Part shown: positions 1 through 64,000 of the stretch, piece by piece
Layout of the letters: each line of letters begins with the position of its first letter
How positions within the stretch are numbered: the first letter of the stretch is position 1
Assembly: GCF_027052235.1 (NCBI RefSeq)
Contig: NZ_JALUFF010000081.1
Coordinates: 5,136-69,135, forward strand
Length of the DNA: 64,000 bases
Reading direction: 5' to 3'
DNA from: Thermococcus sp.
GTDB taxonomy: Archaea; Methanobacteriota_B; Thermococci; Thermococcales; Thermococcaceae
Position numbers and translations under genes: made by a program
The notes under the pieces: generated by a model
The model's database searches: none
What the model was told of the DNA's origin: nothing
What the model saw: only the letters and a program-made list of their open reading frames with translations

Positions 1-1
1 A

Positions 2-2146
2 GGCCCCTGGGGGTTTCAGATAAGGCTTTTCCACCCCCTCGGCCTCTGGATGACCCCCGCTTACCTCCACAAGTTCTTCTCCATCTTCGGCCTCTCACTC
101 TACAACTCCTTCAGGATAACCCCCGTAATCTTCGGTGTCCTGACGGTTGCCTTCGCATACCTCTCCATCCTAAAACTTTACGGCAAAAGAACGGCCTTTC
201 TTTCGGGATTTTTCCTCGCGGTGAGCTTTGGCCACGTCTTCCGCTCGATGGCAGGCTACTACCGCGGGGACAACTACATGCTCTTCTGGTACAGCGTGGC
301 GCTTTTTGGAACGGCACTCGCACTCTCAAAGAAAAATCCGCGCTGGAGGTACAGGCAACTAGTTCTTTACCTGATTCCAGCGTTCTCAACAGGTCTCGCT
401 GCTGCATTCTGGCAGGCCTACTACCCGATATTCGCTCTAGTATTGGCTAATGCCATTTTGCTGGGAATCGGGGCCTTTCTCATCAAGAGAGACCGCTACA
501 TAATTGACGGACTGACTTTGGCGGGAGGAACGGCAATCGGGGCACTCCTCGCCAACCAGATAGGCGCCACTCTCGGCTATGGGATGGTGGGTTACAACCG
601 CTGGATCGCTAAAAAGCTCGCCGAGCAACTAGGAATTCACTTCGGTACAATAAAGGACGTTTTCCTTATATTCTACCTCAAATACGCCCTCCCCGTTGCA
701 CTTTTCGCCCTGCTGGCCCTTCTCATCATCTCAAAGTTCGTGAAGGAGCCGAAACAACGGCTCGCTATAATCGGTGCCGGAACGGCGCTCTTCCTGTGGC
801 TGGGATTTACCTACTTCGACAGGTTCCTGAACGCATTCCTCGGGCTGTTCTCCAGCAACCCCATACTTGAGACCCAGAGGATGTCCTTCAGGGCTTGGTG
901 GGAGGCTTACGGGGTTACGGGTCTGCTCTTTCCACTCTTCTTCCTCCGCTTTAGAAAGCCCAAGATAGCCGATTTTCTGCTTCTTGGAACGCTCACTGTT
1001 CTCCTTCCAATGGCCCTGATCTGGACGCGTTTCCTCTTCATAGCCTCCCTCGGAGTTGCACTTGCCTCGGGTATAGGACTCGTTGAGCTTTACGACCTCT
1101 CGGATTCCCTCGTGAGGAACATCGGGAAAGCTAAGTTAAAGAGGGCCATGTCTTTAATATTGCTTCTCTTTGTGATTGGAACGCCAGCAGTCGCGACCTA
1201 TCAGGGGTTTAAGACCTCACTATCTGTTAAGCCGTTCATGAACCCCTACTGGGAGAACGCGCTCAAATACCTCGGGAACCATTCAAACGTAAACGACGTG
1301 GTTATAACGTGGTGGGATCAGGGCCACTGGGTAACCTATTACTCCATGCGCGCCCCTGTCGCCCAGGGAGAGCCGAGCAAGTGGGTGGCAATGTACTACC
1401 TGGGCCTAAAAAAGGACTCCGAGCTGATGAATCTTGGCGTGGACTACGTGATAGTCTCCTACGATACAGTGTTAAAGTTTGGCTCGGTTGTTGAGACTGC
1501 CGGAGCTCCAGAGGACTACGTCCTCATCCCCCTGTACGGAAGAGAGTCCTATGGAAGTATGCTCGTGTTCTCAAACGGCCCCTACTCCCTGATGGCTGTT
1601 CCCGGGAAGATATGGAACGTCAAGGTTAACATCGCCGGGAGGGTTCTGAGCCCCGAAAGGGCCTTCGTCGAGAGGGGCAAAGTTATCAGCGAGGTTCAGC
1701 TTTCATCCCAGGGGGTCCCAGGCCTCTACGCTTACATCAACCTGAACTATGGTTATGCCGTGATAATGAATCCTAAGGCCTTCAGAACCCCCTTGGCGAG
1801 GCTCATGTTCACCGATGAGTATCCCAAGAACTACAGGCTGGTTTACTCAGACGGAGGTATTGTAAAAATTTTCCGCTTCATCCATCCGAACGTTGTGGTT
1901 GAGCAGGGAAACGGTTCCATCGTGCTGAGGTTCGAGAACGACACGGGAACTTCACTCGGCATACTCGGCTTTCTCGACAACGGGACTCTGGTCTACAAAA
2001 AGTGGTTCAACGTTAAGGGTAAGGACGAGTTTATCCTGCCCGAGAACCTCAATGGGAGTGTGGTCGTCAGATACACCTACACCAAGAAGGGACTAGTTCT
2101 AGACAGGGGCATTTTCAGGATTGACGACGTTCTGGGGACCGGTTAG
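2..2146 (+). CDS. aglB: Oligosaccharyltransferase AglB/STT3 family, 5'-truncated by the window edge
   Basis: Frame is open from position 2 (GPWGFQIRLFHPLGLWM...); many TM helices then a soluble C-terminal domain with WWDQGHW (WWDYG-type motif) and a downstream D-x-x-x-K element. Confidence 0.8.
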   Translation, partial: GPWGFQIRLFHPLGLWMTPAYLHKFFSIFGLSLYNSFRITPVIFGVLTVAFAYLSILKLYGKRTAFLSGFFLAVSFGHVFRSMAGYYRGDNYMLFWYSVALFGTALALSKKNPRWRYRQLVLYLIPAFSTGLAAAFWQAYYPIFALVLANAILLGIGAFLIKRDRYIIDGLTLAGGTAIGALLANQIGATLGYGMVGYNRWIAKKLAEQLGIHFGTIKDVFLIFYLKYALPVALFALLALLIISKFVKEPKQRLAIIGAGTALFLWLGFTYFDRFLNAFLGLFSSNPILETQRMSFRAWWEAYGVTGLLFPLFFLRFRKPKIADFLLLGTLTVLLPMALIWTRFLFIASLGVALASGIGLVELYDLSDSLVRNIGKAKLKRAMSLILLLFVIGTPAVATYQGFKTSLSVKPFMNPYWENALKYLGNHSNVNDVVITWWDQGHWVTYYSMRAPVAQGEPSKWVAMYYLGLKKDSELMNLGVDYVIVSYDTVLKFGSVVETAGAPEDYVLIPLYGRESYGSMLVFSNGPYSLMAVPGKIWNVKVNIAGRVLSPERAFVERGKVISEVQLSSQGVPGLYAYINLNYGYAVIMNPKAFRTPLARLMFTDEYPKNYRLVYSDGGIVKIFRFIHPNVVVEQGNGSIVLRFENDTGTSLGILGFLDNGTLVYKKWFNVKGKDEFILPENLNGSVVVRYTYTKKGLVLDRGIFRIDDVLGTG

Positions 2147-2215
2147 CATCCCGAAACCCTTATTAATCTTCCCGAGTGGTATCCGTAGGTGTATTTAAAG
2201 CCAGAGGTGATCGGA

Positions 2216-2431
2216 ATGGAGGAGCTCGTTGAGATTAAGATACCGAAGAGCCTTTATGATAGGATAAAAGAGCACGTCGAGGGAACTGGCTTCGAAAGCG
2301 TAGATGAGTACGTCACCTACGTCCTCCGGGAAGTTCTCGCGAACCTTGAGGAGGAAGAGGAGGAAGTTTTCAGTGAGGAGGAAGAAGAGAAGGTCAAGGA
2401 GCGTCTCAGGGCCCTCGGCTACCTCGACTGA
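2216..2431 (+). CDS. CopG/ribbon-helix-helix protein with acidic tail ending ERLRALGYLD
   Basis: RBS GAGGTGA before ATG 2216; VEIKIPKSLYDRIKEH RHH pattern. Confidence 0.75.
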   Translation: MEELVEIKIPKSLYDRIKEHVEGTGFESVDEYVTYVLREVLANLEEEEEEVFSEEEEEKVKERLRALGYLD

Positions 2432-2452
2432 TTTCTTTTTTAGGTGGTGGAA

Positions 2453-3592
2453 ATGGTCTCAAAGCCCCATGGCGGAAAGCTTGTAAGGAGAATAGTTGCT
2501 GAAAGAACCCGCGAGAGGATTCTCAGCGAGCAGGAGGAATACCCCAAGGTGGATATAGACCACGGGAGGGCGATAGACCTTGAGAACATCGCCCACGGTG
2601 TTTACTCCCCTCTCAAAGGCTTCCTGACGAGCGACGACTTCCAAAGTGTTCTTGACAGCATGCGCCTGAGCAACGACTTACCATGGACGATTCCGATAGT
2701 CCTCGACGTGAAAAGGCCCAACTTTGACGAGGGGGACGCCGTTCTGCTCTACTACGACGGCCTCCCGATAGCGAGGATGCACGTCGAGGAGATTTACACC
2801 TATGACAAGAGGGAGTTCGCGATCAAGGTATTCAAGACCGATGACATAAACCATCCGGGCGTTGCCCGGGTAATGGGAATGGGTGACTATCTGGTTGGCG
2901 GTGAGATAGAGCTCCTCAACGAGGTTCCAAACCCCTTCGCGAAGTACACCCTTAGGCCGGTCGAGACTAGGGTGCTCTTCAAGGAGCTCGGCTGGAAGAC
3001 GATAGTCGCTTTTCAGACGAGGAACGTTCCTCACCTCGGCCACGAGTACGTCCAGAAAGCGGCTTTAACCTTCGTTGACGGCCTCTTCGTTAACCCCGTC
3101 CTCGGAAGGAAGAAGAAGGGCGACTACAAGGACGAGGTCATAATAAAGGCTTACGAAGCTTTGTTCAGGCATTATTATCCAAGGGACGCTGCGACTCTCG
3201 CGACGGTTCGCTACGAGATGCGCTATGCCGGGCCTAGAGAGGCAATCCACCACGCTATAATGAGGAAGAACATGGGTGCAACGCATTTCATCGTCGGGAG
3301 AGATCACGCTGGCGTTGGCGACTACTACGGGCCATATGAAGCATGGGACATGTTTGACAACTTCCCAGACCTCGGCATAACGCCGATGTTCATCAGGGAG
3401 GCCTTCTACTGCAAGAAGTGCGGGGGAATGGTCAACGCGAAGATATGTCCCCACAGTGAGGAGTTCCACGTCCACATAAGCGGAACAAAGCTGAGGAAGA
3501 TGATTATGGCCGGGGAGCAACCACCGGAGTACATGATGAGGCCCGAGGTTTATGAAGTAGTCAGGAGCTTCGAGAATCCGTTCGTGGAGTGA
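2453..3592 (+). CDS. sat: Sulfate adenylyltransferase (ATP sulfurylase)
   Basis: QTRNVPHLGHE (QxRN..HxGH), VGRDHAG, Zn-site CKKC...C...H; start KPHGGKLV. Confidence 0.97.
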   Translation: MVSKPHGGKLVRRIVAERTRERILSEQEEYPKVDIDHGRAIDLENIAHGVYSPLKGFLTSDDFQSVLDSMRLSNDLPWTIPIVLDVKRPNFDEGDAVLLYYDGLPIARMHVEEIYTYDKREFAIKVFKTDDINHPGVARVMGMGDYLVGGEIELLNEVPNPFAKYTLRPVETRVLFKELGWKTIVAFQTRNVPHLGHEYVQKAALTFVDGLFVNPVLGRKKKGDYKDEVIIKAYEALFRHYYPRDAATLATVRYEMRYAGPREAIHHAIMRKNMGATHFIVGRDHAGVGDYYGPYEAWDMFDNFPDLGITPMFIREAFYCKKCGGMVNAKICPHSEEFHVHISGTKLRKMIMAGEQPPEYMMRPEVYEVVRSFENPFVE

Positions 3593-3626
3593 GTATTATC
3601 CGGCCTTCTCGTTTTAATTCTAAACG

Positions 3627-4682
3627 GTGTTCGGAATGAAGGTTGAGAGTGGCATAGCGGACGTAATTGAAAGTTTCGGCAGGAAGGCAGAAAATGATGC
3701 TCTCAAAGAGTTCCTAACCGAGAGGGCTGGGTTAGAGAAAGCCGGCATGCACCTCATAGTTCACCACTGGGATACGGACGGGATAACCTCAGCGGCGCTT
3801 CTCGTGAAGGCCCTTAAACTGAAGGAGTTCACGAACATGACGGCACCGATAGGCGACTTCAGGTTTGACGAGAGAATATGGAACGCTATCGAGAAGGCCA
3901 ATATACTCTACGTCCTCGACTTCAACGTGCCGAACGAGGTCGAGAGGGTGAGAATTCCGACGCTCTTCATAGACCACCACAATCAGGGAAGGATTAAGAA
4001 CCCGCTCGTGGGGCAGGTCAATCCTTCTCTTAAGGGCGAATACTATCCGTCATGCTCGCTCGTCGTCTCGGAGTATTTCAACGTCTTCAACGCGTGGAGC
4101 GCCCTCGGCGCCGTTGGAGACATCGGCGAGAAGGCTTTCGAGCTGGATGTTGTTAGGAAGCTCCTCAAGAAAGAAGGCCTATCGCAGTCGGAAGCCCTAA
4201 GGCTGGTGGAACTAATAGACTCCAACTACATCGCGATGGACAGAAAAGCGGTGGAGGATGCAGTAAGGGTTCTCCTTGAGAACAATACTAAAGACCTCCT
4301 CGAATACGAGCCTTGGCTCAAGAAAGCGGAAGCGATAAGAGAGGCCATAGAAAAAGCCCTCTCGGATGCCGAGGAGAGGAACGGCTTTGCCTTTGTGGAA
4401 TTTGAGAGTCCCTTCAACATCATCTCAAAGGTCGCGAGAAAGCTCGTCTGGGAGTTAAACTACCGTGGAGCCATTGTTGTCAATGAGAACTTCCACGGAA
4501 AGGCCCAGATGTACTTCAGGATCTCCCCGGAAGAGGCCGAGAGGATAGATATGGAGGGGATTATCGCCAGGCTTAAAGCCTTAGGCACGAACTCCGGGGG
4601 GAAGAGGGAAGTTGTAGGTTGCGTCTGCGGGAGGAATAAAATCAGGAATGCGCTCAGAATCATTGAGGAATATCTGGGGTGA
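3627..4682 (+). CDS. DHH-family phosphoesterase (candidate pAp phosphatase)
   Basis: HHWDTDG, VLDF, IDHH and C-terminal SGG motifs; the pAp role is inferred from context. Confidence 0.8.
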   Translation: MFGMKVESGIADVIESFGRKAENDALKEFLTERAGLEKAGMHLIVHHWDTDGITSAALLVKALKLKEFTNMTAPIGDFRFDERIWNAIEKANILYVLDFNVPNEVERVRIPTLFIDHHNQGRIKNPLVGQVNPSLKGEYYPSCSLVVSEYFNVFNAWSALGAVGDIGEKAFELDVVRKLLKKEGLSQSEALRLVELIDSNYIAMDRKAVEDAVRVLLENNTKDLLEYEPWLKKAEAIREAIEKALSDAEERNGFAFVEFESPFNIISKVARKLVWELNYRGAIVVNENFHGKAQMYFRISPEEAERIDMEGIIARLKALGTNSGGKREVVGCVCGRNKIRNALRIIEEYLG

Positions 4683-6118
4683 GTGTTATGGAGTTTGAGA
4701 GGAAGGTTAGGGAAGGTATGGCCGAAACAAAGAAGCTCTTCGTTATAGGTCTCGATTCCGCTCCGCCGGAGCTGCTCTTCGGAAAGTTCTACGACGAACT
4801 GCCAAACATGAGGAGGCTCATCGAGCGCTCCATCCACGGGCCGATGAAGACGGGGATTCCCGCGATAACGATTCCGATGTGGATGGTCATGGTTACAGGG
4901 AAGACACCGGGCGAGCTCGGTCTCTACGGCTTCAGACACAGGAAGGGCTACAGCTACACGGAATACTGGATTGCCCACAGTAAAAAGGTGAAGGAACCGA
5001 CCCTGTGGGATCATCTTGGCGAAACGGGGAGGAAATCGATAATAGTCGGCGTCCCGCCGACCTATCCGCCGAAGCCGATCAAAGGCCACCTCGTCAGCTG
5101 CTTCATAACGCCCGATGCCAGCGTTGACTACACCTACCCTAAGGAGCTTAAGGGGGAGATTGAGCGTTTGGTTGGCGAGTACATCTTCGACGTCCCGTTC
5201 AGGAAAGAGGCCAAAGATGAAGTTAAGGAAGGCCTCTGGGAGATGACGGAGAAGAGGTTTGAGGTCATCAGATACCTCCTCCAAGAGAAGGACTGGGACT
5301 ACTTCCACTTCGTCGAGATAGGCTTGGATAGAGTTCACCACGCCTTCTGGAGATACTTCGACCCCAACCACCACCTCTATCCGGGAAAAGGAAACAAGTA
5401 CGAGACCGTCATTCCAGACTACTGGAAGCTCCTAGACAAAGAAATTGGAAAGACGCTAAAGCTGATAGACCTAGACGAAACCGCTGTCATGATAGTCTCT
5501 GACCACGGAATCAAGGGGATGCACGGCAACTTCGCCGTCAACCAGTGGCTCGCCGAGGAGGGCCTGCTGAAGATGAGGAACCCTGAGGTTCTGCACGATG
5601 GTAAGGTGAAGCGCTTCGAGCAGGTAAAGATTGACTGGAAGGAGACGACAGCATGGGGCTGGGGAGGCTACTACTCAAGGATCTTCCTCAACGTGAAGGG
5701 CAGGGAACTCTTCGGGAAAGTTCCCAAGAGCAAATTCGAAGAAGTTAGGGACGAGGTTGCCGAGCTTATACGCTCCATAAGGGGGCCGAACGGCGAGAAG
5801 TGGGACAACCGTGTTTACTATCCCGAGGACATCTATCCCGTCACAAGGGGCAGCAAGCCGGACATAATGGTCTACTTCGACAACCTGAACTGGCGCGCGG
5901 CAGGAACCGTTGGGCATCCAACCAACTACCTGCCGGAGAACGACACCGGCCCGGACGACGCCAACCACTCCGAGGTTGGGGTCTTCTCCCTCTACCTGCC
6001 CGGGCTGGATGAGGAGAAGGGGACACAGCTCACAATCTATGACGTTGCTCCAACAGTGCTCACCCTCTTCGGCCTGAGGGAGAAGGCTGAAGAGCTCAGA
6101 GGGAGGAGTATCCTCTAA
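4679..6118 (+). CDS. Alkaline-phosphatase superfamily, type I phosphodiesterase/nucleotide pyrophosphatase-like
   Basis: IGLDS, PAITIPMW (Thr nucleophile), DRVHH, VSDHG, DVAPT...GRSIL. Confidence 0.88.
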   Translation: MSVMEFERKVREGMAETKKLFVIGLDSAPPELLFGKFYDELPNMRRLIERSIHGPMKTGIPAITIPMWMVMVTGKTPGELGLYGFRHRKGYSYTEYWIAHSKKVKEPTLWDHLGETGRKSIIVGVPPTYPPKPIKGHLVSCFITPDASVDYTYPKELKGEIERLVGEYIFDVPFRKEAKDEVKEGLWEMTEKRFEVIRYLLQEKDWDYFHFVEIGLDRVHHAFWRYFDPNHHLYPGKGNKYETVIPDYWKLLDKEIGKTLKLIDLDETAVMIVSDHGIKGMHGNFAVNQWLAEEGLLKMRNPEVLHDGKVKRFEQVKIDWKETTAWGWGGYYSRIFLNVKGRELFGKVPKSKFEEVRDEVAELIRSIRGPNGEKWDNRVYYPEDIYPVTRGSKPDIMVYFDNLNWRAAGTVGHPTNYLPENDTGPDDANHSEVGVFSLYLPGLDEEKGTQLTIYDVAPTVLTLFGLREKAEELRGRSIL

Positions 6119-6133
6119 GCTCTAGGTCTCAAG

Positions 6134-6394
6134 GTGAATGCGATGGAAATTAGGTTCATTCCCCATGCACTGGAGAGACTTAGGGAAAGGAGAATACCAA
6201 AAGAACTCATAGAAGAAACGCTCTCAAGCCCTGACACTGTTTTAGAGGGATACTGCGGCAGGAGAGTCGCTCAGAAACACCTAAACGGTAAACTGATAAG
6301 GGTTATCTACGAAGAGGAAACGGATGGGGTGTTAGTAGTTATTACAGCCTACGTAACGTCAAAAGTCAAAAAACATGGAGGTGAGGAAAGGTGA
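6134..6394 (+). CDS. DUF4258-type (RelE-like) toxin
   Basis: HALERLRERRI...IRVIYEE...VITAY pattern; 4-nt overlap with the next gene. Confidence 0.75.
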   Translation: MNAMEIRFIPHALERLRERRIPKELIEETLSSPDTVLEGYCGRRVAQKHLNGKLIRVIYEEETDGVLVVITAYVTSKVKKHGGEER

Positions 6395-6606
6395 GGATAT
6401 CCTACGATCCCAAGCACGATGTCATGTACATAAAGTTCTCCGACGCAAAGATTGTCGAGACCATTGAGGTAGAAGAAGGTGTGATAATAGACTACGGCGA
6501 GAACGGGGAGATAGTAGGCATAGAAATAATCAACGCCTCTATGAGAACTCATTCGTATCCTTTAAACGAAATAACTGTGAAGATCGAAGAGGCCACAGTC
6601 CATTAA
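6391..6606 (+). CDS. DUF2283-type antitoxin partner
   Basis: ISYDPKHDVMYI...IIDYGENGEIVGIEII signature. Confidence 0.8.
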   Translation: MRISYDPKHDVMYIKFSDAKIVETIEVEEGVIIDYGENGEIVGIEIINASMRTHSYPLNEITVKIEEATVH

Positions 6607-6637
6607 TGCTTGGCAATCATCGAACGGAGGGGATGAG

Positions 6638-7183
6638 ATGACTGGGCACAAAAGCCTCGAAAAGGGCTTTACAATCTGGCTCACAGGGCCGAGCGGGGCG
6701 GGGAAGACGACCTTAGCCGTAAAGCTGGCAAAAAGACTAAGGGAAATGGGCTACCGCGTCGAGATACTCGATGGCGATACGATAAGAAAAACCCTCTACC
6801 CAAACCTGGGCTTTTCAAAGGAAGCCAGGGAGATGCACAACAGGGTTGTAATCCATATGGCCAAGCTCCTCAGCAGGAACGGCGTCATAGCGATAGTTTC
6901 GCTAATCTCGCCATACAAAGCCGTCAGAGAATACGCGAGAAAAGAGATAGGAGACTTCATCGAGGTCTACGTTTACGCTCCCCTGGAGGTCAGGATAAAG
7001 CGCGACCCGAAAGGGCTCTACGCGAAAGCGTTAAGGGGCGAGATAAAAGGATTAACTGGCTACGACGGCGTTTATGAGGAACCTGAAAACCCGGAAGTTG
7101 AAGTAGACTCCTCAAGGATGACTCCAGAGGAGGAAGTTGAGGCAGTCATAGCAAAGGCCCGCGAGCTGGGCTACCTGCCTTGA
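6638..7183 (+). CDS. cysC: Adenylyl-sulfate kinase
   Basis: IWLTGPSGAGKTT P-loop, LDGD, DPKGLY, YEEPENPE. Confidence 0.96.
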   Translation: MTGHKSLEKGFTIWLTGPSGAGKTTLAVKLAKRLREMGYRVEILDGDTIRKTLYPNLGFSKEAREMHNRVVIHMAKLLSRNGVIAIVSLISPYKAVREYARKEIGDFIEVYVYAPLEVRIKRDPKGLYAKALRGEIKGLTGYDGVYEEPENPEVEVDSSRMTPEEEVEAVIAKARELGYLP

Positions 7184-7201
7184 ACCTACGGGGGGAGGGC
7201 G

Positions 7202-7939
7202 TTGGATCCAACCTTTATCGGGCTGGGCTTTCTGGTGGGCTTCCTCGTCGGCCTCACCGGCGTCGGCGGCGGTGCTTTAATGACGCCTTCCCTTATATTC
7301 CTCGGTGTCGAGCCCGTTGTAGCGGTGGGTACCGACCTTCTTTATGCAACGGTTACGAGGATCTTCGGGGTACTCTTTCACGGAAGGAAGTGCGGGATAA
7401 GGTACGACATAGCACTGAGGCTCTTCGCCGGGAGCGTTCCCGCGGTGATTCTAGGTGGACTGCTCCTCCGCTGGATAGACAAGGAAGTCCTCAACGAGTA
7501 CCTCACGGTTCTCCTCGGGACTATCCTGATAACAAGCGCAATTTTGGGACTCCTCAAAGGGGAAATCCATGTCCCGATAAGACCGAGGTGGGCTTACGTT
7601 TATCTCCTCGGATTCATCGTGGGTTTAACCGTCCAGTTCACATCCGTTGGGGCAGGGGTGATAGTGAGCTTCACGCTGATGAATATCGCCCGGTTAGAGC
7701 CCAGAGATGTCGTTGGCGTGACTATAGTTTATGGTTTGGCACTTTCTGGACTGAGTTTCCTCAACTACGCCGGTCTTAACGGTGTTGACTACGGTCTGGC
7801 TTTTCTCCTAATTCTGGGAACAATTCCCGGGGTTTACCTCGGGACTCATGTTAACAGGAATTCTACGGGAGAGAAACTCAAACGGGCGATAAACGTTATA
7901 GTTCTGGTGATTGGGCTTCTGATAGTGTTTAAGGGATAA
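7202..7939 (+). CDS. TSUP/TauE-SafE family sulfite/sulfur-compound exporter
   Basis: GLTGVGGGALMTP, AVGTDL, second repeat SVGAG; hydrophobic. Confidence 0.88.
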   Translation: MDPTFIGLGFLVGFLVGLTGVGGGALMTPSLIFLGVEPVVAVGTDLLYATVTRIFGVLFHGRKCGIRYDIALRLFAGSVPAVILGGLLLRWIDKEVLNEYLTVLLGTILITSAILGLLKGEIHVPIRPRWAYVYLLGFIVGLTVQFTSVGAGVIVSFTLMNIARLEPRDVVGVTIVYGLALSGLSFLNYAGLNGVDYGLAFLLILGTIPGVYLGTHVNRNSTGEKLKRAINVIVLVIGLLIVFKG

Positions 7940-7970
7940 AAAGAAAACAAATCACACAATTTATTTTACC

Positions 7971-7986
7971 GAAAACTTTTTAAATA
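7971..7986 (+). promoter_or_regulatory. BRE/TATA promoter of the tRNA pair
   Basis: GAAAAC-TTTTTAAATA about 25 nt upstream of the tRNA-Glu 5' end. Confidence 0.7.
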
Positions 7987-8011
7987 CTCTCTCAGTCCTA
8001 ATCCCGGAAGC

Positions 8012-8089
8012 GCCCGGGTGGTGTAGCCCGGTCAATCATGCGGGACTCTCGATCCCGCGACCCGGGTTCAAATCCCGGCCCGGGCACCA
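8012..8089 (+). tRNA. tRNA-Glu(CTC)
   Basis: Acceptor GCCCGGG/CCCGGGC, anticodon arm CGGGA-CTCTCGA-TCCCG, GTTCAAATC T-loop, encoded CCA. Confidence 0.96.
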
Positions 8090-8099
8090 AACTTCTCCT

Positions 8100-8177
8100 G
8101 GGCCCGTGGCTCAGCCTGGTCAGAGCGCCCGCCTGATAAGCGGGAGGTCCGGGGTTCGAAGCCCCGCGGGCCCACCA
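8100..8177 (+). tRNA. tRNA-Ile(GAT)
   Basis: Acceptor GGGCCCG/CGGGCCC, anticodon arm CCCGC-CTGATAA-GCGGG, GTTCGAA T-loop, encoded CCA. Confidence 0.96.
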
Positions 8178-8182
8178 GAAAA

Positions 8183-8472
8183 CAAACTTTTGCCGAGCAA
8201 AAGTTTGATCAAGGTTCGTGGTTCTCTTTGATAATGCCAAAGCGCGAGTTGATTCCTTTCACGAGCTGTTTTGAGAGTGAATTCCCCCACTATTGCCCTC
8301 TCAAGGAGTTCTCTTTCCTCACACTCCGGGCGTCGATTAAAGTTGAACTCCCAATAAAAAGCGAATTAACAAGGAGAATCCAAGATTCATTCCAGCGTTT
8401 TTAAATGGAATCCCCTTAAACTGGTAGTTTAAGAAGAACCACAAACTTTTGGTGAAGCTTTTTCCAAAAAAG
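8183..8472. repeat. About 290-bp non-coding, hairpin-bounded element (possible MITE or IS200/IS605 remnant)
   Basis: 10-bp stem CAAACTTTTG-CCGAG-CAAAAGTTTG at 8183-8207; ACAAACTTTTG repeated at 8182 and 8441; 8-bp stem at 8415-8433. Confidence 0.45.
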
Positions 8473-8480
8473 ACAGAACC

Positions 8481-8981
8481 CTACCGCCTTCTCCTCAGGA
8501 ATTCACCGATGTCGGTGACGTTGAGGATGAACTTTTTCTTGCTCTCAGGGTTTATCCTGCCTATGCCGAGGATTATTCCGTTCTCGTCGTATATCACGAG
8601 CTTCTTCGTTCCCTGCCAGTTATAAGAGCGCACACCGCTTCTCGGAACGTCCTTCCCGGTGGTGAAGAGAAAGCCCGCCTTTGAAGTTAGGACTGCATAG
8701 TTCTTCTCAACATTAACGAAGTAGAAGAACTCAACGTTGGGATAGAACTTCTCGACGAGGTTGTCAATCTTTATCGTGCCGACAAATGTGCCGTAGGCGT
8801 AGGGCTTGAGCTTAAGCCTCTCTATCTCCTTCCATAGCCTCTCATTCACCGCATAAACGTCCCTAAAGCGACCCTCAACGACGGCGAAGGTGTGATGCAT
8901 GAGCTCGCCGTACTTCTCGGCCTCCCTAAGAATGAGGTCGTACTCCCAGGCTGAGGCCCTTCTATACCTTAACCCCTCCAT
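8481..8981 (-). CDS. PUA-domain / NIP7-like RNA-binding protein
   Basis: FLFTTGKDV...[14 protein letters not shown]...TDIGEFLRR resembles the PUA C-terminus. Confidence 0.65.
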
Positions 8982-9021
8982 CGACCCGGATTGGGTGAGA
9001 AGCTTAAAAGCTTATTCGGTG

Positions 9022-9519
9022 TCAGTGGTTGTAGTAGCCTTCAACGGCCCACTGGGCGACGGACGTTGAGAAAAGGGCCGATATCAGGAGGAGTATAACC
9101 GCCAAAGCCGACAGCCAGAGCTCAAGGCCCTCAACCCTCCTGAGAACCAGAATCCCGAGGAGAGATGAAAGCGTCCACGTGAGGAGGAAGGCTATGATGA
9201 ACCACTCGGGCCTTCCTGAGCCGAGGCCGAGAATACTGGCCCCCATCAGGGAACCAAGGACACCAGCGGTGAAGTAGGTGTATCCAAGTGCCCTCCCCCT
9301 GCCGGTCTTCTCGGGAACCGTGAGGTAGAAAAGGCTCGCTATCCCAAGGAGGAAGTAAATGACGACCAGATAGGGCCCCGTCCAGTCGAGTCTCTTGTAG
9401 AAGGGTCTTGGGATGAAGGAATCGGCTATTATGAAGCCCGGAAAGCCCATCCCAAACATGTTGAAGAGGGCCTGAAAGATGAAAATTCCTGCTAGAATCT
9501 TGTCCCTCACAGGCATCAC
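9022..9519 (-). CDS. Hypothetical membrane protein (about 5 TM)
   Basis: Hydrophobic ORF co-oriented with its neighbours. Confidence 0.7.
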   Translation of the reverse strand: MMPVRDKILAGIFIFQALFNMFGMGFPGFIIADSFIPRPFYKRLDWTGPYLVVIYFLLGIASLFYLTVPEKTGRGRALGYTYFTAGVLGSLMGASILGLGSGRPEWFIIAFLLTWTLSSLLGILVLRRVEGLELWLSALAVILLLISALFSTSVAQWAVEGYYNH

Positions 9520-9539
9520 GGTGCCAGATAACGGAATCC

Positions 9540-10061
9540 CTAAATATAGCTTTCGCCATCGTTGATCAACCTCACGAGGCCGTCCATGTCGGTCTCCTTG
9601 AGCTCCTTCTCGAACTCGATGCCGAGTTCAGCTATTTCCTCCGGCGTTATCGTCGTTTCTGGTCCTTCGGCGTTTATCCCCGGACAGCTCTCGTCGTAGT
9701 AGAGCCACAGTGTTTGGCCTTTGTACTCAAAGGGCCTCTCGCCCTCGATGCCGAGCGGTTTCCGCGAGACCATGAAGGGATAAATCCTGCATATGAGTGG
9801 CCTCACCGAGTGAATCCTGCACTTCCCTGTTTCCGGGTCGTGAAAGACGCAACCGAGATCCCATTCTCGTATTGACATAACGAAGCGGATTTTGTCACCT
9901 TCGACCGAGAACGTAACGAAGTCCTGGGGGTCATGACCCTTCCGCGCGATTCTCTCAATATCCCTTAATGTCAGGTAGACGTGCCTCCCGCGGCAGCAGT
10001 CGAGGCAGAAAAGGCACCTAAATCCTACTGGCTTCGTGAACGGCCTTGGTCTGAAGCGCAT
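9540..10061 (-). CDS. YkgJ-family Fe-S/Zn cysteine-cluster protein
   Basis: CLFCLDCC...CVFH...CRIHSVRPLICRIYPF. Confidence 0.88.
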   Translation of the reverse strand: MRFRPRPFTKPVGFRCLFCLDCCRGRHVYLTLRDIERIARKGHDPQDFVTFSVEGDKIRFVMSIREWDLGCVFHDPETGKCRIHSVRPLICRIYPFMVSRKPLGIEGERPFEYKGQTLWLYYDESCPGINAEGPETTITPEEIAELGIEFEKELKETDMDGLVRLINDGESYI

Positions 10062-10176
10062 AGTCCAAAATCGGAGGGGACACTTATAAATCTGCCGAAA
10101 TTTTAGTTACTTCTACACAGAAAACTTTTTAAAGATGTTAAAATTACCTTAGGTAAAAATAAGGAGGTGAACAAAG

Positions 10177-10743
10177 ATGCCTTACGGGGAAGTTGGAAAG
10201 AACTGGGTATGGATGCTGGGTCTAGGAATAATATTCACAACCCTGGGCTTTGCCGGCCTGATGATACTGCCCCTCCTCACAATAACAAGCGTGGCAATAT
10301 TCGGAGCGTTTATGCTCGTTGCCGGTACACTTCAGTTCCTCCAGGGACTTACGAAGGCAAGAGAATGGAAGAGCAGAACCCTGCACGTCCTGATGGGGGC
10401 CATCTATGTCCTAGCGGGTATCGCCACAATGGAGAACCCACTCCTTGCCACAGCGGTCCTAACCCTCATCCTAGGGGTGTCCTTAATAGTTATTGGGGCA
10501 CTGAGGATTGCAGTGGCATTTCAGAACACCAACATTAACCAGTGGATGCTCGTGAGCATCTCTGGAGTCATAACGATGCTCTTGGGTGTGCTTATAGTCC
10601 TCCAGTGGCCCTGGTCAAGCCTCTGGGCGGTTGGGCTCTTCGTGTCCGTTGACCTGATAATGAGCGGGCTTAACTTCATTGCGATAGCTTTAAGTGCAAA
10701 AACGGAGTACACCAAAGAACAGAGAAATCCATCCGGGGGGTGA
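10177..10743 (+). CDS. HdeD/DUF308 family membrane protein
   Basis: KNWVWMLGLGII...WPWSSLWAVGLFVSVDLIMSG; RBS GGAGGTGA. Confidence 0.85.
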   Translation: MPYGEVGKNWVWMLGLGIIFTTLGFAGLMILPLLTITSVAIFGAFMLVAGTLQFLQGLTKAREWKSRTLHVLMGAIYVLAGIATMENPLLATAVLTLILGVSLIVIGALRIAVAFQNTNINQWMLVSISGVITMLLGVLIVLQWPWSSLWAVGLFVSVDLIMSGLNFIAIALSAKTEYTKEQRNPSGG

Positions 10744-10749
10744 AGCCCA

Positions 10750-11523
10750 CTGATAGCCCTCGTTTCCCTTATTTTGGTTATAACGCTCTCAATGATCATC
10801 GTCAGAATAGGGGCGATAGCCCTTGAAATGACCGGCCTATCCAAGGACGTCGCCTCGTTTCAGGCACAGTCGGCTTTCTCGGGTACGGGCTTCACGACGA
10901 GCGAGAGTGAATACGTCGTCTCTCACCCTGTCAGGAGGAAGATAATCAGGATTCTAATATTTCTGGGGAGCGCGGGGATTACTTCTGCCGTAGCCACACT
11001 CGTTCTGACCTTCGCCGGCAGGAGCAGGAACGAGGCTATCACCTCAATATTAATCCTCAGCCTGAGCCTGCTCATCCTTTACCTCATCTTTACATCCAAG
11101 AGGATTGAACGCTGGATGAGGAGATGGATAAAGCGCTTTTTAGCTAAAGCTTTCCCCCAGCTTAGGGTTTACGACTACAGCCAGCTCCTCGGCATAACGA
11201 GAGGATATTCCATATCCCAGATAAAGGTCAGAAAAAGGAGCTGGCTCGCAAACAAGAGTCTAAGGGAGCTTGAACTCGACAAAGAAGGGATCCTTGTGCT
11301 TGGGATATACCGCAAGACAGAGAAAGGTGAGGTTTACCTTGGCGCGCCAAAAGGGGACACTGTCATACTTCCCGGAGACATTCTTGTATGCTACGGGCCA
11401 GAAGAAGCCCTATTAAGGCTCTCCCAGAGGGTTAAAGGGAGAAAGGGTGACCTGGAGCACGAAGAGGCTGTCAAGAAAGCGGAATTAAGAAAGACAGAGG
11501 AGGAAATGATGGCAACGGCTTAA
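10750..11523 (+). CDS. Membrane protein with C-terminal TrkA-C (RCK_C) domain; probable CTG start
   Basis: FQAQSAFSGTGFTTSESE motif, RCK_C region LVLGIYR...GDILVCYG; frame open to CTG 10750, which follows RBS GGGGTGA. Confidence 0.8.
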   Translation: MIALVSLILVITLSMIIVRIGAIALEMTGLSKDVASFQAQSAFSGTGFTTSESEYVVSHPVRRKIIRILIFLGSAGITSAVATLVLTFAGRSRNEAITSILILSLSLLILYLIFTSKRIERWMRRWIKRFLAKAFPQLRVYDYSQLLGITRGYSISQIKVRKRSWLANKSLRELELDKEGILVLGIYRKTEKGEVYLGAPKGDTVILPGDILVCYGPEEALLRLSQRVKGRKGDLEHEEAVKKAELRKTEEEMMATA

Positions 11524-13289
11524 GTGTTCAGATGCGCATCGAACTCCCCGCTCTTTTTGTAGTCCGCGTAACTTTTATCGAGCCTTTTCGCGACGTAGGG
11601 GCCGTTCTTTCTGTAGCCGAACTTGCGGTAGTACTCTCTAACTCCAACTCCACTTATTACGAGCATTTTCTTGACCTCGAACTCTTCGCGAGCTATCCTC
11701 TCGGCCTCGCTCAAGAGCTCCCTGCCGTAACCGCGGTGCTGCCACTCATACCTCGGTTTCCCGCCTATTGGCACGAGCGGGCCGTAAACATGGAGCTCCC
11801 TGACTATGGCTGAAGGACAGCAGTTTATCTCCTTCCTGTGGGCTTTCTCGCTCGGAATCCTCAGACGGAGAAAGCCAATGAGGACGTCGTTTTTCACGTC
11901 TTCAAAGCTGAGGAAGATTTCCCTCCCGCCAGCCGCATCGTAGTCCTCGCGGAGGAGCTCTATGTGCTCCACCTCGGGCTCAACTCCAAACTTCTGCATC
12001 TGGTGGCCGACTTCTCTAAACCGTATCTCCCTTGGCCTTATACCGCGTTTAATCAGCTCGTTGAAGACGAGCTGGCCGAGGTTCGAGTGCTTAACTCCAG
12101 CGACTATGAGCTTCGCAGGGATGTCGCGCTGGATTCTCATCACTCTGACCCATTTGGGAAAATACTTGTAGGCCTCGACGAGAAGCTCAACGGCTTCCTC
12201 GGTAGTGTAGGGCCTGTACTTTCCGGCCTTGTACCACGCGTAAAGGGGTGCATCAGCAGTCACAAGCGTCGGGTAAATCTTGAGCATGTCAGGCCTGAAG
12301 CGGGAATCCTCGAATATCGTCCTGAAGGTGTAGAGATCTCTCTCGAAGTTGCTCCCGGGCAAACCGGGCATTATGTGGTAGTTGATTTTAAGACCAGCGT
12401 CCCTCAAAAGCTGGGTGGCCTTAACTATCTCCTCAACTCCGTGGCCCCTCTTCGTTCTCTCGTGGATGAAGTTGAAAATCGTCTGGACGCCCAGCTCCAC
12501 CCTCGTGGTTCCAAAGCGGAGCATCCTGTCTATCTGCCTCTCAAAGGCCCAGTCTGGCCTTGTTTCTATAGTTAAACCGACCATCCTGACTCTGGCTTTC
12601 TCGTTCTTCCTCTGCTCGTCCTCAAGGTAGTAGTATGGCTTCCTGTGGGTTCTCCCCCATGCTTCCCTGAACTTGGGGTCTTCCTGCAAAACGGAGGTAT
12701 CTCCCTTGACTATCAGCCTGACGAGCTTGTCCTCAAGGTTCTCTATGTCCCTGAAGTACGGGAAGTCGTTCATCGCCTTGAAAGCGCACTTGACGTACCA
12801 CTCCTGGTAATCGAGGTCAACGGCTGGAAACGTTCCCCCCTGGATTATCACCTCGACCTTGTCGACGTCGTGGCCTATGTCGGTGAGCTGTTTAAGGCGA
12901 CGCATCATGATGATGTAAGGATGATAGGCGCTCTGAACGGCCCTTAAAGCTGAAGGTTCTTTCCCGGTGTAGCTCTGGGGAGAACCGACGCTCGGCCCGC
13001 CGGGGCAGTAGATGCAGCGCCCGTGAGGGCAGGGGAACGGCTTTGTCATCATCGCAACTACCGCGACTCCGCTTATGGTTCTGGTAGGTTTTCTCTTTAG
13101 GAGATCCCTAAAGCGCTCGCGCTCCTCCTCTGGAATGGCCTTCAGTATGTCGGAGTTACCTGGAATCTTCGACAGGTGATACTTCCTAGAAACGACTATC
13201 TTGTAGCGGTTGAGCTCCTCTCTGCTCTTTATCTCGCCAGCTAAAACGGCTCTCGCTATCTCCTCGACCGCCTTCTCAAACTCGCCCAT
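11520..13289 (-). CDS. elp3: tRNA U34 modifying radical SAM/GNAT enzyme Elp3
   Basis: CPHGRCIYCPGG, GLTIETRPD, RELHVYG, WQHRGYG acetyl-CoA motif. Confidence 0.96.
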   Translation of the reverse strand: MGEFEKAVEEIARAVLAGEIKSREELNRYKIVVSRKYHLSKIPGNSDILKAIPEEERERFRDLLKRKPTRTISGVAVVAMMTKPFPCPHGRCIYCPGGPSVGSPQSYTGKEPSALRAVQSAYHPYIIMMRRLKQLTDIGHDVDKVEVIIQGGTFPAVDLDYQEWYVKCAFKAMNDFPYFRDIENLEDKLVRLIVKGDTSVLQEDPKFREAWGRTHRKPYYYLEDEQRKNEKARVRMVGLTIETRPDWAFERQIDRMLRFGTTRVELGVQTIFNFIHERTKRGHGVEEIVKATQLLRDAGLKINYHIMPGLPGSNFERDLYTFRTIFEDSRFRPDMLKIYPTLVTADAPLYAWYKAGKYRPYTTEEAVELLVEAYKYFPKWVRVMRIQRDIPAKLIVAGVKHSNLGQLVFNELIKRGIRPREIRFREVGHQMQKFGVEPEVEHIELLREDYDAAGGREIFLSFEDVKNDVLIGFLRLRIPSEKAHRKEINCCPSAIVRELHVYGPLVPIGGKPRYEWQHRGYGRELLSEAERIAREEFEVKKMLVISGVGVREYYRKFGYRKNGPYVAKRLDKSYADYKKSGEFDAHLNT

Positions 13290-13352
13290 AACGACACCTC
13301 TCGCTCGATGTAGGGCTGGGTTTTAAAAGGGTTTGCCGGTGAACAAAGTTTA

Positions 13353-13369
13353 TATTCACTTAGTGAATA
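13353..13369. promoter_or_regulatory. Perfect palindrome TATTCAC-TTA-GTGAATA, candidate operator
   Basis: Directly downstream of TATA (AAAGTTTATAT) and upstream of the ATPase start; extra half-site at 13379-13385. Confidence 0.5.
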
Positions 13370-13387
13370 ATTCAGTTGGTGAATAAA

Positions 13388-14791
13388 ATGCGCTTCGTGG
13401 ACAGGGAGCGGGAGATTGAATTGCTGGAGAAAGCCCGAGAACGCTCCCGAAAAAAGCTGTACACTGTGGCGATCTACGGTCTTAGGAGAGTCGGAAAAAC
13501 GAGACTTCTGCGCGAGTTTTTAAGGAAGGGAGACCTCTACTTCTTCGTCAACAGGGGGAAAAGCTCCCCCTCCCTTTTGAGAGAATATTCTGAGATACTA
13601 AAAGAGAAGGGAGTGCTCGGGAAGAGGGAGGAACTGAAGGGTTGGAATGACTTCTTTGAAGTCCTGTTCGAGCGCTTCGAGGGAACAATTGCCTTCGACG
13701 AGTTTCAGGACTTCCGTTTCGTCGAACCGGCCGTTTATCCAACCCTTCAGCGTTTCATAGATGAAAACGAGAACAGAAAAAACCTTCTGATGGTATTTAC
13801 AGGTTCAACGGTTGGAATGATGGAGAAGCTGTTCAAGGACTCAAAGGAGCCGCTCTATGGAAGGATAAAAAGGGAGCTCCACCTTGAACCCCTCGACATC
13901 GGGGGGAGCTACGAGATGGCAAAAGAACTTCGGATTGAGAACATCGATGATTTCATAGTTCTACATTCAGTCTTTGGAGGCTTTCCCCGGTACTGGGTGG
14001 CGATTGAAGACGAGGGGCTAGAGGGCGAGAACGCGGAAAGAATTCTTGAGGAGCTTATATTTTCGTATTCAGCTCCCCTCGAAGAGGAAGTTCCAAGAAT
14101 ACTCTCACTGGAGTTCGGGAAGCGCTCCGGGCTTTATTACGATATCCTTGAAGCCATAGCCAACGGGGCAACTTCGCCGGCCAAGATAGCGGGCTATTTA
14201 AACAGAAAAGAGACATCAATAACGAGGCAACTCCACGAGCTCGTGAACTACTTCAAGCTGGTTGACTACGACAGAGCACTCCTCGGAAAGGGGAGCATTC
14301 TTTACATCAAGCACCCGTTCCTGAACTTCTGGTTCAGGTTCATCCACCCGAGGCTGAGCGAGTATGAACTAAAGAGGGAAAAGCTGTGGGAGGACGTCAA
14401 GAGAAACCTTTCCGACTACGTTGGAAAAAGGTTCGACTTCACCTGCCGTGAACTCCTAAGGCTCGCCGAGGATCAGATTCCTTTTAAGCCTGTGGTCGTG
14501 GGGAGGCACTGGGGCCACTACCGCGAGAGTGGGAGGAGAAGAGTTTATGAGATTGACATCGTAGCCCTTGACGCCGAAAGAAAACGAGCACTCTTCGGGG
14601 AGTGCAAATGGAGAAAGCGGGCGCAGGACGGGGAGAAGCTCCTTAAAGAACTAAAGGAGAAGGTGGAATTAACGGGCTGGAAGGGTGAAGTTCACTACCT
14701 CATCATCGCGAGAAAGCTCAAGAACATACCGGAAAACGTTATAGTCCTCGATGAAGAGAAAATCAAAAACCTGCTGGAGGGTGGAAGATGA
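13388..14791 (+). CDS. Archaeal ATPase with wHTH and C-terminal DUF234-type PD-(D/E)XK domain
   Basis: FVDREREI, GLRRVGKT Walker A, FDEFQ Walker B, EIDIVA...GECKW. Confidence 0.9.
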   Translation: MRFVDREREIELLEKARERSRKKLYTVAIYGLRRVGKTRLLREFLRKGDLYFFVNRGKSSPSLLREYSEILKEKGVLGKREELKGWNDFFEVLFERFEGTIAFDEFQDFRFVEPAVYPTLQRFIDENENRKNLLMVFTGSTVGMMEKLFKDSKEPLYGRIKRELHLEPLDIGGSYEMAKELRIENIDDFIVLHSVFGGFPRYWVAIEDEGLEGENAERILEELIFSYSAPLEEEVPRILSLEFGKRSGLYYDILEAIANGATSPAKIAGYLNRKETSITRQLHELVNYFKLVDYDRALLGKGSILYIKHPFLNFWFRFIHPRLSEYELKREKLWEDVKRNLSDYVGKRFDFTCRELLRLAEDQIPFKPVVVGRHWGHYRESGRRRVYEIDIVALDAERKRALFGECKWRKRAQDGEKLLKELKEKVELTGWKGEVHYLIIARKLKNIPENVIVLDEEKIKNLLEGGR

Positions 14792-15540
14792 ACCGCGACG
14801 AACTCGTTGCCTTCCTCGACGATTACCTCCAGGTTTCGGCCTACTCTGACAAGTCCAGCAACGGCCTCCAGATCGAAGGAAAGGAAGAAGTCGAGCGCGT
14901 TGCATTTGCCGTTGATACAACGCTGAGAACAATCGGAATGGCCGCTAAAGGGAAGACCGACATGCTGGTTGTGCACCACGGCATGATATGGGGCGGGTTG
15001 AACTACGTAACGGGGATACACTACAAGCGCTTAAAGGCCCTTTTCGAGAACGGGATAAACCTCTACGTTGCCCACCTCCCACTGGATGCCCACCCAGAGG
15101 TCGGGAACAACGTTGGACTTTTGAGGCTCCTCGACCTTGAGCCAAAGGGCCCCTTCGGAGAGTACAAGGGCCTCTCCATAGGCTTCTGGGGGGAGTTTAA
15201 GGAGGCACAGCCAATCGAGAAGGTGGCCCAGATAATAGCGGAGAAGCTCGATACGACCGTTAAGACCTACGAGTTCGGGAAGCGCGAGATTAAAACCGTT
15301 GGAGCGGTCAGTGGGGCCGGGGCGTTCGCACTTGAAGAGGCGTGGAGGAAGGGGATTGACCTGCTCATAACCGGTGAGTTTGGCCACGCGGATTATCTGA
15401 CGGCGATCGACCTTCCCCAGAGCGTCCTCGTTGCGGGCCACTACAAGACTGAGACGCTGGGCGTTAAGGCCCTCATGGAGCTTTTGAAGGAGCGCTTTGG
15501 GCTTGACGTGTTCTTCATAGACGAGCCGACAGGGCTTTGA
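14788..15540 (+). CDS. Nif3-like dinuclear metal-centre protein
   Basis: NGLQIEG, VVHHG, HLPLDAHPEVGNN, GHYKTE. Confidence 0.93.
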   Translation: MNRDELVAFLDDYLQVSAYSDKSSNGLQIEGKEEVERVAFAVDTTLRTIGMAAKGKTDMLVVHHGMIWGGLNYVTGIHYKRLKALFENGINLYVAHLPLDAHPEVGNNVGLLRLLDLEPKGPFGEYKGLSIGFWGEFKEAQPIEKVAQIIAEKLDTTVKTYEFGKREIKTVGAVSGAGAFALEEAWRKGIDLLITGEFGHADYLTAIDLPQSVLVAGHYKTETLGVKALMELLKERFGLDVFFIDEPTGL

Positions 15541-15880
15541 GCTCCCCCATAACTTCTTTTTCTTTCAAAATCCTCAACACCATTCCAATTTCGTCGGCGT
15601 AGTCCATAATCCAGCCCGGCTTTGAGTTGAGGTTGGAAACTACCCAGAGCTCGGAAAAGCCGGCTCGGTGAGCCTTGACAACGTCGTAGAGAAGCCTCTG
15701 AGGAAACCACTTGAAAGATGCCTCCAGCTCGATGGCGAGGAGCTTCTCTCCATCCTTAAGAATCGCAACGTCTATCCTCGTGCCGTCTCCTGTCCTGTAC
15801 TCGGGAACGGCCTTCAGGCCAAGTTGCTCTGAGAGCGCGATGATTTCCCGCGTTAGGGTTTTGACCTTGATTTTGGACAC
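15515..15880 (-). CDS. Hypothetical protein with a PD-(D/E)XK-like motif
   Basis: PEY...RIDVAI...AIELE spacing; RBS-like AGGTG and GTG start. Confidence 0.6.
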   Translation of the reverse strand: MSKIKVKTLTREIIALSEQLGLKAVPEYRTGDGTRIDVAILKDGEKLLAIELEASFKWFPQRLLYDVVKAHRAGFSELWVVSNLNSKPGWIMDYADEIGMVLRILKEKEVMGELKALSARL

Positions 15881-15910
15881 CTAATAAAAAAGGAGAGTTG
15901 GGGTTAAAAA

Positions 15911-16837
15911 CTACTCGACGAGTTTCAGGAATATTTCCTCTAGGCTTGGCTCTTTGACCTGCATGGTGAGTATTTTCGCCCCCTGCAAAGCCACGAGATC
16001 ATGCAACTCCTCCCTAACATCCTCAGGAGCAACGACACGATATTTGTTCTCACCAAGGGGAGTCACGTTCCATTTAGCGGAACTCCAATCTACGGGCCTG
16101 TTTGTCTCAATGATTATTGTGTAACCCGCTTTCCTCAGGAACTCGCGCTTAATGTTCTCAATGCTGTCCTCTAATCGGAGTTTGCCTCTGACAATCACTC
16201 CAACAGTATCGCAGACCTCTTCCACGTGAGCCAGAATGTGGCTTGAGAAGAAGACAGTTTTGCCGGCCTTTCTCTGCTCCCTAATAATCTCCTTGAACTC
16301 TGCAATGCCCTTGGGGTCAAGACCGCTCATCGGCTCGTCGAGGATCAAAAGCTCGGGGTCATTGATCAAGGCCTGAGCGAGGAGGAGCCTCTGTCTCATT
16401 CCCTTCGAGAACTTGCCCACCTTCTTGTTCCTTACATCCTTGAGACCGACGAGGTCAAGGAGCTCGTTAATCCTCCTCCCCCTCTCGGCCTTCGGGATTT
16501 TAAACGCATCAGCGATTATATCCAGCGTTTGAGCTGGCGTTAGGAAATCCCAAAGAGTGGCGTTCTCGGGCATGTAACCAATTCTGGCCTTAACCTTGAC
16601 TAGTTTAGCCTCGTTAAACTCCCCGTCCCTGAAGACCTCCTCGCCGAAAAGCTCTATTCTCCCCTCCTGAGGAAAGATGAGGCCAAGGGTGCTGAGAATC
16701 GTCGTGCTCTTGCCTGCACCGTTTGGGCCGAGGAAACCGTAAACCTGACCCGACTTAACCTCAAGATTCAATCCATCCAAGGCCCTAACGTCCTTGTAAA
16801 CCTTAACGAGGTTCTCAATCCTGAGCATCACCATCAC
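15911..16837 (-). CDS. ABC exporter ATP-binding subunit
   Basis: GPNGAGKST, FSKGMRQR, LILDEP, SSH. Confidence 0.95.
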   Translation of the reverse strand: MMVMLRIENLVKVYKDVRALDGLNLEVKSGQVYGFLGPNGAGKSTTILSTLGLIFPQEGRIELFGEEVFRDGEFNEAKLVKVKARIGYMPENATLWDFLTPAQTLDIIADAFKIPKAERGRRINELLDLVGLKDVRNKKVGKFSKGMRQRLLLAQALINDPELLILDEPMSGLDPKGIAEFKEIIREQRKAGKTVFFSSHILAHVEEVCDTVGVIVRGKLRLEDSIENIKREFLRKAGYTIIIETNRPVDWSSAKWNVTPLGENKYRVVAPEDVREELHDLVALQGAKILTMQVKEPSLEEIFLKLVE

Positions 16838-17754
16838 CTCAAGTCCATCCTCCTGAACCTGATGAGGGCCAGCACGAGGTAAACGGGGATAAGACCCGCT
16901 ATAACTCCAGTTTGAGCTGGATTCTGTGAGAGGGCATGCTTAACCCCAAGGTATTCGACGGTATACGTGCCGTCGGGGCTGAACTTCGTCGTTTCCACGT
17001 CTTTGATAACGTCCAGCATGAGCACCTGCGGGACGTAGAAGAGGTACTTCAGGTGATACTCCCTGTAAAGCTCGTCGAGGCGCTCCTGATAGGCCGTTCT
17101 CTGCTCGGGGGAGAGCTTCGCGAAGTCTCCCCTCTCGTGGAGCCCGAACTCCTTATCGACCCTGTCCTCCGCCCATCTATCAACGATCTGAGGGGCCACA
17201 AGACCCGTGAGGAAAAATATAACAAGAGCCAGCCCCAAAGCGGTGTTGGAGGAGCGGACGAAGGTCGAAATGAGTAAACCCAGCGCTAAAAGCTGGAGCA
17301 TGGCCAGGAGAACCAAACCGTTGGCCAGCGTAAGGTCCGAGACGAGTTTTCCGCTGAGGGAGAGGCCGTAATGCTCTGTTATGGCAAAGGAGAGAAGAGT
17401 TGCGAAGACCATCGCAACCACTATGCTGACGCTCTGGCCAAGGAACTTGCCGAGCAGGTAGGAAACCCTACCAAGGGGCTTGCTTAAGGCCACCCTGATG
17501 GTTCCGTTTTCAAGGTCGGAGTTAATCCCCGTCGCTCCAGCCATGAGGGCGTATACTCCTATGAAGAGGAACGCACTGACGGCTATGTAGCCGATTAGGC
17601 TCGTCAGGAGGACTCCCTGGGGATCAGAGGCCCCTTCGAGGTTGTCCTTTACCTCCCTGAAGGCCATTGCGTAGATCAGCAAAATCAAAACCAGTATCAG
17701 CCAGAACTTCTTCGTTCGAAGGCCTTTCTTCATCTCAAGCTCAAACCCCCACAT
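16834..17754 (-). CDS. ABC-2 type permease
   Basis: ENGTIRVALSKPLGR...GKF, C-terminal FRRMDLR. Confidence 0.9.
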   Translation of the reverse strand: MWGFELEMKKGLRTKKFWLILVLILLIYAMAFREVKDNLEGASDPQGVLLTSLIGYIAVSAFLFIGVYALMAGATGINSDLENGTIRVALSKPLGRVSYLLGKFLGQSVSIVVAMVFATLLSFAITEHYGLSLSGKLVSDLTLANGLVLLAMLQLLALGLLISTFVRSSNTALGLALVIFFLTGLVAPQIVDRWAEDRVDKEFGLHERGDFAKLSPEQRTAYQERLDELYREYHLKYLFYVPQVLMLDVIKDVETTKFSPDGTYTVEYLGVKHALSQNPAQTGVIAGLIPVYLVLALIRFRRMDLR

Positions 17755-17758
17755 GCTA

Positions 17759-19276
17759 TCACCTCAGGTCTGCTCTCCTAAACCTTAGCCACGTAATGGT
17801 CAAGTAAGCAAACGTTGGAATGATCAGCATGCCCAGGTTACTTTCATGGTTTAAAATCTTATCTATCCCAGCAGGAGGAAGATTGCGCTTCTGAGAGAGC
17901 GCAGAGCTAAGGGCAACGTACTGAACCGAGGGAGCTGGGACGTACAGTGCCCTCCGGGCGAGCTCTCCCGAGTGCCCAAACGTAGTTACAAAGGCTATTG
18001 GGACTACAAAGCCCAGCAAGAAGGCGAGAACCAGCGAGAGGAGAAGTGCCTTTCTCCCCCTCATGAAGGCCGAGAGAAGGTAGCCGAGGGCCAGATACTG
18101 GAGGAGCGAGAGGAAAAGGAGGGAACCAAAGGCAAGGCCGAGTTCGAGGGTTCTACCTAAGGGAGCACCTAAGTGCAGGGCGTAGGCAACGATAAGGGCC
18201 GCGTAGAAAGCAGTTCCAATGAAGACCGCGAGGGTATCGCTGAGGAGCGTTCCCAGGAAAAAGTCTCTCCTCTTCATCGGCTTGCTCAGGAGAACCCTGA
18301 CGGTGCCGTTCTCAATTGCCGAGCCGATCGAGAGCGCCCCGAAGGGCAGAACCACGAAGGGCAAGAAAACGCCGTTCAGGGCCGAGATTACGGCATTCAA
18401 AAGGCCCGGAATACCGAAATCTGAGTGGTAATCCCCGAGCATGGTAAAGTTAAAGAATGCTGTCATGGTGGTCAGAGCGAGGAAAGCAATGAAGCGCCTG
18501 CTCTGAAGGCTCAGCCCGAGGAAAACGCCGTAAAGCCCGCGGGGGGAGAAGGAAAAACCAGGGACAGCAATAGACTCAGGACCCCTCAACTCCCTCCTCC
18601 GGAAGGCTTCCATCCCGACGAGCGACAGAAGAACGAAAACAGCCAAAAGTTGTCCAACGGCCTTATGGGAGACAGAAACGCTCTCGCCGATTGAAACAGC
18701 CCTCTCAAGGTAAACCGTCGGAATGAACGAGTAATCGGATTTTCCGAGGAGAAGGAGAACAACGAACGCCCCAAGCCCGAGGAAGACCCCGGAATCTCGG
18801 GAAGTAGCGAGGGGGATTAGGAGCAGGGCGATTCCAACAACGCCGACCAGCGAGAGCGAAAGGGCAAGGGAGCCTACGAGATAGTCTTTAACTTCGAAGC
18901 TGTGGGCTAGCATTGCAAGCGCTCCCGAGAGTGCAATCCCTAGGGTGAAAATTAGAGCAAGCTTTAACCCCTCGAAGGCCCAGCTTAGGAAATAGCGCCT
19001 CCTCGTGAGGGGCTTTGAGACCATCAAGATGACGCTCCCCCTCTCGAAGTCCGAGCCGAAGCGCGGGAGGAGAATTATTAACAGGACTGGTATGAAGAGG
19101 AACTTGATGAAATTCGGAAGCCATTTGACGAGCAAGTCGGCGGTTATCAGGTGACCGAGCACTTCGGAGGATATGTTGGGATAGTGAGTGGTAAATCTGG
19201 AAACGTCTATCTCGACCGCTATGGCCGGGAAGAGGAACATTACAAAGATTGTAGAGGAGTTTACTTGTTTTTTCAC
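17759..19276 (-). CDS. Tandem (two-domain) ABC-2 type permease
   Basis: Two copies of the E.G.....SKP..R motif and of the F.R.(D/E)LR ending; RBS GGAGGGTG before GTG 19276. Confidence 0.85.
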   Translation of the reverse strand: MKKQVNSSTIFVMFLFPAIAVEIDVSRFTTHYPNISSEVLGHLITADLLVKWLPNFIKFLFIPVLLIILLPRFGSDFERGSVILMVSKPLTRRRYFLSWAFEGLKLALIFTLGIALSGALAMLAHSFEVKDYLVGSLALSLSLVGVVGIALLLIPLATSRDSGVFLGLGAFVVLLLLGKSDYSFIPTVYLERAVSIGESVSVSHKAVGQLLAVFVLLSLVGMEAFRRRELRGPESIAVPGFSFSPRGLYGVFLGLSLQSRRFIAFLALTTMTAFFNFTMLGDYHSDFGIPGLLNAVISALNGVFLPFVVLPFGALSIGSAIENGTVRVLLSKPMKRRDFFLGTLLSDTLAVFIGTAFYAALIVAYALHLGAPLGRTLELGLAFGSLLFLSLLQYLALGYLLSAFMRGRKALLLSLVLAFLLGFVVPIAFVTTFGHSGELARRALYVPAPSVQYVALSSALSQKRNLPPAGIDKILNHESNLGMLIIPTFAYLTITWLRFRRADLR

Positions 19277-19327
19277 AGTACCACCCTCCGAGAGCTAGCT
19301 AATAATTTAAATAATAAACCTGCTCCA

Positions 19328-19348
19328 CAAAGAAATAATAAAAAAGCG
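19328..19348 (-). terminator. Oligo-T terminator after the precursor peptide genes
   Basis: Minus strand CGCTTTTTTATTATTTCTTTG begins 7 nt after the TGA of precursor B. Confidence 0.55.
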
Positions 19349-19354
19349 AGTGTG

Positions 19355-19534
19355 TCAAATATCAATCACTTGGCAATCAGGATCTCCTCCCCAGTCCCAG
19401 AAGCATCCGGTGTCTGTCATCTCACAGCCTTCTCCAAATGCACACTCAATGTAGCAGTTGTCACTGTTGCAGTTGTCACTAGTTATGCATAGAGGTTCAA
19501 TTGGATTGATATTCTTGGTTAACTTCTTGAACAT
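19355..19534 (-). CDS. Cys-rich RiPP precursor B, 59 aa: MFKKLTKNINPIEPLCITSDNCNSDNCYIECAFGEGCEMTDTGCFWDWGGDPDCQVIDI
   Basis: Translated by hand (below the ORF-track cutoff); RBS GGAGGTGA 6 nt before ATG; 7 Cys; leader shared with precursor A; downstream of an rSAM/SPASM gene. Confidence 0.9.
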   Translation of the reverse strand: MFKKLTKNINPIEPLCITSDNCNSDNCYIECAFGEGCEMTDTGCFWDWGGDPDCQVIDI

Positions 19535-19548
19535 TTTCTTTCACCTCC

Positions 19549-19689
19549 TTATACATCTATAATTGTACACGGGCTTTCTGAGGTGCAAATATCTATCAAC
19601 AGACAACTTAGGTCTCTAGAACCACAGTCAATATCAACAAAGCACTGTGGCTCCACCGGGTTGCCACCTGCGTTCAACTTCTTAAACAC
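19549..19689 (-). CDS. Cys-rich RiPP precursor A, 46 aa: MFKKLNAGGNPVEPQCFVDIDCGSRDLSCLLIDICTSESPCTIIDV
   Basis: Translated by hand; RBS GGAGGTGA 6 nt before GTG; 8-nt overlap with the 3' end of the rSAM gene; 5 Cys. Confidence 0.9.
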   Translation of the reverse strand: MFKKLNAGGNPVEPQCFVDIDCGSRDLSCLLIDICTSESPCTIIDV

Positions 19690-21133
19690 CTGCTATCACC
19701 TCCTTTGGTTTTTGGGTTTTGGCCTCATCGGACTCCTCGGCCCTCACCCCTCCCAGGGGTGAGCGTGAGAAGACCTTATTCAACCAGTCTTCGTCAAGAT
19801 TCGAGTAAAGCCAGGAACCCCACCTCACGAGAGCAAACATATAGGAGCAGTGGAACTCGTCGGGGAGAAACACGTCACCGTTGTAGTAGTGGTTGTTGTA
19901 TATACAGCCACCGCCGCAGTAAGCCCTTATCGGGCAGCTCGAACACTTTGGTCTCTTGTCCACAGTATGGTGAAGGATCTTCTGAATGAACTCGTTCTCC
20001 CACCTGAAATCATCAACGTGACCAACCACAAATTTTTCCATTCCAACGAACCTGTGGCAGGGATACATCTTCCCGTCCGCCGAAACCCCGAAGTAGCTCC
20101 TGGCAACACCACAGGGATAATGGCGGTAGGTGCCGGAGTAAATCATGTGAACCATCTCACGGAGCTTTGTGTAAACGATTCCTTTCTCCTTGTAGTGTTC
20201 AAGCTCGTCCTTCGCTATCTTTTCGAGGGCAGATTCAACGAGTTTAGCATGCTTCTCAGTCAGTGGTGTACTTGTGGTAGCTGGCTCAAGATGAACGCTC
20301 CTGAAACCAAAATCAACGAAGAATCTGTAAATCTCATAGTATCTATCAAGCTGCTCTGGCAGAACCGTTGCGCGGATGCTAACCTTAACGCCACGCTCAA
20401 GCATCTTCTCTGCATTCCTCGCTACAACATCAAAGGTTGGATATCCCCCACGTAGAGGTCTGTTGTTATTTTGAATGTCTCTAGGGCCATCAAAGCTTAG
20501 AGTCACCGTGAAGTTGTTCTCAAGGAAAAAGTCAATGACCTTCTCTGTGACGAGATAACCGTTGGTTGTTATGCTGAAGGTAACAACTTTATCGTGTTCT
20601 TTAGCCTTCTCTTTTGCATATTGAACCAGCTCCCGAATCAGCGGAAAGTTCAACAAAGGTTCGCCACCAAAGAACTGAATGTTAACGACCTTCTTCCCCT
20701 CTCTCATTAGCAGGTCAATGGCCTTTTTAGCAACTTCTGGACTCATTCTAGTATTGGGAGTGTGGTAAGTACCGCCATCACCATAACAGTAAACACAAGC
20801 AAAGTTGCAGTCTTCCATGACGTTAAGGGAAATGGACGAAATCTTGGATTTTATGATTCCGAGATATGGCTTTACGGGTGGCTTAGATTCATAGAATACG
20901 CGACGGAGATCTTCATCAGATTTAATCTCCTTTATCAAAGAATCCCAGTCAGATGTAGAGTATTCCTTTACAAAACGATCCTTGCCATCACCCCAGCCCA
21001 ACTCTGCCACAAACCTGCAGAAGTCATAGGTTTTCTTATCGACCTCAAATAGGGTTCCTGTAGGTGAATGCAGAACAAAGTACTTGCCACCAACGTGGAA
21101 GGTGTGCAATTCCGGTCTCACGTCACCAGACAT
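19682..21133 (-). CDS. Radical SAM/SPASM peptide maturase with N-terminal RRE-like domain (ranthipeptide-synthase type)
   Basis: CNFACVYC, FFGGEPLL, SITTNG, SPASM CG...YPCHRF...CSSCPIRAYCGGGC...C; N-terminal LHTFHVGGKYFVLHSPTGTLFEVD resembles a PqqD/RRE domain. Confidence 0.92.
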   Translation of the reverse strand: MSGDVRPELHTFHVGGKYFVLHSPTGTLFEVDKKTYDFCRFVAELGWGDGKDRFVKEYSTSDWDSLIKEIKSDEDLRRVFYESKPPVKPYLGIIKSKISSISLNVMEDCNFACVYCYGDGGTYHTPNTRMSPEVAKKAIDLLMREGKKVVNIQFFGGEPLLNFPLIRELVQYAKEKAKEHDKVVTFSITTNGYLVTEKVIDFFLENNFTVTLSFDGPRDIQNNNRPLRGGYPTFDVVARNAEKMLERGVKVSIRATVLPEQLDRYYEIYRFFVDFGFRSVHLEPATTSTPLTEKHAKLVESALEKIAKDELEHYKEKGIVYTKLREMVHMIYSGTYRHYPCGVARSYFGVSADGKMYPCHRFVGMEKFVVGHVDDFRWENEFIQKILHHTVDKRPKCSSCPIRAYCGGGCIYNNHYYNGDVFLPDEFHCSYMFALVRWGSWLYSNLDEDWLNKVFSRSPLGGVRAEESDEAKTQKPKEVIAGV

Positions 21134-21143
21134 TGTACTCTAA

Positions 21144-21188
21144 CACCTCCGAAAAAAAAAACTGTAGTTAATGTTTATAAGATTTTCT
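21144..21188 (-). promoter_or_regulatory. Own promoter and RBS of the rSAM gene, containing a T10 tract
   Basis: Minus strand AGAAAATC-TTATAAAC (21173-21188), T10 (21152-21161), GGAGGTG (21144-21150). Confidence 0.6.
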
Positions 21189-21212
21189 ATTCATTTGTAA
21201 AACAATAGAGTA

Positions 21213-22211
21213 TTAAAGTTTTTCTACTCTATCAAAACGACCAAAAATAATCAAAAACACATCCCCAAGTGATAGTTCTTCAACTCTAATCTGCATGGCA
21301 CCCTTTGAGGATAAAACCCTCACGAACTCATCCACCTCATTGATTTTAAGATAGGCCGTGACATGAGTGTAGTTCCCTTTGGTAAGACACCGAGCCATAT
21401 GCCATCTGTTGCATTCAACTTTTCCCTTCACAATCGCACTGACCTTTTTATCAACTGGAACCCTGAGCTTCCTGCTTATCTCCTCAGGCTTTCCCTCAAG
21501 GATGGGCCTCTTGTTGAAGAGTAGAACCCTGTCACTCAGCTTCTCTGCCTCCTGAAGGTCGTGGGTGGTGAGGATAACAGTCGTTCCAAAGTCCTGAACG
21601 AGGGTCATTATTGCGTCATGTATCTCGCTCTTGGTTATCACATCGAGAAAAACCGTCGGCTCGTCGAGTATGAGGTACTTCGGCCTGACCACTAGTGCGG
21701 AGGCGATGTAAACCTTCTGCTTCATTCCGGCCGAGAGCTTCTGGTACCATTCGTTCCTCTTCTCCCACAGGTTCAGCAGTTTGAGGGCGTACTCTATGCG
21801 TTCCCCCATCTCAGCCTCGGGAACCTTCCACAGCCTCGCGATGAACTGAAGGTTCCTGTAAACGCTCAGGCGCCACTGGAATACCCCCCACATGTCCCTC
21901 TCGCCAGTGAAAACCGTGAACATCTCCCTCGCAACTTTGCCGTGCTCCCTAAAGCTGTCGTGGCCGTCGATGAGCAGTTTTCCAGAACTCGGCTCAAGCA
22001 GGCCGTTGGCGATTTTACAGAGGGTCGTCTTTCCCGCACCGTTGGGACCGAGGAGGCCGAATATCTCCCCCTCCCTCACCTGAAAGCTAAGATTCACGAG
22101 GGCCGGAATCTCCTCCCTGGGTCTTCCGAGAAAATCACGGAGACTGTCCAGATCGAAGAAGCCCCCAAAAGGAGGTGGATAGTACTTGGTCAGGTTAACT
22201 GCCTCAATCAT
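21213..22211 (-). CDS. ABC exporter ATP-binding subunit
   Basis: GPNGAGKTT, LSAGMKQK, LILDEP, LTTH. Confidence 0.95.
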   Translation of the reverse strand: MIEAVNLTKYYPPPFGGFFDLDSLRDFLGRPREEIPALVNLSFQVREGEIFGLLGPNGAGKTTLCKIANGLLEPSSGKLLIDGHDSFREHGKVAREMFTVFTGERDMWGVFQWRLSVYRNLQFIARLWKVPEAEMGERIEYALKLLNLWEKRNEWYQKLSAGMKQKVYIASALVVRPKYLILDEPTVFLDVITKSEIHDAIMTLVQDFGTTVILTTHDLQEAEKLSDRVLLFNKRPILEGKPEEISRKLRVPVDKKVSAIVKGKVECNRWHMARCLTKGNYTHVTAYLKINEVDEFVRVLSSKGAMQIRVEELSLGDVFLIIFGRFDRVEKL

Positions 22212-22220
22212 CCAACCACC

Positions 22221-23018
22221 TCACACGTGACCCAATGTGCCAAGCTGCATCGCCTTTCTAACGCCCCACCTAAACGTGGCGATTCCTACTAAAAACATAA
22301 TACCGGTAGTTAGGATAAGGTTCACAAAACTCGGCCAGATTTGAGACACTGAATAGCCCCCGCCCATCGTCAGCCTGGCCATCTCAAGAATGTACCTCTC
22401 GGGGTGTATCTTGGAAATAGGCTGGAGCCACCAGGGGAGCGCGTCGGGCGGGAAGTAAAGACCGCTCACGAGCTGGGAGGTGAGGTTGAGGAACCAGTTT
22501 ACAGGATCCTGCCTCGCTTTAGTGGCAGTCCGAAAGCCCGCCGAAAAAAGTTCGAGGGCAAATGTGAGGGTGAAGCCAGCAAGGATAACTAGCAGGGCAC
22601 CGAGGTTGAGGTGAATAACTAAGCCGTAGAAGAGAACGAAGACTACCGTTATTAGGCCCATTATCATAAGGCTCCAGACGACATTCCAGGCATTTATTCC
22701 TACAAAGACCGCTACCATTCCAGCGGGGGAGGCATATAGCATCGGAAAGCTCCTCCCAATCAGGAGCTTGGAAAGGCTACCGCGCGGAAGGAATATTATG
22801 TTGTGCACGATGAAGCCTATCAGAAAGAACTGAAGGAAAGAGTTAGTTCCGTACTGCTCGATGTTCGCGTTTATGGTCACCAAACTGGCGAATATTCCCA
22901 TGACTGCAACCTGGATTAGAAGGCCTATCAGGTAGCTTACCACGTCCCAGCGGTAGCTGAAAAAGACCTCTCTCTGAACATTGAAGAACTCCCGGACTAT
23001 TTTAACACCGTCCCTCAT
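22221..23018 (-). CDS. ABC-2 type permease
   Basis: About 6 TM; SGLYFPPDALPWWLQPISKIHP motif. Confidence 0.88.
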   Translation of the reverse strand: MRDGVKIVREFFNVQREVFFSYRWDVVSYLIGLLIQVAVMGIFASLVTINANIEQYGTNSFLQFFLIGFIVHNIIFLPRGSLSKLLIGRSFPMLYASPAGMVAVFVGINAWNVVWSLMIMGLITVVFVLFYGLVIHLNLGALLVILAGFTLTFALELFSAGFRTATKARQDPVNWFLNLTSQLVSGLYFPPDALPWWLQPISKIHPERYILEMARLTMGGGYSVSQIWPSFVNLILTTGIMFLVGIATFRWGVRKAMQLGTLGHV

Positions 23019-23122
23019 TCCAACCAGTCAACGTTAGAATAGAGAATTTAAAAGAATATCGCATATCTACCTCGCTCTATTGGTGGGCAAGGCTTTCAGA
23101 AAAAATGTAAATTCGCAGGCAA

Positions 23123-25876
23123 TCAGCCGAGCCTCTTCTTCACCTCTTCAATGGCTTCCTCAGCTTTCAGCGGGTTCTTTATCCTTCCCTGGGCAAGCTC
23201 TTTCCTTCCGCCGCCACCGCCGCCTGCAACGGAGGTTATTACTCTAGCGAGCTCTCCCGCTTTGAGGTCAAGGCCATCGCCAACTGCAACGACGAAGTGG
23301 CCCTCTCTGGTGATGAGAACTACCACGCGCTTATCTTTCCTGAGCTTGTTTGCAGCTTCACGGAGGTCATCTATTGTTCTCCCGACCACCTTGCCGATGA
23401 ACTCTATTTCGCCAACCCTCTCGACTTCATTCTCAAGCTCATAGACGAGGAGCTTCGCCAGCTCTTTCCTCAGCTTCTCGGCTTCTTTCTTGGCCTGCTT
23501 CCACTCGTTAAAGAACCTCTCCGCCGTCTCCGGAACTTTCTCCGGGGGAACGCGGAATATCTCGGCGGTCTTCTTGAGTATTCTCTCGGTCTCCTGCATC
23601 CAGTTTACGGCAGCTTCTCCAGCGGCAAAGATAATCCTCTCCACGCCATCCTGTATGCGCTCCGTCCTCAGAATCTTTATCGGCCCGATAAGGCCGGTGT
23701 TGGGCAGATGCGTTCCACCACAGGCCTGAACGTCCCAGTCCTCTATCCTGAGAACCCTGATAACCCTTCCGGGGACGACTCCACCCTGATATAAGCGGAA
23801 GCCGTACTTCTGCTCCGCCTCCGTCCTCGGGAGCCACTCCCAAGTGACCTTCCTGTTCTCCATCACAACTCTGTTGGAAAGGCGCTCTATCTCCCTCAGC
23901 TCCTCCTCGGTTATGCGCTTGTAGTGGGATATATCTAGGCGGGCCCAGTCGGTGTGGAGCTGTGAACCGGCCTGCCAGACGTGTTTTCCGAGAACCCTGA
24001 CGAGTGCGCCCATAAGGACGTGGGTTCCGGTGTGGTGACGCATGTGCTGGATTCTCCTGTCCCAGTTGAGCCTTCCGTGAACCTTAGTCCCTTCCTTGAA
24101 GAGCTCCGGTCTCTCGACTTTGTGCAGGATGACCTTTCCGACCTTCTGGACGTTTGTGACCTTGACTTCCTCACCGTTGACAACCAGAACACCGGTGTCG
24201 TAGGGCTGGCCTCCACCTTCCGGATAGAAGGCCGTCTTATCCAACACGACCCAATCATCGATTACCCTGAGGACATTAGCATCGAACTCCTTCATGAAAG
24301 GGTCCTCGTAGTAGAGCGTCCTCGTGTCGGGTAAATCCTTGACTAGTTCGAAGTCCACCACATATTCTCCTGCCGTCTTTTTCTCGGTCTTCTCGGCCTG
24401 CTTGGCGACGAGAGTGTAGAAGTTGTCGGGTATGTGAACCTTGATTCCCTCCTTCTGAGCAACCTCAGCCACTATCTCAGGGGTTAAGCCGTGGCTCTCG
24501 TAGAATAGAATGAGCTTCTCCAGCGGGAGCTCGTTAATTCCCCTCTTCTTGAGCTTCGCTATCTCGCGCTTCACAAGGTCGCTTCCCCTCTTCAGCGTAT
24601 CCTGGTAGCGCTTCTCCTCGACGTTGATTATGTCAAGGATTACATCCTCCATCTCCTTGAACTCGGGGAACGTTGGCGAGAGCTCCTTTATGTGCATCGC
24701 AACTATCTCGCTCAGCGGAATCTCAAGGCCGAGCTCTCTAAGATGTCTTATGCTCTTCCTTATGAGGAGCCTTGCGAGATAACCCGCTTTGACGTTTGAG
24801 GGGATCACCCCATCAGCGAGCATAAAGGTTAAAGCTTTGGTATGGTCCGCTATGGCGTAGATGAGCTCGTAGGGCCTCACAGCTTTCTCAAGCTCCTCGA
24901 CGCTTATGCCAACGCGCTTTGCCACCTGCTCCCTCAGATAGCGCAAATCCCCCATGTCCTCGATGTCAAACATCCCAGCTAATCTGGAGTTCTCCATCAG
25001 GATTCTCCCGTCTATCTTCTCCACACCGGCCATCTTCTTGAGGGGTTCAATGACGTAGCCTAAGACAGCGTCGTAAGCCGTTGGAGTGCCATGGCTCATC
25101 CATACTAAACGCTCAAGACCGTAGCCGGTGTCGACGACCTTTGTCTCCATCGGAACGTACTTTTCACCCTTTATCTCAACCACCTGGCTCGGGTCGGCGT
25201 TTTCTGGGGCCTTCTTGTACTGCATGAAGACGAGCGTAGCCACCTCAAGACCGCGGTAGAGCACCTCGAAAGCCGGACCAGCGTTTCCTCCGCCGGCCCA
25301 CGGGTTTTCCTTGAAGGTTATGTCCTCTGCCTTCATTTTGAGCTCCTTGGTGAAGAACTCAAAAGCTAATTCAACAGTCTCGTCCATCCAGTATATCGGC
25401 TTGCCCGGGTAGTTGAAGGCATGATGCGCCATCATCTCGAATATCGTGAAGTGCCTGCCGGTTATTCCGACGTTGTCTATATCCGTAAACCTTATCGAGG
25501 GCTGGCTTATGGTGAGCGGGTTTGCAGGTGGGTCTGCTTCACCGCTTATGACCCAGGGCTGGAAGTCCATTATGCTGGCTCCAACGAGTAAAACATCGTC
25601 CCTCCATCTCGGCAGAACCGGGTAGCGCTTAACCCTACCATGACCGTGCTTCTCGAAGAAGCTCAGGAACTTTTCACGCATCTCATCTAGGGTGTACTTC
25701 TTCGGTATCCCGGGCTTTCCTATGAACTGATACTCGTCACAGGGCGGGTCTCCACAGGTCTCTCTCTCGGGATCGAGCGTCCAGAAGTACTTGCCACACT
25801 TCGGACAGCGCTTCCTAATCCATCCCTCTTCCCTAAACATCCTGGTAGTCATGTCCATGCTCATGAGAACCACCAC
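23123..25876 (-). CDS. alaS: Alanine--tRNA ligase
   Basis: [36 protein letters not shown] editing site, GGGGG C-Ala motif. Confidence 0.98.
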
Positions 25877-25922
25877 CTTTTCCAGTTAAAACTAAGAACA
25901 GGGAGAACCTAATTAAGGTTTT

Positions 25923-26219
25923 CTAATCCCTTATGTCCGGTCCAAGGTCAAGGTCAACATCTTCGAACTTCTCCCCGTCAACCACAACAACCGGGAGGTT
26001 CAACCTCTTAAGGAGTTCCAGTATGGCGTCCTGTCTGCGCTTGAGCATCTCAACCTTGTGCCTCAGGTTCGCGTTTTCGACGCTCAGGTCGGTGGCTTCC
26101 TCAACCTTCATCCTAAGCTGCATCCTGAGCTCAATAAGTTCATCCTCAAGCTCCCTGATGGAGCGTTCGAGCCTGTCTATCTCCTCTATGTATTCCCGAC
26201 ACAGCCTTTCCTTTATCAT
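25923..26219 (-). CDS. Hypothetical coiled-coil protein
   Basis: Heptad-rich E/L/R sequence, co-oriented with alaS. Confidence 0.7.
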   Translation of the reverse strand: MIKERLCREYIEEIDRLERSIRELEDELIELRMQLRMKVEEATDLSVENANLRHKVEMLKRRQDAILELLKRLNLPVVVVDGEKFEDVDLDLGPDIRD

Positions 26220-26220
26220 A

Positions 26221-26282
26221 CCGGTCAGCCCCGCGAAACATCCTCATCAATCAGGGGGCTCCAGACTCATCATCCCAACCGG
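26221..26282 (-). ncRNA. Box C/D guide sRNA candidate
   Basis: Minus strand: C ATGATGA (26273-26267), guide GTCTGGAGCCCC, D' CTGA, C' TTGATGA, guide GGATGTTTCGCGGGG, D CTGA (26228-26225), CCGG termini; TATA AAGTATAAA upstream. Confidence 0.85.
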
Positions 26283-26348
26283 GTTCTTATGGAGTCATTT
26301 ATACTTTGCCCCACAAAACCTTTAAAAACTCGCGTGCTATGATGAGCG

Positions 26349-26897
26349 GTGTTATCCATGAGACACCAGCTAAAATACATCCTTGTACTTGTTCTTGGCC
26401 TAGTAGCTATCTCCCTTCAGGCTCAGGCCTCGGCAACCTCCCTCAGTACAGACCACTGGGAGTTCACCTACGCCGCCACCTACTACTTTGACGCGACCTT
26501 CTACGGCCACTACGTCTACTTCCCCGACTGGGCACAGGAGCATGTCTGGAACCGGCACGTGCTCGGATATGACATGGACTACAAGTACGAGACTACCTTC
26601 TATCCCCTCGGCCAGCACGTCAAGGGTCGCCACCTTCCCGAGACAATGGACGGCTATGACATGGTCTACCTAATCGAGGATACCATAGAATACGGTGATG
26701 CCCGCTTCCACGGTGACAAAGTTGTGATAACCTACTACCTTCCCTACTGGGAGTACCGTGAATATGGAATAAGCAGGATGAAGGTCGTCCTTGAAAGGGA
26801 ATACTACCGGGGCTACACCTACTACGAGGTCATAACGGCCTATCCAGTATCAGGGCCGGACGTTGCAGTCTACGAGGACGGGCACTGGGTAAATTAA
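26349..26897 (+). CDS. Secreted Tyr-rich protein with a possible BECR/RelE-like RNase pattern
   Basis: N-terminal signal peptide ending AQA-SA; EHVWNRH...TTF...KVVLE...VITAYP. Confidence 0.7.
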   Translation: MLSMRHQLKYILVLVLGLVAISLQAQASATSLSTDHWEFTYAATYYFDATFYGHYVYFPDWAQEHVWNRHVLGYDMDYKYETTFYPLGQHVKGRHLPETMDGYDMVYLIEDTIEYGDARFHGDKVVITYYLPYWEYREYGISRMKVVLEREYYRGYTYYEVITAYPVSGPDVAVYEDGHWVN

Positions 26898-28211
26898 TCA
26901 GAGGCCAAGGCGCTCGGCAATCTCCTCAACGACCCTTTCAATTTCCACCGCCTTCTGTTCACCGCTCTCCATGTCCCTGACGGTTACCTTGCCTCCTTCG
27001 AGGTCTCTCTTTCCTATGAGGACGACGAAGGGAACGCCGAGTCTTCCAGCGTAGTCAAGGGCCTTCCTGAGCTTTCTACCTATAAGCTCAACATCCGCCT
27101 CAATGCCGGCCTCCCTTAGGGCCGTAACGACCTCTATAGCAACTTTCCTAACGACCCTCTCCTGACCTATCGGGATGACGTAAACCTCAGGTTTGAGCTT
27201 CGGCTCAGGGATCAGGCCCCTCCATTCGAGTATTGGGATTAGCCTTTCAAGGCCTATGGCGAAACCCGTTGCTGGAGTTGGCTTCCCCCCAAAGACCTCT
27301 ATCAGGTTGTCGTACCTTCCGCCACCGCCAATGGAGCCTATGCCGAGGTCGTTCGGGGCTATTGCCTCGAAGACTACACTCGTGTAGTAGTCGAAACCGC
27401 GCGCTATTCCGAGGTCAATCCTTATCCACTTGGAGACGCCGTAAGCATCGAGAAGGTCAACGAGTTCGTAGAGCCTTTCTATCTCCTTCTTGGCTTCCTC
27501 GCTCCCGAAGAGCTCTTCCGCCATCGGGAGAACTTCATCAGGCTTCCCTTTGATTTCAACCAGCGAGAGAACCCTTTCAAGGCCTTCATCGCTCAGCCCG
27601 AACTCTTTTAACGCCCCGATAAAATCCTCCCTTGAGAGCTTGTCCTTCTTGTCTATGAGCCTCATGAGGCCTATGTCGTCCCCAACGCCAAGCATCTTGG
27701 CGAACTCGTCGAGGAGAACGCGGTCGCCGATGTTGACCGTGAAGTCCTCCAAACCCGTCGCGAGGTAGCTCTCAACGAAGAGCGCTATAACCTCGGCATC
27801 GGCTTCAACCTTATCGCTCCCGATGAGCTCAACCCCCGCCTGCCAGAACTCCCTAAAGCGGCCGCTCTGCGGTTCCTCATACCTGAACATGTTGGCTATG
27901 TAGTACCACTTCACCGGTTTCGGCGCGTTCTGGAACCTGTTGACATAGAGCCTCGCAACGCTTGAGGTCATGTCAGGCCTCAGCGAGACGTCCCTCCCGC
28001 CTTTATCGAGGAAGGCGTAGAGCTGTTTAACGACCTCCTCACCGCTCCTCAGCCTGAAGAGGTCGGTGTACTCGAAGGTCGGCGTGAGAACCTCGCGGAA
28101 GTTGTAGCGCTCGAAGGTCTCGCGTATCCTCTCGAATACCCACCTTCTCTTCGCCATCTCCTCTGGTAAAAAGTCCCTCGTTCCCTTAACCCGCTCAAGT
28201 CTCATTTCCAT
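26898..28211 (-). CDS. hisS: Histidine--tRNA ligase
   Basis: KGTRDF, LRPDMT, FRYEEPQSGRFREFWQAGVE, RGFDYYT, GGGRYD. Confidence 0.98.
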   Translation of the reverse strand: MEMRLERVKGTRDFLPEEMAKRRWVFERIRETFERYNFREVLTPTFEYTDLFRLRSGEEVVKQLYAFLDKGGRDVSLRPDMTSSVARLYVNRFQNAPKPVKWYYIANMFRYEEPQSGRFREFWQAGVELIGSDKVEADAEVIALFVESYLATGLEDFTVNIGDRVLLDEFAKMLGVGDDIGLMRLIDKKDKLSREDFIGALKEFGLSDEGLERVLSLVEIKGKPDEVLPMAEELFGSEEAKKEIERLYELVDLLDAYGVSKWIRIDLGIARGFDYYTSVVFEAIAPNDLGIGSIGGGGRYDNLIEVFGGKPTPATGFAIGLERLIPILEWRGLIPEPKLKPEVYVIPIGQERVVRKVAIEVVTALREAGIEADVELIGRKLRKALDYAGRLGVPFVVLIGKRDLEGGKVTVRDMESGEQKAVEIERVVEEIAERLGL

Positions 28212-28244
28212 CCCCCAAATAAAGGCTCTCCGAAGGTTAAAAGC

Positions 28245-28862
28245 TTACCCTCCGGCCGTCATCATGAGCAGATATATCCCAATAACGCCCTCCACCATCA
28301 TCTGAGCACCAATCGCCATTATGAAGAGACCGATTATCCTTATCGTGACGCTGAGGAAAGTCTTGTTGACCGATTTCATCATGTAGAGAGCCACGAACAT
28401 CGAGATGGCCACAGTTGCTATCGCTATGGCCGTTGCCGAGAGGGAAACGGTGTAGCCGTATTCAGCGGTCAGGGTTATAACAGCCGTTATGGCAGCTGGG
28501 CCAGCTATGAGGGGCATCGCAACGGGAACCGCCGCTAGAGCCAGTATATCCTTCTCCCTCCTCAGGGTGAACATTCCACCGCTCTCAAGGGCCTCAAGGC
28601 CAATCTTGAAGAGGACGAAGCCCCCGGCAACTTTCAGGGCGTTGATGTCAATGTGGAATATGTCCTGCAGGATTATCTGGCCTGCAACTGCAAAACTCGC
28701 GAGAAGGAGGAAGCCTATGAGGTTGGCCCTTACGATGAGGGCCTTTATGTCCTCTATCCCGAAGTCCTCGCGGAGAAAGGTGACGAGGAGTATTTTGTCG
28801 CTCGGGTCTATCATGATGAGCATGAGCAACGCCGAACTCAGTATCGTGGAGAGCTCGCTCAT
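28245..28862 (-). CDS. MarC-family membrane protein
   Basis: [36 protein letters not shown]. Confidence 0.9.
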
Positions 28863-28908
28863 GTTCGGAAGTGCCGAAACAACCTTAAAAAGCTATGCTA
28901 ACTCCAAA

Positions 28909-28965
28909 GGGCGATGACGAAACCGGCACTGGCTGAGATGTGATGAGTACCCGGTTGGCCGAGCC
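28909..28965 (+). ncRNA. Box C/D guide sRNA candidate
   Basis: C ATGACGA (28914-20), guide AACCGGCACTGG, D' CTGA, C' GTGATGA, guide GTACCCGGTTGG, D CCGA, GGC/GCC terminal stem; TATA CCTTAAAAAG at 28883-92. Confidence 0.75.
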
Positions 28966-28967
28966 TT

Positions 28968-30119
28968 CTACTCCCTTGAGAAAGCCCACTTCAGGAGGAA
29001 GGGCGTTACAACGGTCGTCACTATCACCATCGTCACTGGAATCGCGAATGTCCCGCTGTCGAAGACGCCCTCGTCCAGAGCCACGTTGGCCATTATCAGA
29101 GCCACTTCCATACGCGGTATCATACCGATGCCGACCTGAAGGGCCTCAACGGGCTTGAACCTGGAAACGAAGGCACCGAAGCCACATCCGAATATCTTGC
29201 CCACTATCGCCAGAAGGGAGTAAACGAGGGCGAACGTTCCTGCATGCATGAGAACCCTCACGTCGCTCTCGATTCCTATGCTCACGAGAAAAATCGGAAT
29301 GAAGAGGGAATAGCCTATGGTCATGAACTTCCTGTCAATCTCCCTCGCCTCCTCCGTACTGGCCACGAGGAGTCCCGCCAGATAAGCGCCCGTTATGCCT
29401 GCTATCTGAAACTGCTCGGCAAGGTAGGCAAAGATAAGCATTATAGCTATCGCGAAGGCCGTCACAGTCTCGGGAAGGCTTATCATCTCCGAGAGCTTGA
29501 GCGTTTCCTTGACGGCCGGGTTTCCTATCAGGAGGCCGATGATGAAGTAAAGCCCAACTTCGCCGAGGATTATGAGGAGGTCTTTCATATAGACGCTCCC
29601 GCGAGTGTTTATGCCAACCAGTATCGTGAGCACGATTATGCCGAGGACGTCGTCAACGACGGCAGCAGCCAAGATAGTCGTCCCAACCTTCGTGCGGAGC
29701 TTCTTCAACTCCATCAGAATACTTGTGGTCAGGCCAACGCTTGTGGCCGTTAGAACACCGCCGAGGAACATCGCCTGTATGCCTGAGAAACCCCAAACCA
29801 TCGCCCCAACGTAGCCGAGGATAAAGGGCGTCAGAACCCCGAGGGAGGCAACTATAAAAGCGGGAATGCCAACGTGCTTGAACTCCTCGACGTCGGTCTC
29901 AAGGCCCGCTAGAAAGAGCAGCATGACGACACCAAGGTCTGCGAGGAGCTTGACGCCCTCGTCGTAGCCGACGAGGTTGAGAATGGAGGGCCCTATTATT
30001 ATCCCGCCAATCAGCTGGCCGAGGGCAGCCGGGAAACCGAGGCGAACGGTGATGTAGCCGAAGAGCTTCGCAACTATTAGTATCAGCGCCAGCTCGAGGA
30101 ACACGTCCATGATTATCAT
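28968..30119 (-). CDS. CPA2 cation:proton antiporter (NapA-like)
   Basis: LFLAGLETD, ATSVG, AAVVDD, GMIPRMEV. Confidence 0.92.
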   Translation of the reverse strand: MIIMDVFLELALILIVAKLFGYITVRLGFPAALGQLIGGIIIGPSILNLVGYDEGVKLLADLGVVMLLFLAGLETDVEEFKHVGIPAFIVASLGVLTPFILGYVGAMVWGFSGIQAMFLGGVLTATSVGLTTSILMELKKLRTKVGTTILAAAVVDDVLGIIVLTILVGINTRGSVYMKDLLIILGEVGLYFIIGLLIGNPAVKETLKLSEMISLPETVTAFAIAIMLIFAYLAEQFQIAGITGAYLAGLLVASTEEAREIDRKFMTIGYSLFIPIFLVSIGIESDVRVLMHAGTFALVYSLLAIVGKIFGCGFGAFVSRFKPVEALQVGIGMIPRMEVALIMANVALDEGVFDSGTFAIPVTMVIVTTVVTPFLLKWAFSRE

Positions 30120-30131
30120 CCCGCTTGGCCT

Positions 30132-30698
30132 TTAAGACGAAACGATCCTTATCAGCCTTATTATGTCTTTAACCTCAAGGATGCCGTGAACCTTGTTCTC
30201 ATCGTCTACAACCGGGAGGTGGTGCTTTCCAGTTTCTAGCATCAGCTTTATCGCCCTGCCGAGATCGTCGTCAATCCCTATAGTTATCGGACGTCTCACC
30301 ATTATGTCCTCCACCCGGGAGGCACGGTTTATCGAGTACTTCTTGAGGAGGTTCACCCCCACCACCGTGTACCTCTTTGGGGGCTCGAAGAACCTGAGGA
30401 TGTCCTTCATCGTGATGAACCCGAGAAGTCTTCCCTCCTCATCCACAACAACTGCCGAGGTTTCCTCCCCCCGGAGGCTCTGGATCAGGACGCTCAGTGA
30501 ATCACTCGGAGAAACCCTGAGGAAGTCCCTGTCCATAACTATCCTAACCGGAACCTTGGAGACGTAGCGTATGTTGTGGCTCAGCTCTTCCTTCCGCCGG
30601 AGCTGAATCATTCTGCGCTTGCTGTGGGTTATGTGGGCCTTTCCAGCTTTGCTGGCCTTTCCAGCCAAGACAGTCCCGGATGGCTCCATAGCACTCAC
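30132..30698 (-). CDS. Tandem CBS-domain protein
   Basis: VVVDEEGRLLGFITMKD and LPVVDDENKVHGIL. Confidence 0.88.
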   Translation of the reverse strand: MSAMEPSGTVLAGKASKAGKAHITHSKRRMIQLRRKEELSHNIRYVSKVPVRIVMDRDFLRVSPSDSLSVLIQSLRGEETSAVVVDEEGRLLGFITMKDILRFFEPPKRYTVVGVNLLKKYSINRASRVEDIMVRRPITIGIDDDLGRAIKLMLETGKHHLPVVDDENKVHGILEVKDIIRLIRIVSS

Positions 30699-30848
30699 TA
30701 ATAAGGATATTTCCCCTCAGCGTGTTTAAGTGTTTCGACAGGTTTTTGACATTAAAAGGTCAAAAGTTTCGGAAAAACTGGACAAAATTAAACATTTTTA
30801 TGCCAAAAATTTTTTAAGGGCCAGCCCATAGACCTTGGCAAGGGAAAT

Positions 30849-32309
30849 ATGGTTTCTGGAAACGGAAAAGCCTATGACGTTGTGATTGTAGGTGCCGGCC
30901 CTGCGGGACTTTTCGCGGCCTACGAGCTCTCGGAAAGGAGTGATTTTAGTGTTCTGGTGATAGACGAGGGGGGAGACGTTGATCAAAGGGCCTGCCCGAT
31001 GTACGAGCTCGGCTACTGCATAGGCTGTCAGCCGTGCCACATAATGAGCGGTGTCGGAGGAGCGGGTGGCCTAAGCGACGGGACGATAAACCTCAGGCCG
31101 GACATTGGAGGCGATTTAAGCGAGCTAACTGGCGATGAGAACTACGCCTGGCAACTAGTATGGGAGGTTGACCGGATTTTCTTGAGGCACAAAGCCCCGA
31201 GAAACCTTTTCAGGGGCAATCCCGAGCAGGTTAAATACTGGGAGCAGAGGGCGGCGCAGGCCGGTGTTAAGTTCATCCCGATAATCCAGAGGCACATCGG
31301 CTCCGACAGGACGCCCGAGGTTATAGGCGACATCAAGAGGCACCTTGAGAGCAAAGGAGTGAAGTTCCTCCTCTGGACTAAGGCTCTGGAGTTCGGCCGG
31401 GGATGGGTTAAAGTTAAGCGGGGAAAGGACGTCTTCGAGGTCAGAGCAAAATACATAATCGTCGCACCCGGAAGGGGAGGAGCGGAGTGGTTCCACGACG
31501 TCGCCAAAAGGATAGGCCTGAAGGCAAGGCACGGGCCCATTGACGTTGGAGTTAGGGTTGAGGTTCCGGCAATAGTTATGGACCCGATAACGAGCATAAA
31601 CCACGACCCCAAGTTCCACATCTACACCGACACCTACGACGACTTCGTGAGAACTTTCTGCACAAACCCCAACGGCTTCGTCGTTGAGGAGCGCTACGAC
31701 GGCTACGTTGGCGTTAACGGCCACTCAATGCACGAGAAGAAGAGCAACAACACTAACTTCGCCTTCCTGAGCAGGATTGAACTTACCGAGCCGGTGGAAG
31801 ACACCACAGCCTACGGCAGGAGCATAGCACAGCTGGCAACTACCATAGGGGGAGGAAAGCCGATAATCCAGAGGCTTGGCGATCTCAGGAGGGGGAGGAG
31901 GAGCACCTGGGCGAGGATAAGGAGGAGCGACGTCGAGCCAACACTTAGGCACGTGACTCCGGGGGACATAGCGATGGCACTGCCACACCGCGTCGTCACA
32001 AACATTATAGAGGGCCTTGAGAAGCTCGACAGGGTTCTGCCGGGAGTAGCGAGCGACCACACACTTCTCTACGCGCCGGAGATAAAGTACTACGCGATGA
32101 AAGTTGAGGTTAATGAGAACCTCGAAACGAGCATCGAGAACATCTTCGCGGCCGGCGATGGCGCTGGTTTAAGCAGGGACATCGTTAATGCCGCGGCAAC
32201 CGGCCTCTTGGCGGCAAGGGGAATACTCAAGAAGGAAGGACTATACACGGAGAGGGACTTCAGAAGGCCGGAGAACTGGAAGGAGAAGGTTGAGGGGATG
32301 GAAGCGTGA
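30849..32309 (+). CDS. NAD(P)/FAD-dependent oxidoreductase
   Basis: IVGAGPAG, GVGGAGGLSDG, DVGVRVE, AAGDGAG. Confidence 0.9.
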   Translation: MVSGNGKAYDVVIVGAGPAGLFAAYELSERSDFSVLVIDEGGDVDQRACPMYELGYCIGCQPCHIMSGVGGAGGLSDGTINLRPDIGGDLSELTGDENYAWQLVWEVDRIFLRHKAPRNLFRGNPEQVKYWEQRAAQAGVKFIPIIQRHIGSDRTPEVIGDIKRHLESKGVKFLLWTKALEFGRGWVKVKRGKDVFEVRAKYIIVAPGRGGAEWFHDVAKRIGLKARHGPIDVGVRVEVPAIVMDPITSINHDPKFHIYTDTYDDFVRTFCTNPNGFVVEERYDGYVGVNGHSMHEKKSNNTNFAFLSRIELTEPVEDTTAYGRSIAQLATTIGGGKPIIQRLGDLRRGRRSTWARIRRSDVEPTLRHVTPGDIAMALPHRVVTNIIEGLEKLDRVLPGVASDHTLLYAPEIKYYAMKVEVNENLETSIENIFAAGDGAGLSRDIVNAAATGLLAARGILKKEGLYTERDFRRPENWKEKVEGMEA

Positions 32310-32452
32310 ATCTGACTTCATGGAAAGGGCGTTGTAATCCTTTACTTCTTATTACATTTGATTGTTTTGGAACTTTTTGTTTGTTTTAAGAGTGTTTATT
32401 TAACCACAAAATTTTTATATGTTAATTAACTACTCAAAATTGGTGATTCCTT

Positions 32453-33424
32453 ATGTCGAAGCTTGGTTTGTGGTGGGTTCGGTGGAATGGTTCTGACTAC
32501 GAGTCGAGGATGACTGTCGGAAATAGAAAAGCCACCGTTGAGGACTTCAGGGAGAGGGGTTTTGACAGGATTGTTGTTCTCAGCGGAGAAGGGAGGGGGA
32601 TTAAGTACAGCGGACCATTCTATAATTCGGGATACAACGATGGAAGGGAATTTGCAAGATGGGTATCCAACCACATATACGGGATGCCATTGTATATAAC
32701 AATACCCTTTAGCCGCCCCGAGGGATTTCCACGGGATCAAGTGCAGATACCGTTTGAGTACTCTGGCGTGAACTCATACTACAAGGGCTGGATTGATGGT
32801 GTTCTAAGCGTTGACAACACTGACCTTAATGGATTCTACTGGAGTTACGAGAGTTGCCTTCAGACTACCTCTCACGATGAAGCTCACGTTACAAAGGAGT
32901 TCATCCAGTACATGAGCAACTACATTCGTAATCATGACCAAGAATTAATTTGGATTCCCACCATTGGAGACAGGACTATGGATCAGATAAAGACTTTCTG
33001 TGCTATCCCCACTCTTGCGGGGTATTTTAATCACGTGTTTGTTCAGCCCCATTATTACCAAACTACCAAACTGAGTGATGGGAGTGATTACACATTCCAA
33101 GAACTTGCGTGTCGTGTGGAATGGATGGCCAGCAAAGGCCTTTCCATCGAAATGGAGGCTGACAACAGTATAATTGGTGAAAAAAGCAACTGTGCATACT
33201 GTAAAAGTATTCAAGGTACCTGGGAAGGCGATCATTTCAAAGAAAAAGTTGGATGCGATGAGAACCCGACCTCAGAAACAGAAGAAGAGTGCATTAACCG
33301 TGCATGTGATTATTACAGAGCAATTACAGAAGTAAATCCGAGTGCATTCTCAACGAAAGCCTACTACTTCGGTACAGACCTAAGAGTCGTTGACAGGGTG
33401 AGATCAAAATGTCCAGACTGGTAA
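32453..33424 (+). CDS. DUF4855-like putative glycoside-hydrolase-fold protein
   Basis: GFYWSYE, VFVQPHYY, GLSIEMEAD motifs; AT-rich coding. Confidence 0.65.
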   Translation: MSKLGLWWVRWNGSDYESRMTVGNRKATVEDFRERGFDRIVVLSGEGRGIKYSGPFYNSGYNDGREFARWVSNHIYGMPLYITIPFSRPEGFPRDQVQIPFEYSGVNSYYKGWIDGVLSVDNTDLNGFYWSYESCLQTTSHDEAHVTKEFIQYMSNYIRNHDQELIWIPTIGDRTMDQIKTFCAIPTLAGYFNHVFVQPHYYQTTKLSDGSDYTFQELACRVEWMASKGLSIEMEADNSIIGEKSNCAYCKSIQGTWEGDHFKEKVGCDENPTSETEEECINRACDYYRAITEVNPSAFSTKAYYFGTDLRVVDRVRSKCPDW

Positions 33425-34359
33425 TCCCCATCTTCCTCCTTCTTTTTCTTTCCGCTTCAGTCTCTGCGTATCCTTATGTTAAAGCGCCCGGCGGCCTTTA
33501 TGAAGTTCAGTATTCCGTTCTCTCAAACGGAACCGGGGCATTAATTCACCTCTCGATCCTTCAGTGGGGAATTGACTGTGGAATGACCGACTGCTGGCCG
33601 GCCGTCTTTTACGGTCATGAATACCTCCTTTACTTCAACGGCTCCCACCTCTACCTCCTGAATTTCACACCCGTGCTGAGAACACCCTACGTGGAATATA
33701 AAGGGGCGAGCTTTCTAAATGGGAGCTGGTACATTGAGGTTAAGTATTCCAATGATGAAATTGATAGGTTTTACCGGCTTGACATCAGACATTTCTGTAT
33801 TGAGCCTGCTAACGTTAGTTGGCTCTGGCTTCCAAAGGGGAACGTCAGCGACTCCATATACGGCTGGAAGATTGAGTTGCAGTCGCTGGGTCCCGGTGAG
33901 TGGAGCCACACGAACGTTAGCGACATCTGGATTGCTCTGAATAGAAATGTGAGCAGTTGGTCCCCTGGTCCGGTAACACTGGTGAACTCGAGCGTTTTCC
34001 CTGTCTACTTCACTCTTAAAAAAGACAATAACACGAGGAAGATTGCCATAATCTACGTCAATACAACCAACAACTCCAAAGGATTGATAGAAGGCTTCTG
34101 GTTTCCTAAGAGTGTTAAAATCGTAAATGTAACAGTCTGCAAGTCAACTGTCCCTCAAGAGAATATCACTTTGAACGAAACCAAGACTCAAACGTCTGCC
34201 CAGGGGAGCATCACTCGTTCTTCCACGAACACCATTGAAAAAACGAACAAAACATCGCCCTCACCTCAAACTTCCAGCAAAAAGAGCATTTGCGGACCCG
34301 GACTGATAGTGATTATTGTGGTGGGCACTGTGTTTTTTGTTAGGACGAGACGAGGTTAG
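33409..34359 (+). CDS. CGP-CTERM-anchored surface glycoprotein
   Basis: Signal peptide, many NxS/T sequons, S/T-rich linker, ICGPGLIVIIVVGTVFFVRTRRG tail. Confidence 0.88.
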   Translation: MSRLVIPIFLLLFLSASVSAYPYVKAPGGLYEVQYSVLSNGTGALIHLSILQWGIDCGMTDCWPAVFYGHEYLLYFNGSHLYLLNFTPVLRTPYVEYKGASFLNGSWYIEVKYSNDEIDRFYRLDIRHFCIEPANVSWLWLPKGNVSDSIYGWKIELQSLGPGEWSHTNVSDIWIALNRNVSSWSPGPVTLVNSSVFPVYFTLKKDNNTRKIAIIYVNTTNNSKGLIEGFWFPKSVKIVNVTVCKSTVPQENITLNETKTQTSAQGSITRSSTNTIEKTNKTSPSPQTSSKKSICGPGLIVIIVVGTVFFVRTRRG

Positions 34360-34417
34360 GTCAGCCGGAAGGTTAACGTTAAAAGCCCCCTTTCTCCCCT
34401 ATTTCAGGTGGAGAAAA

Positions 34418-35344
34418 ATGCCCGTGAAATGTAAGTTCTGCGATAAACCAGCCTTCATCAAGCTCCATTACCCAAAAATGTACCTCTGCGAGGAGCACTT
34501 CACAGAGTACTTTGAGAGAAAGGTGAAGCGAACCATCGAACGCTACAAGATGCTCAAGCCGGACGAGAGGGTTCTGGTCGTCGTCTCGGGCGGAAAGGAT
34601 TCAGCGGTTACCGCCTACGTCCTCAAAAAGTTCGGCTACAACACGGAGTGCCTACATATAAACCTCGGGATAGGCGAGTACAGCGAGAAGGGCGAGAGCT
34701 ATGCGAAAAGGCAGTGCGAGAAGATTGGAGCGCCCCTCCACATCGTCCGTGTGAAGGAACTGTTTGGTTATGGCATAGGTGAGGTCAGGACGAGAAGACC
34801 GACGTGCTCCTACTGCGGTCTAACCAAGCGCTACATCTTCAACAAGTTCGCCTACGACAACGGATTTGATGTCATTGCCACGGGGCACAACCTCGACGAC
34901 GAGGCGAGCTTCATATTCAACAACATAATGAACTGGAACACGCAGTATTTGGCAAAGCAGGGACCGGTCACCCCCTCAGCCTTCAACGGCAAGCTGGTGA
35001 AGAAGGTTAAACCGCTTTATGAGGTCACGGAGCGGGAGGTTGTCGCCTACGCTCTGGCGAACGGAATAGAGTACGAGATAGATGAGTGCCCGCACGCGAG
35101 GGGAGCCACAACGCTGGAGTGGAAGGCAATACTAAACGAAATGGAGGAGAAGAGGCCCGGAACTAAAATCAACTTCGTCAAGGGCTATCTGAGGAAGAAA
35201 TACCTCTTCGAGGCCGAGCTGGAGAAGACTGAACTCAGGGAATGCAAAGTTTGCGGAATGCCGTCGAGCGGAGAAGTTTGCTCGTTCTGCAGGTTCTGGG
35301 GGCTTGAGAAGCCGATAGACTTTAGAGTGAAGCCCAAAAGTTGA
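34418..35344 (+). CDS. ttuA: tRNA 2-thiolation enzyme TtuA/Ncs6 family
   Basis: CKFC N-terminus, SGGKDS PP-loop, CSYC, TGHNLDD, C-terminal CKVC...CSFC. Confidence 0.88.
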   Translation: MPVKCKFCDKPAFIKLHYPKMYLCEEHFTEYFERKVKRTIERYKMLKPDERVLVVVSGGKDSAVTAYVLKKFGYNTECLHINLGIGEYSEKGESYAKRQCEKIGAPLHIVRVKELFGYGIGEVRTRRPTCSYCGLTKRYIFNKFAYDNGFDVIATGHNLDDEASFIFNNIMNWNTQYLAKQGPVTPSAFNGKLVKKVKPLYEVTEREVVAYALANGIEYEIDECPHARGATTLEWKAILNEMEEKRPGTKINFVKGYLRKKYLFEAELEKTELRECKVCGMPSSGEVCSFCRFWGLEKPIDFRVKPKS

Positions 35345-35414
35345 AGTTTTACATACCTTTAACGCAACTGATTTAAATTTCTCGTGCCAACTATCTGGTA
35401 AGGGGTGTTACACA

Positions 35415-36074
35415 ATGGGGCTTAGGGAAGTTGCTCTGATCAAGATATGGGAGGAGATAAAACCCGGAGAAACGGTTCTCTTCGAGAGGACAGGAGAGGG
35501 CGACTTAACGCTCGGCCTGTATCATACCCTGACATGGGCAAAGGAGATGGGGTTCAGGGTCGTTATCGTTGATGTGCTCAATACCTACGCAACGCTTGCC
35601 ACAAAAGCCGTTCTTTCGGGTTTTGAGAGCGAGCTTTTCCAGAAGGTAGAGGTAATAAAAGTCGGGGGCACAAAAGTGATCGGAGAAATCGTTGCTTACA
35701 TAACCGAAATTTCAGAACCTACCATACTCACGAAGAAGTTTAAAGAGGCCTATAGGAGGATACTTGAAAACACGGAAGAGCGAATTCTCGCGATAGCGGT
35801 TGGCCTTGAGAAGCTCTTTCTGGTGTCCAACATGAGCCCCCGCGGGATTCAGATTATAGTTGATCACCTATCCGAATACGTGGGAAGACCCGAAAGACTG
35901 GGAGTCTACTTACTAAAGCGGGACATTCTCTCGGGAGAAAAGGAGTTTGTGATAAAGCTCCTTGAGGACATAGCGACCACGGTTATCAGAACTGAGAAAA
36001 GGGGACGGATGACCGAGTTCCACATAATAAAGTCTCTGAACAAGGAGCTGGAGGGTGTCCTGATAAGGGTGTAA
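35415..36074 (+). CDS. DUF257 family (RecA/KaiC-like) protein
   Basis: IKPGETVLFE, GLEKLF, LEDIATTVI patterns. Confidence 0.7.
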   Translation: MGLREVALIKIWEEIKPGETVLFERTGEGDLTLGLYHTLTWAKEMGFRVVIVDVLNTYATLATKAVLSGFESELFQKVEVIKVGGTKVIGEIVAYITEISEPTILTKKFKEAYRRILENTEERILAIAVGLEKLFLVSNMSPRGIQIIVDHLSEYVGRPERLGVYLLKRDILSGEKEFVIKLLEDIATTVIRTEKRGRMTEFHIIKSLNKELEGVLIRV

Positions 36075-36081
36075 AAAAGCA

Positions 36082-38049
36082 TCAAAGCTCCCTAAAGCGG
36101 AGCCTGAAGCGTAGCTCCTCCTCCAGCGGGAACAGCAAAGTATAGCTGACGCCCTGCTGGATGAAGTCCCAGCCTGCCTCGCTCTGGCTGAGAGTTTTTA
36201 TCGGGTACTTCCACACCCTAGCCTTCCTGTCGAGCTCTATCCTTGCCCTGCCAATGCCGTAGGGGTCGTTGACCTCAAAGCTCTCGGCCTCGAATTCAGC
36301 CGGTTCTTCCATGACGCTGTGGACGGCTAAGTTGAGCTCGACCCCGAAGAGGGCTTTAGCATCGCTCCTTACGGTGTAGTCAACGACGAGGCCATCTTCG
36401 CTTATCCTGACTGACTTCTCGACACGGGCTGGCTTTTTGGCAACAGTCCCGTCCCTCTCAAGGGTCACTCCGTTCTCAAAGAGGCTGAAGTCGTAGGGCC
36501 CGGTGAGGAAGTCCCCAAGCTCCAGATAGCGGTTGAGCCTGTACTCGTCGAGGGTCGTCTCCGGCTCTATGAAGTGGTCCTGGAGGATGGCCCTCAGGTG
36601 GTTGTCGTATGCTAGCTCACGCCTTATCTCGTCGGGAATCTGCTTTCCGAGCTCGTGTATGCTGGCAACGCCCTCGTCGCCCTCCTCCTCCGGTGTCGCA
36701 GCCTCTGGAACCTCGTGGTAGTGCTCCCATCTTCTAGCCAAAACGTCGTTGTAGTTGACGGCCTTTCTCTTTGAGCTGAACTCGAAGAGCGCCCCACCGT
36801 AGGCAGGCTTGAATACTGCATAGAAGTTTTCGTTCTCCAGGAAAACCTCTTCCCTGCCATCGAAGTCTATGTCCCTAACGAAGCTTCCAGTGGAAACGAA
36901 GGTGTTGGCCTTTATGATGTTCTCCCACACGGCCCTTCTTAAGTGCGGTAGGTAAACTCCGCCGAAGACGCCGTGCCAGTAGGCGTCGTTGCACTGGGCC
37001 TTGAAGACGAACTTCCTCGCTTCAGGGTTCTCTCTAGTGAGTTTGCTCACCATCAGCATTCTCTTGTGCATGTAGTTGCTCTCCGGGTACTTGAAGAAGA
37101 AGTTCTTCCAGATGCCACCGCGGACAAAAACCCTGTACTTCTCGAACTTTTTCTCCCTCTTGAGCTCCTCGACGAACTCAACGAAGAGCTTCGCCTGCTT
37201 TGCAGGCAAAGACCACTCGCTCATCTCGAAGTAGGAAGCTATCGGGAGGTAGACGAGGCCCTTCGGCCTGAAGCGGGAAAGATACTCGGAGTAAAGCATC
37301 AGGTTAATTCTCTCATCGCTTGAAAGTCTGTCAAAGAACTCCTTAAGCCAGCCCTTCTCGTAGACCCACTCATAGGTTCCCGGCCAGACGCCGAACTTCT
37401 CGCCGTCGTCGTGAAATACAGCCACCTTGCTCTCGTCGCCGTCCTCAAGGCTGTGGAGGTACTCAAGTGTCTTCTCAACCGGGCGGAAGGGGATGAGATA
37501 GCGGAGCTTCTCATCAATCGGGAAGACCGCTATGACCTCTCCACCGTCCTCGGTGTAGTAGGGCCAGAAGAGTTCTTCCTTAGATAAGCCCGCGCTCATG
37601 AAGTGGTAATCGTCAACTATGACGTACTCTATTCCAGCAGCGCGGAGGCTCTTCACCAGCTCTGGCTGCCAGACGCGCTCGGTGAGCCATACCCCCTTGG
37701 CATCGTAGCCGAGCTTTTTGGCAAAGTCCTTCAGCAGGTTTATCTGCTCTATCCTGTCCTCCTTTGGTATTGATGCCAAAACCGGCTCGTAGAATCCAGC
37801 GACCACTATCTCAAGCTGACCCCTCTTAACGAGTGACCGGAGGAGGTCGATGTGCTCCGGCCTGTTTTCCGCTATCCACTCAAGGAGCGGGCCCGAGTAG
37901 TGCACGGCAACCTTCATGTTGGGATAATTCTCCAGCGTCTCCATGAAGGACCTGTAGGACCTTTCGTAAGCGCTCTCCATTACCCATCCGAAATTGCCAA
38001 GGGGCTGATGGTTGTGTATTCCGAAGATGAAGTTCACCATTACGACCAC
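36082..38049 (-). CDS. 4-alpha-glucanotransferase, GH57
   Basis: HNHQP, WLTERVW (nucleophile Glu), DDGEKFG (acid/base Asp), AQCNDAYWHG. Confidence 0.95.
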   Translation of the reverse strand: MVVMVNFIFGIHNHQPLGNFGWVMESAYERSYRSFMETLENYPNMKVAVHYSGPLLEWIAENRPEHIDLLRSLVKRGQLEIVVAGFYEPVLASIPKEDRIEQINLLKDFAKKLGYDAKGVWLTERVWQPELVKSLRAAGIEYVIVDDYHFMSAGLSKEELFWPYYTEDGGEVIAVFPIDEKLRYLIPFRPVEKTLEYLHSLEDGDESKVAVFHDDGEKFGVWPGTYEWVYEKGWLKEFFDRLSSDERINLMLYSEYLSRFRPKGLVYLPIASYFEMSEWSLPAKQAKLFVEFVEELKREKKFEKYRVFVRGGIWKNFFFKYPESNYMHKRMLMVSKLTRENPEARKFVFKAQCNDAYWHGVFGGVYLPHLRRAVWENIIKANTFVSTGSFVRDIDFDGREEVFLENENFYAVFKPAYGGALFEFSSKRKAVNYNDVLARRWEHYHEVPEAATPEEEGDEGVASIHELGKQIPDEIRRELAYDNHLRAILQDHFIEPETTLDEYRLNRYLELGDFLTGPYDFSLFENGVTLERDGTVAKKPARVEKSVRISEDGLVVDYTVRSDAKALFGVELNLAVHSVMEEPAEFEAESFEVNDPYGIGRARIELDRKARVWKYPIKTLSQSEAGWDFIQQGVSYTLLFPLEEELRFRLRFREL

Positions 38050-38059
38050 CCACAGATGT

Positions 38060-38076
38060 TATCACTGGGGGTGATA
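38060..38076. promoter_or_regulatory. Thermococcales glycolytic motif (TGM, TrmBL1/Tgr site)
   Basis: Exact TATCAC-TGGGG-GTGATA, downstream of the minus-strand TATA of the GH57 gene. Confidence 0.9.
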
Positions 38077-38110
38077 TGACTGGAAAGGCATATAAACCTT
38101 TCCACCATAT

Positions 38111-38127
38111 AATCACCACCGGTGAAT
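38111..38127. promoter_or_regulatory. Degenerate TGM for the divergent secreted protein
   Basis: AATCAC-CACCG-GTGAAT, downstream of the plus-strand TATA CATATAAA (38089-96). Confidence 0.65.
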
Positions 38128-38156
38128 TCAAAACACCCTCAATGAAGGGATAACGG

Positions 38157-41100
38157 GTGGTTGTGATGAAGAAAGCGGTGGCAACCTTTTTGGCCCTGGT
38201 TCTCCTGTTGAGCCTTTTACCCGCGACCAAGTTCGCCAGCGCGAGGGAAGGTTCGAAGATAATCGACGGAAATCTGAACGACTGGACACCCTCTGACCTC
38301 GTTGCAATCGGCAGGGACAACGGGCAGGCAGGGGCAAACCTCGGAAAGCTCTACGTTGCTTGGGATGACCAGTACCTCTACATAGCGGTAGAGACCAACA
38401 ACACCGCCAGCTGGGACGTTGCATACGGTTTCGGAATAGACGTTGACCCCGGTGCCGGAACCGGCTACAACGGAACCAGCGACGCGTGGGGAAGGAAGGT
38501 CGGCTTCACCAGCGGCTTCGGCCTTGAGTACGAACTCTACTTCTGGTGGAGCGGAAGTTCGGGAATGGGCACGGACAACTTCATAACGTGGACTGGAAGC
38601 GGATGGGACTACAAGAGCCTCGCGGATGTTGGGGCGAAGTTCGCTTACACCGGCGACACCTCAACGGGCCTCAAAACCCTTGAGATAGCAATTCCCTGGT
38701 CTGCCATAGGCGGAATGCCCAAGAAAGTGGCCGTAATGTCGTGGATTACCGGCAGTGGCGGTTCTGCCGTTGACAGCCTCCCCGTTGGCCCGGCAATAAA
38801 CTACTCGGACATAGGTTCCGAGTGGGGAGACACCGACGTTTTCTCCAACATGGCCGTCGTTGCGGTCGGCCCGAAGACCATAGACGGCAACCTGAGCGAC
38901 TGGAGCGGTACTGAGCTCGTTGCTGAAGACGTCAACGGGACTGGAGTTCCGGGAGGAAACCTGACCAAGTTCTACGTCTCCTGGGACAAGAACTACCTCT
39001 ACCTTGCGATAGAGACCAACAACACCGCCAACTGGGGAATGGCCTACGGCTTTGGAATCGACGTTGACCCCGGAACGGGGAACGGCTACACCTCTGGCGG
39101 GGACGCCTGGGGAAGGAGCATCGAGTTCGGAAACGGCTTTGCCGTTGACTACGAGGTCTACTTCTGGTGGGACGACAGCAGTGCCTCGATAACAGCCGCC
39201 CAGCTCAACACCTATAACGGTGGTTGGGATTACCCGAGCCTTGAGAGCAAGGGCGGAAAGTACGCCTACACGGGCGACTCAAGCAGGGGACTTAAGACCC
39301 TTGAGGTGGCCATTCCCTGGTCTGCCATAGGCGGAAAGCCGAAGAGCTTCGCCGTTTCCGCGTGGATTACAGGGGGAAGTGGCTCGGCCGTTGACGTACT
39401 CCCGCAGGAGAGCGTTGCGAGGGACAGCGGTGACGAGTGGAGCGACACCGACGTCATAACCGAGATGTCAACACTCAGCATCTTCATACCTGCCCCTGAG
39501 CTGGTTCCTCTCCTTGAAGGTCCGACCGTCGTTGGCCTCAACAGGGTGGCCCACTACACCCTCACGGTCAAGAACCTGGGTTCTCTCACCGCCGAGAACT
39601 TCAGCGTTGTCGTCTACGTTGACAACACAACCTTCGGTGAGTGGAACCTCACCCTCGGCCCGAGCGAGGAGAAGGTCATCCCCTTCAACCTCACCTTCAG
39701 CCAGCTCGGCGATCACGAGATTAGGGCCGTCGTCGACCCCGACAACAGGATAAGCGAGGTCGACGAGACCAACAACGTGGCGGTTCTCAACGTTCAGGTC
39801 ATATGGGTCGGGAAGGTAGACGTCGACGGAAGCCCGGACGACTGGCCCAAGTGGACGCTTAAGGACAACACCTTCCTCGTCCAGAACGGCTACTTCATCT
39901 GGAAGGATGCAATGAACGACCAGAGGCACGACAAAGACCCATACCTTCCGGGCAGGAGCTCAGCCCACGCGGACCTCACAGAGGTTGGCGTCAGCAAGGA
40001 CGATAAGTACGTCTACTTCCTCTTCGAGTTCCAGAACATGAGCAACATCAAGATAGGGCAGAACGGGGCAACGCTCATAGCGGTTCCCATCGACTTCAAG
40101 AAGGGCGGTAGCAACGAGTTCGCCGCGGAGCTCGACACACTCACAGCCATAAGCTGGGACCTTCAGTTCGTGGTCAACCTCGGCGGTGATGAGCACAAAG
40201 GCGAGACGAGCGTCGTCGTTACACCGGGGACGAGCGTTAAGTCGCTCTTCTACATCCTCATGCCAGACGGGAGCATGATAACGCCGGAAGGTGCGCTGAT
40301 GGGTGTTGACCTCTCGAAGAACACCGTCGAGGTTAGACTACCCCTCTCGCTCTTCGAAGGCCACACCGAGTTCAAGTTCCAGGTCGCGACGGGCTTCAGC
40401 TACGGCCCAGCCGTCTGGAACTTCGGAAACGACTTCGCCAACGACAACATACCTGACGTCGTTGACACCGTAAGCCCCGGTCCGACGCTTAACGCCTTCA
40501 CAAACAACGTCCTCGACTACTACGTCGAGATAAAGATGAACAACGTCGTGGAGAGCGCCAAGGTGACGACGATTGAGGAAGAGAGGCGCCAGCTGGCCCG
40601 GGACACTTTCTTTGCCATAGCCAAGTACTACTCGCCGAAGAGATTCGAGCAGAACTACAAGACCTACCTCAGGCTGATGCAGGAGATAGAGAAGTACAAG
40701 CCCTCGGGAAGCACCGCCGAGGAGCTGGAGAAGATAAACTCCGAGGTAGAGAAGCTTAGGCTCAGGTACGAGCTCGGAATGAAGTACCTCGAACAGTACG
40801 GAACCCTCACCGGAGCTATAAGGATATACAGCGCGAACCTTGACCTCAGCCGTATAATCAGAAGACTCCAGAGCATCCTCAAGGCCCTCCAGAGCGGTGA
40901 GCTTGAGAAGAAGAAGCACATGGAGGAGCTCGCCAAGAAGCTCACCAAGAACATCGACGGCAACCTCGACGACTGGAACGTCCAGCCGGTGGCGGTCGAT
41001 GAGAAGAACTTTGGACAGGACGGTGCAGACCTGAAGGCCCTTTACGTCGACTACGACGACAACTTCCTCTACATAGCCCTGACGACCAACAACAAGGCCT

Positions 41101-41570
41101 CGTGGAGGATTGCCTACGGAATAGCCCTCGACTACAAGGACGGTGGCTACACCACCGGACAGGACAGCTGGGGCAAGAAGATGAGCTTCACCAGGGGAAT
41201 AGATGCGGAGCTGTACTTCTTCTGGAACGGGGAGTTCTTCGGAAGCCCGGGAACAGACAACATAACGACCGCCCAGATAGCCATCTGGAACGGTGAAGGC
41301 TGGGACTACGAGGATCTCAAGTGGGTTGGCTTCTACGCCTACACCGGAGGAAGCAACGGACTGCAGACGCTTGAGATAGCGATTCCGTGGAGTGCCCTCG
41401 GAGGAAAGCCGGCAGAGGTCTCGCTCGTCGCCTACATCACCGGACAGGGAGTCGGCGACTCCGCGGTCGATGCCCTCCCGGACCAGCCTGCAATCCACGA
41501 CAAGGACCCAGGTCAGGAGTGGACAGATGCAGATGAGTTCACGAACTTCGTGACCGTTTCGATTTCCTGA
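38157..41570 (+). CDS. Large secreted protein with repeated DOMON/CBM9-like modules and a CARDB domain; probable starch-binding protein
   Basis: Signal peptide; three IDGNL.DW...LEIAIPWSA.GG modules, one divergent VDVDGSPDDW module, CARDB motif VDPDNRISEVDETNN, helical linker. Confidence 0.75.
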   Translation: MVVMKKAVATFLALVLLLSLLPATKFASAREGSKIIDGNLNDWTPSDLVAIGRDNGQAGANLGKLYVAWDDQYLYIAVETNNTASWDVAYGFGIDVDPGAGTGYNGTSDAWGRKVGFTSGFGLEYELYFWWSGSSGMGTDNFITWTGSGWDYKSLADVGAKFAYTGDTSTGLKTLEIAIPWSAIGGMPKKVAVMSWITGSGGSAVDSLPVGPAINYSDIGSEWGDTDVFSNMAVVAVGPKTIDGNLSDWSGTELVAEDVNGTGVPGGNLTKFYVSWDKNYLYLAIETNNTANWGMAYGFGIDVDPGTGNGYTSGGDAWGRSIEFGNGFAVDYEVYFWWDDSSASITAAQLNTYNGGWDYPSLESKGGKYAYTGDSSRGLKTLEVAIPWSAIGGKPKSFAVSAWITGGSGSAVDVLPQESVARDSGDEWSDTDVITEMSTLSIFIPAPELVPLLEGPTVVGLNRVAHYTLTVKNLGSLTAENFSVVVYVDNTTFGEWNLTLGPSEEKVIPFNLTFSQLGDHEIRAVVDPDNRISEVDETNNVAVLNVQVIWVGKVDVDGSPDDWPKWTLKDNTFLVQNGYFIWKDAMNDQRHDKDPYLPGRSSAHADLTEVGVSKDDKYVYFLFEFQNMSNIKIGQNGATLIAVPIDFKKGGSNEFAAELDTLTAISWDLQFVVNLGGDEHKGETSVVVTPGTSVKSLFYILMPDGSMITPEGALMGVDLSKNTVEVRLPLSLFEGHTEFKFQVATGFSYGPAVWNFGNDFANDNIPDVVDTVSPGPTLNAFTNNVLDYYVEIKMNNVVESAKVTTIEEERRQLARDTFFAIAKYYSPKRFEQNYKTYLRLMQEIEKYKPSGSTAEELEKINSEVEKLRLRYELGMKYLEQYGTLTGAIRIYSANLDLSRIIRRLQSILKALQSGELEKKKHMEELAKKLTKNIDGNLDDWNVQPVAVDEKNFGQDGADLKALYVDYDDNFLYIALTTNNKASWRIAYGIALDYKDGGYTTGQDSWGKKMSFTRGIDAELYFFWNGEFFGSPGTDNITTAQIAIWNGEGWDYEDLKWVGFYAYTGGSNGLQTLEIAIPWSALGGKPAEVSLVAYITGQGVGDSAVDALPDQPAIHDKDPGQEWTDADEFTNFVTVSIS

Positions 41571-41586
41571 CCCCCTCTCTCTTTTC

Positions 41587-42210
41587 TCAGAGGAGTGAGA
41601 GCAGGTAGAGGGTAAGCGCGACGGCCAGCTGGTTCGAGAAGTTGTCATCGGGCGGGAGGTTGTAGAACTCGACAACAGTACCGGCCAGAGAACCTATAAG
41701 CGCCCCCAGCGGGCCCACAAGGGGGATCAGTATCGCAAGTCCTGTGAGAAAGTATGCGAGACTTCCCTCAACGCTTTTCCCGTTTGAAAAGCGGTGCCTT
41801 CCATGGCTTTTGCCGATTATAGCGGCAAGGGCATCGCCGAGCGTCGCGAGGGCTATTGCCCCGACGGCTATCCTCGTGGAAAAGAAGTAGACCACGATGA
41901 AGGATGCAGCTGCAAAGTATATATGGGCCGCGACGCGCTCCCTCTCGTGGGGCCTCGTTATCTCGTCTATGTGCCTCTCAAGCCTTTCCACGTGCTCCGC
42001 AAGTTCAGGAGGGGCGTAGAGATGCAGCCTCCTGAGGACTTCCTCACGCCATCCCTCTATAACCCTGAAGGGCTCCAGAGCAACGAAGACCGCAAAGGCC
42101 GTGCCAACGAATATCAGCGTCGCGTTCCTGCCCAGGAGGAGGTAGATTATCGGAACTGTAAGGCCTGTCAGATGGAGGGCCTTGCGCTTAAGTTCGCTTT
42201 TCATGCTCAC
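41587..42210 (-). CDS. Dolichol/phytol-kinase (cytidylyltransferase-like) membrane protein
   Basis: RKALHL, LGDALAAIIGK, GKSVEGS, DDNF. Confidence 0.85.
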   Translation of the reverse strand: MSMKSELKRKALHLTGLTVPIIYLLLGRNATLIFVGTAFAVFVALEPFRVIEGWREEVLRRLHLYAPPELAEHVERLERHIDEITRPHERERVAAHIYFAAASFIVVYFFSTRIAVGAIALATLGDALAAIIGKSHGRHRFSNGKSVEGSLAYFLTGLAILIPLVGPLGALIGSLAGTVVEFYNLPPDDNFSNQLAVALTLYLLSLL

Positions 42211-42877
42211 GCCTTATCACCTCCAGAGCCTCAAGGAGGTTCCCAACAACGTAGTCGGCGAAGCGACTCTTTCTGGAGCGGTAGTAGCCCCGCCTTACGA
42301 GTATCGTTGTTGCCCCGATTGACTTCCCGCCCCTCATGTCGGTCTCGTCCCTGTCACCTATAACATAGACCTCCTCATCCGGAAACCTCTCCAGGGCCAG
42401 CCGAAAGTTGTAGTCTTCGAGCTTGCTGTGACCGGTTTCGCCGCTTATTATAACCCCGTCAAGGTAATCACCTATGCCGAGGAACTCTATCTTCCTCCTC
42501 TGCCACCGGGTTGAGGAGTCGGTTATCAGGACTATTCTGGCTCCAAGCTCCTTCAGGCCCCTGAGGAATGGGATGGAATCGGGGTAGAGGCGGAGGTGTT
42601 TGAAGAACAGCTCCTCTATTTTCTGCGAGAAGTAGCTCACATCTTCCTCACTTACGTCGCCGTAAACCCTCCTCAGGATGAGCCCGACGAGCTCCTCAAA
42701 GTCGAGCATGTGGGCCTTTTCGCTTCCCTCAAGCTCCCTGAATTTACCAGTAAGGACGTAGAGAACGGCCCTCACCTTACCCCTCCTGAGAAAGGTGGGG
42801 ATTGACGCGAGTATCGTCCTCTTTCCTGCCTCCCATGTGTTGCAGAGGGTGTCGTCGAGGTCAAGGAGGACGAGCAT
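42188..42877 (-). CDS. HAD-superfamily hydrolase
   Basis: DLDDT motif I, ITDS, K, GDRDETD. Confidence 0.9.
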   Translation of the reverse strand: MLVLLDLDDTLCNTWEAGKRTILASIPTFLRRGKVRAVLYVLTGKFRELEGSEKAHMLDFEELVGLILRRVYGDVSEEDVSYFSQKIEELFFKHLRLYPDSIPFLRGLKELGARIVLITDSSTRWQRRKIEFLGIGDYLDGVIISGETGHSKLEDYNFRLALERFPDEEVYVIGDRDETDMRGGKSIGATTILVRRGYYRSRKSRFADYVVGNLLEALEVIRREHEKRT

Positions 42878-42949
42878 GATAGCTTCTCTCCCGGGAAGCT
42901 TTAAACCCTTCCGGTGGGAAAGCTTAAAAATAACCGGCTGAAGGGAAGA

Positions 42950-43195
42950 ATGATGAGGGGGGAAGAACTCATACTGGCCGGCATGGCTCTGATATTCACT
43001 GGCTTTCTCCTAATATTCATTGGAACGCTCCTCTCGGCCACCGGGGAGGCCGAGGTCGAGGGCGGAGGAGTCATAATGATAGGCCCAATCCCGATAGTCT
43101 TCGGAACCGGAAGGGGAGTAACGATAGCAATGATCCTCGCGGTTGTTCTGATGGCCCTCTGGATAGTAGGTGCTCTCCTAGCTAGGAGGGGATGA
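42950..43195 (+). CDS. DUF131/TIGR00304-type small membrane protein
   Basis: EGGGVIMIGPIPIVFGT signature. Confidence 0.85.
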   Translation: MMRGEELILAGMALIFTGFLLIFIGTLLSATGEAEVEGGGVIMIGPIPIVFGTGRGVTIAMILAVVLMALWIVGALLARRG

Positions 43196-43196
43196 C

Positions 43197-44375
43197 GTGG
43201 AGTTCCTTGCATCGCTGGCGATTCTCCTCGTCGTTGCAAAGAGCCTGGAATGGCTCTTCGAGAAGTTCGAGATTCATCCCATAATAGCCCACGTGCTAAC
43301 AGGTATAACCCTCGGCCCCTTCCTGCTGGGCATCATAGAGCCGAGTGAAGGGCTTGAGGTTCTAGCGGAGTTCGGTCTCATAATGATGATGCTCTACATG
43401 GGGCTGACGAGCAACTTCTCGGCGATAGCCCAGAACACGAAGAAAGCCATCGTTGTCGCCTCCCTGGGCGTTGCGTTCTCCTTCATCTTTGGCTTTCTCA
43501 CGGTCTACCTCTTCGGCAAGGGTCTGGCGGCAGCCATATTCGTCGGGGCCACACTCGGGAACACCGCCATAGAGGTCACAAGTGGCGTGCTCGTGAGGGA
43601 GAGGGTGAAAAGAGAAGTTTCGTCGATACTCATGGGAGCTGCCTTTGTTGACGACATCATAGCGGTCTATCTCATCGGCATAATCACGGGCATGAGCAGG
43701 GGAAGTCTTAACCCCGTTTCCTTCGGGGTGCTGACGGTAAAGATAATAGCCTTCATAGTGGCCACTTTACTCGTCTCAGAGCTCGTCTTCAAGCGCTCCC
43801 AGAGGTTCTACGCGATAGTAAGAAACCTCAACATCTTTTTCACCTTCACCCTCATACTCACCTTTACCCTCGCCATACTGGCCGAGTGGGTCGGCCTGAA
43901 CCAGATAATTGGGGCTTATCTGGCCGGTCTCACGATAAGCAGGCTGAGGGAGAGGAAAGACCCGCTGGTGATCACTAGGATAAAACTCAACGAGCTGATA
44001 GAAGACCTTCAGATTGTTCTAACGGAGTTTTTCATTCCCCTTTTCTTCATCTACGTGGGTCTTGAGTTCAACCCACCCCTTACAACCCTCAGTCTGAGCT
44101 TCATAATTCTCCTCTACGCCTCGGCAGTTCTGGGGAAGCTCCTCGGCTGTGGACTCGGGGCAAAGCTCTTCGGCCTGAGCTGGAGGGACTCCACACTCAT
44201 AGGAATCGGCATGGGTGGCAGGGGAAGCCTTGAGATGGCAATCCTGACTTTTGGACTGAGGAACGGGATAATAGACCAGGTGGTTTTCGCAAGTGTTATC
44301 ATGGTTTCGATGCTCACGGCACTGACAACGCCAATATTCTTCAGGGCGTACATAGAAAGGGCCTTAAAGGGGTGA
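43197..44375 (+). CDS. CPA2 cation:proton antiporter
   Basis: AAFVDD, FIYVGL, GRGSLE; about 12 TM. Confidence 0.9.
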   Translation: MEFLASLAILLVVAKSLEWLFEKFEIHPIIAHVLTGITLGPFLLGIIEPSEGLEVLAEFGLIMMMLYMGLTSNFSAIAQNTKKAIVVASLGVAFSFIFGFLTVYLFGKGLAAAIFVGATLGNTAIEVTSGVLVRERVKREVSSILMGAAFVDDIIAVYLIGIITGMSRGSLNPVSFGVLTVKIIAFIVATLLVSELVFKRSQRFYAIVRNLNIFFTFTLILTFTLAILAEWVGLNQIIGAYLAGLTISRLRERKDPLVITRIKLNELIEDLQIVLTEFFIPLFFIYVGLEFNPPLTTLSLSFIILLYASAVLGKLLGCGLGAKLFGLSWRDSTLIGIGMGGRGSLEMAILTFGLRNGIIDQVVFASVIMVSMLTALTTPIFFRAYIERALKG

Positions 44376-44398
44376 GGAGGACGACCGTCGGTGGAAGG

Positions 44399-45553
44399 AT
44401 GTTTCCGGAGAGGGGAAGCGGAGAGGATGAAGTGCTGAGGGAACTGGAGGAGAAGACTAAGGAAGACCTGACCTTCGACTCGGGCAAGATTTTAGGTTCC
44501 ATGTGCACCTACCCGCATCCTCTAGCCATCAAAGTTGTTACGATGTACATAGACAGGAACCTCGGAGACCCCGGTTTACACGTCGGGAGCCATGAGATTG
44601 AGAGAGAAGCCGTTGAGATGCTGGCAAACCTCCTCGGCCTTGAGAAAGGCTACGGCCACATAGTCTCTGGAGGAACCGAGGCGAACATTTTAGCTGTAAG
44701 AGCCTTCAGAAACCTGAGCGATGCTGAAAAGCCGGAGCTCATCCTTCCGGAGAGCGCCCACTTCTCCTTCATAAAAGCTGGAGAGATGCTCGGCGTTAAG
44801 CTAGTCTGGGCGAAGCTTAACGATGACTACACCGTCAACGTGAAGGACGTGGAGGAAAAGATTACGGACAACACGATAGGCATCGTAGGCATAGCGGGAA
44901 CGACAGGTTTGGGCGTTGTCGATGACATTCCCGCCCTGAGCGACCTCGCCTTGGACTATGACATCCCCCTCCACGTGGATGCTGCCTTCGGTGGCTTCGT
45001 GATTCCCTTCGCCAAGGCCCTCGGCTACAATATCCCGGATTTTGACTTCAGGCTGAAGGGTGTCAAGAGCATAACGATAGACCCCCACAAGATGGGTATG
45101 GTGCCGATCCCAGCAGGAGGAATAATCTTCCGCGAGAGGAAATACCTTGAGGCGATAAGCGTCCTCGCACCCTATTTGGCTGGGGGAAAGATATGGCAGG
45201 CTACAATAACGGGAACGAGGCCCGGAGCAAATGCTTTAGCGGTCTGGGCAATGATAAAGCACCTCGGCTTCGAGGGCTACAAGAAGATAGTGAGAACGGC
45301 AATGGAGCTCAGCAGATGGTTCGCGGGCGAGCTTAAGAAAATCCCCGGAGTTCACCTTATCCGCGAGCCAGTCCTGAACATTGTCTCATTCTCGACAAAA
45401 AACCTTGAGGAGGTCGAGAGGGAACTGAAAGAACGTGGCTGGGGCATAAGCGCTCACAGGGGCTATATCAGGATAGTCATGATGCCCCACGTGAGAAAAG
45501 AACATTTAGAGGAGTTTTTGAGGGATTTAAAGGAGACCATGGAGCGTTTGTGA
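44399..45553 (+). CDS. mfnA: PLP-dependent tyrosine/aspartate decarboxylase MfnA
   Basis: SGGTEAN, HVDAAFGG, IDPHKMG, TITGTRPG. Confidence 0.93.
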   Translation: MFPERGSGEDEVLRELEEKTKEDLTFDSGKILGSMCTYPHPLAIKVVTMYIDRNLGDPGLHVGSHEIEREAVEMLANLLGLEKGYGHIVSGGTEANILAVRAFRNLSDAEKPELILPESAHFSFIKAGEMLGVKLVWAKLNDDYTVNVKDVEEKITDNTIGIVGIAGTTGLGVVDDIPALSDLALDYDIPLHVDAAFGGFVIPFAKALGYNIPDFDFRLKGVKSITIDPHKMGMVPIPAGGIIFRERKYLEAISVLAPYLAGGKIWQATITGTRPGANALAVWAMIKHLGFEGYKKIVRTAMELSRWFAGELKKIPGVHLIREPVLNIVSFSTKNLEEVERELKERGWGISAHRGYIRIVMMPHVRKEHLEEFLRDLKETMERL

Positions 45554-45593
45554 GTCAACACCATACATCCGTCAAAAAAATAAAGAAAGGGCA

Positions 45594-48500
45594 TCACTCT
45601 TTTCTTGCTTCCCTTCCATTCCTGAAGAGTGGCCACCACGCCTTCTCTCCGAAGAGGCTCATGAAAGCTGGCCCTATGAAGTATACCGCCATCGTCGCCG
45701 TCAGGAGTATTCCGGTTGCGAGTGCAAAGCCCATCTCCCTCGTTCCCCACGTGCTGCTGAGCATCAGTGCCCCGTAGGTGCTCGCCAGAACCACCGCTAG
45801 GCCTATGACGAGCTTGTCCATGGTTCCCGCCGCAACTATGAGCGACTCGTCGGGCTTCCTCCTCTCGAACTCGTCCCTTGCCTTGACGAGGTAGAAGCTG
45901 TTGTAATCTATGCCGACTCCCATGAGCACGACGAAGACCATCAGCGGCAGGAACCACATAACCTGCTGGTTGAAGACCCTCTCGAAGAGCCACGTCGAGA
46001 CCCAGATGCTCGTCATAACGCCGAGGAAGATGGTTATCATTGTTGAAGCCACCGCCGGCAGTCCCTTGAGCGTCGGTATCAGCGATAGGAACATGAGCAC
46101 CAGAGCCACTGGGATTATCCTGTGCCAGAAGATGTCGTTTATCCTGTCCGCCAAATCCATCGAGAGTGCCGCTCCTCCTCCGACCAAGCCAGCCTTTATC
46201 CTCGGGTTCTTCTCTGCCAGTCCCCTGACGTAGGCCCTAAGTTCTTTCACGAACTCCCTAGCTTCTCTGTCCGTTGGCCTGTAAACGGTCTCGACCTGAA
46301 TCAGCACCTTGTCGCCCTTTGATGAGATGAACCTGTCCCCTCCAAGGGCTTTCACAGCCGAAAGGGTTAAATTGCTGACCGGTTCTCCATAGGGCCTCGT
46401 TGGTGAATAGACTGCCTTAACTCCCTTCATCGAGGCTATATGAGCCGTTATCTCGTCTATGAGCTTGAGGTCGTCGTCGGTTATATTGCCGTTGAACTCA
46501 ATTACCACGTAGTTGGGCGACATGAGCGAGGCCCCGAGCTTCTCCTCGCTGAGCGTCATGAACTTGAGCGTGTCACTGTCCTTCGGCAGGAACAGCGTTA
46601 AGTCGTGGGTTCCCTTGAAGTTCAGGAAGTTGTAGGTTGCTGGCGTCGCGATGAGGAGCGCTATCAGGAGGACGACCTTGGCGTGCCTGATGACCCACTC
46701 GGCAATCTTGCTCCTCTCGTGGACGTCCATTGTGCTCACATGCCTTATATGCCTCGGCCACCAGAACCAGCTCTTGTCCCCTATCAGCGCGGTTATTGCT
46801 GGAATGAAGGTCAAACTAGCTAGAAGCACCGTGATTACCGCGAGCGGAGCTATTATGCCCATCTGCTGGAATATCGGGAACTCCCAAGCTAAAACGAAGC
46901 TCGCGAAGGCTATTATGTCGGTGAAAGCGCTGGCCAAAACGGCATCCTTGGCCCTCTTCAATGCCTCAGCGACGGCCTTCTCGTGGTCGTAGCCTTCAGC
47001 CACGTACTCCTTAAAGCGGTGGACGTAGTAGGTCGAGTAGTCAATTCCGAGACCGAGGGCGGTAGTTATCGTCAGCATCTGCGCCCAGCTCCCGATGTTC
47101 AGGATTCCTCCCTTCGCTAGCAGGTAGGCTATTCCCAGGGCGGTCAAAGCGGAAGTTGCGACACCCGTAAACGGCAGGAAGGTCGCGAGCAGGGCCATTC
47201 CCATGAGGATGAAGAGGACTACCAACGCCATTATCATGCTGGCTTTTGTCGTTGTGGCGTTGTCCCTCTTGCCGTACTCTGTCATCTCGTGCATCTGAAT
47301 CGCGGTTCCTCCGAGGGCTCCGTCAGCCTTGGGGAAGTACTGTCTGAACTCCTTAAGGGCTATCCTTTTGACGATGGTGGCGTTTCCTGCCCGGTACTTG
47401 TAGGGGTCGTCGCTCGGTCCCGGCCTTCCGCGCGGGACGAAGGTTATGAGCATCGTGGTGTTGTCACCGCTCTTGAGCATGCTTAAGTAGACACCCGCCT
47501 TCTCCTTCACCGTCGGGAAGAGTTCCTCAGCTAACGGCTTGACGTCGGTGGGGGTTATCCTGTCGGGCTCGTCCTTAAACTTGAAGGCGATGTCAACGAG
47601 TTGTGAGGCGTTGAAGGTGATCTTTATGCCGTAGGGGTTGCTGTTTGCGTAGGAGACCACGAAAGACTTCACAGTTTCCTTGACGAGCTTCTCTATATCC
47701 CCATCGCTCATCGGGTAGTTCTTAACGACTGTCTCGGTGACGTTGAGGAAGAGTGCCTTGAACTCCTCTGGAACACTCGCCTTGCTCATCTTTTCTTTGA
47801 CTCCCTGGAGGAAGATGTCCTCGGCGAGTTTCCTTGGGTCTGCTCCCTCGTAGAGCTTTCTCACAATCTCCGAGACGTTGAAGTTTGCCCCGCCACTCCC
47901 CGAAGCCAGCGCCGAGACGACCTTCACCGTTGCCTCCTCAAGCTTCTCACCGCTGAGTATTCCCTCGGGGTCTTCGGTGGCGGTTTTGACTATTAGCCCG
48001 GCCACATCGCTGGCGTTCGGGAGACCGGCCCTGGAGAGCTCCTCCGTAAGGCCTTCCTTCAGGATTTCAATGGCGGTTCCGTTGAGAGCCTCCTCGTCGC
48101 CGTTGCTCTCGTAGATTGCTCTCAGTGCTTTCTCGTCGATGTTGATGCCTGCCTTTGCCGTTACCTCCTTAAGGACGGAAACCGTGGCGTTTTCGAGGAG
48201 CGAGGGATTCGTCGAGAGAACACCCGTGGCATTTTCGTCGTGAGCCATAACCGTATCAACTATCAGTGGGGCTAACTGAGAGGCCTCGCTTGAGAGGTTT
48301 TCCTCTATGCCCGCGAGGAGAATGCTCCTCTCAAGCTCCTTCGTTGGGCCCACCACCAGAAGCTCCATCAGGACTTCCTTCGCGTTCGGGAGCTTTGAGA
48401 TGGGGTTGTTTGGAGCGTTGCCCATGAGCGAGAGAGCGACCTCAACTGTGGCGTTTTCTACGGCTTCAGCGCCCGGGTTGGGTCCGAGTGAAATTGCCGT

Positions 48501-49706
48501 CTCGACTATTCTGGAGAAGGTCTTTGCATCGAGCGTCCCAAATCCCTCGACCTCGACCGTCTGGTTGCTCCGGGCTATCACCTCTGGAAGGCTCTGGAGG
48601 GCGGAGGTAGCTATCTCTGATACAGCGCTCTTCAGTTGGTCGGGAGCCATGGCCTGAAGGGCGTACCCGCTTCCGGCCTTTTCGTCAAAGGTCTTAACCC
48701 TGAGGTAGAAGGTCGTTCCATATGTCTCAACGAGTGAAGCCTGCTCCTTAGGAGAACCAGCTTTTACGATGCTTTCGGTGACGTTTGCCAGGAAAGTATC
48801 CGTTATCGCCCCGTTCCCAGCGCTGGCGTAGATTGGATAAACCGAGTTGAAGACAGCGTAAACGAATTCGGGGGTCGTTCCCGTTTTTTGGGCTATATCC
48901 TGCGCCTCGGCCTGAGTGAGACTTCCCCTGTCGTAGGCCCCGCTTGCGAGGATGGCCTTGTGAACGGCTATCACTCCCATGTATGTCTTTCCGTAGGTCG
49001 AGTTCAGCGTGTACAGTCCATGGTTGAGCTCAGCCAGCGTGGAGTTGAGGGACTTGAGCATCTCCGCCGTTGAAGTGAGGTTCCTGTGAAGGGCAACGTA
49101 GGCGGTATCCGTCCGGTTCAGCGCGTTTCTAAGGAGAACCGTCTGGTTGTAGAGTGCTGTAACGTTCCCCTTTAAGGCGAGGTAACCCTTCGCCGTGCCT
49201 ACGAGGGCATTCTTAACCATTTCCGTCGTGTTGTCGAGCCGGTAGGTCATCTCAAGGAGCCTTCCAAAGCCCTCGTTGCTCTGCACTGCAGTCGAGTAGA
49301 GAACCCCCGTTAGGTTTGCCGTCATTCTGGTGAGGTTGAGGGTTAAATCGTAGGTCATGTTCCAGAGCTCGTTAATAGCGTCGTAGTACGAGGTCACGTT
49401 GTCCGCGTATTTGCCCTCCACCCTGTTCTTGAAGGAGTAGTAAGCTTTTTTGGCCCTCTCGTCATTGACGTTTACGTTCGTGATAATGAGATAGGTGGTG
49501 TTTTCGTTCTGAGCTTTGGAAAACTCCTCGGACATGATATCCTGAACCTTTATGGACTCTATCTTATGAGAGACCATCTGCTCCTCGCTGTAGTTAGTGA
49601 CCTCGCCCAGCTTCGCCGCGAGCGGTGCCATGAGGATTATGACTACAATCCATGCGAGGAGCACGAGCTTCGCGTGCTTGGCTATCCAATCGTTCCAAGC
49701 CATCAC
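45594..49706 (-). CDS. MMPL/RND-family transporter with a very large extracytoplasmic domain
   Basis: Two GLGIDY / GVGIDY RND motifs, about 12 TM, long helical ectodomain rich in NxS/T. Confidence 0.9.
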   Translation of the reverse strand: MMAWNDWIAKHAKLVLLAWIVVIILMAPLAAKLGEVTNYSEEQMVSHKIESIKVQDIMSEEFSKAQNENTTYLIITNVNVNDERAKKAYYSFKNRVEGKYADNVTSYYDAINELWNMTYDLTLNLTRMTANLTGVLYSTAVQSNEGFGRLLEMTYRLDNTTEMVKNALVGTAKGYLALKGNVTALYNQTVLLRNALNRTDTAYVALHRNLTSTAEMLKSLNSTLAELNHGLYTLNSTYGKTYMGVIAVHKAILASGAYDRGSLTQAEAQDIAQKTGTTPEFVYAVFNSVYPIYASAGNGAITDTFLANVTESIVKAGSPKEQASLVETYGTTFYLRVKTFDEKAGSGYALQAMAPDQLKSAVSEIATSALQSLPEVIARSNQTVEVEGFGTLDAKTFSRIVETAISLGPNPGAEAVENATVEVALSLMGNAPNNPISKLPNAKEVLMELLVVGPTKELERSILLAGIEENLSSEASQLAPLIVDTVMAHDENATGVLSTNPSLLENATVSVLKEVTAKAGINIDEKALRAIYESNGDEEALNGTAIEILKEGLTEELSRAGLPNASDVAGLIVKTATEDPEGILSGEKLEEATVKVVSALASGSGGANFNVSEIVRKLYEGADPRKLAEDIFLQGVKEKMSKASVPEEFKALFLNVTETVVKNYPMSDGDIEKLVKETVKSFVVSYANSNPYGIKITFNASQLVDIAFKFKDEPDRITPTDVKPLAEELFPTVKEKAGVYLSMLKSGDNTTMLITFVPRGRPGPSDDPYKYRAGNATIVKRIALKEFRQYFPKADGALGGTAIQMHEMTEYGKRDNATTTKASMIMALVVLFILMGMALLATFLPFTGVATSALTALGIAYLLAKGGILNIGSWAQMLTITTALGLGIDYSTYYVHRFKEYVAEGYDHEKAVAEALKRAKDAVLASAFTDIIAFASFVLAWEFPIFQQMGIIAPLAVITVLLASLTFIPAITALIGDKSWFWWPRHIRHVSTMDVHERSKIAEWVIRHAKVVLLIALLIATPATYNFLNFKGTHDLTLFLPKDSDTLKFMTLSEEKLGASLMSPNYVVIEFNGNITDDDLKLIDEITAHIASMKGVKAVYSPTRPYGEPVSNLTLSAVKALGGDRFISSKGDKVLIQVETVYRPTDREAREFVKELRAYVRGLAEKNPRIKAGLVGGGAALSMDLADRINDIFWHRIIPVALVLMFLSLIPTLKGLPAVASTMITIFLGVMTSIWVSTWLFERVFNQQVMWFLPLMVFVVLMGVGIDYNSFYLVKARDEFERRKPDESLIVAAGTMDKLVIGLAVVLASTYGALMLSSTWGTREMGFALATGILLTATMAVYFIGPAFMSLFGEKAWWPLFRNGREARKE

Positions 49707-49835
49707 GACACCCCCAAAGCCTTTTAAACGGTTGCCACCAATATGTCAACTGTAAATCTGTCTTATCCAGATATGTTTAATTCAGACATATATGGGTTGG
49801 GTGAACTTTATAAGCCTTTCGCCGGTGGTGGGAAC

Positions 49836-50333
49836 ATGCCGGACTCAAGCCTCATCAGAAATCTGTTCACGGTCCCAATGAAGAACCTCATACTCTTGAT
49901 CATAGGCCTGAAGGGGGAAGCCCACGGCTACGAGATTCTTAAGGAGATAGAGAAGATAACCTTCGGCAACTGGAAGCCCAGCCATGGAAACCTTTACACC
50001 ATGCTAAACAAGCTGGCCGAAGAAGGTTTGATAGAGCCGAGGGAGGAATACCGGGGGAAGAGGCGCGTTGTGAGGTACGCCCTTACCGAGAAGGGGTGGC
50101 TCTACCTGAGGGAAGCCAACGAGCTCGCCCTCAAGTCCCTTTACCTGGCCGTTCAATATCATGAGAGACTCCGCGAGAAGCTCAGGGAGATGGGCTACGG
50201 AAAGGAGATACCCGCGGAGGCAATAGGGGAGTACATAAAGCTCCTCGACGGCATCATTGACATTCTGGAAGAGAAAAAACGGGAGCTTGAAGAAATCAAG
50301 AGGAGAAAAGAGCTCAGAGGAACGGGTTCCTGA
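49836..50333 (+). CDS. PadR-family transcriptional regulator
   Basis: [19 protein letters not shown]...GLI...YALTEKG. Confidence 0.92.
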
Positions 50334-51606
50334 ACTTCTTGCCCGGATAGACCGCTATTCCCTCAAGCTCCTCTTCAATCCTTATGAGCTGGTTGTACTT
50401 GGCGTTTCTGTCGCTCCTCGCTGGAGCACCGGTCTTTATCTGGCCCGCGTTGAGGGCAACCGCTATGTCGGCTATGGTTGAGTCCTCTGTCTCTCCCGAG
50501 CGGTGCGACACAACGACGCCGTAGCCTGCCCTGAAGGCGGTGTAGGCAGCGTCTATTGCCTCGCTCAGCGTTCCTATCTGGTTGACCTTGAGGAGGAGCG
50601 CGTTGGCGGCGCCCATCTCTATGCCCTTCCTTATCCTCTTCGGGTTGGTGACAAAGAGGTCGTCGCCGACTATCTGTATCTTCTTCCCGAGTTCCTTCGT
50701 TATCATGACGAAGCCTTCCCAGTCCTCCTCGTGGAACGGATCCTCAATGGAAACTATCGGATAAGTCGAGACGAGCTCCTTGTAGAGCTCCAAAAGCTCG
50801 CCCCTGTCGTACTCCTTTCCAGCAACGACGTACTTGCCTAGCTCTTCGTTAAAGAACTCGCTCGATGCAGGGTCGAGGGCAAAGGCTATTTCGTCGCCGG
50901 GTTTGTAGCCGGCCTCCTCTATAGCTTGGATGAGCAGTTCAAGGGGCTCGTGCGGTTCCTTCAGGGGTGGTGCAAATCCGCCTTCGTCGCCGACGTTTAC
51001 GGCGTTCTTACCGTAGAGCTCGGCGATTACCTTCTTGAGGACGTGGTAGGTCTCGCTGACCCAGCGGATGCCCTCCCTGAAGGAGTCGGCTCCAACGGGC
51101 ATTATCATGAACTCCTGGAAGTCGAGCTCGTTGCCCGCGTGAACGCCACCGTTTATGACGTTGCTCATGGGAACGGGCATGATGTAAGCGTTGGTTCCGC
51201 CGATGTACTGGTAGAGGGGCAGACCGAGAGCGTTCGCTGCTGCCTTTGCAACCGCTAAGGAAACGCCGAGGATAGCGTTGGCACCGAGGTTGCTCTTGTT
51301 CTCGGTACCGTCGAGCTCAAGCATTAGCATATCAATGTCCCTCTGCCATGTGACGTCCATTCCTATGATTTCCGGTGCGATTATCTTGTTGACGTTCTCA
51401 ACGGCCCTCCTTACCCCCTTCCCGTGGTAGCGCTTCCCGCCGTCGCGGAGCTCAAGTGCTTCGTGGGTTCCAGTGCTTGCGCCACTAGGAACCGCTGCTC
51501 TACCCATGCTTATCGGCGTGTAAACCTCGACTTCAACGGTTGGGTTGCCCCTGCTGTCGAGTATCTCTCTCGCTACAACGTTCGTTATCTCGAACGGGTT
51601 CTCCAT
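50314..51606 (-). CDS. eno: Enolase
   Basis: [42 protein letters not shown]. Confidence 0.98.
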
Positions 51607-51609
51607 GCT

Positions 51610-51626
51610 AATCACCTCGGGTGATA
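51610..51626. promoter_or_regulatory. TGM overlapping the enolase RBS
   Basis: AATCAC-CTCGG-GTGATA. Confidence 0.75.
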
Positions 51627-51678
51627 TTCAGTGCCCTCAATATAAAGTTGGCGATTCGCTTTTAAGGGGCCGTGCCAA

Positions 51679-52011
51679 GTGCGTAACATGAAGTGGAAGA
51701 GAAAACTCAGGGATGAGGGGTACATCGAAGTCGATGGGTTCAGGATAGAACTCTCCCTTGATAACACGTTTCTCGACCTCGACTACATCCCCAGAATAAT
51801 CGTCTACGACGAAGAGACTTCCCGCTGGTACGTCTTAAGGAACCCCATACCCAAAGGAAAAACCCTTGAGGAGGGCTGGGATAACGCCGTTGAGGTTCTT
51901 GAGGCAATCGCTAGGGGAGATGTCGAGCCAATTCTGGGGAACGATGAAGTAGGGAAGCGCCTCAGAAAGGCGCTCCTCAACCTCCACAAAAATGGACAAG
52001 ACATCCCCTAA
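51679..52011 (+). CDS. Hypothetical protein
   Basis: Fills the gap between eno and deoC; normal codon usage; no family recognised. Confidence 0.7.
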   Translation: MRNMKWKRKLRDEGYIEVDGFRIELSLDNTFLDLDYIPRIIVYDEETSRWYVLRNPIPKGKTLEEGWDNAVEVLEAIARGDVEPILGNDEVGKRLRKALLNLHKNGQDIP

Positions 52012-52128
52012 TATGTGTTTTTCTTACCCCAATTTCCATATCAGCAACCCCAAATTTCACGGAATCTCCCCCACTTTTGGGCGGAAACCCTAATAACATC
52101 CTTAAACGGACGTTAATTGGGGATGTAA

Positions 52129-52803
52129 ATGAGTGAGCGGATTGATATAGCTAAATACATTGATCATACCAATTTGAAGCCCTACGCCACAAAAGATGAC
52201 ATAATACGCCTCTGTGATGAGGCCATAAAGTACGGTTTCTACGCAGTCTGCGTCAACCCCTACCGCGTTAAGCTCGCCAAGGAATACCTGCACGAGAGAA
52301 AAGCGGACGTCAAGGTGGCGAGCGTCATAGGCTTCCCGCTCGGGGCAACTCCGACTGAGGTCAAGGTCTTCGAGGCCAAGAAAGCCCTTGAAGATGGTGC
52401 CGACGAGCTCGACATGGTCATAAACATAGGTGCGCTCAAGGACGGGGACTACGACTACGTGGAGAAAGACATTGAGGAGGTAGTAAAGGTCGCCCACGAG
52501 AAAGGCGCAAAGGTCAAGGTCATAATCGAGACCTGCTACCTGACGGAGGAGGAGAAAGTCAAGGCCTGCGAACTCGCTAAAGAAGCCGGGGCCGACTTCG
52601 TGAAGACCTCAACCGGCTTTGGAACCGGGGGAGCGACGGTAGAGGACGTCAGGCTGATGAGGAAGGTCGTCGGGCCGGACATGGGTGTTAAGGCAGCTGG
52701 TGGCATAAGGACCTACGAGCAGGCTTTGGCAATGATAAAGGCCGGTGCCAACAGGATTGGGACGTCGAGCGGTGTGAGGATTGTCGAAGGTGCTCCAAAA
52801 TGA
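52129..52803 (+). CDS. deoC: Deoxyribose-phosphate aldolase
   Basis: [35 protein letters not shown]. Confidence 0.97.
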
Positions 52804-53087
52804 TCGAGATTAAGGTTCTCATAGAAAAAGCCATTGAAGAGCTTGAACAGGACGGCATGAATCCGGACATAATCCTTGCCGGCCCGGGTTTCCTTGAGCA
52901 CGCCAGAGACGCTCTCAGGGAGTTTAAAGGGCTGAAAATATACAGGATTGAGGAGCTTGGATACGATGCAGTGATAGCCGACTCCCACTACTTGGGCCAG
53001 ATAAAGAAGGCCTCCTACAGGGTCTCTGTGGAGCCCCTGCTTGAGGAGAGGGACGTTTGGGAGCAGATTGAGAAGCTAACAGTCTAA
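52800..53087 (+). CDS. DUF1884 / family-4 (A-domain-only) encapsulin-like protein
   Basis: 95 aa, NPDIILAGP...[13 protein letters not shown]; overlaps the deoC stop, matching the known deoC-linked class. Confidence 0.7.
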
Positions 53088-53665
53088 AGGGTCTCCTCCA
53101 GCCCGATGTATCTCTTCTTTATGCTCCCGCTCAGGGCGGTGCCGAGCAGCATTCCAGTCGTTACCTCGGTTAGGACCGTGGAGGTCAGCCTGAGGGCTTC
53201 ACTTAGTCCTCCGCTCCAGTATCCAAAGGCCACGATGACAGCGGTCGCAACTAGTCCCCCTGAGACACCACCGAGGATCAGGGCCGAAAATCCTTCACCA
53301 TTCCTTGCCACCCAGCCCGTCATGAGGCCCTCAAGGGAGCGGGCAACCACGATAACGGGAATGAGATAGGGACTTCCAGTCAGAAAGGCGAGAGCCGCAC
53401 CGGCCCCTGAAAGGGCCCCGATTGCCGGCCCGAAGGTCATGGCAACGAACATAACCCCAACGTCCACGAGGGTCACCTTCCCCAGGGCCGTCTCGATTCC
53501 AATGAGCGCGAGGGAGGGAGGAATAGCCAGTGCCAGAAGCGTCCCCAGGAGAAGCCTGCGGAAGCTCTTCACCTCCCTCCTCTTCACCCACACGTAGATG
53601 ACGAAGGCGAGCACGAGGGCAAGCGGGGAATATGGGAGATACTCAACTGCCTCCATCTTGCGCAC
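53084..53665 (-). CDS. ECF transporter S-component
   Basis: [20 protein letters not shown]...[10 protein letters not shown]. Confidence 0.75.
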
Positions 53666-53695
53666 CGTAAAAAGTAGGGAAAGGGGTTAAAAACC

Positions 53696-55033
53696 TCACC
53701 CGAGGGAGGCCTTCAGGGCCTCCTCGAAAATCTCCATGGCAACGTCTATTTCTTCCTTCGTGACGATGAGCGGTGGAATGAAGCGTATGCTGTTGTCGCC
53801 ACACCCGAGGAGGACGAGACCGCGCTTCGCTGATTCTTTGACAATTCTGTCCCTCAGCTCTGGATAGCGCTCCTTGGTGTCCTTGCTCTTGACTATCTCT
53901 ATCGCCTGCGCGAGTCCAATTCCCCTCGCGTCACCGATTACCTCGTAGTCCTCCTTGAACTCTTCAAGGTACTTGTGGAGGTAGTCCCCGACTTCCCTGA
54001 CGTGCGGGAGGAGCTCCTTCACGATCTCGACGACCTCTATTCCAGCGGCTATAGCGACGGGGTTGCCTCCAAAGGTCGTCGCGTGCCTTCCGGGCTTGTC
54101 AAAGCTTATCTCCTTCCTGTGGACGACTCCAGCTAAAGGAAGCCCACCGCCTATTGCCTTTCCGAACTGGATTAAATCTGGGGCAACTCCGAAGTTCTCA
54201 ATCGCCCAGAAGGTTCCCGTCCTTCCTATTCCCATCTGAACCTCGTCGTCCGCTAAGAGAATTCCGTACTCGTTGGCGAACTTCTTGAGCTCCTTGAAGA
54301 AGTTCTTCGGCGGAACGACGTAGCCACCCTCACCCTGTATCGGCTCGAAGAATATCGCGCCCACCTCGTGGGGCGGAACGTGCCTGAAGACATACTCCTC
54401 TATGAAGTCGAGAACCCTGTTGATGAGCTCGTCGGGCTCGTCGTAGCCGTCTATACCCCAGGCGTTCCTGTAGGGGTTCGGGTAGGGGACGTGCTCAACG
54501 CCCGGCATCGTCGGGAAGAAGCGCTCCTGCTGAACCCACTTGCTGGCGGTTAAACTAAGAACCGCCTGAGTCCTTCCGTGAAAGGCATGGTAGAAGGCTA
54601 TGAACCTCTTCCTTCCGGTTCCGTACTTCACGAGCTTCATAGCTGCCTCGTTGGCCTCGGCACCGCTGTTGCCGTAAACGACCTTCTTTTCGAAGTCCCC
54701 TGGAGAGAGCTCTATGAGCTTTTCAGCCAGAACGACAGCGTTCTCGTAGAAGAAGTCGGTGAGGGAGTAGTGGGTGAACTTCTCGGCCTGCCTCTTTATC
54801 GCCTCGATTACCCTCGGGTGCGCGTGTCCGACGTTCATCACCGCAACGCCACTCGCGAAGTCGTAGAAGACGTTCCCGTCAACGTCGTATACCCTTATCC
54901 CCTCCCCGTGGTCTATGACTATCGGGAGGTTCTCGGGGTCTTGCGTTGTAGTCGCGAGGTACTTGAAGTTCCTCTCTATGACTTCCCTTGCCTTAGGACC
55001 TGGGAGTTCTTTGACGCTCGGTCTAACCACCAT
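53696..55033 (-). CDS. Class-III PLP aminotransferase (ornithine/lysine omega-aminotransferase type)
   Basis: [39 protein letters not shown]; likely true start MVVRP at 55033. Confidence 0.92.
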
Positions 55034-55177
55034 GAGGATCACCGGAGGGAAAATCGGAGTCCCGCTATATAACTCTATGTTCATCAATGAACATTTTTGG
55101 CTGAAAAATTTTCGAGAAACTAATGGAAAGGGTGAGTCTTTAGGGCGATTTCCACCCCTGATACTGCCGGAAACTAT

Positions 55178-55615
55178 TTGAGGTGTGAATGCAAAGGACA
55201 GCCAGCAGTGTTTGGGTGCCCTCCTATGGTTGGTGAAGTTACCCTTGAGACACATCAGAACGCACACATCCTCAAGCTTCTCCTCCTCTTGAGGCTCTTC
55301 CTGAGGTTTTTCGCCTTCGCGTATCCCCTCTATCTAACGGTCATGTACAACTTCTGGGTCTTTGAGAGGCTTTCAATGAACCTCTGGATTGGCTACGTAG
55401 CTTTTATGGCCATTCTGGAACTCGTTCTCGTTTTCTCGGCTGGCAGGGCATTCTCAACGCCTCTCCTCAGGGTTTACGTTATCATTGCAATTGTTATGGA
55501 GTTCCCCTTCTCTCTTTTGGGAATGAGGATTTCTACAATGCTCCCCTTTCTCCTCTGGATGTCCCTCTGGTACGGTTCACTCGCTCTCATAGCCGTTCTC
55601 GCCCTCAGGTCTTAA
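55178..55615 (+). CDS. Hypothetical membrane protein (start uncertain)
   Basis: About 4 hydrophobic segments; fills an intergenic gap. Confidence 0.55.
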
Positions 55616-55702
55616 GGTCTGTCGCGGGTAGGGAACTCCCAACGTCTAACTTTTCTGGGTAAGACTTATATCTCTCGTTGTTGAAATCAAAACGGTGGTT
55701 TC

Positions 55703-55954
55703 ATGTCATGCGAGGAGCTTGAGGGGCTCGTAAAGAAAATCGCCCTAGCCCTTGTCCTGCTCTTCGTCTCGGGCTTTTCGGTTCTCTATTATACCATCAG
55801 AACTGTCGCCTGTTATTCAACGGACCTGTGCTCTAGGGCATACTTGTATGAAAACAATGGTATCTACAACCTCGACATGCTCGCCATTTTCTTCGTCATT
55901 TCAGCCCTCTTCATAGCTTTCCTAGCCTACATCTCCTCCAGACTGGAAGGGTAG
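55703..55954 (+). CDS. Small 2-TM hypothetical protein
   Basis: Two TM helices around a C...C loop; upstream TATA CTTATAT and RBS GGTGG. Confidence 0.65.
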   Translation: MSCEELEGLVKKIALALVLLFVSGFSVLYYTIRTVACYSTDLCSRAYLYENNGIYNLDMLAIFFVISALFIAFLAYISSRLEG

Positions 55955-55994
55955 CCTTTTATCCTTCCTGCCCAAATATCAACCGGTGGTGCCC

Positions 55995-57437
55995 ATGCGC
56001 ATCGAGGACGTCTACATCTGGGACATCAACGCGAAGTGGCTCGGAATTTCACCGCTCCAGCTCATGGAGAACGCGGGCTCTGGGGTTGCGAGGGTCATTG
56101 AAGAGCGCTTCGGCAAAGGTTTGAAGGTGGCGGTTTTCTCGGGAACTGGCAACAACGGTGGCGACGGTTTCGTTACCGCTCGGCATCTCAGCTTCGACAA
56201 CGAGGTTACCCTCTTTCTTGTCGGCGAAGAAGCGAAGATAAGGAGCGAGGAAGCTCGGCACAACTGGGAGATTCTGAAGGGCCTCGACTTCTTGGAAATC
56301 AGAGTCCTCAAGGACTCCTTCTACGTAAGGTCGCTCGACCTCTCTGGCTTTGACGTCATCGTGGATGCCCTCCTCGGGGCCGGGACGAGGGGAGAGCCGA
56401 GAGAACCGATACGCTCGGCCATCGAGAAGATAAACGAGTACGCTGGAAAGGCTAAGATAGTCAGCATCGACCTTCCGAGCGGCTACCCCTCCCAAACCCG
56501 CGTTAAAGCGGACTTCGCGGTAACTTTCCAGTGGGACAAGGAAGAGTACGAGGGTTTTGAGCGAATTGTGGTTAAAATAGGCTATCCGGGGGAGCTTCAC
56601 CACCTCGTTGGGCCGGGGGATGCGAAGTTCGCGCTGAGAAAGAAAGGCCAGCACAAGGGCCAGAACGGAAAGCTACTAGTTATAGGCGGTAGCGAGGACT
56701 ACTTCGGGGCACCTTACCTCGCCTCCAAGTCGGCTTCCTACATCGTTGACCTCGTTTATCTAGCCATGCCCGAGTATTCAGCTGGAAGGATAAGCGACCC
56801 TGACCTGATCCTCCGCCCGGTCGAGGGGAGGAACTTCACTCGGGAGCACGTCGATTACCTGATAGAACTCGCCGAAAAGGCAGATGCAGTCATCATCGGC
56901 CCGGGCCTTGGCCTCAGGGATGAAACCAAAGCCTTCGTAAGGGAGTTCGTGAAGCGCTGTGCTAAGCCAATGGTGATAGACGCCGACGGGCTGAAGGCGG
57001 TTGCCGAGGATTTAAGCGTTCTAAATGGAAAGACCTTCGTCCTAACTCCCCACGCGGGCGAGTTCAAGGCCCTCTTTGGAGCGAAGCCTGAGGGTTCGCT
57101 GGCGGAGAAAGCGAAACTCGTGATGGAGAAGGCAGTTGAAATAGGCGGTGTGATACTCCTCAAGGGACCCTACGACGTCATAAGCGACGGGAAGACGTGG
57201 AAGTACAACAAAACCGGGAACAGGGGCATGACTACCGGAGGAACCGGGGATGTCTTGGCTGGCCTCGTTGGTGCTTTACTGGCCCTCGGTAATGAACCCC
57301 TAAGGTCTGCAAGCGTTGGTGCCTTCCTGAACGGCCTCGCTGGAGATATGGTGAAGGAAGAACTCGGGGAGAACTTCACCGCGCTGGAGGTTGCTAAAAA
57401 GGTTCCAAAGGCCGTGAGGTGGGTGGAGGAGTTCTGA
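55995..57437 (+). CDS. nnr: Bifunctional NAD(P)H-hydrate epimerase/dehydratase
   Basis: LMENAG, GNNGGDG, IGPGLG, DADG, LTPHAGEF, GGTGDVLAG. Confidence 0.95.
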   Translation: MRIEDVYIWDINAKWLGISPLQLMENAGSGVARVIEERFGKGLKVAVFSGTGNNGGDGFVTARHLSFDNEVTLFLVGEEAKIRSEEARHNWEILKGLDFLEIRVLKDSFYVRSLDLSGFDVIVDALLGAGTRGEPREPIRSAIEKINEYAGKAKIVSIDLPSGYPSQTRVKADFAVTFQWDKEEYEGFERIVVKIGYPGELHHLVGPGDAKFALRKKGQHKGQNGKLLVIGGSEDYFGAPYLASKSASYIVDLVYLAMPEYSAGRISDPDLILRPVEGRNFTREHVDYLIELAEKADAVIIGPGLGLRDETKAFVREFVKRCAKPMVIDADGLKAVAEDLSVLNGKTFVLTPHAGEFKALFGAKPEGSLAEKAKLVMEKAVEIGGVILLKGPYDVISDGKTWKYNKTGNRGMTTGGTGDVLAGLVGALLALGNEPLRSASVGAFLNGLAGDMVKEELGENFTALEVAKKVPKAVRWVEEF

Positions 57438-58613
57438 TTATTCCACCTTCCAGAGGAGAATGGTTATCCCAAGCAGAGGGACACTGTAGGCCAGTGAGTA
57501 TAGTGAATGACTCACCGTAAATAGCACTATCATGGCTAGGTACATCACTAGCAGGTGCTCTTTTTCTCTGGAAGAGTAGTACAGATTTGTTGCCAGCAAT
57601 TTTCCGAGGGCAAGAATGAGAAGAGAGGTGACCCAGAATAGGACTTCCGAACCTCTCGTTAAGAGATAATAAGAGACCGGTACTATGTACGGGGCGATAA
57701 TCAACGGGATTAGGGCTTTTTTGCCTGCTTCGGCTCCTCTGCTTATAATACTCACTGCCTCCATCAATACCCACAAGGTTAACGAGAGCACTACCCCGAC
57801 TACATCGCTGTTGGATCCGTATTTTGTTGCTGTTATCATGAGGAACCACAGTAGGGCCGTGAAAATTGGTTTCCAAGTCTTTTGATCTCTTTTGTAAGCA
57901 AAAACGTGAATTGCCGCGATTGGGATTAAGAGAATAAGAGAGGGGATATCTGGAGGCCAATATCCGTATTTTAGATCCCACTGGAGACCACTTCCGATTC
58001 TTGCTATGCAAACCCCTACAAATCCTGAAAATGTAGCCAAAACTAGAGGCCCATCGATGGCATCTCCCTTGGAGGATATTTTTACTATGCCCAAGTAGAT
58101 TGCAAGGAACAGCAGGTACAGCAGTGTATCTCTGATGGGGCCCCATGCATCTTCTTTAATAGCTACTTGGGTTGAAATGGGACGGGACACGTTGTCGATT
58201 TCCACGGTGATTAAGTATTCCCTGCCCCCAAATTTGTCTATGTAGTTACCTATCACGGGCTTTCCGAAATAGTGATCGGCCATTTCATTATCGAACGTTA
58301 GAGTTATGATTATTGACCCTTTCACGTTGTGGGGATTAAGATTGAGCGAGGGGGACGGTACGGTTACGGTTCCCGGAGGTGGTCCGAGGGGCCATATCTC
58401 TTTGTTATTGAGATACACTCTCTTGAGTTTAAGGATGACCGTGTCGTTTGGATTGAGAAGTTTTAGATTTATATCACAAATCATAGGCTTGCCTATTTCT
58501 ACTGGGTTTGATATGCAGTGCATATCCCCGGTTACCTTGTCCGCTTTGGTTGGTGGGGCGAGCAAAACGACGAAAGCCAAGATAATGAGGATAAAGACGA
58601 GCGCTTTGTTCAT
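57438..58613 (-). CDS. Hypothetical membrane protein: signal peptide, beta-rich ectodomain, about 8 TM
   Basis: AT-rich ORF; hydropathy read by eye. Confidence 0.7.
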   Translation of the reverse strand: MNKALVFILIILAFVVLLAPPTKADKVTGDMHCISNPVEIGKPMICDINLKLLNPNDTVILKLKRVYLNNKEIWPLGPPPGTVTVPSPSLNLNPHNVKGSIIITLTFDNEMADHYFGKPVIGNYIDKFGGREYLITVEIDNVSRPISTQVAIKEDAWGPIRDTLLYLLFLAIYLGIVKISSKGDAIDGPLVLATFSGFVGVCIARIGSGLQWDLKYGYWPPDIPSLILLIPIAAIHVFAYKRDQKTWKPIFTALLWFLMITATKYGSNSDVVGVVLSLTLWVLMEAVSIISRGAEAGKKALIPLIIAPYIVPVSYYLLTRGSEVLFWVTSLLILALGKLLATNLYYSSREKEHLLVMYLAMIVLFTVSHSLYSLAYSVPLLGITILLWKVE

Positions 58614-58778
58614 TCTTATCCCCTGGTGGATTTAACTTAATGGAGTATCAATACTATGCTTGTTCATCGTATCTTTTTGAGTATTTAAGCTTTATGATGG
58701 TAGTTGGAGTTTGTATTCCCACAAGAGAAAAGTGCTAGATTTGCTGGAAGGTTTTGGAAAGATTTAAAAGAATATGGC

Positions 58779-60164
58779 TCACCCAACCCCGCAGTAGCTC
58801 CAGACGGAGTATCCGTATCCCCCGTTGGCCGGGTCGTAGGCTGGAGCCTCAAGGTAGACCCAGCCGTCCGAGTTGACCCACTTGTCAACCCAGCCGCCGA
58901 GGTTGCCGGTGTACTCGTGGATGCACGAGCCGGCGAACTTCGGGACGTGGACCCACTTTCCAACCCTGCTTGAGCCGAGGTTGATGTAGGTTATAAGCCC
59001 TGGCTTGTCGCCGTAGCCGTTCCTGACGAAGATGAGCTCGTCGTTATCGTAGTAGACTATACTCGTGCTCCCTCCGGCGAGGTGGTCGTGTATCCAGATG
59101 AGGTTCTTGAGCCTGTCCTTGTTGAGCCACTCCTCGTAGTCGCGGTAGAATATGACCGGCTGGCCCTCGTAGGTGAGGATGAAGGCGTAAGCTGGATACT
59201 TGTTCCAGATTATGTCCGTGTCGTGGTTGGCGACGAAGGTAACCGCCTTGAAGGGGTCGCGGGAAACGACCGTTTGACCGTTCTGGAGGGCTGAGACGAG
59301 GGCGGGAATATTATTGTTGTCGAAGGCCTCGTCCATCTTGTAGTAGAGCGGGAAGTCGAAGACCTTGGCTCCACTCGAGTAGGCCCAGTTGAGGAGGGCG
59401 TCAACGTTCGTGTCCCAGTATTCTCCAACTGCCCATCCTCCCCACCAGTTCAGCCAGTCCTTGACGACCCAGGCTCCGTAGCCCTTGACGTAGTCGAAGC
59501 GCCACGCGTCGATGCCAATGCTCCTCAGATAAGCAGCATAGCTTTCACTGCTTGCCCATAGCCAGTGCTGGTCCCAGCTTTTGGCATGGCATATGTCCGG
59601 ATAACCGCCGAAGGTTCCCTCATCGCAGCAGTGCAGGTCGTTTGGATGGAAGTCGAGATAGTTGGCGGTGTATTTGCCCGATGCAACCTTAGAGAAGTCC
59701 GTCCACGTGTAGTCGCCAACGAAGGGGTTCCACTCCCTGTCTCCGCCGGAGCGGTGGTTTATCACTATGTCGGCTATGACCTTTATCCCGTAGGCGTGGG
59801 CGGTGTTTATCATGTCAATCAATTCCTGCTTTGAGCCAAAGCGTGTCTCGACGGTTCCCTTCTGGTAGTATTCTCCCAGGTCAAAGAAGTCGTAGGGGTC
59901 GTAGCCCATTGAGTAGCCTCCGCTGGCTCCCTTCTCCGGAGGCGGAATCCATATGGCCGAGATTCCGGCGTCGTACCACTCCGGAATCTTCTCCTTTATA
60001 GTGTCCCACCAGATTCCACCGCCTGGAACGTCCCAGTAGAAGGCCTGCATTATGACCCCGCCGTCTTCGAGGCTGGAATACTTGGCCCCGCTGACCGGTG
60101 TCGTTGTCATGCCGATCGCCAGAAAGAGAAGCAACAAAACCACGAGGGCTTTTTTGGCACCCAT
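58779..60164 (-). CDS. amyA: Extracellular alpha-amylase, GH13
   Basis: Signal peptide; [35 protein letters not shown]. Confidence 0.96.
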
Positions 60165-60208
60165 CCACGAACACCCCTGCTCATAGCCATGCACGGATTC
60201 TCAACTTG

Positions 60209-60225
60209 TATCACTGATGGTGAAA
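60209..60225. promoter_or_regulatory. TGM of the alpha-amylase promoter
   Basis: TATCAC-TGATG-GTGAAA immediately downstream of the minus-strand TATA TTAAATA. Confidence 0.8.
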
Positions 60226-60290
60226 TATTTAAGCTTTGCTATCAATGTTCATTGGAAGACATTAAAGTACGCCAACTGAAAAGCCCCAAG

Positions 60291-60848
60291 TCAAATGTTC
60301 ATTATCCTTCTGACTTCTCTTGATTTTTCACAGAGATCGCAGCTCTGAATGAAAACGAGCATGTTGAGAAGGTGGAAAAGCTCCACCTCGCTTAACTCTA
60401 TCTCAGCCTGGGAGACCTTCTTTAGAACCGGTTGAGAGCGTTTCTCTATCTCATCCAGAACCTCCTTGGCTAGTTCGACCAGCTTCGCCCTGTCCCGTAT
60501 CTCGAAACCGGCCTTCTCCATTATCCGAACGAGCCTATCAGCCTCCACCTGAAGGTAGGCCTGTCTGAATTTCTCTATGCTCTCATCAGGGTCCGCCTTT
60601 ATGAGGAAGAGCCTTGCCGTCCTGCCGTATATCCTCTCGTTGCCTTCAACGCTTATCTCCTCAACGAGGCCCGCCCTCTCAAGAACCTTCACGTGCCGGT
60701 ATATCGTCGTTCTGTCCTTTCCAAGGGCAAGGCTGAGCTCCCCGATGCTCATCGGGCTCTTTCTGAGGAGCTGGAGGATTCTGAAGCGCGTATCATCGGA
60801 GAGTACCTTAACCCTCTCGGGCTCGGTTATTATGATGACCTCCTTCAA
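60291..60848 (-). CDS. ArsR-type winged-helix regulator
   Basis: LSDDTRFRILQLL...TTIYRHVKVLERAGLV. Confidence 0.88.
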   Translation of the reverse strand: MKEVIIITEPERVKVLSDDTRFRILQLLRKSPMSIGELSLALGKDRTTIYRHVKVLERAGLVEEISVEGNERIYGRTARLFLIKADPDESIEKFRQAYLQVEADRLVRIMEKAGFEIRDRAKLVELAKEVLDEIEKRSQPVLKKVSQAEIELSEVELFHLLNMLVFIQSCDLCEKSREVRRIMNI

Positions 60849-60851
60849 AAC

Positions 60852-61154
60852 TCACTCCTCCAGCTTGTCCTGTGGGGTTTCTTCTTCCTCGATGATTTTC
60901 CTTCCGGCGGCGACCATGTCTATGCTGTGAACTACGCCACCGAACTCCTCTATAGTTCTGACTATCTCGTCGTAGTCGAGGTTGTCCCCGACTATGGTTA
61001 TCTTGACGTTCTCAGTTTCCTTGTCTATCTCGACGAGGGTTATGTTTACCCCCTCAACCCCCTCAAGCTCGCTCAAGCCGAGGGCCAGCTCCGTCACTAT
61101 CGGCTGGTGGGGCTTTAAAACGTCAAGAACCAAGAGCCTTATTCCCTTTGCCAT
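60852..61154 (-). CDS. DUF211 family protein
   Basis: RLLVLDVLKPH...GGVVHSIDMVAAG. Confidence 0.85.
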   Translation of the reverse strand: MAKGIRLLVLDVLKPHQPIVTELALGLSELEGVEGVNITLVEIDKETENVKITIVGDNLDYDEIVRTIEEFGGVVHSIDMVAAGRKIIEEEETPQDKLEE

Positions 61155-61159
61155 TCCCC

Positions 61160-61741
61160 TCACCGCTCTATTCCGAGTATCTCACCCAGCCTGCGGACGA
61201 GGGATATGAACTCCTCATCACGGCCCATCCTGGCCATGGCGAGCCATTCGATGGCATGAATTATGTCCTCGTCCGAGAAGTCCTTCAGTTTCTCCTCGTT
61301 GGCCTCTATCTCCTTCGATATCTCAGTCTTGTACTCGTGCTCCTTCTCAAGGAGCCTGTCCATAACGTCCAGCAGTTCCTCCTCGTCGAATTCATAGCCT
61401 AAGGCCTTGAATATCTCAAGCTTCGTCTTCAGCTTTGAGCGGGCGAAGTAGCGGAGCTCCTCGTCGCCGAGGTAGAGGTTGATATAGAACGCATCCGCTG
61501 TTCTGCCGTAGTACTTCTCCACGAGGTTGCCCTTCATCTCAGTCCTCTTGACCTCAACCAAACCCGCCTCCTTGAGCTTCTCGATGTGGTGGTATATCGT
61601 CTGGGGGGTCTTCCCGAGTATCTCGCTGAGCTGGGAAATCGTCATTTCCCTGTTCCTAAGGAGGGCCAGTATCTTCCTTCTCGTATCCTCAAGCATGAGT
61701 TTTATCACTTTCGGGTCTGTGATTACCTTAACTTTGGTCAT
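61160..61741 (-). CDS. ArsR-type winged-helix regulator
   Basis: LEDTRRKIL...PQTIYHHIEKLKEAGLV...YYGRTA. Confidence 0.88.
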   Translation of the reverse strand: MTKVKVITDPKVIKLMLEDTRRKILALLRNREMTISQLSEILGKTPQTIYHHIEKLKEAGLVEVKRTEMKGNLVEKYYGRTADAFYINLYLGDEELRYFARSKLKTKLEIFKALGYEFDEEELLDVMDRLLEKEHEYKTEISKEIEANEEKLKDFSDEDIIHAIEWLAMARMGRDEEFISLVRRLGEILGIER

Positions 61742-61754
61742 CTGTCCCACCCCA

Positions 61755-61785
61755 TTTTAACGTTCTAATGTGATTTTTAACGTTC
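61755..61785. promoter_or_regulatory. Direct repeat TTTTAACGTTC x2, 20-bp period (candidate operator)
   Basis: Copies at 61755-65 and 61775-85, between the TATA and the start of the wHTH operon. Confidence 0.55.
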
Positions 61786-61915
61786 ATCAGCATTTAACCT
61801 TTTCTCTCCCACAAAAGTTTATATATGTAAAGGTCAGGCCGGTTAATGAGCGGGATAAAAAGTCCATCGGGAACGCTTAAATAGGCCTTCCCGAAAAAAC
61901 TTCGGAGGTGATAGG

Positions 61916-63325
61916 ATGGAAAGACCGAACCTCGACTTCCTGTTCTATCCGAGAAGTGTCGCGGTCATAGGAGCATCCCACGTCCCCGGAAAGGTCGGCA
62001 ACGCAATAATGCGCTCCATAACGCTCCGCTTTGGCGGAAAGGTCTACGCCGTCAACGTCAAGGGCGGCGAGATAGAGGTCAACGGGAGGAAGTTCAAGGT
62101 TTACAGAAGCATAAAGGAGGTTCCCGACGAGGTCGACGTCGCAGTTATAGCGGTTCCGGCGAAGTTCGTGCCGGATGTTATAGACGAGTGCGGTGAGAAG
62201 GGCGTTAAAGGCGCCGTTGTCATAAGCGCGGGCTTTAAGGAGGCCGGGAGGGCCGATTTAGAGGAAGAACTCGTCAGAAGGGCCAAGAAGTGGGGCATCC
62301 GCGTCGTCGGTCCGAACTGTTTGGGAGTTACCAATCTTGAGAACGGCTTCGACTGCAACTTCAACCCGCCGGAGAGGCAGGCGAGACCACCTTTCGGGAA
62401 GGTCGCCTTCATGAGCCAGAGCGGTGCCTTTGGCGCGGCAATCCTCGACTGGGCCGCCAGAGAAAAGATAGGCATGAGCAAGTTCATCAGCCTCGGCAAC
62501 ATGGCCGATTTGGACGAGAGCGACTTCATGGCCTACCTCGGCGACGACCCCAAGACGGGTGTCATAACCGGCTACATCGAGGGCGTTAAGGACGGGAGGA
62601 AGTTCTTCAACACCGCTAAGGAGGTCACCCTCAAGAAGCCGGTCGTTATACTCAAGAGCGGAAGAACCGAGGCCGGAGCTAAGGCGGCAGCTTCCCACAC
62701 CGGTTCGCTCGCCGGTGCCTACAGGATTTATCAGGCGGCCTTCGAGCAGACCGGTGTCTTAGAGGCGAAAAGCATGAGACAGCTCTTCAACTACGCCAAG
62801 GCTTTGGCCATGCAGAGGCCAGCAAAGGGCAACCGAGTGGCTATAGTTACCAACGGCGGCGGCGCCGGCGTCATGATGAGCGATGGTCTGCTTGAGCGTG
62901 GAATGAAGCTCGCCGAGCTGAGCGAGGAAACTATAGAGAAGTTTAAGCGGGACATCGAGGCAGGAAAGCTCCCGGAGCACATGAGCTATAAGAATCCGAT
63001 TGATGTCATCGGCGATGCCCCATCGAGCAGGTATGAGATAGCCATGCGCTACGCTTTGGAGGACGAAAACGTTGACGTTCTCGTCGTTATAGCGCTCTTC
63101 CAGAGTCCGGCTCTCGACGAGGGCATCGTTGAGGCCATGGAGAGAATGAAGGCCTACGGCAAGCCGATGGTCTTCATAGCGCCAGGTGGAGACTACCCGC
63201 ACAAGATGGCCAGGAACATCGAGATGAAGGGGATTCCAGTTTACGAGACCGTTGAAGACGGCGTCGATGGGGTCTACGCCCTCGTTAAATACGGCGAATG
63301 GCTGAGGGAAAACGGGAGGCTTTGA
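61916..63325 (+). CDS. acdA: ADP-forming acyl-CoA synthetase, alpha subunit
   Basis: SVAVIGAS, VGPNCLG, SQSGA, AAASHTGSLAG (phospho-His), NPIDV. Confidence 0.93.
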   Translation: MERPNLDFLFYPRSVAVIGASHVPGKVGNAIMRSITLRFGGKVYAVNVKGGEIEVNGRKFKVYRSIKEVPDEVDVAVIAVPAKFVPDVIDECGEKGVKGAVVISAGFKEAGRADLEEELVRRAKKWGIRVVGPNCLGVTNLENGFDCNFNPPERQARPPFGKVAFMSQSGAFGAAILDWAAREKIGMSKFISLGNMADLDESDFMAYLGDDPKTGVITGYIEGVKDGRKFFNTAKEVTLKKPVVILKSGRTEAGAKAAASHTGSLAGAYRIYQAAFEQTGVLEAKSMRQLFNYAKALAMQRPAKGNRVAIVTNGGGAGVMMSDGLLERGMKLAELSEETIEKFKRDIEAGKLPEHMSYKNPIDVIGDAPSSRYEIAMRYALEDENVDVLVVIALFQSPALDEGIVEAMERMKAYGKPMVFIAPGGDYPHKMARNIEMKGIPVYETVEDGVDGVYALVKYGEWLRENGRL

Positions 63326-63337
63326 GCCCCATTTTCT

Positions 63338-63775
63338 TCATTTCTGCAGTATCTGGAGCCCGACTACCCTTTTGAAGTCGTCATCGAACGTGGCGATTTT
63401 TTCTATGCCATAGAACTCGCAGGTGGCCGCTATGAGTGCGTCGTTTGGGAGGAGGTGATATTTCTCAATCACGTTCTTCGAGCGGCTAACTATCTCTGCA
63501 TTGAGGTCAAGGGTGCTGAAGAGTGACAGTAACTCAAAAACTGGTTCCAAGTCGATTTTGGAGAGCACGTGTGGCTTTTTCTTTATCTCATAGGATTTCA
63601 TTCCAGTGCTTGCCTTTATGTAGAAAAAGAGAACCTCAGATGCCACTATTGGATTTATAAATCCCCTGATTTTGCTGTCTTCGACGTCTCTGATCAGTTT
63701 TTTAGCCTCTTCTATGCCGCCGAGGTGGTATATGAGGACGTTGGAGTCAAAGAAAACGTTGTCCTTACCACTCAT
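63338..63775 (-). CDS. vapC: VapC PIN-domain toxin
   Basis: FFDSNVLI, LLPNDALIAA, ATFDDDF. Confidence 0.9.
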   Translation of the reverse strand: MSGKDNVFFDSNVLIYHLGGIEEAKKLIRDVEDSKIRGFINPIVASEVLFFYIKASTGMKSYEIKKKPHVLSKIDLEPVFELLSLFSTLDLNAEIVSRSKNVIEKYHLLPNDALIAATCEFYGIEKIATFDDDFKRVVGLQILQK

Positions 63776-63956
63776 CTTCAATCTCCTCAATAATCCTGTC
63801 AATATCCTTTTTGCTGAGCTTTACAACCCCGAACGTCCTCTCGGAAATTCTCCTTGGGATTATCTTCACCCTGACCTCGCTTCCCTCAGGGATCTTCAGC
63901 CTCTTCTTGGGCTTCAGTACGCCGTTTTCGTAAACGGCATCGACGATGACTTCCAT
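63765..63956 (-). CDS. DUF104/AF2212-type antitoxin (VapB)
   Basis: VDAVYENGVLKPKKRLKIPEG signature; overlaps the vapC start. Confidence 0.88.
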   Translation of the reverse strand: MEVIVDAVYENGVLKPKKRLKIPEGSEVRVKIIPRRISERTFGVVKLSKKDIDRIIEEIEDEW

Positions 63957-64000
63957 CCTCCCACCGTTTTTGAGTTGGCGTTGATGTTTGATAAGGATTT

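Follow-up and report, generated by a model that had tools for sequence, protein, structure and literature searches.

A PAPS-forming gene cassette behind an oligosaccharyltransferase paralogue in Thermococcus sp. and its proposed role in the sulfation of cell-envelope glycans

The window in this study was a stretch of 64,000 nucleotides of the Thermococcus sp. genome, and it begins with a series of tightly spaced genes on the + strand. The earlier note had listed them as aglB, a ribbon-helix-helix (RHH) gene, sat, a DHH gene, an alkaline-phosphatase (AP)-superfamily gene, cysC and a TSUP gene. All of these were found at positions 1-7939, and only a DUF4258/DUF2283 pair (6134-6606), located between the AP-superfamily gene and cysC, had been overlooked. 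The first gene (1-2146, 5' end outside the window) encodes AglB-S, which belongs to the STT3/AglB/PglB family as a short paralogue of the archaeal oligosaccharyltransferase. In the 70-nt spacer 3' of its stop codon are a TTTAAA box and a Shine-Dalgarno-like motif, GGTGAT. The cassette starts with a small RHH (CopG-like) protein (2216-2431; weak match to RHH_1, E = 0.018), which corresponds by position to PYCH_17520, the copG of Jin et al. (PMC8268124). In 34 of the 35 compared loci, the exception being L025, the cassette begins with the RHH gene, whose product is presumed to be its regulator. The ATP sulfurylase gene sat (2444-3592) matched PF01747 (E = 6.6e-92), PUA_2 (E = 2.3e-51) and NF003166 (546 bits, cut-off 387 bits). 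Its start codon is likely to be the ATG at 2454, and Sat identity was 77-96% over six genera. Sat converts sulfate and ATP to APS and PPi, and APS kinase, the product of cysC (6638-7183; PF01583, E = 4.5e-59; TIGR00455, 226 bits, cut-off 138.7 bits), converts APS and ATP to PAPS.

The DHH-family protein (3627-4682) was aligned over residues 34-350 with PDB 8a8k, the PAP phosphatase of Methanothermococcus thermolithotrophicus (E = 2.9e-116). Translation probably begins about 40 codons 3' of 3627, and orthologues at the compared loci are mostly 307-331 aa long. The orthologues TON_1706 and PYCH_17540 are reported to be 3'-phosphoadenosine 5'-phosphate (pAp) phosphatases (PMC4463584; PMC8268124). 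The AP-superfamily enzyme (4679-6118; type I phosphodiesterase/NPP-like, PF01663, E = 2.9e-51) gave no solved-structure homologue in a sequence search. Its T. onnurineus orthologue TON_1705 was called a pyrophosphatase (PMC4463584), and the same role was speculated for PYCH_17550 (PMC8268124). The overlapping DUF4258 and DUF2283 genes (6134-6394, PF14076, E = 2.4e-12; 6391-6606, PF10049, E = 4e-20) look like a toxin-antitoxin pair. Ten of the 35 loci have the complete pair, L033 has the DUF2283 gene alone and the others have neither; because it is missing from most loci, the pair is not a core part of the cassette. The final gene encodes a TauE/SafE (TSUP) membrane transporter (7202-7939; PF01925, E = 4.2e-41), a recognisable copy of which lies 3' of cysC in 32 of the 35 loci and which probably takes up sulfate. 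Two tRNA genes predicted by ARAGORN, tRNA-Glu(CTC) and tRNA-Ile(GAT) (8012-8177, + strand), form the right-hand border in Thermococcus sp.

Clusters of this kind have been labelled assimilatory in the literature, and candidate PAPS and sulfite reductases have been named in T. onnurineus (PMC8268124; PMC4463584). According to this explanation, a PAPS-reductase-domain protein would form sulfite from PAPS, and a sulfite reductase that has escaped recognition would turn this into sulfide for cysteine synthesis. It is favoured by the assimilation pathway of M. thermolithotrophicus, which shares the first steps and a homologous DHH pAp phosphatase (PDB 8a8k), and by five ORFs with a PAPS_reduct domain in the Thermococcus sp. 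genome. That genome (95.5% complete, 86 contigs) was searched together with 96 relatives, giving a set of 97 Thermococcaceae genomes, 65 with sat and 32 without. The genome-wide search found no NIR_SIR sulfite reductase in Thermococcus sp., and this siroheme enzyme was missing from 96 of the 97 genomes and found in one. The strong PAPS_reduct matches were a PUA+Fer4 fusion (NF010369) and PRK08576. The PAPS_reduct proteins carry PUA or ferredoxin domains and score far under the CysH cut-offs, and every one of the 79 high-quality genomes has the PUA/Fer4 fusion, the 21 without sat among them. The ORF at 34316-35344, the only PAPS_reduct-like one in the window, was rejected as a PAPS reductase, being the tRNA sulfurtransferase TtuA (NF049949, 525 bits). 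The earlier note was correct that neither a PAPS reductase nor a sulfite reductase nor a sulfotransferase is encoded in the window, and the genome-wide look for a cysH or sulfite reductase sink agreed with its view that PAPS is not consumed in this way. Thermococcales live on peptides and sulfur, so that sulfide is available, which was also counted against assimilation. The candidate reductases were, moreover, undetected in the T. onnurineus proteome (PMC4463584). We consider assimilation improbable.

The cassette borders glycan genes in about 33 of the 35 loci, which belong to six genera. A Wzx flippase gene lies immediately 3' of TauE in 17 of the 35, and the other glycan neighbours include RmlA/B/C-like genes, UDP-Glc dehydrogenase, DegT and GT2. 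In relatives, the cassette is located between a cation-efflux gene and Wzx. The homologous cation-efflux gene of Thermococcus sp. is on contig C68, followed by Wzx, two sulfatase-family c44 genes and a glycosyltransferase (GT) gene. A rearrangement has probably brought the cassette directly behind AglB-S and the dTDP-sugar and flippase genes that accompany it, whereas the usual partner module (Wzx flippase, the two sulfatase-like genes and GT genes) has remained at its usual site on C68. Similarly, G071 has kept a sulfotransferase/GT2/c19 module at the cation-efflux site, and its cassette is about 200 kb off beside AglB-S. The left flank of the cassette differs among at least three contexts, and in these and after relocation it still borders glycan genes. 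In Methanothrix, cysD-tauE-cysN, with TauE between cysD and cysN, adjoin a c44 homologue, Wzx and GT genes. CysDN is a sulfate activation system non-homologous to the cassette and represents an independent case of glycan association.

The search for sulfotransferases, which the earlier note had thought of genome-wide, gave a divided result. None of the P-loop type was recognisable in the Thermococcus sp. genome with six Pfam sulfotransferase families, whereas 26 of the 65 sat-positive genomes, all relatives, encode one and 0 of the 32 sat-negative genomes do. The sulfatase families c19 and c44 were present in 27 and 16 of the 65 sat-positive genomes, respectively, and PF00884 matches at E <= 1e-10 in 41 of them, each compared with 0 of the 32 sat-negative genomes. 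Taking a P-loop sulfotransferase, c19 or c44 together, the counts were 47 and 0 genomes (Fisher p = 4e-13, a value that ignores relatedness). Two sulfotransferase families lie near the cassette, both with a 5'-PSB loop and one matching PF13469 (E = 5.6e-21). Many sulfotransferase and sulfatase-family genes are 6-22 kb from sat within glycan clusters, and block inheritance of linked genes may be behind part of the co-occurrence. Some of these genes are unlinked, at a distance of 150-300 kb from sat (G013, G022, G029, G071 and G023), and therefore linkage alone does not account for the pattern. In G070, sat and c44 are both broken.

Another explanation is that PAPS serves the sulfation of lipids, small metabolites or proteins, or PAPS/pAp signalling, and that the glycan neighbours are inherited synteny only. 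Jin et al. raised a messenger role (PMC8268124), and in the T. onnurineus proteome PAP phosphatase and ATP sulfurylase differ in their response to sulfur (PMC4463584). The lack of a recognisable P-loop sulfotransferase in Thermococcus sp. is in line with it, as are 13 sat-positive genomes without a strong match to either the sulfotransferase or the sulfatase-like class. However, the recognisable sulfotransferases sit among Wzx flippases, glycosyltransferases and nucleotide-sugar enzymes, the glycan border is kept across the left-flank contexts and after relocation, and CysDN in Methanothrix shows an equal association. We regard this explanation as unlikely, though less so than assimilation. 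Because sulfite reductase occurs in one genome, the PAPS_reduct proteins are universal or TtuA, and P-loop sulfotransferases and strong sulfatase-family matches occur in sat-positive genomes only, our results favour glycan sulfation over assimilation; the proposal of the earlier note that PAPS is used for sulfotransfer is most likely right.

The full AglB-S gene (C81:4921-7281, 786 aa) starts 215 nt upstream of the window. Every Pfam and NCBIfam match was under its cut-off, and the best PDB matches of its AlphaFold model (pLDDT 78) were AglB 7e9s, PglB 5ogl and STT3 (probability 1.0, TM 0.53-0.61). In 13 homologues, D47, D162, E362 and W509-W510-D511-x-G513 are invariant and K564 is near-invariant; the motif in Thermococcus sp. 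is WWDQG. Linkage of aglB with sat across the family held in a loose form: AglB-S directly adjoins sat in about 14 of the 65 sat-positive genomes, all of one genus, and the two genes are 4-60 kb apart in many genomes of five genera. AglB-S is present in 47 of 65 sat-positive and 25 of 32 sat-negative genomes, which is no correlation (p = 0.63), and 18 sat-positive genomes are without it. A promoter-like region is conserved 5' of the cassette whatever the left-hand neighbour, so the cassette probably has its own promoter. These findings weaken the link to the AglB substrate, named in the earlier note as a possible sulfation target, and that note's interpretation as a whole was partly supported.

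They also speak for a further explanation, in which glycan sulfation is real, the sulfate goes to the AglB-L N-glycan or to a polysaccharide of the secreted or capsular kind rather than to the AglB-S substrate, and the adjacency of aglB-S and sat is an accident of island rearrangement. The usual partner module, which stands at the cation-efflux site without AglB, agrees with this. On the other side, sat-dependent sulfatase-like genes directly adjoin AglB-S in G017 and G022 (order c19-Wzx-AglB-S-RmlA), the 4-60 kb spacing recurs in five genera, and the sulfation genes of Halobacterium lie within its aglB cluster (PMC11980604). In a metagenomic cluster, c44-like genes were also found alongside a gene for an AglB-core protein. 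We give this explanation a smaller yet appreciable chance. The AglB link is weaker than the case for glycan sulfation over assimilation.

In this study, we believed it probable that window positions 2216-7939 are a self-contained PAPS cassette, in which PAPS is the sulfate donor for cell-envelope glycans and is not reduced to sulfide. Sulfate would be imported by TauE and converted to APS by Sat, and the removal of PPi by the AP-type pyrophosphatase, an activity reported for an orthologue, would pull the unfavourable Sat step forward. CysC would then form PAPS, the DHH enzyme would destroy the inhibitory by-product pAp, as reported for its orthologues, and the RHH protein might regulate the cassette. 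The sulfate of PAPS would be passed to cell-envelope glycans, the products of variable biosynthesis islands next to which the cassette is nearly always located. Since Thermococcus sp. has no recognisable P-loop sulfotransferase, the likeliest transferring enzymes are the two cytoplasmic sulfatase-like c44 paralogues in the glycan cluster on C68. Both carry Thr at the nucleophile position and would act in analogy to Agl30/Agl31. PAPS use by the c44 and c19 proteins is putative, and the acceptor may be an N-glycan, possibly that of AglB-S, or a polysaccharide.

Contrary to its treatment as unreported, the RHH-to-TauE gene set is the published Thermococcales "sulfate assimilation" cassette, PYCH_17520-17570 of P. 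yayanosii (PMC8268124), and is therefore not new; its T. onnurineus NA1 counterpart is TON_1704-1707 (Lee et al. 2009, cited by PMC4463584). The order is identical: copG/RHH, ATP sulfurylase, DHH pAp phosphatase, pyrophosphatase, APS kinase and TauE. The Thermococcus sp. cassette differs in lying behind an AglB paralogue and not between the cation-efflux gene and Wzx, in its variant RHH, in the lack of the TTAATTAAATG... repeat operator, and in the inserted DUF4258/DUF2283 pair. The cluster papers left the PAPS sink open or labelled it assimilation (PMC8268124; PMC4463584), whereas the present comparison points to glycan sulfation, and Jin et al. noted sulfotransferase genes adjoining the cassette in other archaea (PMC8268124). 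The proposed use of PAPS is cell-surface sugar sulfation and not cysteine synthesis. The pathway of M. thermolithotrophicus also has ATP sulfurylase and APS kinase, followed by a PAPS reductase and an F420-dependent sulfite reductase. Thermococcus sp. shares its DHH-type PAP phosphatase, whereas no sulfite reductase was detectable and the neighbours are glycan genes.

AglB-S resembles the paralogues of Archaeoglobus fulgidus and Pyrococcus (AglB-L, AglB-S1/S2; PMC3703281), whose roles were stated there as unknown, in being a short paralogue that accompanies the universal long AglB and in its STT3 fold and WWDYG-type motif. It differs from solved oligosaccharyltransferases in its 12-18% identity, sub-threshold Pfam scores and WWDQG motif. 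The literature searched described no sulfated glycan or lipid from Thermococcales; the sole N-glycan structure found, that of T. kodakarensis, has inositol phosphate and no sulfate in the description in PMC11407970. In Hbt. salinarum, the sulfatase-like Agl30/Agl31 of an aglB-anchored cluster are genetically required for N-glycan sulfation (PMC11980604). These and Agl7 of Hfx. volcanii (PMC3892788) are, like the c44 proteins, sulfatase-like members of the AP superfamily in glycan clusters, a likeness of family and context, and Agl31 is cytoplasmic, as are the c44 paralogues. A c44 homologue with 39% identity lies among rhamnose-synthesis, flippase and GT genes in Haloferax gibbonsii. The haloarchaeal papers named no sulfate donor (PMC11980604; PMC3892788), whereas the sulfatase-like genes of Thermococcaceae are confined to genomes with the PAPS cassette, which suggests PAPS as the donor.

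Nine co-oriented genes on the plus strand fill positions 1-7939 of the window. The first of them encodes AglB-S, a short, STT3-like membrane protein of 786 aa and paralogue of the long oligosaccharyltransferase AglB (AglB-L); it occupies positions 4921-7281 (+) of contig C81, which carries the window, and begins 215 nt before the window start. It is followed on the same strand by a small RHH protein (2216-2431), sat (2444-3592), a DHH protein (3627-4682), an alkaline-phosphatase (AP)-superfamily enzyme (4679-6118; PF01663), a DUF4258/DUF2283 gene pair with a 4-nt overlap (6134-6606), cysC (6638-7183) and a TauE/TSUP transporter (7202-7939). The scores of Sat (NF003166, 546 bits, cut-off 387; TIGR00339, 394 bits, cut-off 323) and CysC (TIGR00455, 226 bits, cut-off 138.7) exceed the curated family cut-offs. 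The DHH protein matched the PAP phosphatase of M. thermolithotrophicus (PDB 8a8k) at E 2.9e-116; by homology, and from activities that the literature gives for the orthologues, it is predicted to be a pAp phosphatase and the AP-superfamily protein a pyrophosphatase (PPase). The earlier note had described aglB, RHH, sat, DHH, AP enzyme, cysC and TSUP as co-oriented and closely spaced, which the profile matches and coordinates confirmed; its gene list had overlooked the DUF4258/DUF2283 pair between the PPase gene and cysC.

This gene set is already published, and the cassette is therefore not new. The P. yayanosii cluster consists of copG, ATP sulfurylase, a DHH pApase, a type I phosphodiesterase/pyrophosphatase and APS kinase, with an adjacent TauE (Jin et al., PMC8268124), and the same four enzymes are named in PMC4463584; for T. 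onnurineus, TON_1704-1707 are attributed to Lee et al. 2009, as cited in PMC8268124. The cassette in the window has the same content and order as TON_1704-1707 and PYCH_17520-17570, on a single strand. Both PMC8268124 and PMC4463584 term the cluster assimilatory; they also state that P. yayanosii has no identified sulfotransferase or sulfite-to-sulfide enzyme and that proteomics of T. onnurineus did not detect the candidate reductases. The cassette has been described for more than 15 years without a known PAPS consumer, and sulfate assimilation is its routine annotation.

An assimilatory route would need enzymes that reduce the activated sulfate, and these were searched for in the source assembly (G000; 1.89 Mb, 86 contigs, 95.5% complete). 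The siroheme sulfite reductase profile NIR_SIR had no match in this 95.5% complete genome and was found in only 1 of the 97 Thermococcaceae genomes. The source genome has five PAPS_reduct-domain ORFs, and none scored as a CysH-type APS/PAPS reductase (55-78 bits against cut-offs of 154-165); they were assigned to PRK13795/PRK08576 or TtuA. The two strong ones are a PRK08576 protein and a fusion of PUA, PAPS_reduct and 2x[4Fe-4S] ferredoxin domains (NF010369; C84:5281-7230, locus L001), which is annotated as 'hypothetical'. This fusion was present in 79/79 high-quality Thermococcaceae genomes, including 21 without sat, whereas sat was present in 58/79; therefore, it is no dedicated consumer of the cassette product, and its PUA domain suggests an RNA substrate. 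As the earlier note had stated, the window has no APS/PAPS reductase. The only PAPS_reduct-like ORF there, at 34316-35344, is the tRNA-5-methyluridine(54) 2-sulfurtransferase TtuA (NF049949, 525 bits) and is unrelated to the cassette. An assimilatory fate for the PAPS is not supported, and the proposal that it serves sulfotransfer instead is well supported by the comparative evidence.

ORFs in the 20-kb surroundings of sat were clustered for 34 other genomes of six genera and compared with the source locus (35 loci in all). The order RHH-sat-DHH-PPase-cysC-TauE was kept in most of them across the six genera, and rearranged or degraded cassettes were seen at L023, L026-L028 and L038. Occasional insertions were the DUF4258/DUF2283 pair, which resembles a toxin-antitoxin pair and is complete in 10/35 cassettes, or, in its place in other cassettes, a PIN-domain gene that separates sat from DHH. 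Glycan genes bordered the cassette in about 33 of the 35 loci. A Wzx flippase was the commonest right-hand neighbour (directly after TauE in 17/35 loci), with GT2 enzymes, DegT, UDP-glucose dehydrogenase and RmlA/B/C-like genes beyond it; several families of cytoplasmic AP-superfamily proteins also occurred in these flanking regions. The left-hand neighbours varied by lineage and were a cation-efflux gene, a c43 gene, RmlA or AglB-S.

In the relatives, two families with P-loop features adjoin the cassette: c45, which matched PF13469 (E 5.6e-21) and PF00685 (E 2.5e-18), and c23, which has a GSPRSGSTW 5'-phosphosulfate-binding (5'-PSB) loop. Judged by these sequence features, both are bona fide sulfotransferase families. 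We compared 65 sat-positive with 32 sat-negative Thermococcaceae genomes. P-loop sulfotransferases were present in 26/65 and 0/32, respectively, most of them 6-22 kb from sat; at locus L019, one is the second gene beyond tauE. Two clusters of sulfatase-family ORFs behaved in the same way (c19, 27/65 and 0/32; c44, 16/65 and 0/32), as did all PF00884 matches at E <= 1e-10 (41/65 and 0/32). Any of P-loop sulfotransferase, c19 or c44 was found in 47/65 sat-positive genomes vs 0/32 sat-negative ones (one-sided Fisher p = 4e-13, uncorrected for relatedness). The sat-negative genomes span four genera and the sat-dependent genes five or six. Many sat-dependent genes lie 6-22 kb from sat; others lie 150-300 kb away (G013, G022, G029, G023, G071), so physical linkage alone is insufficient to explain the pattern. 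Decay was also observed: both sat and c44 are broken at G070:C1:839586-865374, sat is split at G006:C1:1158677-1159677, and at G009:C1:971696-971978 the c23 sulfotransferase has stop codons while sat is intact.

No P-loop sulfotransferase was detected in the source genome with the Pfam models Sulfotransfer_1 to _5 and Stf0, in an assembly that is 95.5% complete and in which the AglB-S island continues past a contig end. Searches of the same genome with tblastn and with HMMs from the relatives' two sulfotransferase families gave E > 0.3 throughout. A Sulfotransfer_2 match on contig C15 (15 bits, E 0.017) was taken as noise. Two ORFs near the cassette, the 253-aa protein upstream and a 165-aa membrane protein downstream, were considered and have no P-loop or sulfotransferase features, and the same holds for clusters c68, c52, c36 and others. 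Sulfatase-like genes in genomes without any P-loop sulfotransferase were found in 21 cases, the source genome included.

In the source genome, the sulfatase-like genes are apart from the cassette. Contig C68 has the order cation-efflux gene, Wzx, c44, c44, GT1 and three GT4 genes, and the two c44 paralogues between Wzx and the GT genes (P0005 and P0006) matched PF00884 at E 1e-34 and 1e-32. The two c44 genes occupy C68:44681-46099 and C68:46086-47432. In many relatives, the cassette lies exactly between that cation-efflux gene and Wzx. The cassette has therefore moved to the AglB-S island in the lineage of the source genome, and its usual partner module was left behind. tRNA-Glu(CTC) and tRNA-Ile(GAT) (8012-8177) directly follow TauE and border the relocated cassette. 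The same split is seen in G071, where the cassette is beside AglB-S, about 200 kb from the efflux-gene site, and that site retains the module sulfotransferase-GT2-AP-GT2-c19-GT2. Upstream of AglB-S on C81 are an RmlA-like nucleotidyltransferase, an NAD-dependent epimerase/dehydratase, the 253-aa protein, which has no Pfam assignment, and a flippase of the Wzx type that is truncated at the contig end; thus, the cassette adjoins a glycan-biosynthesis island. The glycan islands are fragmented in this assembly, and a 4.6-kb contig (C29:1-4585, L044) has another AglB-S paralogue, of 783 aa and 60% identity, beside an RmlA-like gene.

AglB-S itself scored below the curated cut-offs (PF22627, 19.6 bits against 27; PF02516, 17.5 against 24.5; TIGR04154, 44.9 against 450), so its OST membership rests on fold and motifs. 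The model (pLDDT 78.4) has a multi-span N-terminal membrane domain and a C-terminal globular domain, which is the OST fold, and its top Foldseek matches were AglB 7e9s, PglB 5ogl and STT3 (probability 1.0, TM 0.53-0.61). Among 13 homologues, D47, D162, E362, W509, W510, D511 and G513 do not vary and K564 hardly does; where the family consensus reads WWDYG, the source-genome protein has WWDQG, and the DK motif was assigned by eye. Judged by modelled fold and by the conserved D47, D162, E362 and WWDxG motifs, AglB-S is a genuine STT3-family member. The long AglB is universal in Thermococcaceae. Direct adjacency of AglB-S, RHH and sat was seen in about 14 genomes, all of one genus, and the presence of AglB-S was uncorrelated with that of sat (p = 0.63); both results speak against a specific link. 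For a looser link speak the distance of 4-60 kb between sat and AglB-S in many genomes from five genera, and the arrangement in G017 and G022, where AglB-S is directly flanked by a sat-dependent c19 gene and Wzx.

In most relatives, a conserved TATA box followed by a TTAATTAAATGTCATTAAATATCATTAAA repeat region precedes the start of RHH by about 20-60 nt (L008-L041), whatever the left neighbour, and both elements are also present at the AglB-S-adjacent loci. RHH probably has its operator in the repeat region. In the source genome and at L014, L015, L017 and L028, RHH is of a second variant (MEELVEIKIPKSLYDRIKEHV...) and the TTAATTAAATGTCATTAAATATCATTAAA repeats are missing. A TTTAAA box lies in the 70-nt spacer before RHH in the source genome, together with a Shine-Dalgarno-like motif. 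Because RHH has its own promoter-like elements, we infer that the cassette is probably a transcription unit separate from AglB-S, which also speaks against a specific link between the two.

The c19 and c44 proteins retain the spacing of the sulfatase signature with the sequence W-T-x-P-S...G-L-Y-P. At the Cys or Ser position of formylglycine sulfatases they have an invariant Thr, the signature Arg is absent, and the C/S-x-P-x-R formylglycine signature was not found in c44, c19 or the aligned homologues, which makes an ordinary sulfatase function unlikely. These proteins lack both signal peptides and membrane segments. The Thr-type reading is also seen in homologues from Methanothrix and metagenomes. 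The strict dependence of the Thr-type genes on sulfate-activation genes points to a non-P-loop sulfotransferase class. That these cytoplasmic proteins are a second class of glycan sulfotransferase, using the cassette's PAPS (or APS), is a tentative proposal that we consider possible and somewhat short of an even chance. Their co-occurrence with sat suggests PAPS as the donor, and PAPS fits better than APS because the genomes with only sulfatase-like genes retain cysC and the pAp phosphatase. On a Methanothrix harundinacea metagenome contig (L050, 5218-11395), cysD-tauE-cysN lies within a glycan cluster, with a sulfatase-like gene, Wzx and GTs. CysD (351 bits) and CysN (356 bits) are above their cut-offs and not homologous to Sat, no APS kinase was found within 10 kb of cysD-tauE-cysN, and the donor there may be APS, not PAPS.

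The glycan-gene neighbours and the co-occurrence make glycans the likely acceptor of the cassette-derived sulfate; this part of the earlier note's proposal stands, and the glycan of AglB-S may be the specific target. Searches of the literature returned no account of a sulfated glycan or glycoconjugate in Thermococcales, so sulfation is a prediction here. Thermococcales may sulfate their surface glycans, and the comparison renders this reading directly testable. If it is true, the surface charge of these hyperthermophiles, their biofilm behaviour and their interactions with viruses and vesicles need re-examination. The comparison also offers a first functional clue to one of the unexplained AglB paralogues. 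If the Thr-type class is also true, many Thermococcales would have sulfated N-glycans, and AglB-S may be the enzyme that attaches them.

Glycan clusters of other archaea commonly contain homologues of these sulfatase-like proteins, at 40-47% identity. For example, one metagenomic contig has two sulfatase-like copies alongside an AglB-core protein, and Haloferax gibbonsii has a homologue among rhamnose-synthesis, flippase and GT genes. In Hbt. salinarum, the sulfatase-like Agl30 and the cytoplasmic Agl31 are needed for sulfation of the N-glycan and are both encoded in an aglB-anchored cluster, and no sulfate donor is named for them (PMC11980604). The co-occurrence with sat bears on such haloarchaeal sulfatase-like "sulfotransferases", found by genetics in 2025, as it suggests a donor for them and also Thermococcales as a tractable hyperthermophilic system in which to study such enzymes biochemically. 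If the Thr-type class is true, enzymes of the Agl30/Agl31 type would gain the donor and the mechanism that they lack. Likened by description, the C68 paralogues resemble Agl30 and Agl31 in that they too have an AP-superfamily sulfatase domain and lie in a glycan cluster.

Follow-up and report, generated by a model that had tools for sequence, protein, structure and literature searches.

A 7,240-bp island in a Thermococcus genome is likely to be a ranthipeptide biosynthetic island of the PapB/freyrasin type, and very probably makes two small secreted peptides with multiple Cys-to-Asp/Glu thioether bridges. The island lies in a window of 64 kb of Thermococcus DNA, this being the whole stretch analysed; its ORFs were checked by ORF calling, and gene families were assigned with Pfam and NCBIfam. 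A first-pass annotation had placed eight genes on the minus strand and read them as a RiPP cluster, in which an RRE–radical SAM–SPASM maturase of the thioether-forming type accompanies Cys- and acid-rich precursors and two ABC systems in a Thermococcales host. ORF calling recovered all eight genes where the annotation had put them, the families agree, and every testable element of the RiPP reading holds. The features are listed below in the order of transcription, after the island as a whole.

15883–23122, minus strand: the complete island, a 7,240-bp insertion that separates orf121 from alaS.
22221–23018, minus strand: ABC-2 type permease of the upstream transporter, 265 aa (PF01061, E = 6.9e-6, slightly under the gathering score).
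21213–22211, minus strand: ABC ATPase of the upstream transporter, 332 aa, paired with the 265-aa permease (PF00005, E = 4e-29).
21134–21212, minus strand: AT-rich spacer 5' of the maturase gene, in which a TATA-like TTATAAA, a T10 run and GGAGGTG were read from the sequence; putative archaeal promoter and Shine-Dalgarno site.
19682–21133, minus strand: RRE–radical SAM–SPASM maturase, 483 aa, PapB-like.
19696–19703, minus strand: Shine-Dalgarno sequence of precursor A, GGAGGTGA, within the final codons of the maturase gene.
19549–19689, minus strand: precursor A, 46 aa, starting with GTG; its 15-aa leader, MFKKLNAGGNPVEPQ, is followed by a core that carries five Cys-X2-3-Asp/Glu motifs.
19541–19548, minus strand: Shine-Dalgarno sequence of precursor B, GGAGGTGA.
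19355–19534, minus strand: precursor B, 59 aa; its leader, MFKKLTKNINPIEPL, is followed by a core that carries seven Cys-X2-3-Asp/Glu motifs.
19277–19354, minus strand: T-rich/AT-rich spacer 3' of precursor B, reading TTTTTTATTATTTCTTT ... TTTATTATTTAAATTATT; it may hold an oligo-T terminator and an internal promoter.
17759–19276, minus strand: membrane protein of the downstream transporter, 505 aa, two ABC-2-like halves (PF12679, E = 2.9e-19).
16834–17754, minus strand: ABC-2 permease, 306 aa, syntenic in orthologous loci (PF12679, E = 2e-55).
15911–16837, minus strand: ABC ATPase, 308 aa, DrrA/GldA-like with a DrrA C-terminal domain (PF00005, E = 8e-31; PF13732, E = 4e-7).

The boundaries of the island are sharp. 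When the empty site of a relative (G091, locus L033) is compared with the window by blastn, homology stops at 15882 and restarts at 23123; in L033 the spacer between alaS and orf121 is some 22–24 nt, and the site is empty in many relatives. Four other Thermococcus genomes (G036, G026, G022 and G018) have these eight genes in the same order, there at a different chromosomal site, and the layout recurs in one 68%-identical metagenome relative. Of 97 Thermococcaceae genomes, 9 have an orthologous maturase. One to three precursors are encoded at each locus examined, and in these a conserved leader is followed by a differing, species-specific core.

The upstream permease is 93–95% identical and syntenic in the same four genomes, and its ATPase, which is DrrA-like (TIGR01188, 199 bits), keeps its position in all orthologous loci. 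In the downstream transporter, the 308-aa ATPase scores 226 bits against TIGR01188 and 186 bits against the lantibiotic-protection ATPase model TIGR03740, while the 505-aa protein is 69–77% identical and syntenic across orthologous loci. The earlier description of the latter as a double permease is borne out weakly: a GSxxExGxVxxxxSKPxxRRxxFL repeat (E = 2e-5) is found in both halves, but nothing else is common to them, and Pfam places ABC2_membrane_2 in residues 286–504 only.

The maturase contains the Pfam domains Radical_SAM, Fer4_12 and SPASM. Among NCBIfam models PapB (NF047865, the rSAM_PapB equivalog) ranks highest, followed by the nif11-rSAM, QhpD and SCIFF maturases. Nevertheless its score on NF047865 is 288.9 bits against a cut-off of 340—PapB of Paenibacillus polymyxa scores 473.6—and it falls under every curated equivalog cut-off in NCBIfam. 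The best match by sequence to a solved structure is CteB (5wgg; E = 4e-59), which extends over maturase residues 9–441 and covers the N-terminal RRE. An AF2 model (pLDDT 89.2) has three strands (9–31) and three helices (33–81) at the N-terminus, and Foldseek with this model again gives CteB as the best match, full-length, with a TM score of 0.78–0.89. The enzyme combines an RRE, a CX3CX2C radical SAM motif and a seven-Cys SPASM domain; C109, C113 and C116 of the cluster are invariant, as are C341, C359, C397, C400, C406, C410 and C429 of the SPASM domain. In PapB, Arg372 binds the acceptor carboxylate and its mutation abolishes cross-linking (PMC9413430). R361 of the Thermococcus maturase aligns with this residue, and Arg occupies the column in 38 of the 42 aligned homologues. 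These comparisons point specifically to a freyrasin/PapB-like system, and not to a SCIFF-like or QhpD-like one, though under the curated PapB cut-off. A sactipeptide maturase of the AlbA, RumMC or SkfB type was considered and rejected: the score on the RumMC model NF035951 is 88.7 bits against a cut-off of 720, and the match to the SkfB fold is weak (TM 0.46).

Both small ORFs had been credited with a ribosome-binding site 6 nt upstream, and this proved exact: GGAGGTGA lies 6 nt 5' of each start. The octamer occurs nine times in the window against 2.8 expected, a count that none of 100 shuffles reached. The GTG of precursor A overlaps the stop codon of the maturase gene (GTGTTTAA). A 15-residue leader, MFKKL…NP[V/I]EP, is common to both precursors and resembles that of PapA; the leader of precursor A is kept in the first precursor of orthologous loci, and precursor B shares 64% identity with the third G026 precursor. 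A conserved leader Asn is the proposed RRE contact in systems of the PapB/freyrasin type. This residue is Asn6 in precursor A and most homologues (MFKKLN, as in MLKQIN of PapA); in precursor B position 6 is Thr, and Asn occurs at 8 and 10. Neither precursor matches any NCBIfam or Pfam family, SCIFF included. Precursor B is present in public collections, annotated 'hypothetical protein [Thermococcus sp.]', while a record of the exact precursor A sequence was not found there. Small ORFs of one family adjoin the maturase in every orthologous locus examined. Since this family is conserved beside orthologous maturases, and leader codons vary synonymously at conserved residues, the small ORFs are more than chance.

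The cores carry repeated Cys-Xn-Asp/Glu motifs, as in the PapB/freyrasin type (CX3D in PapA). Asp or Glu stands at +3 or +4 of all 12 Cys, five in precursor A and seven in precursor B. Pooled over 13 non-redundant archaeal homologues, an acidic residue lies at +2 to +4 of 77 of the 81 core Cys, against a shuffle mean of 38.7 and with none of 5000 shuffles reaching 77, although the significance is inflated by the relatedness of the sequences to one another. The first acidic residue is mainly at +3 (39 Cys) or +4 (29 Cys). PapB forms Cys-Asp/Glu thioethers in CX3D/E motifs and tolerates spacings of n = 0–6 (PMC9413430). In the archaeal precursors the CX2[D/E] and CX3[D/E] spacings occur about equally often, which means that the rings may not have the size or connectivity of those in freyrasin.

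A mechanism can be proposed on this basis. Both precursor genes would be translated from strong Shine-Dalgarno sites, with translation of precursor A coupled to the maturase gene. The common leader would dock on the N-terminal RRE of the maturase, about residues 9–81. The maturase is predicted to cleave SAM at the C109/C113/C116 [4Fe-4S] cluster, and the 5'-deoxyadenosyl radical would then take a hydrogen from the beta-carbon of Asp, or the gamma-carbon of Glu, with the carboxylate held by Arg361. The thiolate of the Cys 2–3 residues upstream of the acid, on an auxiliary SPASM cluster, would close the thioether. Each predicted product would carry a row of small in-line rings (five for peptide A, seven for peptide B), and every ring would change the mass by -2.016 Da. 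Both flanking ABC-2 transporters may act as exporters of these highly acidic, multiply stapled peptides. The island holds no leader peptidase, and leader removal, if any, would be by an unlinked protease.

Several other readings were weighed. That the small ORFs are not substrates at all—the maturase acting on a protein as QhpD does, or the ORFs arising by chance—is effectively refuted by the conservation of the small ORFs, each preceded by a Shine-Dalgarno sequence and built of leader and core in every orthologous locus examined. The maturase does score 273.3 bits on the QhpD model TIGR03906; however, the cut-off is 453, and the island has no quinohemoprotein amine dehydrogenase genes, its neighbours being only ABC transporter and small peptide genes. 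It is considerably less improbable, yet still very unlikely, that the same peptides receive a different cross-link, such as a sactionine (Cys S to alpha-carbon), or another radical modification, with Asp and Glu serving solubility or metal binding. SPASM maturases of similar sequence have diverse chemistry, CteB was originally deposited as a 'sactipeptide' enzyme, and the Thermococcus maturase lies below the curated cut-offs. Nevertheless PapB is its top family, with sactisynthase models far lower, and the carboxylate-binding Arg of PapB is conserved; moreover, the regular acid spacing in cores that are otherwise hypervariable is hard to explain unless the acid belongs to the reaction motif.

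Whether the peptide system includes the downstream transporter is a separate matter. The 265-aa permease, the 332-aa ATPase, the maturase and the precursors might form the whole of it, the 505/306/308-aa ABC-2 transporter being unrelated adjacent efflux; this is unlikely. The downstream transporter is richer in G+C (0.51–0.55) than the maturase and precursors (0.43–0.47), and a further genome, G008, has this transporter at the alaS/orf121 site, together with a further 410-aa permease, in the absence of maturase or precursors, which makes the link between transporter and peptides a putative one. However, G008 also contains, elsewhere in the genome, decayed remnants of both the maturase and the 265-aa permease, which would fit lost production with a protective pump retained. 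The transporter also lies inside the insertion relative to the empty site, accompanies the maturase at the other chromosomal site in four species, as well as in the metagenome cluster, and has an analogous ABC-2 set in the freyrasin cluster. As to what the stapled peptides do, they could act in signalling, in the manner of quorum sensing, or in metal handling, and not as antagonistic archaeocins, a reading that we consider possible but not probable. We know of no report of antimicrobial activity for freyrasin, and the precursor cores are very acidic (pI about 4, no net positive charge), unlike many membrane-active bacteriocins; a role of SCIFF-type ranthipeptides in clostridial quorum sensing is among the reports cited in PMC13635244. 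By contrast, several features are of the kind usual at antagonism loci that evolve under diversifying selection: hypervariable species-specific cores after a conserved leader, variable precursor number, patchy spread, and gain, loss and decay of the island, with a transporter-only genotype; none of them amounts to a functional test. Inter-strain antagonism, with the downstream ABC-2 transporter as self-protection, is rated slightly above a signalling role. We tentatively suggest, as a bolder proposal whose chances are modest, that the products are the first archaeal ranthipeptide 'archaeocins': heat-stable, acidic, multiply stapled peptides with species-specific cores, serving competition between Thermococcus strains at vents. 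The downstream pump would then be an immunity determinant, kept as an orphan in G008 after production was lost, and the maturase would be a leader-guided, sequence-tolerant enzyme for Cys-Asp/Glu stapling that is thermostable by nature.

The first-pass annotation knew of no characterised example in Thermococcales, and a literature search likewise found no paper joining Thermococcus and ranthipeptide. In the literature searched no structurally or functionally characterised archaeal ranthipeptide was found, and a review counts only two haloarchaeal lanthipeptides as validated (PMC12144867). The novelty is nevertheless narrower than had been implied, since bulk genome mining has already predicted ranthipeptide clusters in archaea (PMC12144867, PMC13635244); nor is the kind of system new, PapB/freyrasin chemistry being known from bacteria. 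The locus is a concrete, well-delimited archaeal candidate, with two substrates, explicit mass predictions and a genus that includes a genetically tractable laboratory species. PapB is in use as a promiscuous catalyst of peptide macrocyclisation (PMC9413430, PMC12373016), and a hyperthermophile homologue naturally handling many cores could be a more robust version of it. The gain, loss and transporter-only genotypes provide a testable model of peptide-mediated competition among hyperthermophilic archaea.

Among known systems, CrpC, which forms protein thioethers in methanogens (PMC13692751), is also a radical SAM thioether system in Euryarchaeota, but it modifies a protein and not a leader-bearing peptide. 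Within the genus, subtilosin-like sactipeptide clusters have been reported in T. celer and T. nautili (bioRxiv 10.64898/2026.07.27.741052). These too are radical SAM peptide clusters with ABC partners; they differ in their AlbA-type enzyme and in a precursor homologous to sboA, with three Cys and Phe/Tyr acceptors, for which horizontal transfer from Caldicellulosiruptor has been proposed. QhpD is an RRE-containing SPASM enzyme that forms Cys-Asp (S-C-beta) and Cys-Glu (S-C-gamma) thioethers (PMC13692751), the types predicted for the Thermococcus maturase, whose architecture is similar and for which QhpD is the third-best NCBIfam family; its substrate QhpC, however, is a protein that forms one subunit of an enzyme complex. 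The CteB/CteA system of Clostridium thermocellum (SCIFF, thermocellin; PDB 5WGG/5WHY) provides the closest solved structure, and CteB is likewise a thioether-forming SPASM enzyme, from a thermophile. On the SCIFF maturase model TIGR03974, the Thermococcus enzyme scores 247.3 bits against a cut-off of 425. The acceptor in thermocellin is Thr, while the proposed acceptor motif here is Asp/Glu.

The closest parallel is PapA/PapB of freyrasin. Both systems have an RRE–radical SAM–SPASM maturase and a short leader (MLKQINVIAGVKEPV in PapA of P. polymyxa) of the pattern M-[LF]-K-[QK]-[IL]-N ... [VK]-EP, and both have an ABC-2 three-gene set with a second ABC system and no dedicated leader peptidase. 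The differences are of several kinds. The Thermococcus maturase is about 31–32% identical to PapB and falls, in a quick tree, in a clade apart from Paenibacillus PapB; it comes from a hyperthermophilic archaeon; the locus has two precursors, with species-specific cores; and the second transporter is of the ABC-2 type and not a fused ABC_membrane exporter. Finally, papA lies upstream of papB, whereas the Thermococcus precursor genes lie downstream of the maturase gene, with predicted translational coupling to it.

Eight minus-strand ORFs make up the RiPP cluster, and ORF calling recovered all of them between 15911 and 23018, just as the first-pass annotation had listed them. From the 5' end, and with their Pfam or NCBIfam matches, these genes and their flanks are:

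22221-23018, minus strand: 265-aa permease, weak ABC2_membrane match
21213-22211, minus strand: 332-aa ABC_tran ATPase
19682-21133, minus strand: 483-aa maturase, with Radical_SAM, Fer4_12 and SPASM matches
19549-19689, minus strand: 46-aa precursor A, GTG start, no Pfam or NCBIfam family
19355-19534, minus strand: 59-aa precursor B, no Pfam or NCBIfam family
17759-19276, minus strand: 505-aa permease, ABC2_membrane_2 at residues 286-504 only
16834-17754, minus strand: 306-aa permease, ABC2_membrane_2
15911-16837, minus strand: 308-aa DrrA/GldA-like ATPase
14788-15880 and 23123-25876: NIF3-like gene, 121-aa ORF (orf121) and alaS, a conserved Thermococcus neighbourhood

The octamer GGAGGTGA lies exactly 6 nt 5' of both small-ORF starts, as had been claimed for a perfect ribosome-binding site; it occurs nine times in the 64-kb window against 2.8 expected. 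The GTG of precursor A overlaps the maturase stop codon (GTGTTTAA), which couples translation of precursor A to that of the maturase. Promoter and terminator assignments are putative, being read from the sequence only. A sigma-70 and intrinsic-terminator scan gave counts no higher than the shuffle expectation, with a bacterial model that is uninformative for an archaeal host.

The common Thermococcus gene order is NIF3-like gene, orf121, alaS, and in many genomes the gap between the last two is a few dozen bases. Compared with the closest genome in which this site is empty (G091, locus L033), homology of the window ends at 15882 and restarts at 23123, and both boundaries fall outside all eight genes, which gives no support to a cassette that ends within the flanking ABC genes. 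The eight genes thus make up a 7,240-bp insertion in place of a spacer of about 22–24 nt. The G+C content is 0.43–0.47 for the maturase and precursors, 0.51–0.55 for the transporters and about 0.52 for the flanks. The window genome groups with the genus Thermococcus, and the nearest maturase homologues, at 86–90% identity, belong to T. celericrescens and other Thermococcus.

The same eight-gene order is found in T. indicus (G036), T. celericrescens (G026), G022 and G018, at another site common to these four genomes; G022 has an empty alaS/orf121 site, and in G018 that site is only a gap of about 430 nt. A 68%-identical metagenome cluster has the same layout, but its counterpart of the 505-aa permease is a single-length, 295-aa version. 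Of 97 Thermococcaceae species genomes, 9 have a maturase of at least 68% identity. At its alaS/orf121 site, genome G008 carries only permeases of 410, 517 and 306 aa and an ATPase (L062, G008:C1:426000-440600, 7301-11932), while remnants of a decayed 265-aa permease and maturase lie elsewhere (L063, 5597-6132), and G020 has a decaying transporter (L064, G020:C53, 1760-3266). What G008 retains is the downstream ABC-2 transporter, with the 410-aa permease as an addition. It appears that ABC-2 or RiPP cassettes have landed repeatedly in the alaS/orf121 spacer, and the transporter-only locus of G008 is possibly an 'orphan immunity' genotype.

Precursors A and B share a 15-residue leader (MFKKLNAGGNPVEPQ and MFKKLTKNINPIEPL) and have their first cysteine at position 16; a Pfam search at E up to 10 found no domain in either. 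At position +3 or +4 from each cysteine there is an Asp or Glu (five of five in precursor A, seven of seven in precursor B). Small ORFs also lie 3' of the orthologous maturases in T. indicus, T. celericrescens, G022, G018, G083 and G097, 3' of the maturase in the 68%-identical metagenome relative, and 3' of a more distant maturase in G131, with one to three precursor-like ORFs per examined locus. Precursors of the orthologous loci start with MF[KR][KR]L, and their Cys/Asp-rich cores are wholly different from each other. In a pool of 13 non-redundant precursors from archaea, an acidic residue lies at +2 to +4 from 77 of the 81 core cysteines; within-core shuffles gave a mean of 38.7 and none of 5000 reached 77, a significance inflated by the mutual relatedness of the pooled sequences. 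For 39 of the cysteines the first acidic residue is at +3, and for 29 it is at +4. Apart from this motif the cores cannot be aligned, and when T. indicus and T. celericrescens are compared by blastn, only the precursor region of the locus is left unaligned. Codons of conserved leader residues differ synonymously, six of them between the leaders of A and B, which points to selection on the peptide.

Both window peptides end in C-x-x-I-D-[V/I] (19355-19372 and 19549-19566), and in most relatives' precursors the last Asp is at the C-terminus or within about three residues of it. Since PapB, the maturase of the Paenibacillus polymyxa freyrasin system, is reported to link Cys with a carboxylate-bearing residue at the C-terminus (PMC12373016), the last ring of the window peptides may, by analogy, include the terminus. 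A copy of about 100 nt of the maturase 3' end, including the Shine-Dalgarno sequence, precedes an extra precursor gene in T. celericrescens (L022, 6500-6607) and in G022 (L023, 9926-10033). This arrangement suggests that precursor cassettes were duplicated, or imported, along with the maturase tail. The T. celericrescens precursor behind this copy is a 64% homologue of precursor B.

The top NCBIfam models for the maturase are PapB (288.9 bits, cut-off 340), nif11-type radical SAM, QhpD and SCIFF maturase, and all of these scores fall under the model cut-offs; genuine PapB reaches 473.6 bits on the PapB model. Among solved structures, the best sequence match is the SCIFF maturase CteB (5WGG/5WHY; E 4e-59, maturase residues 9-441), and Foldseek also returned CteB (TM 0.78–0.89 over about 450 columns). 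In the AlphaFold2 model (mean pLDDT 89.2, alignment of 42 homologues), three strands (9-31) and three helices (33-81) precede the radical SAM barrel, as in a RiPP recognition element (RRE). A Pfam search at E up to 10 found no domain in the N-terminal 98 residues, so the RRE is assigned from the alignment to CteB together with the predicted fold. Two sets of cysteines are invariant in the maturase alignment: C109, C113 and C116 of the SAM cluster, and seven of the SPASM domain (C341, C359, C397, C400, C406, C410 and C429). Arg361 occupies the column of PapB Arg372, a residue reported to be essential for cross-linking and proposed to contact the acceptor carboxylate (PMC9413430).

Paralogous Thermococcus maturases, 37–42% identical, have their own precursors and occur in 10 of 97 Thermococcaceae species genomes. 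In T. indicus (L025, G036:C1, 5009-6615) the gene 3' of the paralogue is a coupled 50-aa ORF carrying four CX3[D/E] motifs, and BPD_transp-type permeases come next. Another paralogue locus (L026, G023:C16, 5158-7092) has four tandem peptides of about 32–53 aa, each with two cysteines and a (R)ALV[KR][IV][RQ]P leader. The window genome itself encodes at least one other radical SAM protein of the SPASM type (G000:C62:66545-67537; 26% identity to the maturase, E 3.6e-21). In a quick, midpoint-rooted FastTree tree, read without inspection of supports, the Thermococcus orthologues, the 37–42% identical paralogue group and the group of an assembly from outside the window's phylum form one clade, separate from Paenibacillus PapB. 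Assembly GCA_015665585.1, outside the window's phylum, encodes a 38%-identical maturase and a 53-aa precursor (MHMKKLNGSSSGVEPLC...; L029, 2495-2656) in which six Cys-X2-3-Asp motifs come after a leader like that of the window precursors. This precursor gene lies upstream of an ABC ATPase gene, and a Cas6 I-A gene is close by; a search of the window's phylum for a near-identical match to the assembly gave none. In a profile search of genome contigs with the archaeal-clade alignment, the matches listed were bacterial SCIFF-like or PapB-like proteins (27–37% identity), with no named Thermococcus locus among them.

For the thioether chemistry we infer a route in which the leader would dock on the RRE and SAM would be cleaved reductively, the resulting radical taking hydrogen from Asp C-beta or Glu C-gamma. 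The upstream Cys, held at an auxiliary cluster, would then make the thioether, producing small in-line rings, five in precursor A and seven in precursor B, and the peptides would be exported via the ABC-2 systems. With these rings the calculated monoisotopic mass would fall from 4958.334 to 4948.256 Da (-10.078 Da) for precursor A and from 6610.799 to 6596.689 Da (-14.110 Da) for precursor B. As to a biological role, hypervariable cores, multiple precursors per locus, scattered occurrence, signs of decay and a genotype with the transporter alone fit what would be expected of an antagonism/immunity locus. The window peptides may instead signal, as clostridial SCIFF peptides do according to a report cited in PMC13635244.

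The first-pass annotation knew of no characterised example in Thermococcales, and a search of the paper library found none joining Thermococcus and ranthipeptides. The one paper found on radical SAM peptides in Thermococcales deals with the subtilosin-like clusters of T. celer and T. nautili (bioRxiv 10.64898/2026.07.27.741052). Bulk genome mining has catalogued archaeal ranthipeptide clusters, leaving their products uncharacterised (PMC12144867, PMC13635244), and a 2026 paper describes an enzyme that makes protein thioethers in methanogens (PMC13692751). Membership of the SCIFF maturases, QhpD-type protein maturation (known from quinohemoprotein amine dehydrogenase) and the sactisynthases of sactipeptides was rejected, the maturase scoring under each family cut-off. 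Within CX3D/E motifs PapB joins Cys sulphur to Asp C-beta (or Glu C-gamma), and the spacing may vary over n = 0-6 (PMC9413430). Its substrate PapA has the same core logic as the window precursors and a similar leader (MLKQINVIAGVKEPV). The freyrasin locus, like the island, combines a three-gene ABC-2 set with a second ABC exporter and has no peptidase. Judged by sequence, the Thermococcus system probably works like PapA/PapB, while lying outside the curated PapB equivalog because the NCBIfam cut-off is not reached.

Follow-up and report, generated by a model that had tools for sequence, protein, structure and literature searches.

Among the peptide-modifying systems described so far, that of freyrasin comes closest to the locus presented here. 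Its radical SAM enzyme PapB joins the sulfur of Cys to the C-beta of Asp or the C-gamma of Glu (PMC9413430), which is in agreement with what an earlier note on this DNA had said about PapB, tolerance of Glu included. PapB takes CXnD motifs with n ranging from 0 to 6 and makes in-line as well as nested rings, while an Asn in the leader of the precursor PapA has been proposed to be needed for binding to the RRE (PMC9413430). The substrate Cys contacts an auxiliary cluster of the enzyme (PMC10177961), and PapB is under development as a promiscuous catalyst of thioether macrocyclisation (PMC9413430; PMC10739248; PMC12373016). As read from the P. polymyxa locus, PapA has the sequence MLKQINVIAGVKEPVRAYGCTRSDFCLFCDTSDYCKNCDRNDLCIKGDE and adjoins PapB and ABC transporters. 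Cys thioethers are also formed in the SCIFF peptides (CteA/CteB of thermocellin and Tte1186a/Tte1186) and in QhpC, the gamma subunit of quinohemoprotein amine dehydrogenase, in which the related radical SAM/SPASM enzyme QhpD forms Cys-Asp/Glu thioethers during maturation.

With respect to the Archaea, ranthipeptide-type clusters rank among the abundant RiPP classes in large surveys, which do not report products (PMC12144867). In the CrpA/CrpC system of Methanococcus voltae, a SPASM radical SAM enzyme installs ranthionine links with Cys ahead of the acceptor residue (PMC13692751). It is the sole archaeal ranthionine-installing enzyme that we found in the literature searched, and its substrate is a protein: CrpA has a mass of 28.8 kDa, as opposed to the 59 residues of the precursor peptide B described here, and belongs to a different gene family and genetic context (PMC13692751). 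Subtilosin-like sboA/albA/albC loci have been reported for Thermococcus celer and T. nautili (bioRxiv 10.64898/2026.07.27.741052). They resemble the present locus in their patchy occurrence and in the presence of an ABC component, whereas their precursor is of the sactipeptide type with three Cys and aromatic acceptors and precursor B represents a Cys/Asp family. This report of a different system was all that a literature search on Thermococcus RiPPs, radical SAM enzymes or precursor peptides returned; a search for a Thermococcus ranthipeptide yielded nothing, none from the Thermococcales turned up in the literature searched, and neither a curated model nor a paper on the Thermococcus precursor family was found in the databases and literature searched.

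The window, i.e., the whole stretch of 64,000 nucleotides of Thermococcus sp. DNA that was analyzed, carries on its minus strand a unit of three genes in the order RRE-radical SAM-SPASM enzyme (19682..21133, 483 aa), precursor A (19549..19689, 46 aa) and precursor B (19355..19534, 59 aa plus stop codon), with ABC-2 transporters on both flanks. Precursor A has a GTG start, a leader as in B and five Cys, each followed by Asp or Glu, and its start codon and Shine-Dalgarno sequence sit inside the 3' end of the radical SAM gene. The last open reading frame starts with ATG and translates exactly into MFKKLTKNINPIEPLCITSDNCNSDNCYIECAFGEGCEMTDTGCFWDWGGDPDCQVIDI, with residues 1-15 (19490-19534, minus strand) assigned to the leader and residues 16-59 (19358-19489, minus strand) to the core. 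Its Shine-Dalgarno sequence, GGAGGTGA (19541..19548, minus strand), is located 6 nt 5' of the ATG and immediately past the stop codon of precursor A. Just 3' of the B stop codon follows a T-rich tract, TTTTTTATTATTTCTTT (19329..19345, minus strand), a candidate archaeal transcription stop to judge by its sequence, and past this tract, upstream of the next operon, lies a TATA-like element, TTTATTATTTAAATTATT (19301-19318). With this gene order, B would be co-transcribed, or is at least co-oriented, with the enzyme gene.

The upstream ABC system (21213..23018, minus strand) consists of an ABC-2 permease (22221-23018) and an ATPase (21213-22211), and orthologs that are at least 91% identical adjoin the cassette in relatives. 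The downstream system (15911..19276, minus strand) comprises a 505-aa ABC-2 family permease (17759-19276), of which Pfam ABC2_membrane_2 covers just residues 286-504, a further ABC-2 permease (16834-17754) and a DrrA-type ATPase (15911-16837). The G+C content amounts to 40-50% across the enzyme-precursor block vs. 52-57% in the flanks. Between the upstream ABC genes and the radical SAM gene there is an AT-rich gap of 79 nt (21134-21212) containing TTATAAA, a run of ten T and GGAGGTG, which may constitute a terminator/promoter boundary between these genes and the enzyme-precursor unit.

The layout is that of the freyrasin system, in which a short precursor with Cys-x-x-x-Asp motifs likewise stands beside an RRE-radical SAM-SPASM enzyme and ABC-2/ABC transporters. 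The leaders bear some resemblance to each other (MLKQIN..KEP..C in PapA and MFKKLN..VEP in the Thermococcus family), and hhalign aligned the family profile with PapA from residue 1 onwards, a weak leader alignment with a probability of 62% and E=7.7e-5. On the other hand, the host is an archaeal hyperthermophile, its enzyme scores below the PapB cutoff and falls into a separate clade, and each Thermococcus cluster contains two or three hypervariable precursors. The spacing differs, too: precursor B naturally combines CX2 with CX3 (CX1-CX4 in the family), all in line, and PapA has a partly nested series of CX3D motifs. The freyrasin model NF037957 (cutoff 30 bits), against which PapA attains 62.7 bits, matched neither B nor A nor 18 aligned relatives at E values up to 10, and none of the precursors was matched by any curated precursor model in Pfam or NCBIfam. 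When B was compared with all NCBIfam models, including that of the SCIFF precursor (six-Cys-in-45) if contained in the release, no match was obtained. The same applies to the CefA model of the Cys-every-fifth system CefA/CefB (NF038108 and NF038107), which gave weak matches in four of the 18 relatives (best E=9e-5).

That each of the seven Cys in precursor B has Asp or Glu at position +3 or +4 had been read from the DNA before, and both the positions and the types of motif proved to be correct. The Cys residues occupy positions 16, 22, 27, 31, 37, 44 and 54, forming CX3D at C16, C37 and C54, CX3E at C31 and CX2D/E at C22, C27 and C44, with Asp/Glu offsets of +4, +3, +3, +4, +4 (and +1), +3 and +4 in this order. 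When the core was shuffled at fixed composition, all seven Cys had Asp/Glu at +3/+4 in 116 of 200,000 cases (p=5.8e-4). The acidic nature of the core was likewise borne out, as residues 16-59 include seven Asp and three Glu, neither Lys nor Arg, and seven thiols, resulting in a net charge of about -10.

Word-index searching with B alone as the query returned solely the window's own protein, while relatives were recovered via genome, metagenome and profile searches. Genome G026 encodes an ortholog with 66% identity. Of its codons that differ from those of window B, 18 are synonymous and 19 non-synonymous; despite switches between TGC and TGT and between GAC and GAT, the ortholog keeps every Cys and every motif acid. 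A B protein of 85% identity is encoded on a syntenic metagenome contig, and a public 90% cluster provides three more variants, one of them labelled just 'hypothetical protein [Thermococcus sp.]'. In all six distinct B-type sequences, the seven Cys and the seven proposed acceptor acids are invariant (14 positions). Ring interiors vary, with NS, IL, GLF, SH or GF in the second ring, and two rings alternate between CX2D and CX3D. In a three-way comparison of B sequences, 14/14 motif positions but 15/30 other core positions were invariant (Fisher p=7e-4); for residues 16-47 alone, the corresponding figures were 12/12 and 5/20 (p=3e-5). By these alignments, constraint in the B core falls only on Cys and on one Asp/Glu located two to five residues downstream of each. 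Judged by the same comparisons, precursor B is a real gene under selection, with a hypervariable core behind a conserved leader (MFKKL[N/T]..NP[V/I]EP), ortholog identities of 66-85% being accompanied by full retention of Cys and acids.

The rule extends to the precursor family as a whole. Orthologs of the enzyme with at least 68% identity occur in nine of 97 Thermococcaceae species genomes, each together with one to three precursors bearing the leader MF[KR][KR]L.., and a further genome keeps an orphan precursor, bringing the total to 10/97. In a profile search of 133 genomes across the phylum, the family was confined to these ten Thermococcaceae genomes, and no more than 13 matches were obtained when 1.84 billion representative proteins were searched with a profile. 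Enzymes of about 38% identity from archaeal MAGs are accompanied by peptides with the same leader and motif, e.g., MHMKKLNGSSSGVEPLCVLDFCGNFDQDHCWLWDTC.. Among 18 peptides, Asp/Glu precedes the next Cys or the C-terminus for 114/116 Cys (null 63 +/- 4) and is present at +3/+4 for 103/116 (null 41 +/- 5), values as high as these being reached in 0/20,000 shuffles in either case, a significance that is overstated as the shuffles treat kindred sequences as independent. When 26 related peptides are considered, an acid stands before the next Cys for 169/171 Cys, with the next-best residue class arriving at 67%, and the two exceptions read C-x-x-C-D, which is the nested CX3D arrangement of PapA. Cys and acids are present in numbers close to 1:1 and all peptides end zero to three residues past the last acid, which speaks in favor of every Cys pairing with an acid downstream of it. 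As Asp is placed at -2 of the next Cys (63%) even more often than three or four residues after the preceding one, the direction of pairing is deduced from the C-terminal Cys-x2-3-Asp tails and from analogy.

The enzyme matches Radical_SAM and SPASM in Pfam and is 89% identical to a protein from T. celericrescens. Its best NCBIfam model is that of PapB, NF047865, with 288.9 bits for the full protein, which is below the equivalog cutoff of 340 bits; P. polymyxa PapB itself attains 473.6 bits. The QhpD model comes third (273.3 bits, cutoff 453), and scores below the respective cutoffs were also obtained with the SCIFF maturase model TIGR03974 (247.3 bits, cutoff 425) and with the CefB model (123 bits, cutoff 600). 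For the catalytic region alone, the scores were 290.6 bits for PapB, 269.6 for nif11-like, 240.4 for QhpD and 229.3 for SCIFF. A direct BLASTP comparison with genuine P. polymyxa PapB resulted in 32% identity over 94% of the length. In an alignment of 42 sequences, the CX3CX2C cysteines C109, C113 and C116 as well as the SPASM cysteines C341, C359, C397, C400, C406, C410 and C429 are invariant. The maximum-likelihood tree derived from this set places the Thermococcus orthologs and a Thermococcus paralog in a starred clade of their own, apart from the named PapB proteins and from the archaeal MAG clade, with a deep branching order that allows either PapB or the MAG clade as the nearest outgroup. 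Given the score below the cutoff and the separate clade, the enzyme is PapB-like in sequence and stands outside the curated PapB equivalog.

The AlphaFold2 model of the enzyme (pLDDT 89.4) comprises an RRE-like N-terminal part of three strands and three helices, followed by a radical SAM barrel and a SPASM domain, and its top fold match in the PDB is CteB (5WGG; TM 0.79/0.86, 2.8 A). The SCIFF systems thus share the three-domain enzyme fold and, as predicted here, thioether formation at Cys, but SCIFF peptides are highly conserved whereas the Thermococcus cores are hypervariable. As regards QhpC, dehydrogenase subunit genes were not found in the Thermococcus cluster, where ABC transporters are the only neighbors, and in contrast to QhpC the substrate would be a small leader-bearing peptide with predicted ABC export. 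With a predicted RRE/SPASM radical SAM enzyme encoded beside a leader-bearing precursor, the locus would belong to the ranthipeptides at the level of the class. The last 26 residues of the enzyme (458-483; 19682-19760) are predicted to be disordered with pLDDT <30. Since this tail overlaps the start of precursor A and its Shine-Dalgarno sequence, translation signals may have shaped it, not protein function.

Altogether, a PapB-like neighboring enzyme, 14 invariant motif residues and the 169/171 rule support the reading of B as a PapB-type substrate. We consider it probable, on grounds of sequence and analogy, that B is the second of two precursors of a Thermococcaceae ranthipeptide-type RiPP cluster in which Cys-Asp/Glu thioethers are formed, and very likely that it is a genuine substrate of the adjacent enzyme; the formation of all seven rings in line is less certain than that of such thioethers as such. 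By analogy with PapB, CteB and Tte1186, the leader would dock on the N-terminal RRE of the enzyme and each Cys thiolate would bind an auxiliary Fe-S cluster. A 5'-deoxyadenosyl radical would take hydrogen from the C-beta of Asp or the C-gamma of Glu, and the sulfur would capture the carbon radical with a loss of 2 Da per link. In B, up to seven in-line rings of four to five residues could arise in this way (C16-D20, C22-D25, C27-E30, C31-E35, C37-D41, C44-D47 and C54-D58), corresponding to a total change in mass of -14 Da; with the carboxylates retained, the product would still be strongly anionic. It would probably be exported by an adjacent ABC-2 transporter, and its role might be that of a signal or of a peptide used in antagonism. 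The interpretation offered in the earlier note is thus strongly backed by the genetic context and the comparisons insofar as it proposed a PapB-type substrate with up to seven small rings and -14 Da, though not in its idea of growth via a 12-nt repeat (see below).

Family assignment leaves the chemistry unfixed as the models of SCIFF, nif11 and QhpD trail that of PapB by 20-60 bits only, and the PDB entry of the closest solved structure, CteB, is titled as sactipeptide work. The enzyme might then link Cys elsewhere, i.e., to an alpha-carbon in a sactionine, to the acid's own backbone or to a different acceptor, and the acids would serve recognition, solubility or metal binding. We regard this as unlikely, since the positions constrained beyond Cys are one acid per Cys at PapA-like spacing and since PapB and QhpD, both enzymes with Asp/Glu as acceptors, are among the three best models. 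In typical sactipeptides, Cys and acceptors are found in opposite halves of the molecule, a layout that is not seen here.

With regard to the leader, Asn occupies the aligned position 6 in PapA and in five of the six B-type sequences, whereas window B carries Thr there. If the exchange of Asn for Thr, unique among the six B-type sequences, weakened binding to the RRE, window B would be a poorly processed or decaying extra precursor and only A would be matured efficiently. B-type genes do indeed decay, as exemplified by a pseudogene with stops in genome G022, and genome G004 retains just an orphan precursor. However, some PapB substrates are reported to be modified independently of the leader (PMC12715619), and T or G is also present at position 6 of other, seemingly intact second-position precursors. 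Together with the intact open reading frame of window B, its perfect Shine-Dalgarno sequence and the presence of all 14 motif residues, this makes a decaying precursor rather improbable.

Hyperthermophilic archaea can form intracellular disulfides, and a core so acidic and rich in thiols would chelate metals. Nevertheless, and although the product of the archaeal CrpA has likewise been proposed to bind metals (PMC13692751), a Cys/Asp-rich metal-binding or disulfide peptide beside a radical SAM enzyme with some other function, e.g., epimerisation or C-C bond formation, is hardly probable, as an odd number of Cys makes full pairing impossible, the top enzyme models all represent thioether-forming maturases, and one acid per Cys at short fixed spacing is unexpected for disulfide knots.

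The micro-duplication in precursor B that had been recorded previously is present: the 12-mer GCAGTTGTCACT occurs in exact copies at 19454-19465 and 19469-19480 (span 19454..19480, period 15 nt), both of which encode SDNC on the minus strand as AGTGACAACTGC. When codons were shuffled, an exact in-frame repeat reached 12 nt in 0.2% of cases, and among 18 family genes that of window B is the longest. At the two repeat positions, B-type orthologs have ITTDNC-ILDNC, ITSDNC-GLFDNC, ITTDNC-SHDNC or VFFDNC-GFDIC. The exact DNA repeat is absent from the orthologs, with in-frame repeats in that of G026 amounting to 5 nt at most, and relative to the closest ortholog both units of the window are altered in concert to AGT GAC AAC TGC. 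A recent gain of a unit was considered and rejected, as the aligned orthologs likewise show one unit at each of the two positions, along with seven Cys that correspond to those of window B. Since they already possess both units, the repeat in window B is, on this alignment, a lineage-specific homogenisation of about 12 nt that added no ring. The proposal of a core expanding by motif duplication therefore does not apply to the 12-nt repeat, whereas at greater distance the number of units does differ: the more distant relative P0138 has six Cys, yet shares CAFGEGC and a CQV-type tail with B, and numbers of Cys range from five to eight across the precursor family.

In two relatives, G026 (L002, 1640-1800) and G022 (L003, 400-560), approximately 110 nt from the 3' end of the radical SAM gene, Shine-Dalgarno sequence and GTG included, are found once more in front of the B-type gene. 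The copied tail implies that B was once the first gene after the enzyme, and it points to cassettes being shuffled via recombination within the enzyme tail and the leader, both of which are conserved. The orphan precursor in G004 (C44; L034/L073) is near-identical to the second precursor of G097, has no radical SAM ortholog nearby and is flanked by fragments of the N-terminus of the 505-aa permease; G004:C44 looks like a decayed locus. In G073 (L072, G073:C1:543000-555000), the flanking ABC modules are the same (identities of 91% and 75%), but the cassette between them is another one. It encodes an unrelated radical SAM/SPASM protein of 399 aa, two short peptides rich in Cys, MMEKPEYELPKVRVLSEEGVQPEGCFGGSISDPCCND and MEKSKYEPPKVISLSEDDCEPTGCPGGCINAQCCFD, an 88-aa open reading frame that appears PqqD-like by eye, and a MacB-type ABC system. 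The slot between the two ABC modules (window 15911-23018) looks like a swap site.

The downstream ABC module was also considered as a dedicated immunity system or partner of B. Homologues of the 505-aa permease are present in 22/97 Thermococcaceae genomes (approximately 15 at full length, the rest as fragments), and occurrence in many genomes without the radical SAM cassette weakens this idea and indicates that the permease is no dedicated partner of precursor B.

The patchy distribution (10/97), the hypervariable cores, the pseudogenes and the swapping of cassettes beside ABC transporters suggest that hyperthermophilic archaea compete or signal by means of peptides, a barely explored field. 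It is conceivable, albeit rather doubtful, that the precursors are diversifying cassettes of an archaeal antagonism/immunity system, in which one promiscuous hyperthermophilic maturase would serve hypervariable thioether-stapled cores, with recombination at the conserved leader and the radical SAM 3' end and a chromosomal slot between two conserved ABC modules, which is occupied by an unrelated radical SAM peptide cassette in other Thermococcus species. If this were true, B-type peptides with seven rings in line would represent heat-stable 'archaeocins' of vent communities. As a relative of PapB from a hyperthermophile whose natural substrates span CX1-CX4, Asp and Glu as acceptors and five to eight predicted rings per peptide, the Thermococcus enzyme would be useful as a thermostable catalyst and would document the tolerance of such enzymes in nature. 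In addition, a paralogous radical SAM/SPASM family of about 40% identity in Thermococcus (L023, L030 and L031) adjoins 48-aa peptides of the type MEFEVVNPGD..CGVLD..CPFPED..CWWPED..CYRPE, which feature four C-x3-[DE] motifs behind a leader unlike that of the B family.

What the first reader, a model, noticed from the sequence alone, without database searches (positions are those of the whole stretch)
19490..19689. Shared 15-residue leader MFKKL-x4-NP(V/I)EP, and no leader peptidase in the cluster
Seen: MFKKLNAGGNPVEPQ-C versus MFKKLTKNINPIEPL-C, with the first Cys at position 16 in both and divergent cores; no protease gene or C39 domain among the cluster genes. Inference: the leader is the RRE-binding motif for one promiscuous maturase. 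Cleavage is by an unlinked protease or does not occur. The motif is a search handle for a wider family.
Basis: partly seen in the sequence, partly recalled or inferred. Interest (0 to 1): 0.65.

Follow-up and report, generated by a model that had tools for sequence, protein, structure and literature searches.

The report
Thermococcus freyrasin-type peptide leaders
Two tiny unannotated genes in a Thermococcus genome encode cysteine/aspartate-rich peptides with the same short N-terminal leader as the bacterial peptide freyrasin, so this is an archaeal, probably heat-stable member of a known family of enzyme-stapled peptides, not a new kind of system.

Summary
Two minus-strand ORFs, A (19549-19689, 46 aa) and B (19355-19534, 59 aa), start MFKKLNAGGNPVEPQ-C and MFKKLTKNINPIEPL-C. 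Each has a strong Shine-Dalgarno site and lies just downstream of a radical SAM/SPASM gene. No protease or C39 domain is detectable in the cluster or in eight orthologous Thermococcaceae clusters.

- The enzyme has an N-terminal RRE fold and is most similar to PapB and CteB.
- One maturase serves 1-3 divergent precursors per genome.
- 88% of 179 core Cys residues carry Asp/Glu at +3/+4, the PapB substrate code.

The leader is not a new handle. It matches the freyrasin PapA leader (MLKQIN-x6-EP versus MFKKLN-x6-EP) and resembles the SCIFF leader (HIKVLN...PGC). The family-wide conserved part is M-F-[KR]-[KR]-L-N plus one Pro before the first Cys. NP[VI]EP occurs in only 8 of 28 collected precursors.

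The type pap cluster also lacks a protease, so that absence is normal for the family. Whether the leader is removed remains open. PapB works without a leader in vitro, which weakens any claim that RRE binding is obligatory.

The scan has noted freyrasin-type precursors before on other DNA (Collinsella). Verdict: a new member of a known kind.

The parts
19549..19689 (-). Precursor A (46 aa). The leader is residues 1-15 (nt 19645-19689). The core has 5 Cys, each with Asp/Glu at +3/+4.
   Evidence: Orthologues follow the radical SAM gene in other Thermococcus genomes. An 85%-identical 46-aa protein is in the public collection.
19355..19534 (-). Precursor B (59 aa). The leader is residues 1-15 (nt 19490-19534). 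The core has 7 Cys, each with Asp/Glu at +3/+4.
   Evidence: An orthologue is the third precursor in G016, MFKKLNKRANPVEPMC...WGGDPDCQVIDI.
19695..19703 (-). Shine-Dalgarno site GGAGGTGAT of precursor A, inside the 3' end of the radical SAM ORF. The GTG start of A overlaps the radical SAM stop codon by 8 nt, which suggests translational coupling.
   Evidence: conserved in all orthologous loci.
19541..19548 (-). Shine-Dalgarno site GGAGGTGA of precursor B.
19682..21133 (-). PapB/CteB-like radical SAM/SPASM maturase (483 aa). It has an RRE domain at residues ~1-86 (nt 20876-21133), CX3CX2C at C109/C113/C116, SPASM cysteines C341, C359, C397, C400, C406, C410 and C429, and a disordered tail at 458-483.
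19743..19763 (-). Conserved hairpin CTCACCCC-N5-GGGGTGAG inside the 3' end of the radical SAM ORF, about 55 nt upstream of precursor A. The stem is invariant and the loop varies. Its function is unknown.
19328..19345 (-). T-rich tract (TTTTTTATTATTTCTTTG) 10 nt after the stop of precursor B. It looks like an archaeal oligo-T terminator.
   Evidence: Sequence read directly; the terminator role is an inference.
21174..21180 (-). TATA-like box (TTATAAA) about 40 nt upstream of the radical SAM start codon, followed by the SD site GGAGGTG (21144-21150).
   Evidence: Sequence read directly; the promoter role is an inference.
21213..23018 (-). Upstream ABC-2 transporter: a permease (22221-23018, 265 aa) and an ATPase (21213-22211, 332 aa).
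   Evidence: syntenic in 7 of 8 orthologous loci.
15911..19276 (-). Downstream ABC-2 transporter: a tandem-duplicated permease (17759-19276, 505 aa), a permease (16834-17754, 306 aa) and a DrrA-like ATPase (15911-16837, 308 aa).

Best explanation
ORFs A and B are two precursor peptides of a freyrasin-type ranthipeptide system in a Thermococcus genome. The 483-aa radical SAM/SPASM enzyme encoded just upstream most likely joins each core Cys sulfur to the side-chain carbon of the Asp or Glu 3-4 residues downstream. That would give 5 rings in A and 7 in B. The shared 15-residue N-terminus is a PapA/SCIFF-type leader. Its family-wide conserved part is M-F-[KR]-[KR]-L-[NT], and I infer that this part docks on the enzyme's N-terminal RRE domain (residues ~1-86). 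NP[VI]EP is a subfamily-specific spacer; only the Pro before the first Cys is kept across the family. One maturase serves both divergent cores. The flanking ABC-2 transporters are inferred to export the product, protect the producer, or both. As in the pap type cluster, no leader peptidase is encoded locally, so the leader is either removed by an unlinked protease or kept. This is unresolved.

Shown here: the genes, their conservation, the Cys-x2-3-Asp/Glu code, the RRE fold, the leader homology to PapA and the absence of a protease. Inferred: the chemistry, leader-RRE binding and the transporter roles.
For: Enzyme identity:
- The best NCBIfam hit is the PapB ranthipeptide maturase (289 bits), followed by the Nif11, QhpD and SCIFF maturases.
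- It is 32% identical to P. polymyxa PapB over 94% of its length (E 4e-61).
- It aligns full-length to CteB 5WGG (E 4e-59). The AlphaFold model (pLDDT 89.6) superposes on 5WGG with a target-normalised TM-score of 0.87 over 457 columns.
- The RRE topology is strand-strand-strand-helix-helix-helix at residues 9-81.

Precursors:
- All eight orthologous radical SAM genes (68-89% identity) in 97 Thermococcaceae genomes are followed by 1-3 Cys/Asp-rich small ORFs with MF[KR][KR]L leaders.
- A profile of 17 precursors hits only these loci among 133 genomes of the phylum, plus one orphan copy.
- 158 of 179 core Cys residues have Asp/Glu at +3/+4, against 63 +/- 6 (maximum 83) in 2000 shuffles.

Leader homology:
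- PapA read from the P. polymyxa locus is MLKQINVIAGVKEPVRAYGC. M1, K3, N6, E13 and P14 are identical in position to MFKKLNAGGNPVEPQC, and positions 2 and 5 are hydrophobic in both.
- More distant archaeal relatives have M(KH)MKKLNG-x6-xPLC leaders.
- A SCIFF precursor reads MKHIKVLN...KKPGC.
- A conserved leader Asn was proposed to be needed for RRE binding in PapA (PMC9413430, citing Precord 2019). Deleting the PapB RRE abolished modification in vivo and was rescued by the RRE in trans (PMC12715619).

Protease:
- Pfam finds none.
- The pap locus likewise holds only ABC genes, PapA and PapB.
Against:
- The enzyme scores below NCBIfam's curated PapB cut-off (289 against 340 bits).
- PapB modifies leaderless and foreign-leader peptides in vitro, and even a variant lacking the RRE keeps some activity (PMC12715619). 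Leader-RRE binding may therefore only aid the reaction.
- Precursor B and three other family members have Thr, and one has Gly, where PapA has the supposedly critical Asn.
- RRE sequence divergence does not track leader type.
Confidence: 0.75

Rival explanations
1. The conserved N-terminus is mainly an export or immunity signal read by one of the two flanking ABC-2 transporters. It may also act as a solubility or protection tag. The maturase would then find its substrates through the Cys-x2-3-Asp/Glu motifs alone.
For: PapB cross-links leaderless peptides and peptides with a PqqA leader in vitro, and needs little beyond the Cys-Xn-Asp/Glu motif (PMC12715619). Two ABC systems are strictly syntenic with the maturase and precursors. 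There is no protease, so the leader may stay on until or after export.
Against: The enzyme keeps a well-folded RRE domain. The same leader type is found in PapA and in a SCIFF precursor, and the SCIFF locus read here has no ABC transporter next to it. In vivo, PapB without its RRE was inactive and was rescued in trans (PMC12715619).
Confidence: 0.15
2. The shared N-terminus reflects DNA-level processes rather than selection on the peptide. These would be tandem duplication or gene conversion between neighbouring precursor genes, plus constraints from the overlap with the radical SAM stop codon and the ribosome-binding site.
For: Precursor A's first three codons overlap the radical SAM stop codon. 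In G016 a 107-nt copy (92% identical) of the radical SAM 3' end, the SD site and the first five leader codons precedes a third precursor, so cassettes are duplicated through this segment.
Against: Six of eight shared leader residues use different codons in A and B. The motif persists in second and third precursors that do not overlap the radical SAM gene. It also persists in loci where the precursor lies upstream of the enzyme.
Confidence: 0.05
3. The two small ORFs are chance open frames and are not expressed.
For: They are unannotated and short, and no transcript data could be obtained.
Against: Both have strong SD sites. Cys positions and leaders are conserved in nine genomes of three genera while the cores vary. 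The Cys-acid periodicity is far beyond shuffles. Public gene calls exist for some members.
Confidence: 0.02

Closest known systems
Freyrasin system PapA/PapB of Paenibacillus polymyxa (ranthipeptide; Cys-to-Asp beta-carbon thioethers in CX3D motifs)
   Same: The maturase has the same RRE, radical SAM and SPASM layout and is 32% identical. The precursors are about 50 aa long with repeated C-x2-3-D/E. The leader has the same residues and spacing, M-hydrophobic-K-[QK]-[IL]-N-x6-E-P. An ABC-2 transporter with a DrrA-like ATPase is in the cluster. No protease is in the cluster.
   Different: The host is a hyperthermophilic archaeon. The precursors lie downstream of the enzyme and are translationally coupled to it, whereas PapA lies upstream. 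There are 2 (elsewhere 1-3) divergent precursors per enzyme. The leader is shorter (15 against 19 residues before the first Cys). CX2D/E is common beside CX3D/E. There are two ABC-2 systems and no ABC_membrane-type exporter. The enzyme scores below the curated PapB cut-off (289 against 340 bits).
SCIFF peptides and their maturases (ScfA/ScfB; CteA/CteB, PDB 5WGG)
   Same: CteB is the closest solved structure (E 4e-59; target-normalised TM-score 0.87). The SCIFF leader read here, MKHIKVLN...KKPGC, shares the basic-hydrophobic-L-N start and a Pro before the first Cys.
   Different: No match to a SCIFF precursor model appeared. The enzyme scores 247 bits against a cut-off of 425 for TIGR03974. 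SCIFF cores are C-x-x-x-C-rich with Thr acceptors rather than Cys-Asp repeats, and the SCIFF locus read here has no neighbouring transporter.
QhpD/QhpC (quinohemoprotein amine dehydrogenase maturation)
   Same: The chemistry is the same, Cys-Asp and Cys-Glu thioethers (PMC8326336). The radical SAM enzyme hits the QhpD model at 273 bits.
   Different: QhpC is an enzyme subunit rather than a small leader-bearing peptide. The score is below the cut-off of 453 bits, and no qhp genes are present here.
Second Thermococcus radical SAM/precursor family (MEFEVVNPGDKTK...CGVLDQGGCPFPEDWECWWPEDICYRPEPI)
   Same: It occurs in the same genus. The maturase is about 40% identical. The precursor lies directly downstream and carries C-x3-D/E motifs. 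The same CTCACCCC/GGGGTGAG hairpin sits at the 3' end of the radical SAM gene.
   Different: The leader is different and has no MFKKLN. The window's genome does not carry this family.

Membership tests
PapB-family ranthipeptide maturase (NCBIfam NF047865) | HMM score at or above the curated cut-off (340 bits) | tested here: not met
   It is the best-scoring family, but at 288.9 bits (E 5e-86), below 340.
PapB-family ranthipeptide maturase (NCBIfam NF047865) | Radical SAM CX3CX2C motif plus a seven-Cys SPASM domain for two auxiliary clusters | tested here: met
   C109, C113, C116, C341, C359, C397, C400, C406, C410 and C429 are invariant in 52 homologues. Pfam finds Radical_SAM, Fer4_12 and SPASM.
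PapB-family ranthipeptide maturase (NCBIfam NF047865) | N-terminal RRE (PqqD-like winged helix) domain | tested here: met
   The AlphaFold model has strands 9-14, 17-22 and 27-31, then helices 33-57, 60-72 and 74-81, at pLDDT 91-97. The region aligns with the CteB N-terminus. The PapB RRE is residues 1-86 (PMC12715619).
PapB-family ranthipeptide maturase (NCBIfam NF047865) | Forms S-C(beta/gamma) thioethers between Cys and Asp/Glu | not testable with these tools
   This needs mass spectrometry or NMR of the modified peptide.
Freyrasin-type (PapA-like) precursor | Repeated Cys-x(2-3)-Asp/Glu motifs in a short acidic core | tested here: met
   All 5 Cys in A and all 7 in B qualify. Across the family the count is 158 of 179, against 63 +/- 6 in shuffles.
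Freyrasin-type (PapA-like) precursor | Leader with a basic-hydrophobic-Asn start and an E-P eight residues later | tested here: met
   MFKKLN-x6-EP compares with PapA MLKQIN-x6-EP. 20 of 28 collected precursors fit [KRQ][KRQ][LI]N-x6-xP. Precursor B has Thr in place of the Asn.
SCIFF (ScfA precursor / ScfB maturase TIGR03974) | Matches to the curated precursor and maturase models | tested here: not met
   No SCIFF precursor model hit appeared at E up to 10. The maturase scores 247 bits against a cut-off of 425.
Cys-every-fifth RiPP CefA/CefB (NF038108/NF038107) | Matches to the curated precursor and maturase models | tested here: not met
   Only 4 of 17 precursors give weak CefA hits (best E 8.8e-5). 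The maturase scores 123 bits against a cut-off of 600.
Double-glycine leader / C39-peptidase ABC exporter systems | A C39 peptidase domain on the exporter and a GG/GA cleavage motif in the leader | tested here: not met
   No C39 or other peptidase domain is found in any cluster protein. No GG motif sits at the leader-core boundary.

The most novel reading that the evidence does not exclude
The leader start, the maturase's disordered 3' tail and the invariant CTCACCCC-N5-GGGGTGAG hairpin together form a nucleic-acid-level junction module. This module would control precursor expression, for example through mRNA processing or stabilisation. It would also serve as the homology arm through which precursor cassettes are captured and swapped between Thermococcus clusters. 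The products could be leader-retaining, multiply stapled peptides that work at around 85 degrees C.
Probability: 0.2. Interest if true: 0.55.

Novelty: new member of a known kind. Interest (0 to 1): 0.35.

Why it matters
PapB is being developed as a promiscuous biocatalyst for making peptide macrocycles. A homologue from a hyperthermophile that naturally handles two or three different cores would be a heat-stable alternative, and it comes with a ready set of natural substrates. No archaeal ranthipeptide product has been isolated in the papers I could search. Several cultured strains carry this cluster (T. cleftensis, T. celericrescens, T. aciditolerans and probably T. indicus), so the open question of whether and how ranthipeptide leaders are removed could be tested directly. 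The finding also shows that the PapA/SCIFF leader architecture spans bacteria and archaea.

Tried and rejected
- My first DNA pattern had one N too many and found nothing. The corrected pattern worked.
- The two 2-mismatch pattern hits in G011 and G082 are not next to a related radical SAM gene. I treat them as chance.
- PDB searches with the peptide and with the precursor profile gave only noise.
- No curated NCBIfam precursor family fits.
- I asked whether a prolyl oligopeptidase could cut after the invariant Pro. The genome has no Peptidase_S9_N match, so I dropped the idea.
- I asked whether RRE divergence tracks leader type. The RRE is the most divergent domain in every comparison, at 19-24% identity for relatives with the same leader type and with a different one. 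This is not informative.
- I tried to model leader and RRE in one chain by reading through the natural overlap with a four-letter frameshift word. No word at the junction is unique within the gene, so the model was not made.
- Precord 2019 (PMC7362900) and Grove 2017 (PMC6443407) are not held. Their content is cited only through papers that were read.
- Rfam has nothing in 19200-21300.

Full report
**1. The observation**

The ORF listing and the sequence show two small ORFs on the minus strand.
- A: 19549-19689, GTG start, 46 aa, MFKKLNAGGNPVEPQC...
- B: 19355-19534, ATG start, 59 aa, MFKKLTKNINPIEPLC...

The first Cys is residue 16 in both, and the cores differ. A has GGAGGTGAT and B has GGAGGTGA 5-6 nt before the start codon. 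A's GTG overlaps the stop codon of the upstream radical SAM gene (19682-21133) by 8 nt.

A degenerate DNA pattern for FKKL-x4-NP[VI]EP hits only these two sites in the window, against 0 in 100 shuffles. It hits only these two sites in the whole 1.89-Mb assembly. Six of the eight shared residues after Met are encoded by different synonymous codons in A and B. The similarity is therefore maintained at the peptide level and is not a recent DNA copy.

**2. The surroundings**

All genes from 23018 to 15911 lie on the minus strand, in this order:
- an ABC-2 permease and an ATPase (22221-23018, 21213-22211);
- the radical SAM/SPASM enzyme;
- precursors A and B;
- a tandem-duplicated ABC-2 permease (17759-19276);
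- an ABC-2 permease (16834-17754);
- a DrrA-like ATPase (15911-16837).

No protease or C39 domain is found, even at E up to 1 on the unassigned N-terminal half of the 505-aa permease. A TATA-like box and an SD site precede the radical SAM gene. A T-rich tract follows B. This suggests a unit of radical SAM gene, A and B; that reading is an inference. G+C drops to 0.42-0.47 across the enzyme and precursor segment, against 0.52-0.55 around it.

**3. The enzyme**

- The best NCBIfam hit is the PapB ranthipeptide maturase (289 bits, below the curated 340). The Nif11, QhpD and SCIFF maturases follow.
- The enzyme is 32% identical to P. polymyxa PapB.
- It aligns from residue 9 to 441 with CteB, PDB 5WGG (E 4e-59).
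- An AlphaFold model built on 52 homologues has a mean pLDDT of 89.6. It shows three strands and three helices at residues 9-81, which is the RRE topology, followed by the radical SAM barrel and the SPASM domain. The tail at 458-483 is disordered.
- The model superposes on 5WGG with a target-normalised TM-score of 0.87 over 457 columns.
- The CX3CX2C motif and the SPASM cysteines are invariant.

**4. Recurrence**

The family is Thermococcaceae. Related records and named proteins are Thermococcus.
- Among 97 genomes of the family, the exact motif occurs at 8 sites in 6 genomes. Every site is directly downstream of an orthologue of the radical SAM gene.
- Orthologues at 68-89% identity exist in eight other genomes of three genera. 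Each is followed by 1-3 Cys/Asp-rich ORFs.
- Synteny with both ABC systems is conserved, and no protease appears in any locus.
- A profile of 17 precursors finds only these loci in 133 genomes of the phylum. The one exception is an orphan precursor in G040 that has lost the adjacent enzyme.

In the alignment, F2, L5 and the Pro before the first Cys are invariant. Positions 3-4 are always K or R. Position 6 is Asn in 13 of 17 sequences. NP[VI]EP occurs in only 8 of the 28 precursors collected overall.

**5. The wider family**

I read the pap locus around P. polymyxa PapB directly.
- PapA is MLKQINVIAGVKEPVRAYGC..., with M1, K3, N6, E13 and P14 at the same positions as in precursor A.
- The pap cluster holds an ABC ATPase, two ABC-2 permeases, PapA, PapB and an ABC exporter. 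It has no protease.

More distant relatives also fit. Their radical SAM enzymes are 36-48% identical, and their records carry archaeal genes such as Hjc, SepF and Pelota. They have one to three precursors starting M(KH)MKKLNG-x6-xPLC or MFKRLT.... A SCIFF precursor read from a Hathewaya locus starts MKHIKVLN...KKPGC.

The leader therefore belongs to the known PapA/SCIFF type. The useful search handle is [KRQ][KRQ][LI]N-x6-xP, which fits 20 of 28 precursors, or a looser form that fits 27 of 28.

**6. The cores**

158 of 179 core Cys residues (88%) have Asp or Glu at +3 or +4. Shuffled cores give 63 +/- 6, with a maximum of 83. This is the motif PapB acts on: CX3(D/E), with tolerance for other spacings (PMC9413430, PMC12715619).

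**7. Mechanism and caveats**

The most likely working is as follows. The leader's MF[KR][KR]LN segment docks on the RRE. The enzyme then staples each Cys to its downstream Asp or Glu, and the ABC systems export the product, protect the cell, or both.

Literature support:
- A conserved leader Asn was proposed to be needed for RRE binding in PapA (cited in PMC9413430).
- PapB lacking its RRE is inactive in vivo unless the RRE is supplied in trans (PMC12715619).

Literature against a strict requirement:
- Purified PapB modifies leaderless and PqqA-led peptides (PMC12715619).

Whether the leader is removed is unknown here, and the pap cluster gives no local candidate either. A prolyl oligopeptidase is not encoded in this genome.

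**8. Comparison and novelty**

This is a freyrasin-type ranthipeptide system. The differences are:
- the archaeal, hyperthermophilic host;
- the order of the genes (enzyme first, then coupled precursors);
- the number of precursors;
- the shorter leader;
- the mix of CX2 and CX3 spacings;
- the enzyme scoring below the curated PapB cut-off.

Archaeal ranthipeptide clusters have been counted in genome-mining surveys (PMC12144867). No paper in the library pairs Thermococcus with ranthipeptides. A 2026 preprint describes a different, subtilosin-like radical SAM system in other Thermococcus species. The scan has itself met freyrasin-type precursors on other DNA. I rate this a new member of a known kind, of modest interest.

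**9. Noticed on the way**

- An invariant hairpin stem, CTCACCCC-N5-GGGGTGAG, with a variable loop lies inside the last 80 nt of the radical SAM ORF (19743-19763).
  - It is unique in this genome.
  - It is present in all orthologous loci and in a metagenomic relative whose protein tail is unrelated.
  - It also lies at the 3' end of the ~40%-identical paralogous radical SAM genes. In all, 13 of 15 sites in 97 genomes are at such junctions, against 0 in the control.
  - The predicted fold is -40.5 kcal/mol, z = -2.3. There is no Rfam match.
- In G016 and G055 a 107-nt copy of the radical SAM 3' end, the SD site and the first leader codons precedes a further precursor. This points to cassette capture by recombination.

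Noticed in passing
window 19743-19763 (minus strand), and the orthologous positions in L039-L046 and L071: A hairpin CTCACCCC-N5-GGGGTGAG lies inside the 3' end of the radical SAM ORF, about 55 nt before precursor A. The stem is invariant and the loop varies across orthologues, across ~40%-identical paralogues and in a metagenomic relative, although the encoded protein tail is disordered and not conserved. It is unique in this genome. 13 of 15 sites in 97 Thermococcaceae genomes lie at radical SAM-to-precursor junctions. No Rfam family matches. It may be an mRNA processing or stability element, or a recombination site.
   Followed up: partly
L040 9499-9606 (G016) and L042 12926-13033 (G055): A 107-nt relic, 92% identical to the 3' end of the radical SAM gene with its SD site and the first five leader codons, precedes an extra B-type precursor. 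The precursor cassette appears to have been captured or duplicated through this conserved junction.
   Followed up: partly
L043 11230-11616 (G017), L040 9637-10032 (G016), L042 12527-12895 (G055): A gene for a lipoprotein-like protein of about 125 aa (LGGC lipobox, no Pfam match) is inserted between the precursors and the permease in three Thermococcus genomes. It is absent from the window. It could be an immunity or binding protein.
   Followed up: no
L020, L031-L033 (G018, G023, G017, G016): A second Thermococcus radical SAM/SPASM family, about 40% identical, has its own downstream 48-aa precursor MEFEVVNPGDKTKIWIGPCGVLDQGGCPFPEDWECWWPEDICYRPEPI. This precursor has C-x3-D/E motifs and a different leader. 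The family co-occurs with the MFKKL system in four genomes and is not present in the window's genome.
   Followed up: partly
L053 1477-1665 (G040): An orphan MFRRLNK... precursor sits next to a permease gene and a fragment of the 505-aa permease. There is no adjacent maturase, so this looks like a decayed or rearranged cluster.
   Followed up: partly
window 19000-21500: G+C falls to 0.42-0.47 over the maturase and precursor segment, against 0.52-0.55 in the flanks. The cluster is present in only 9 of 97 family genomes, which fits an accessory, horizontally moving island.
   Followed up: partly
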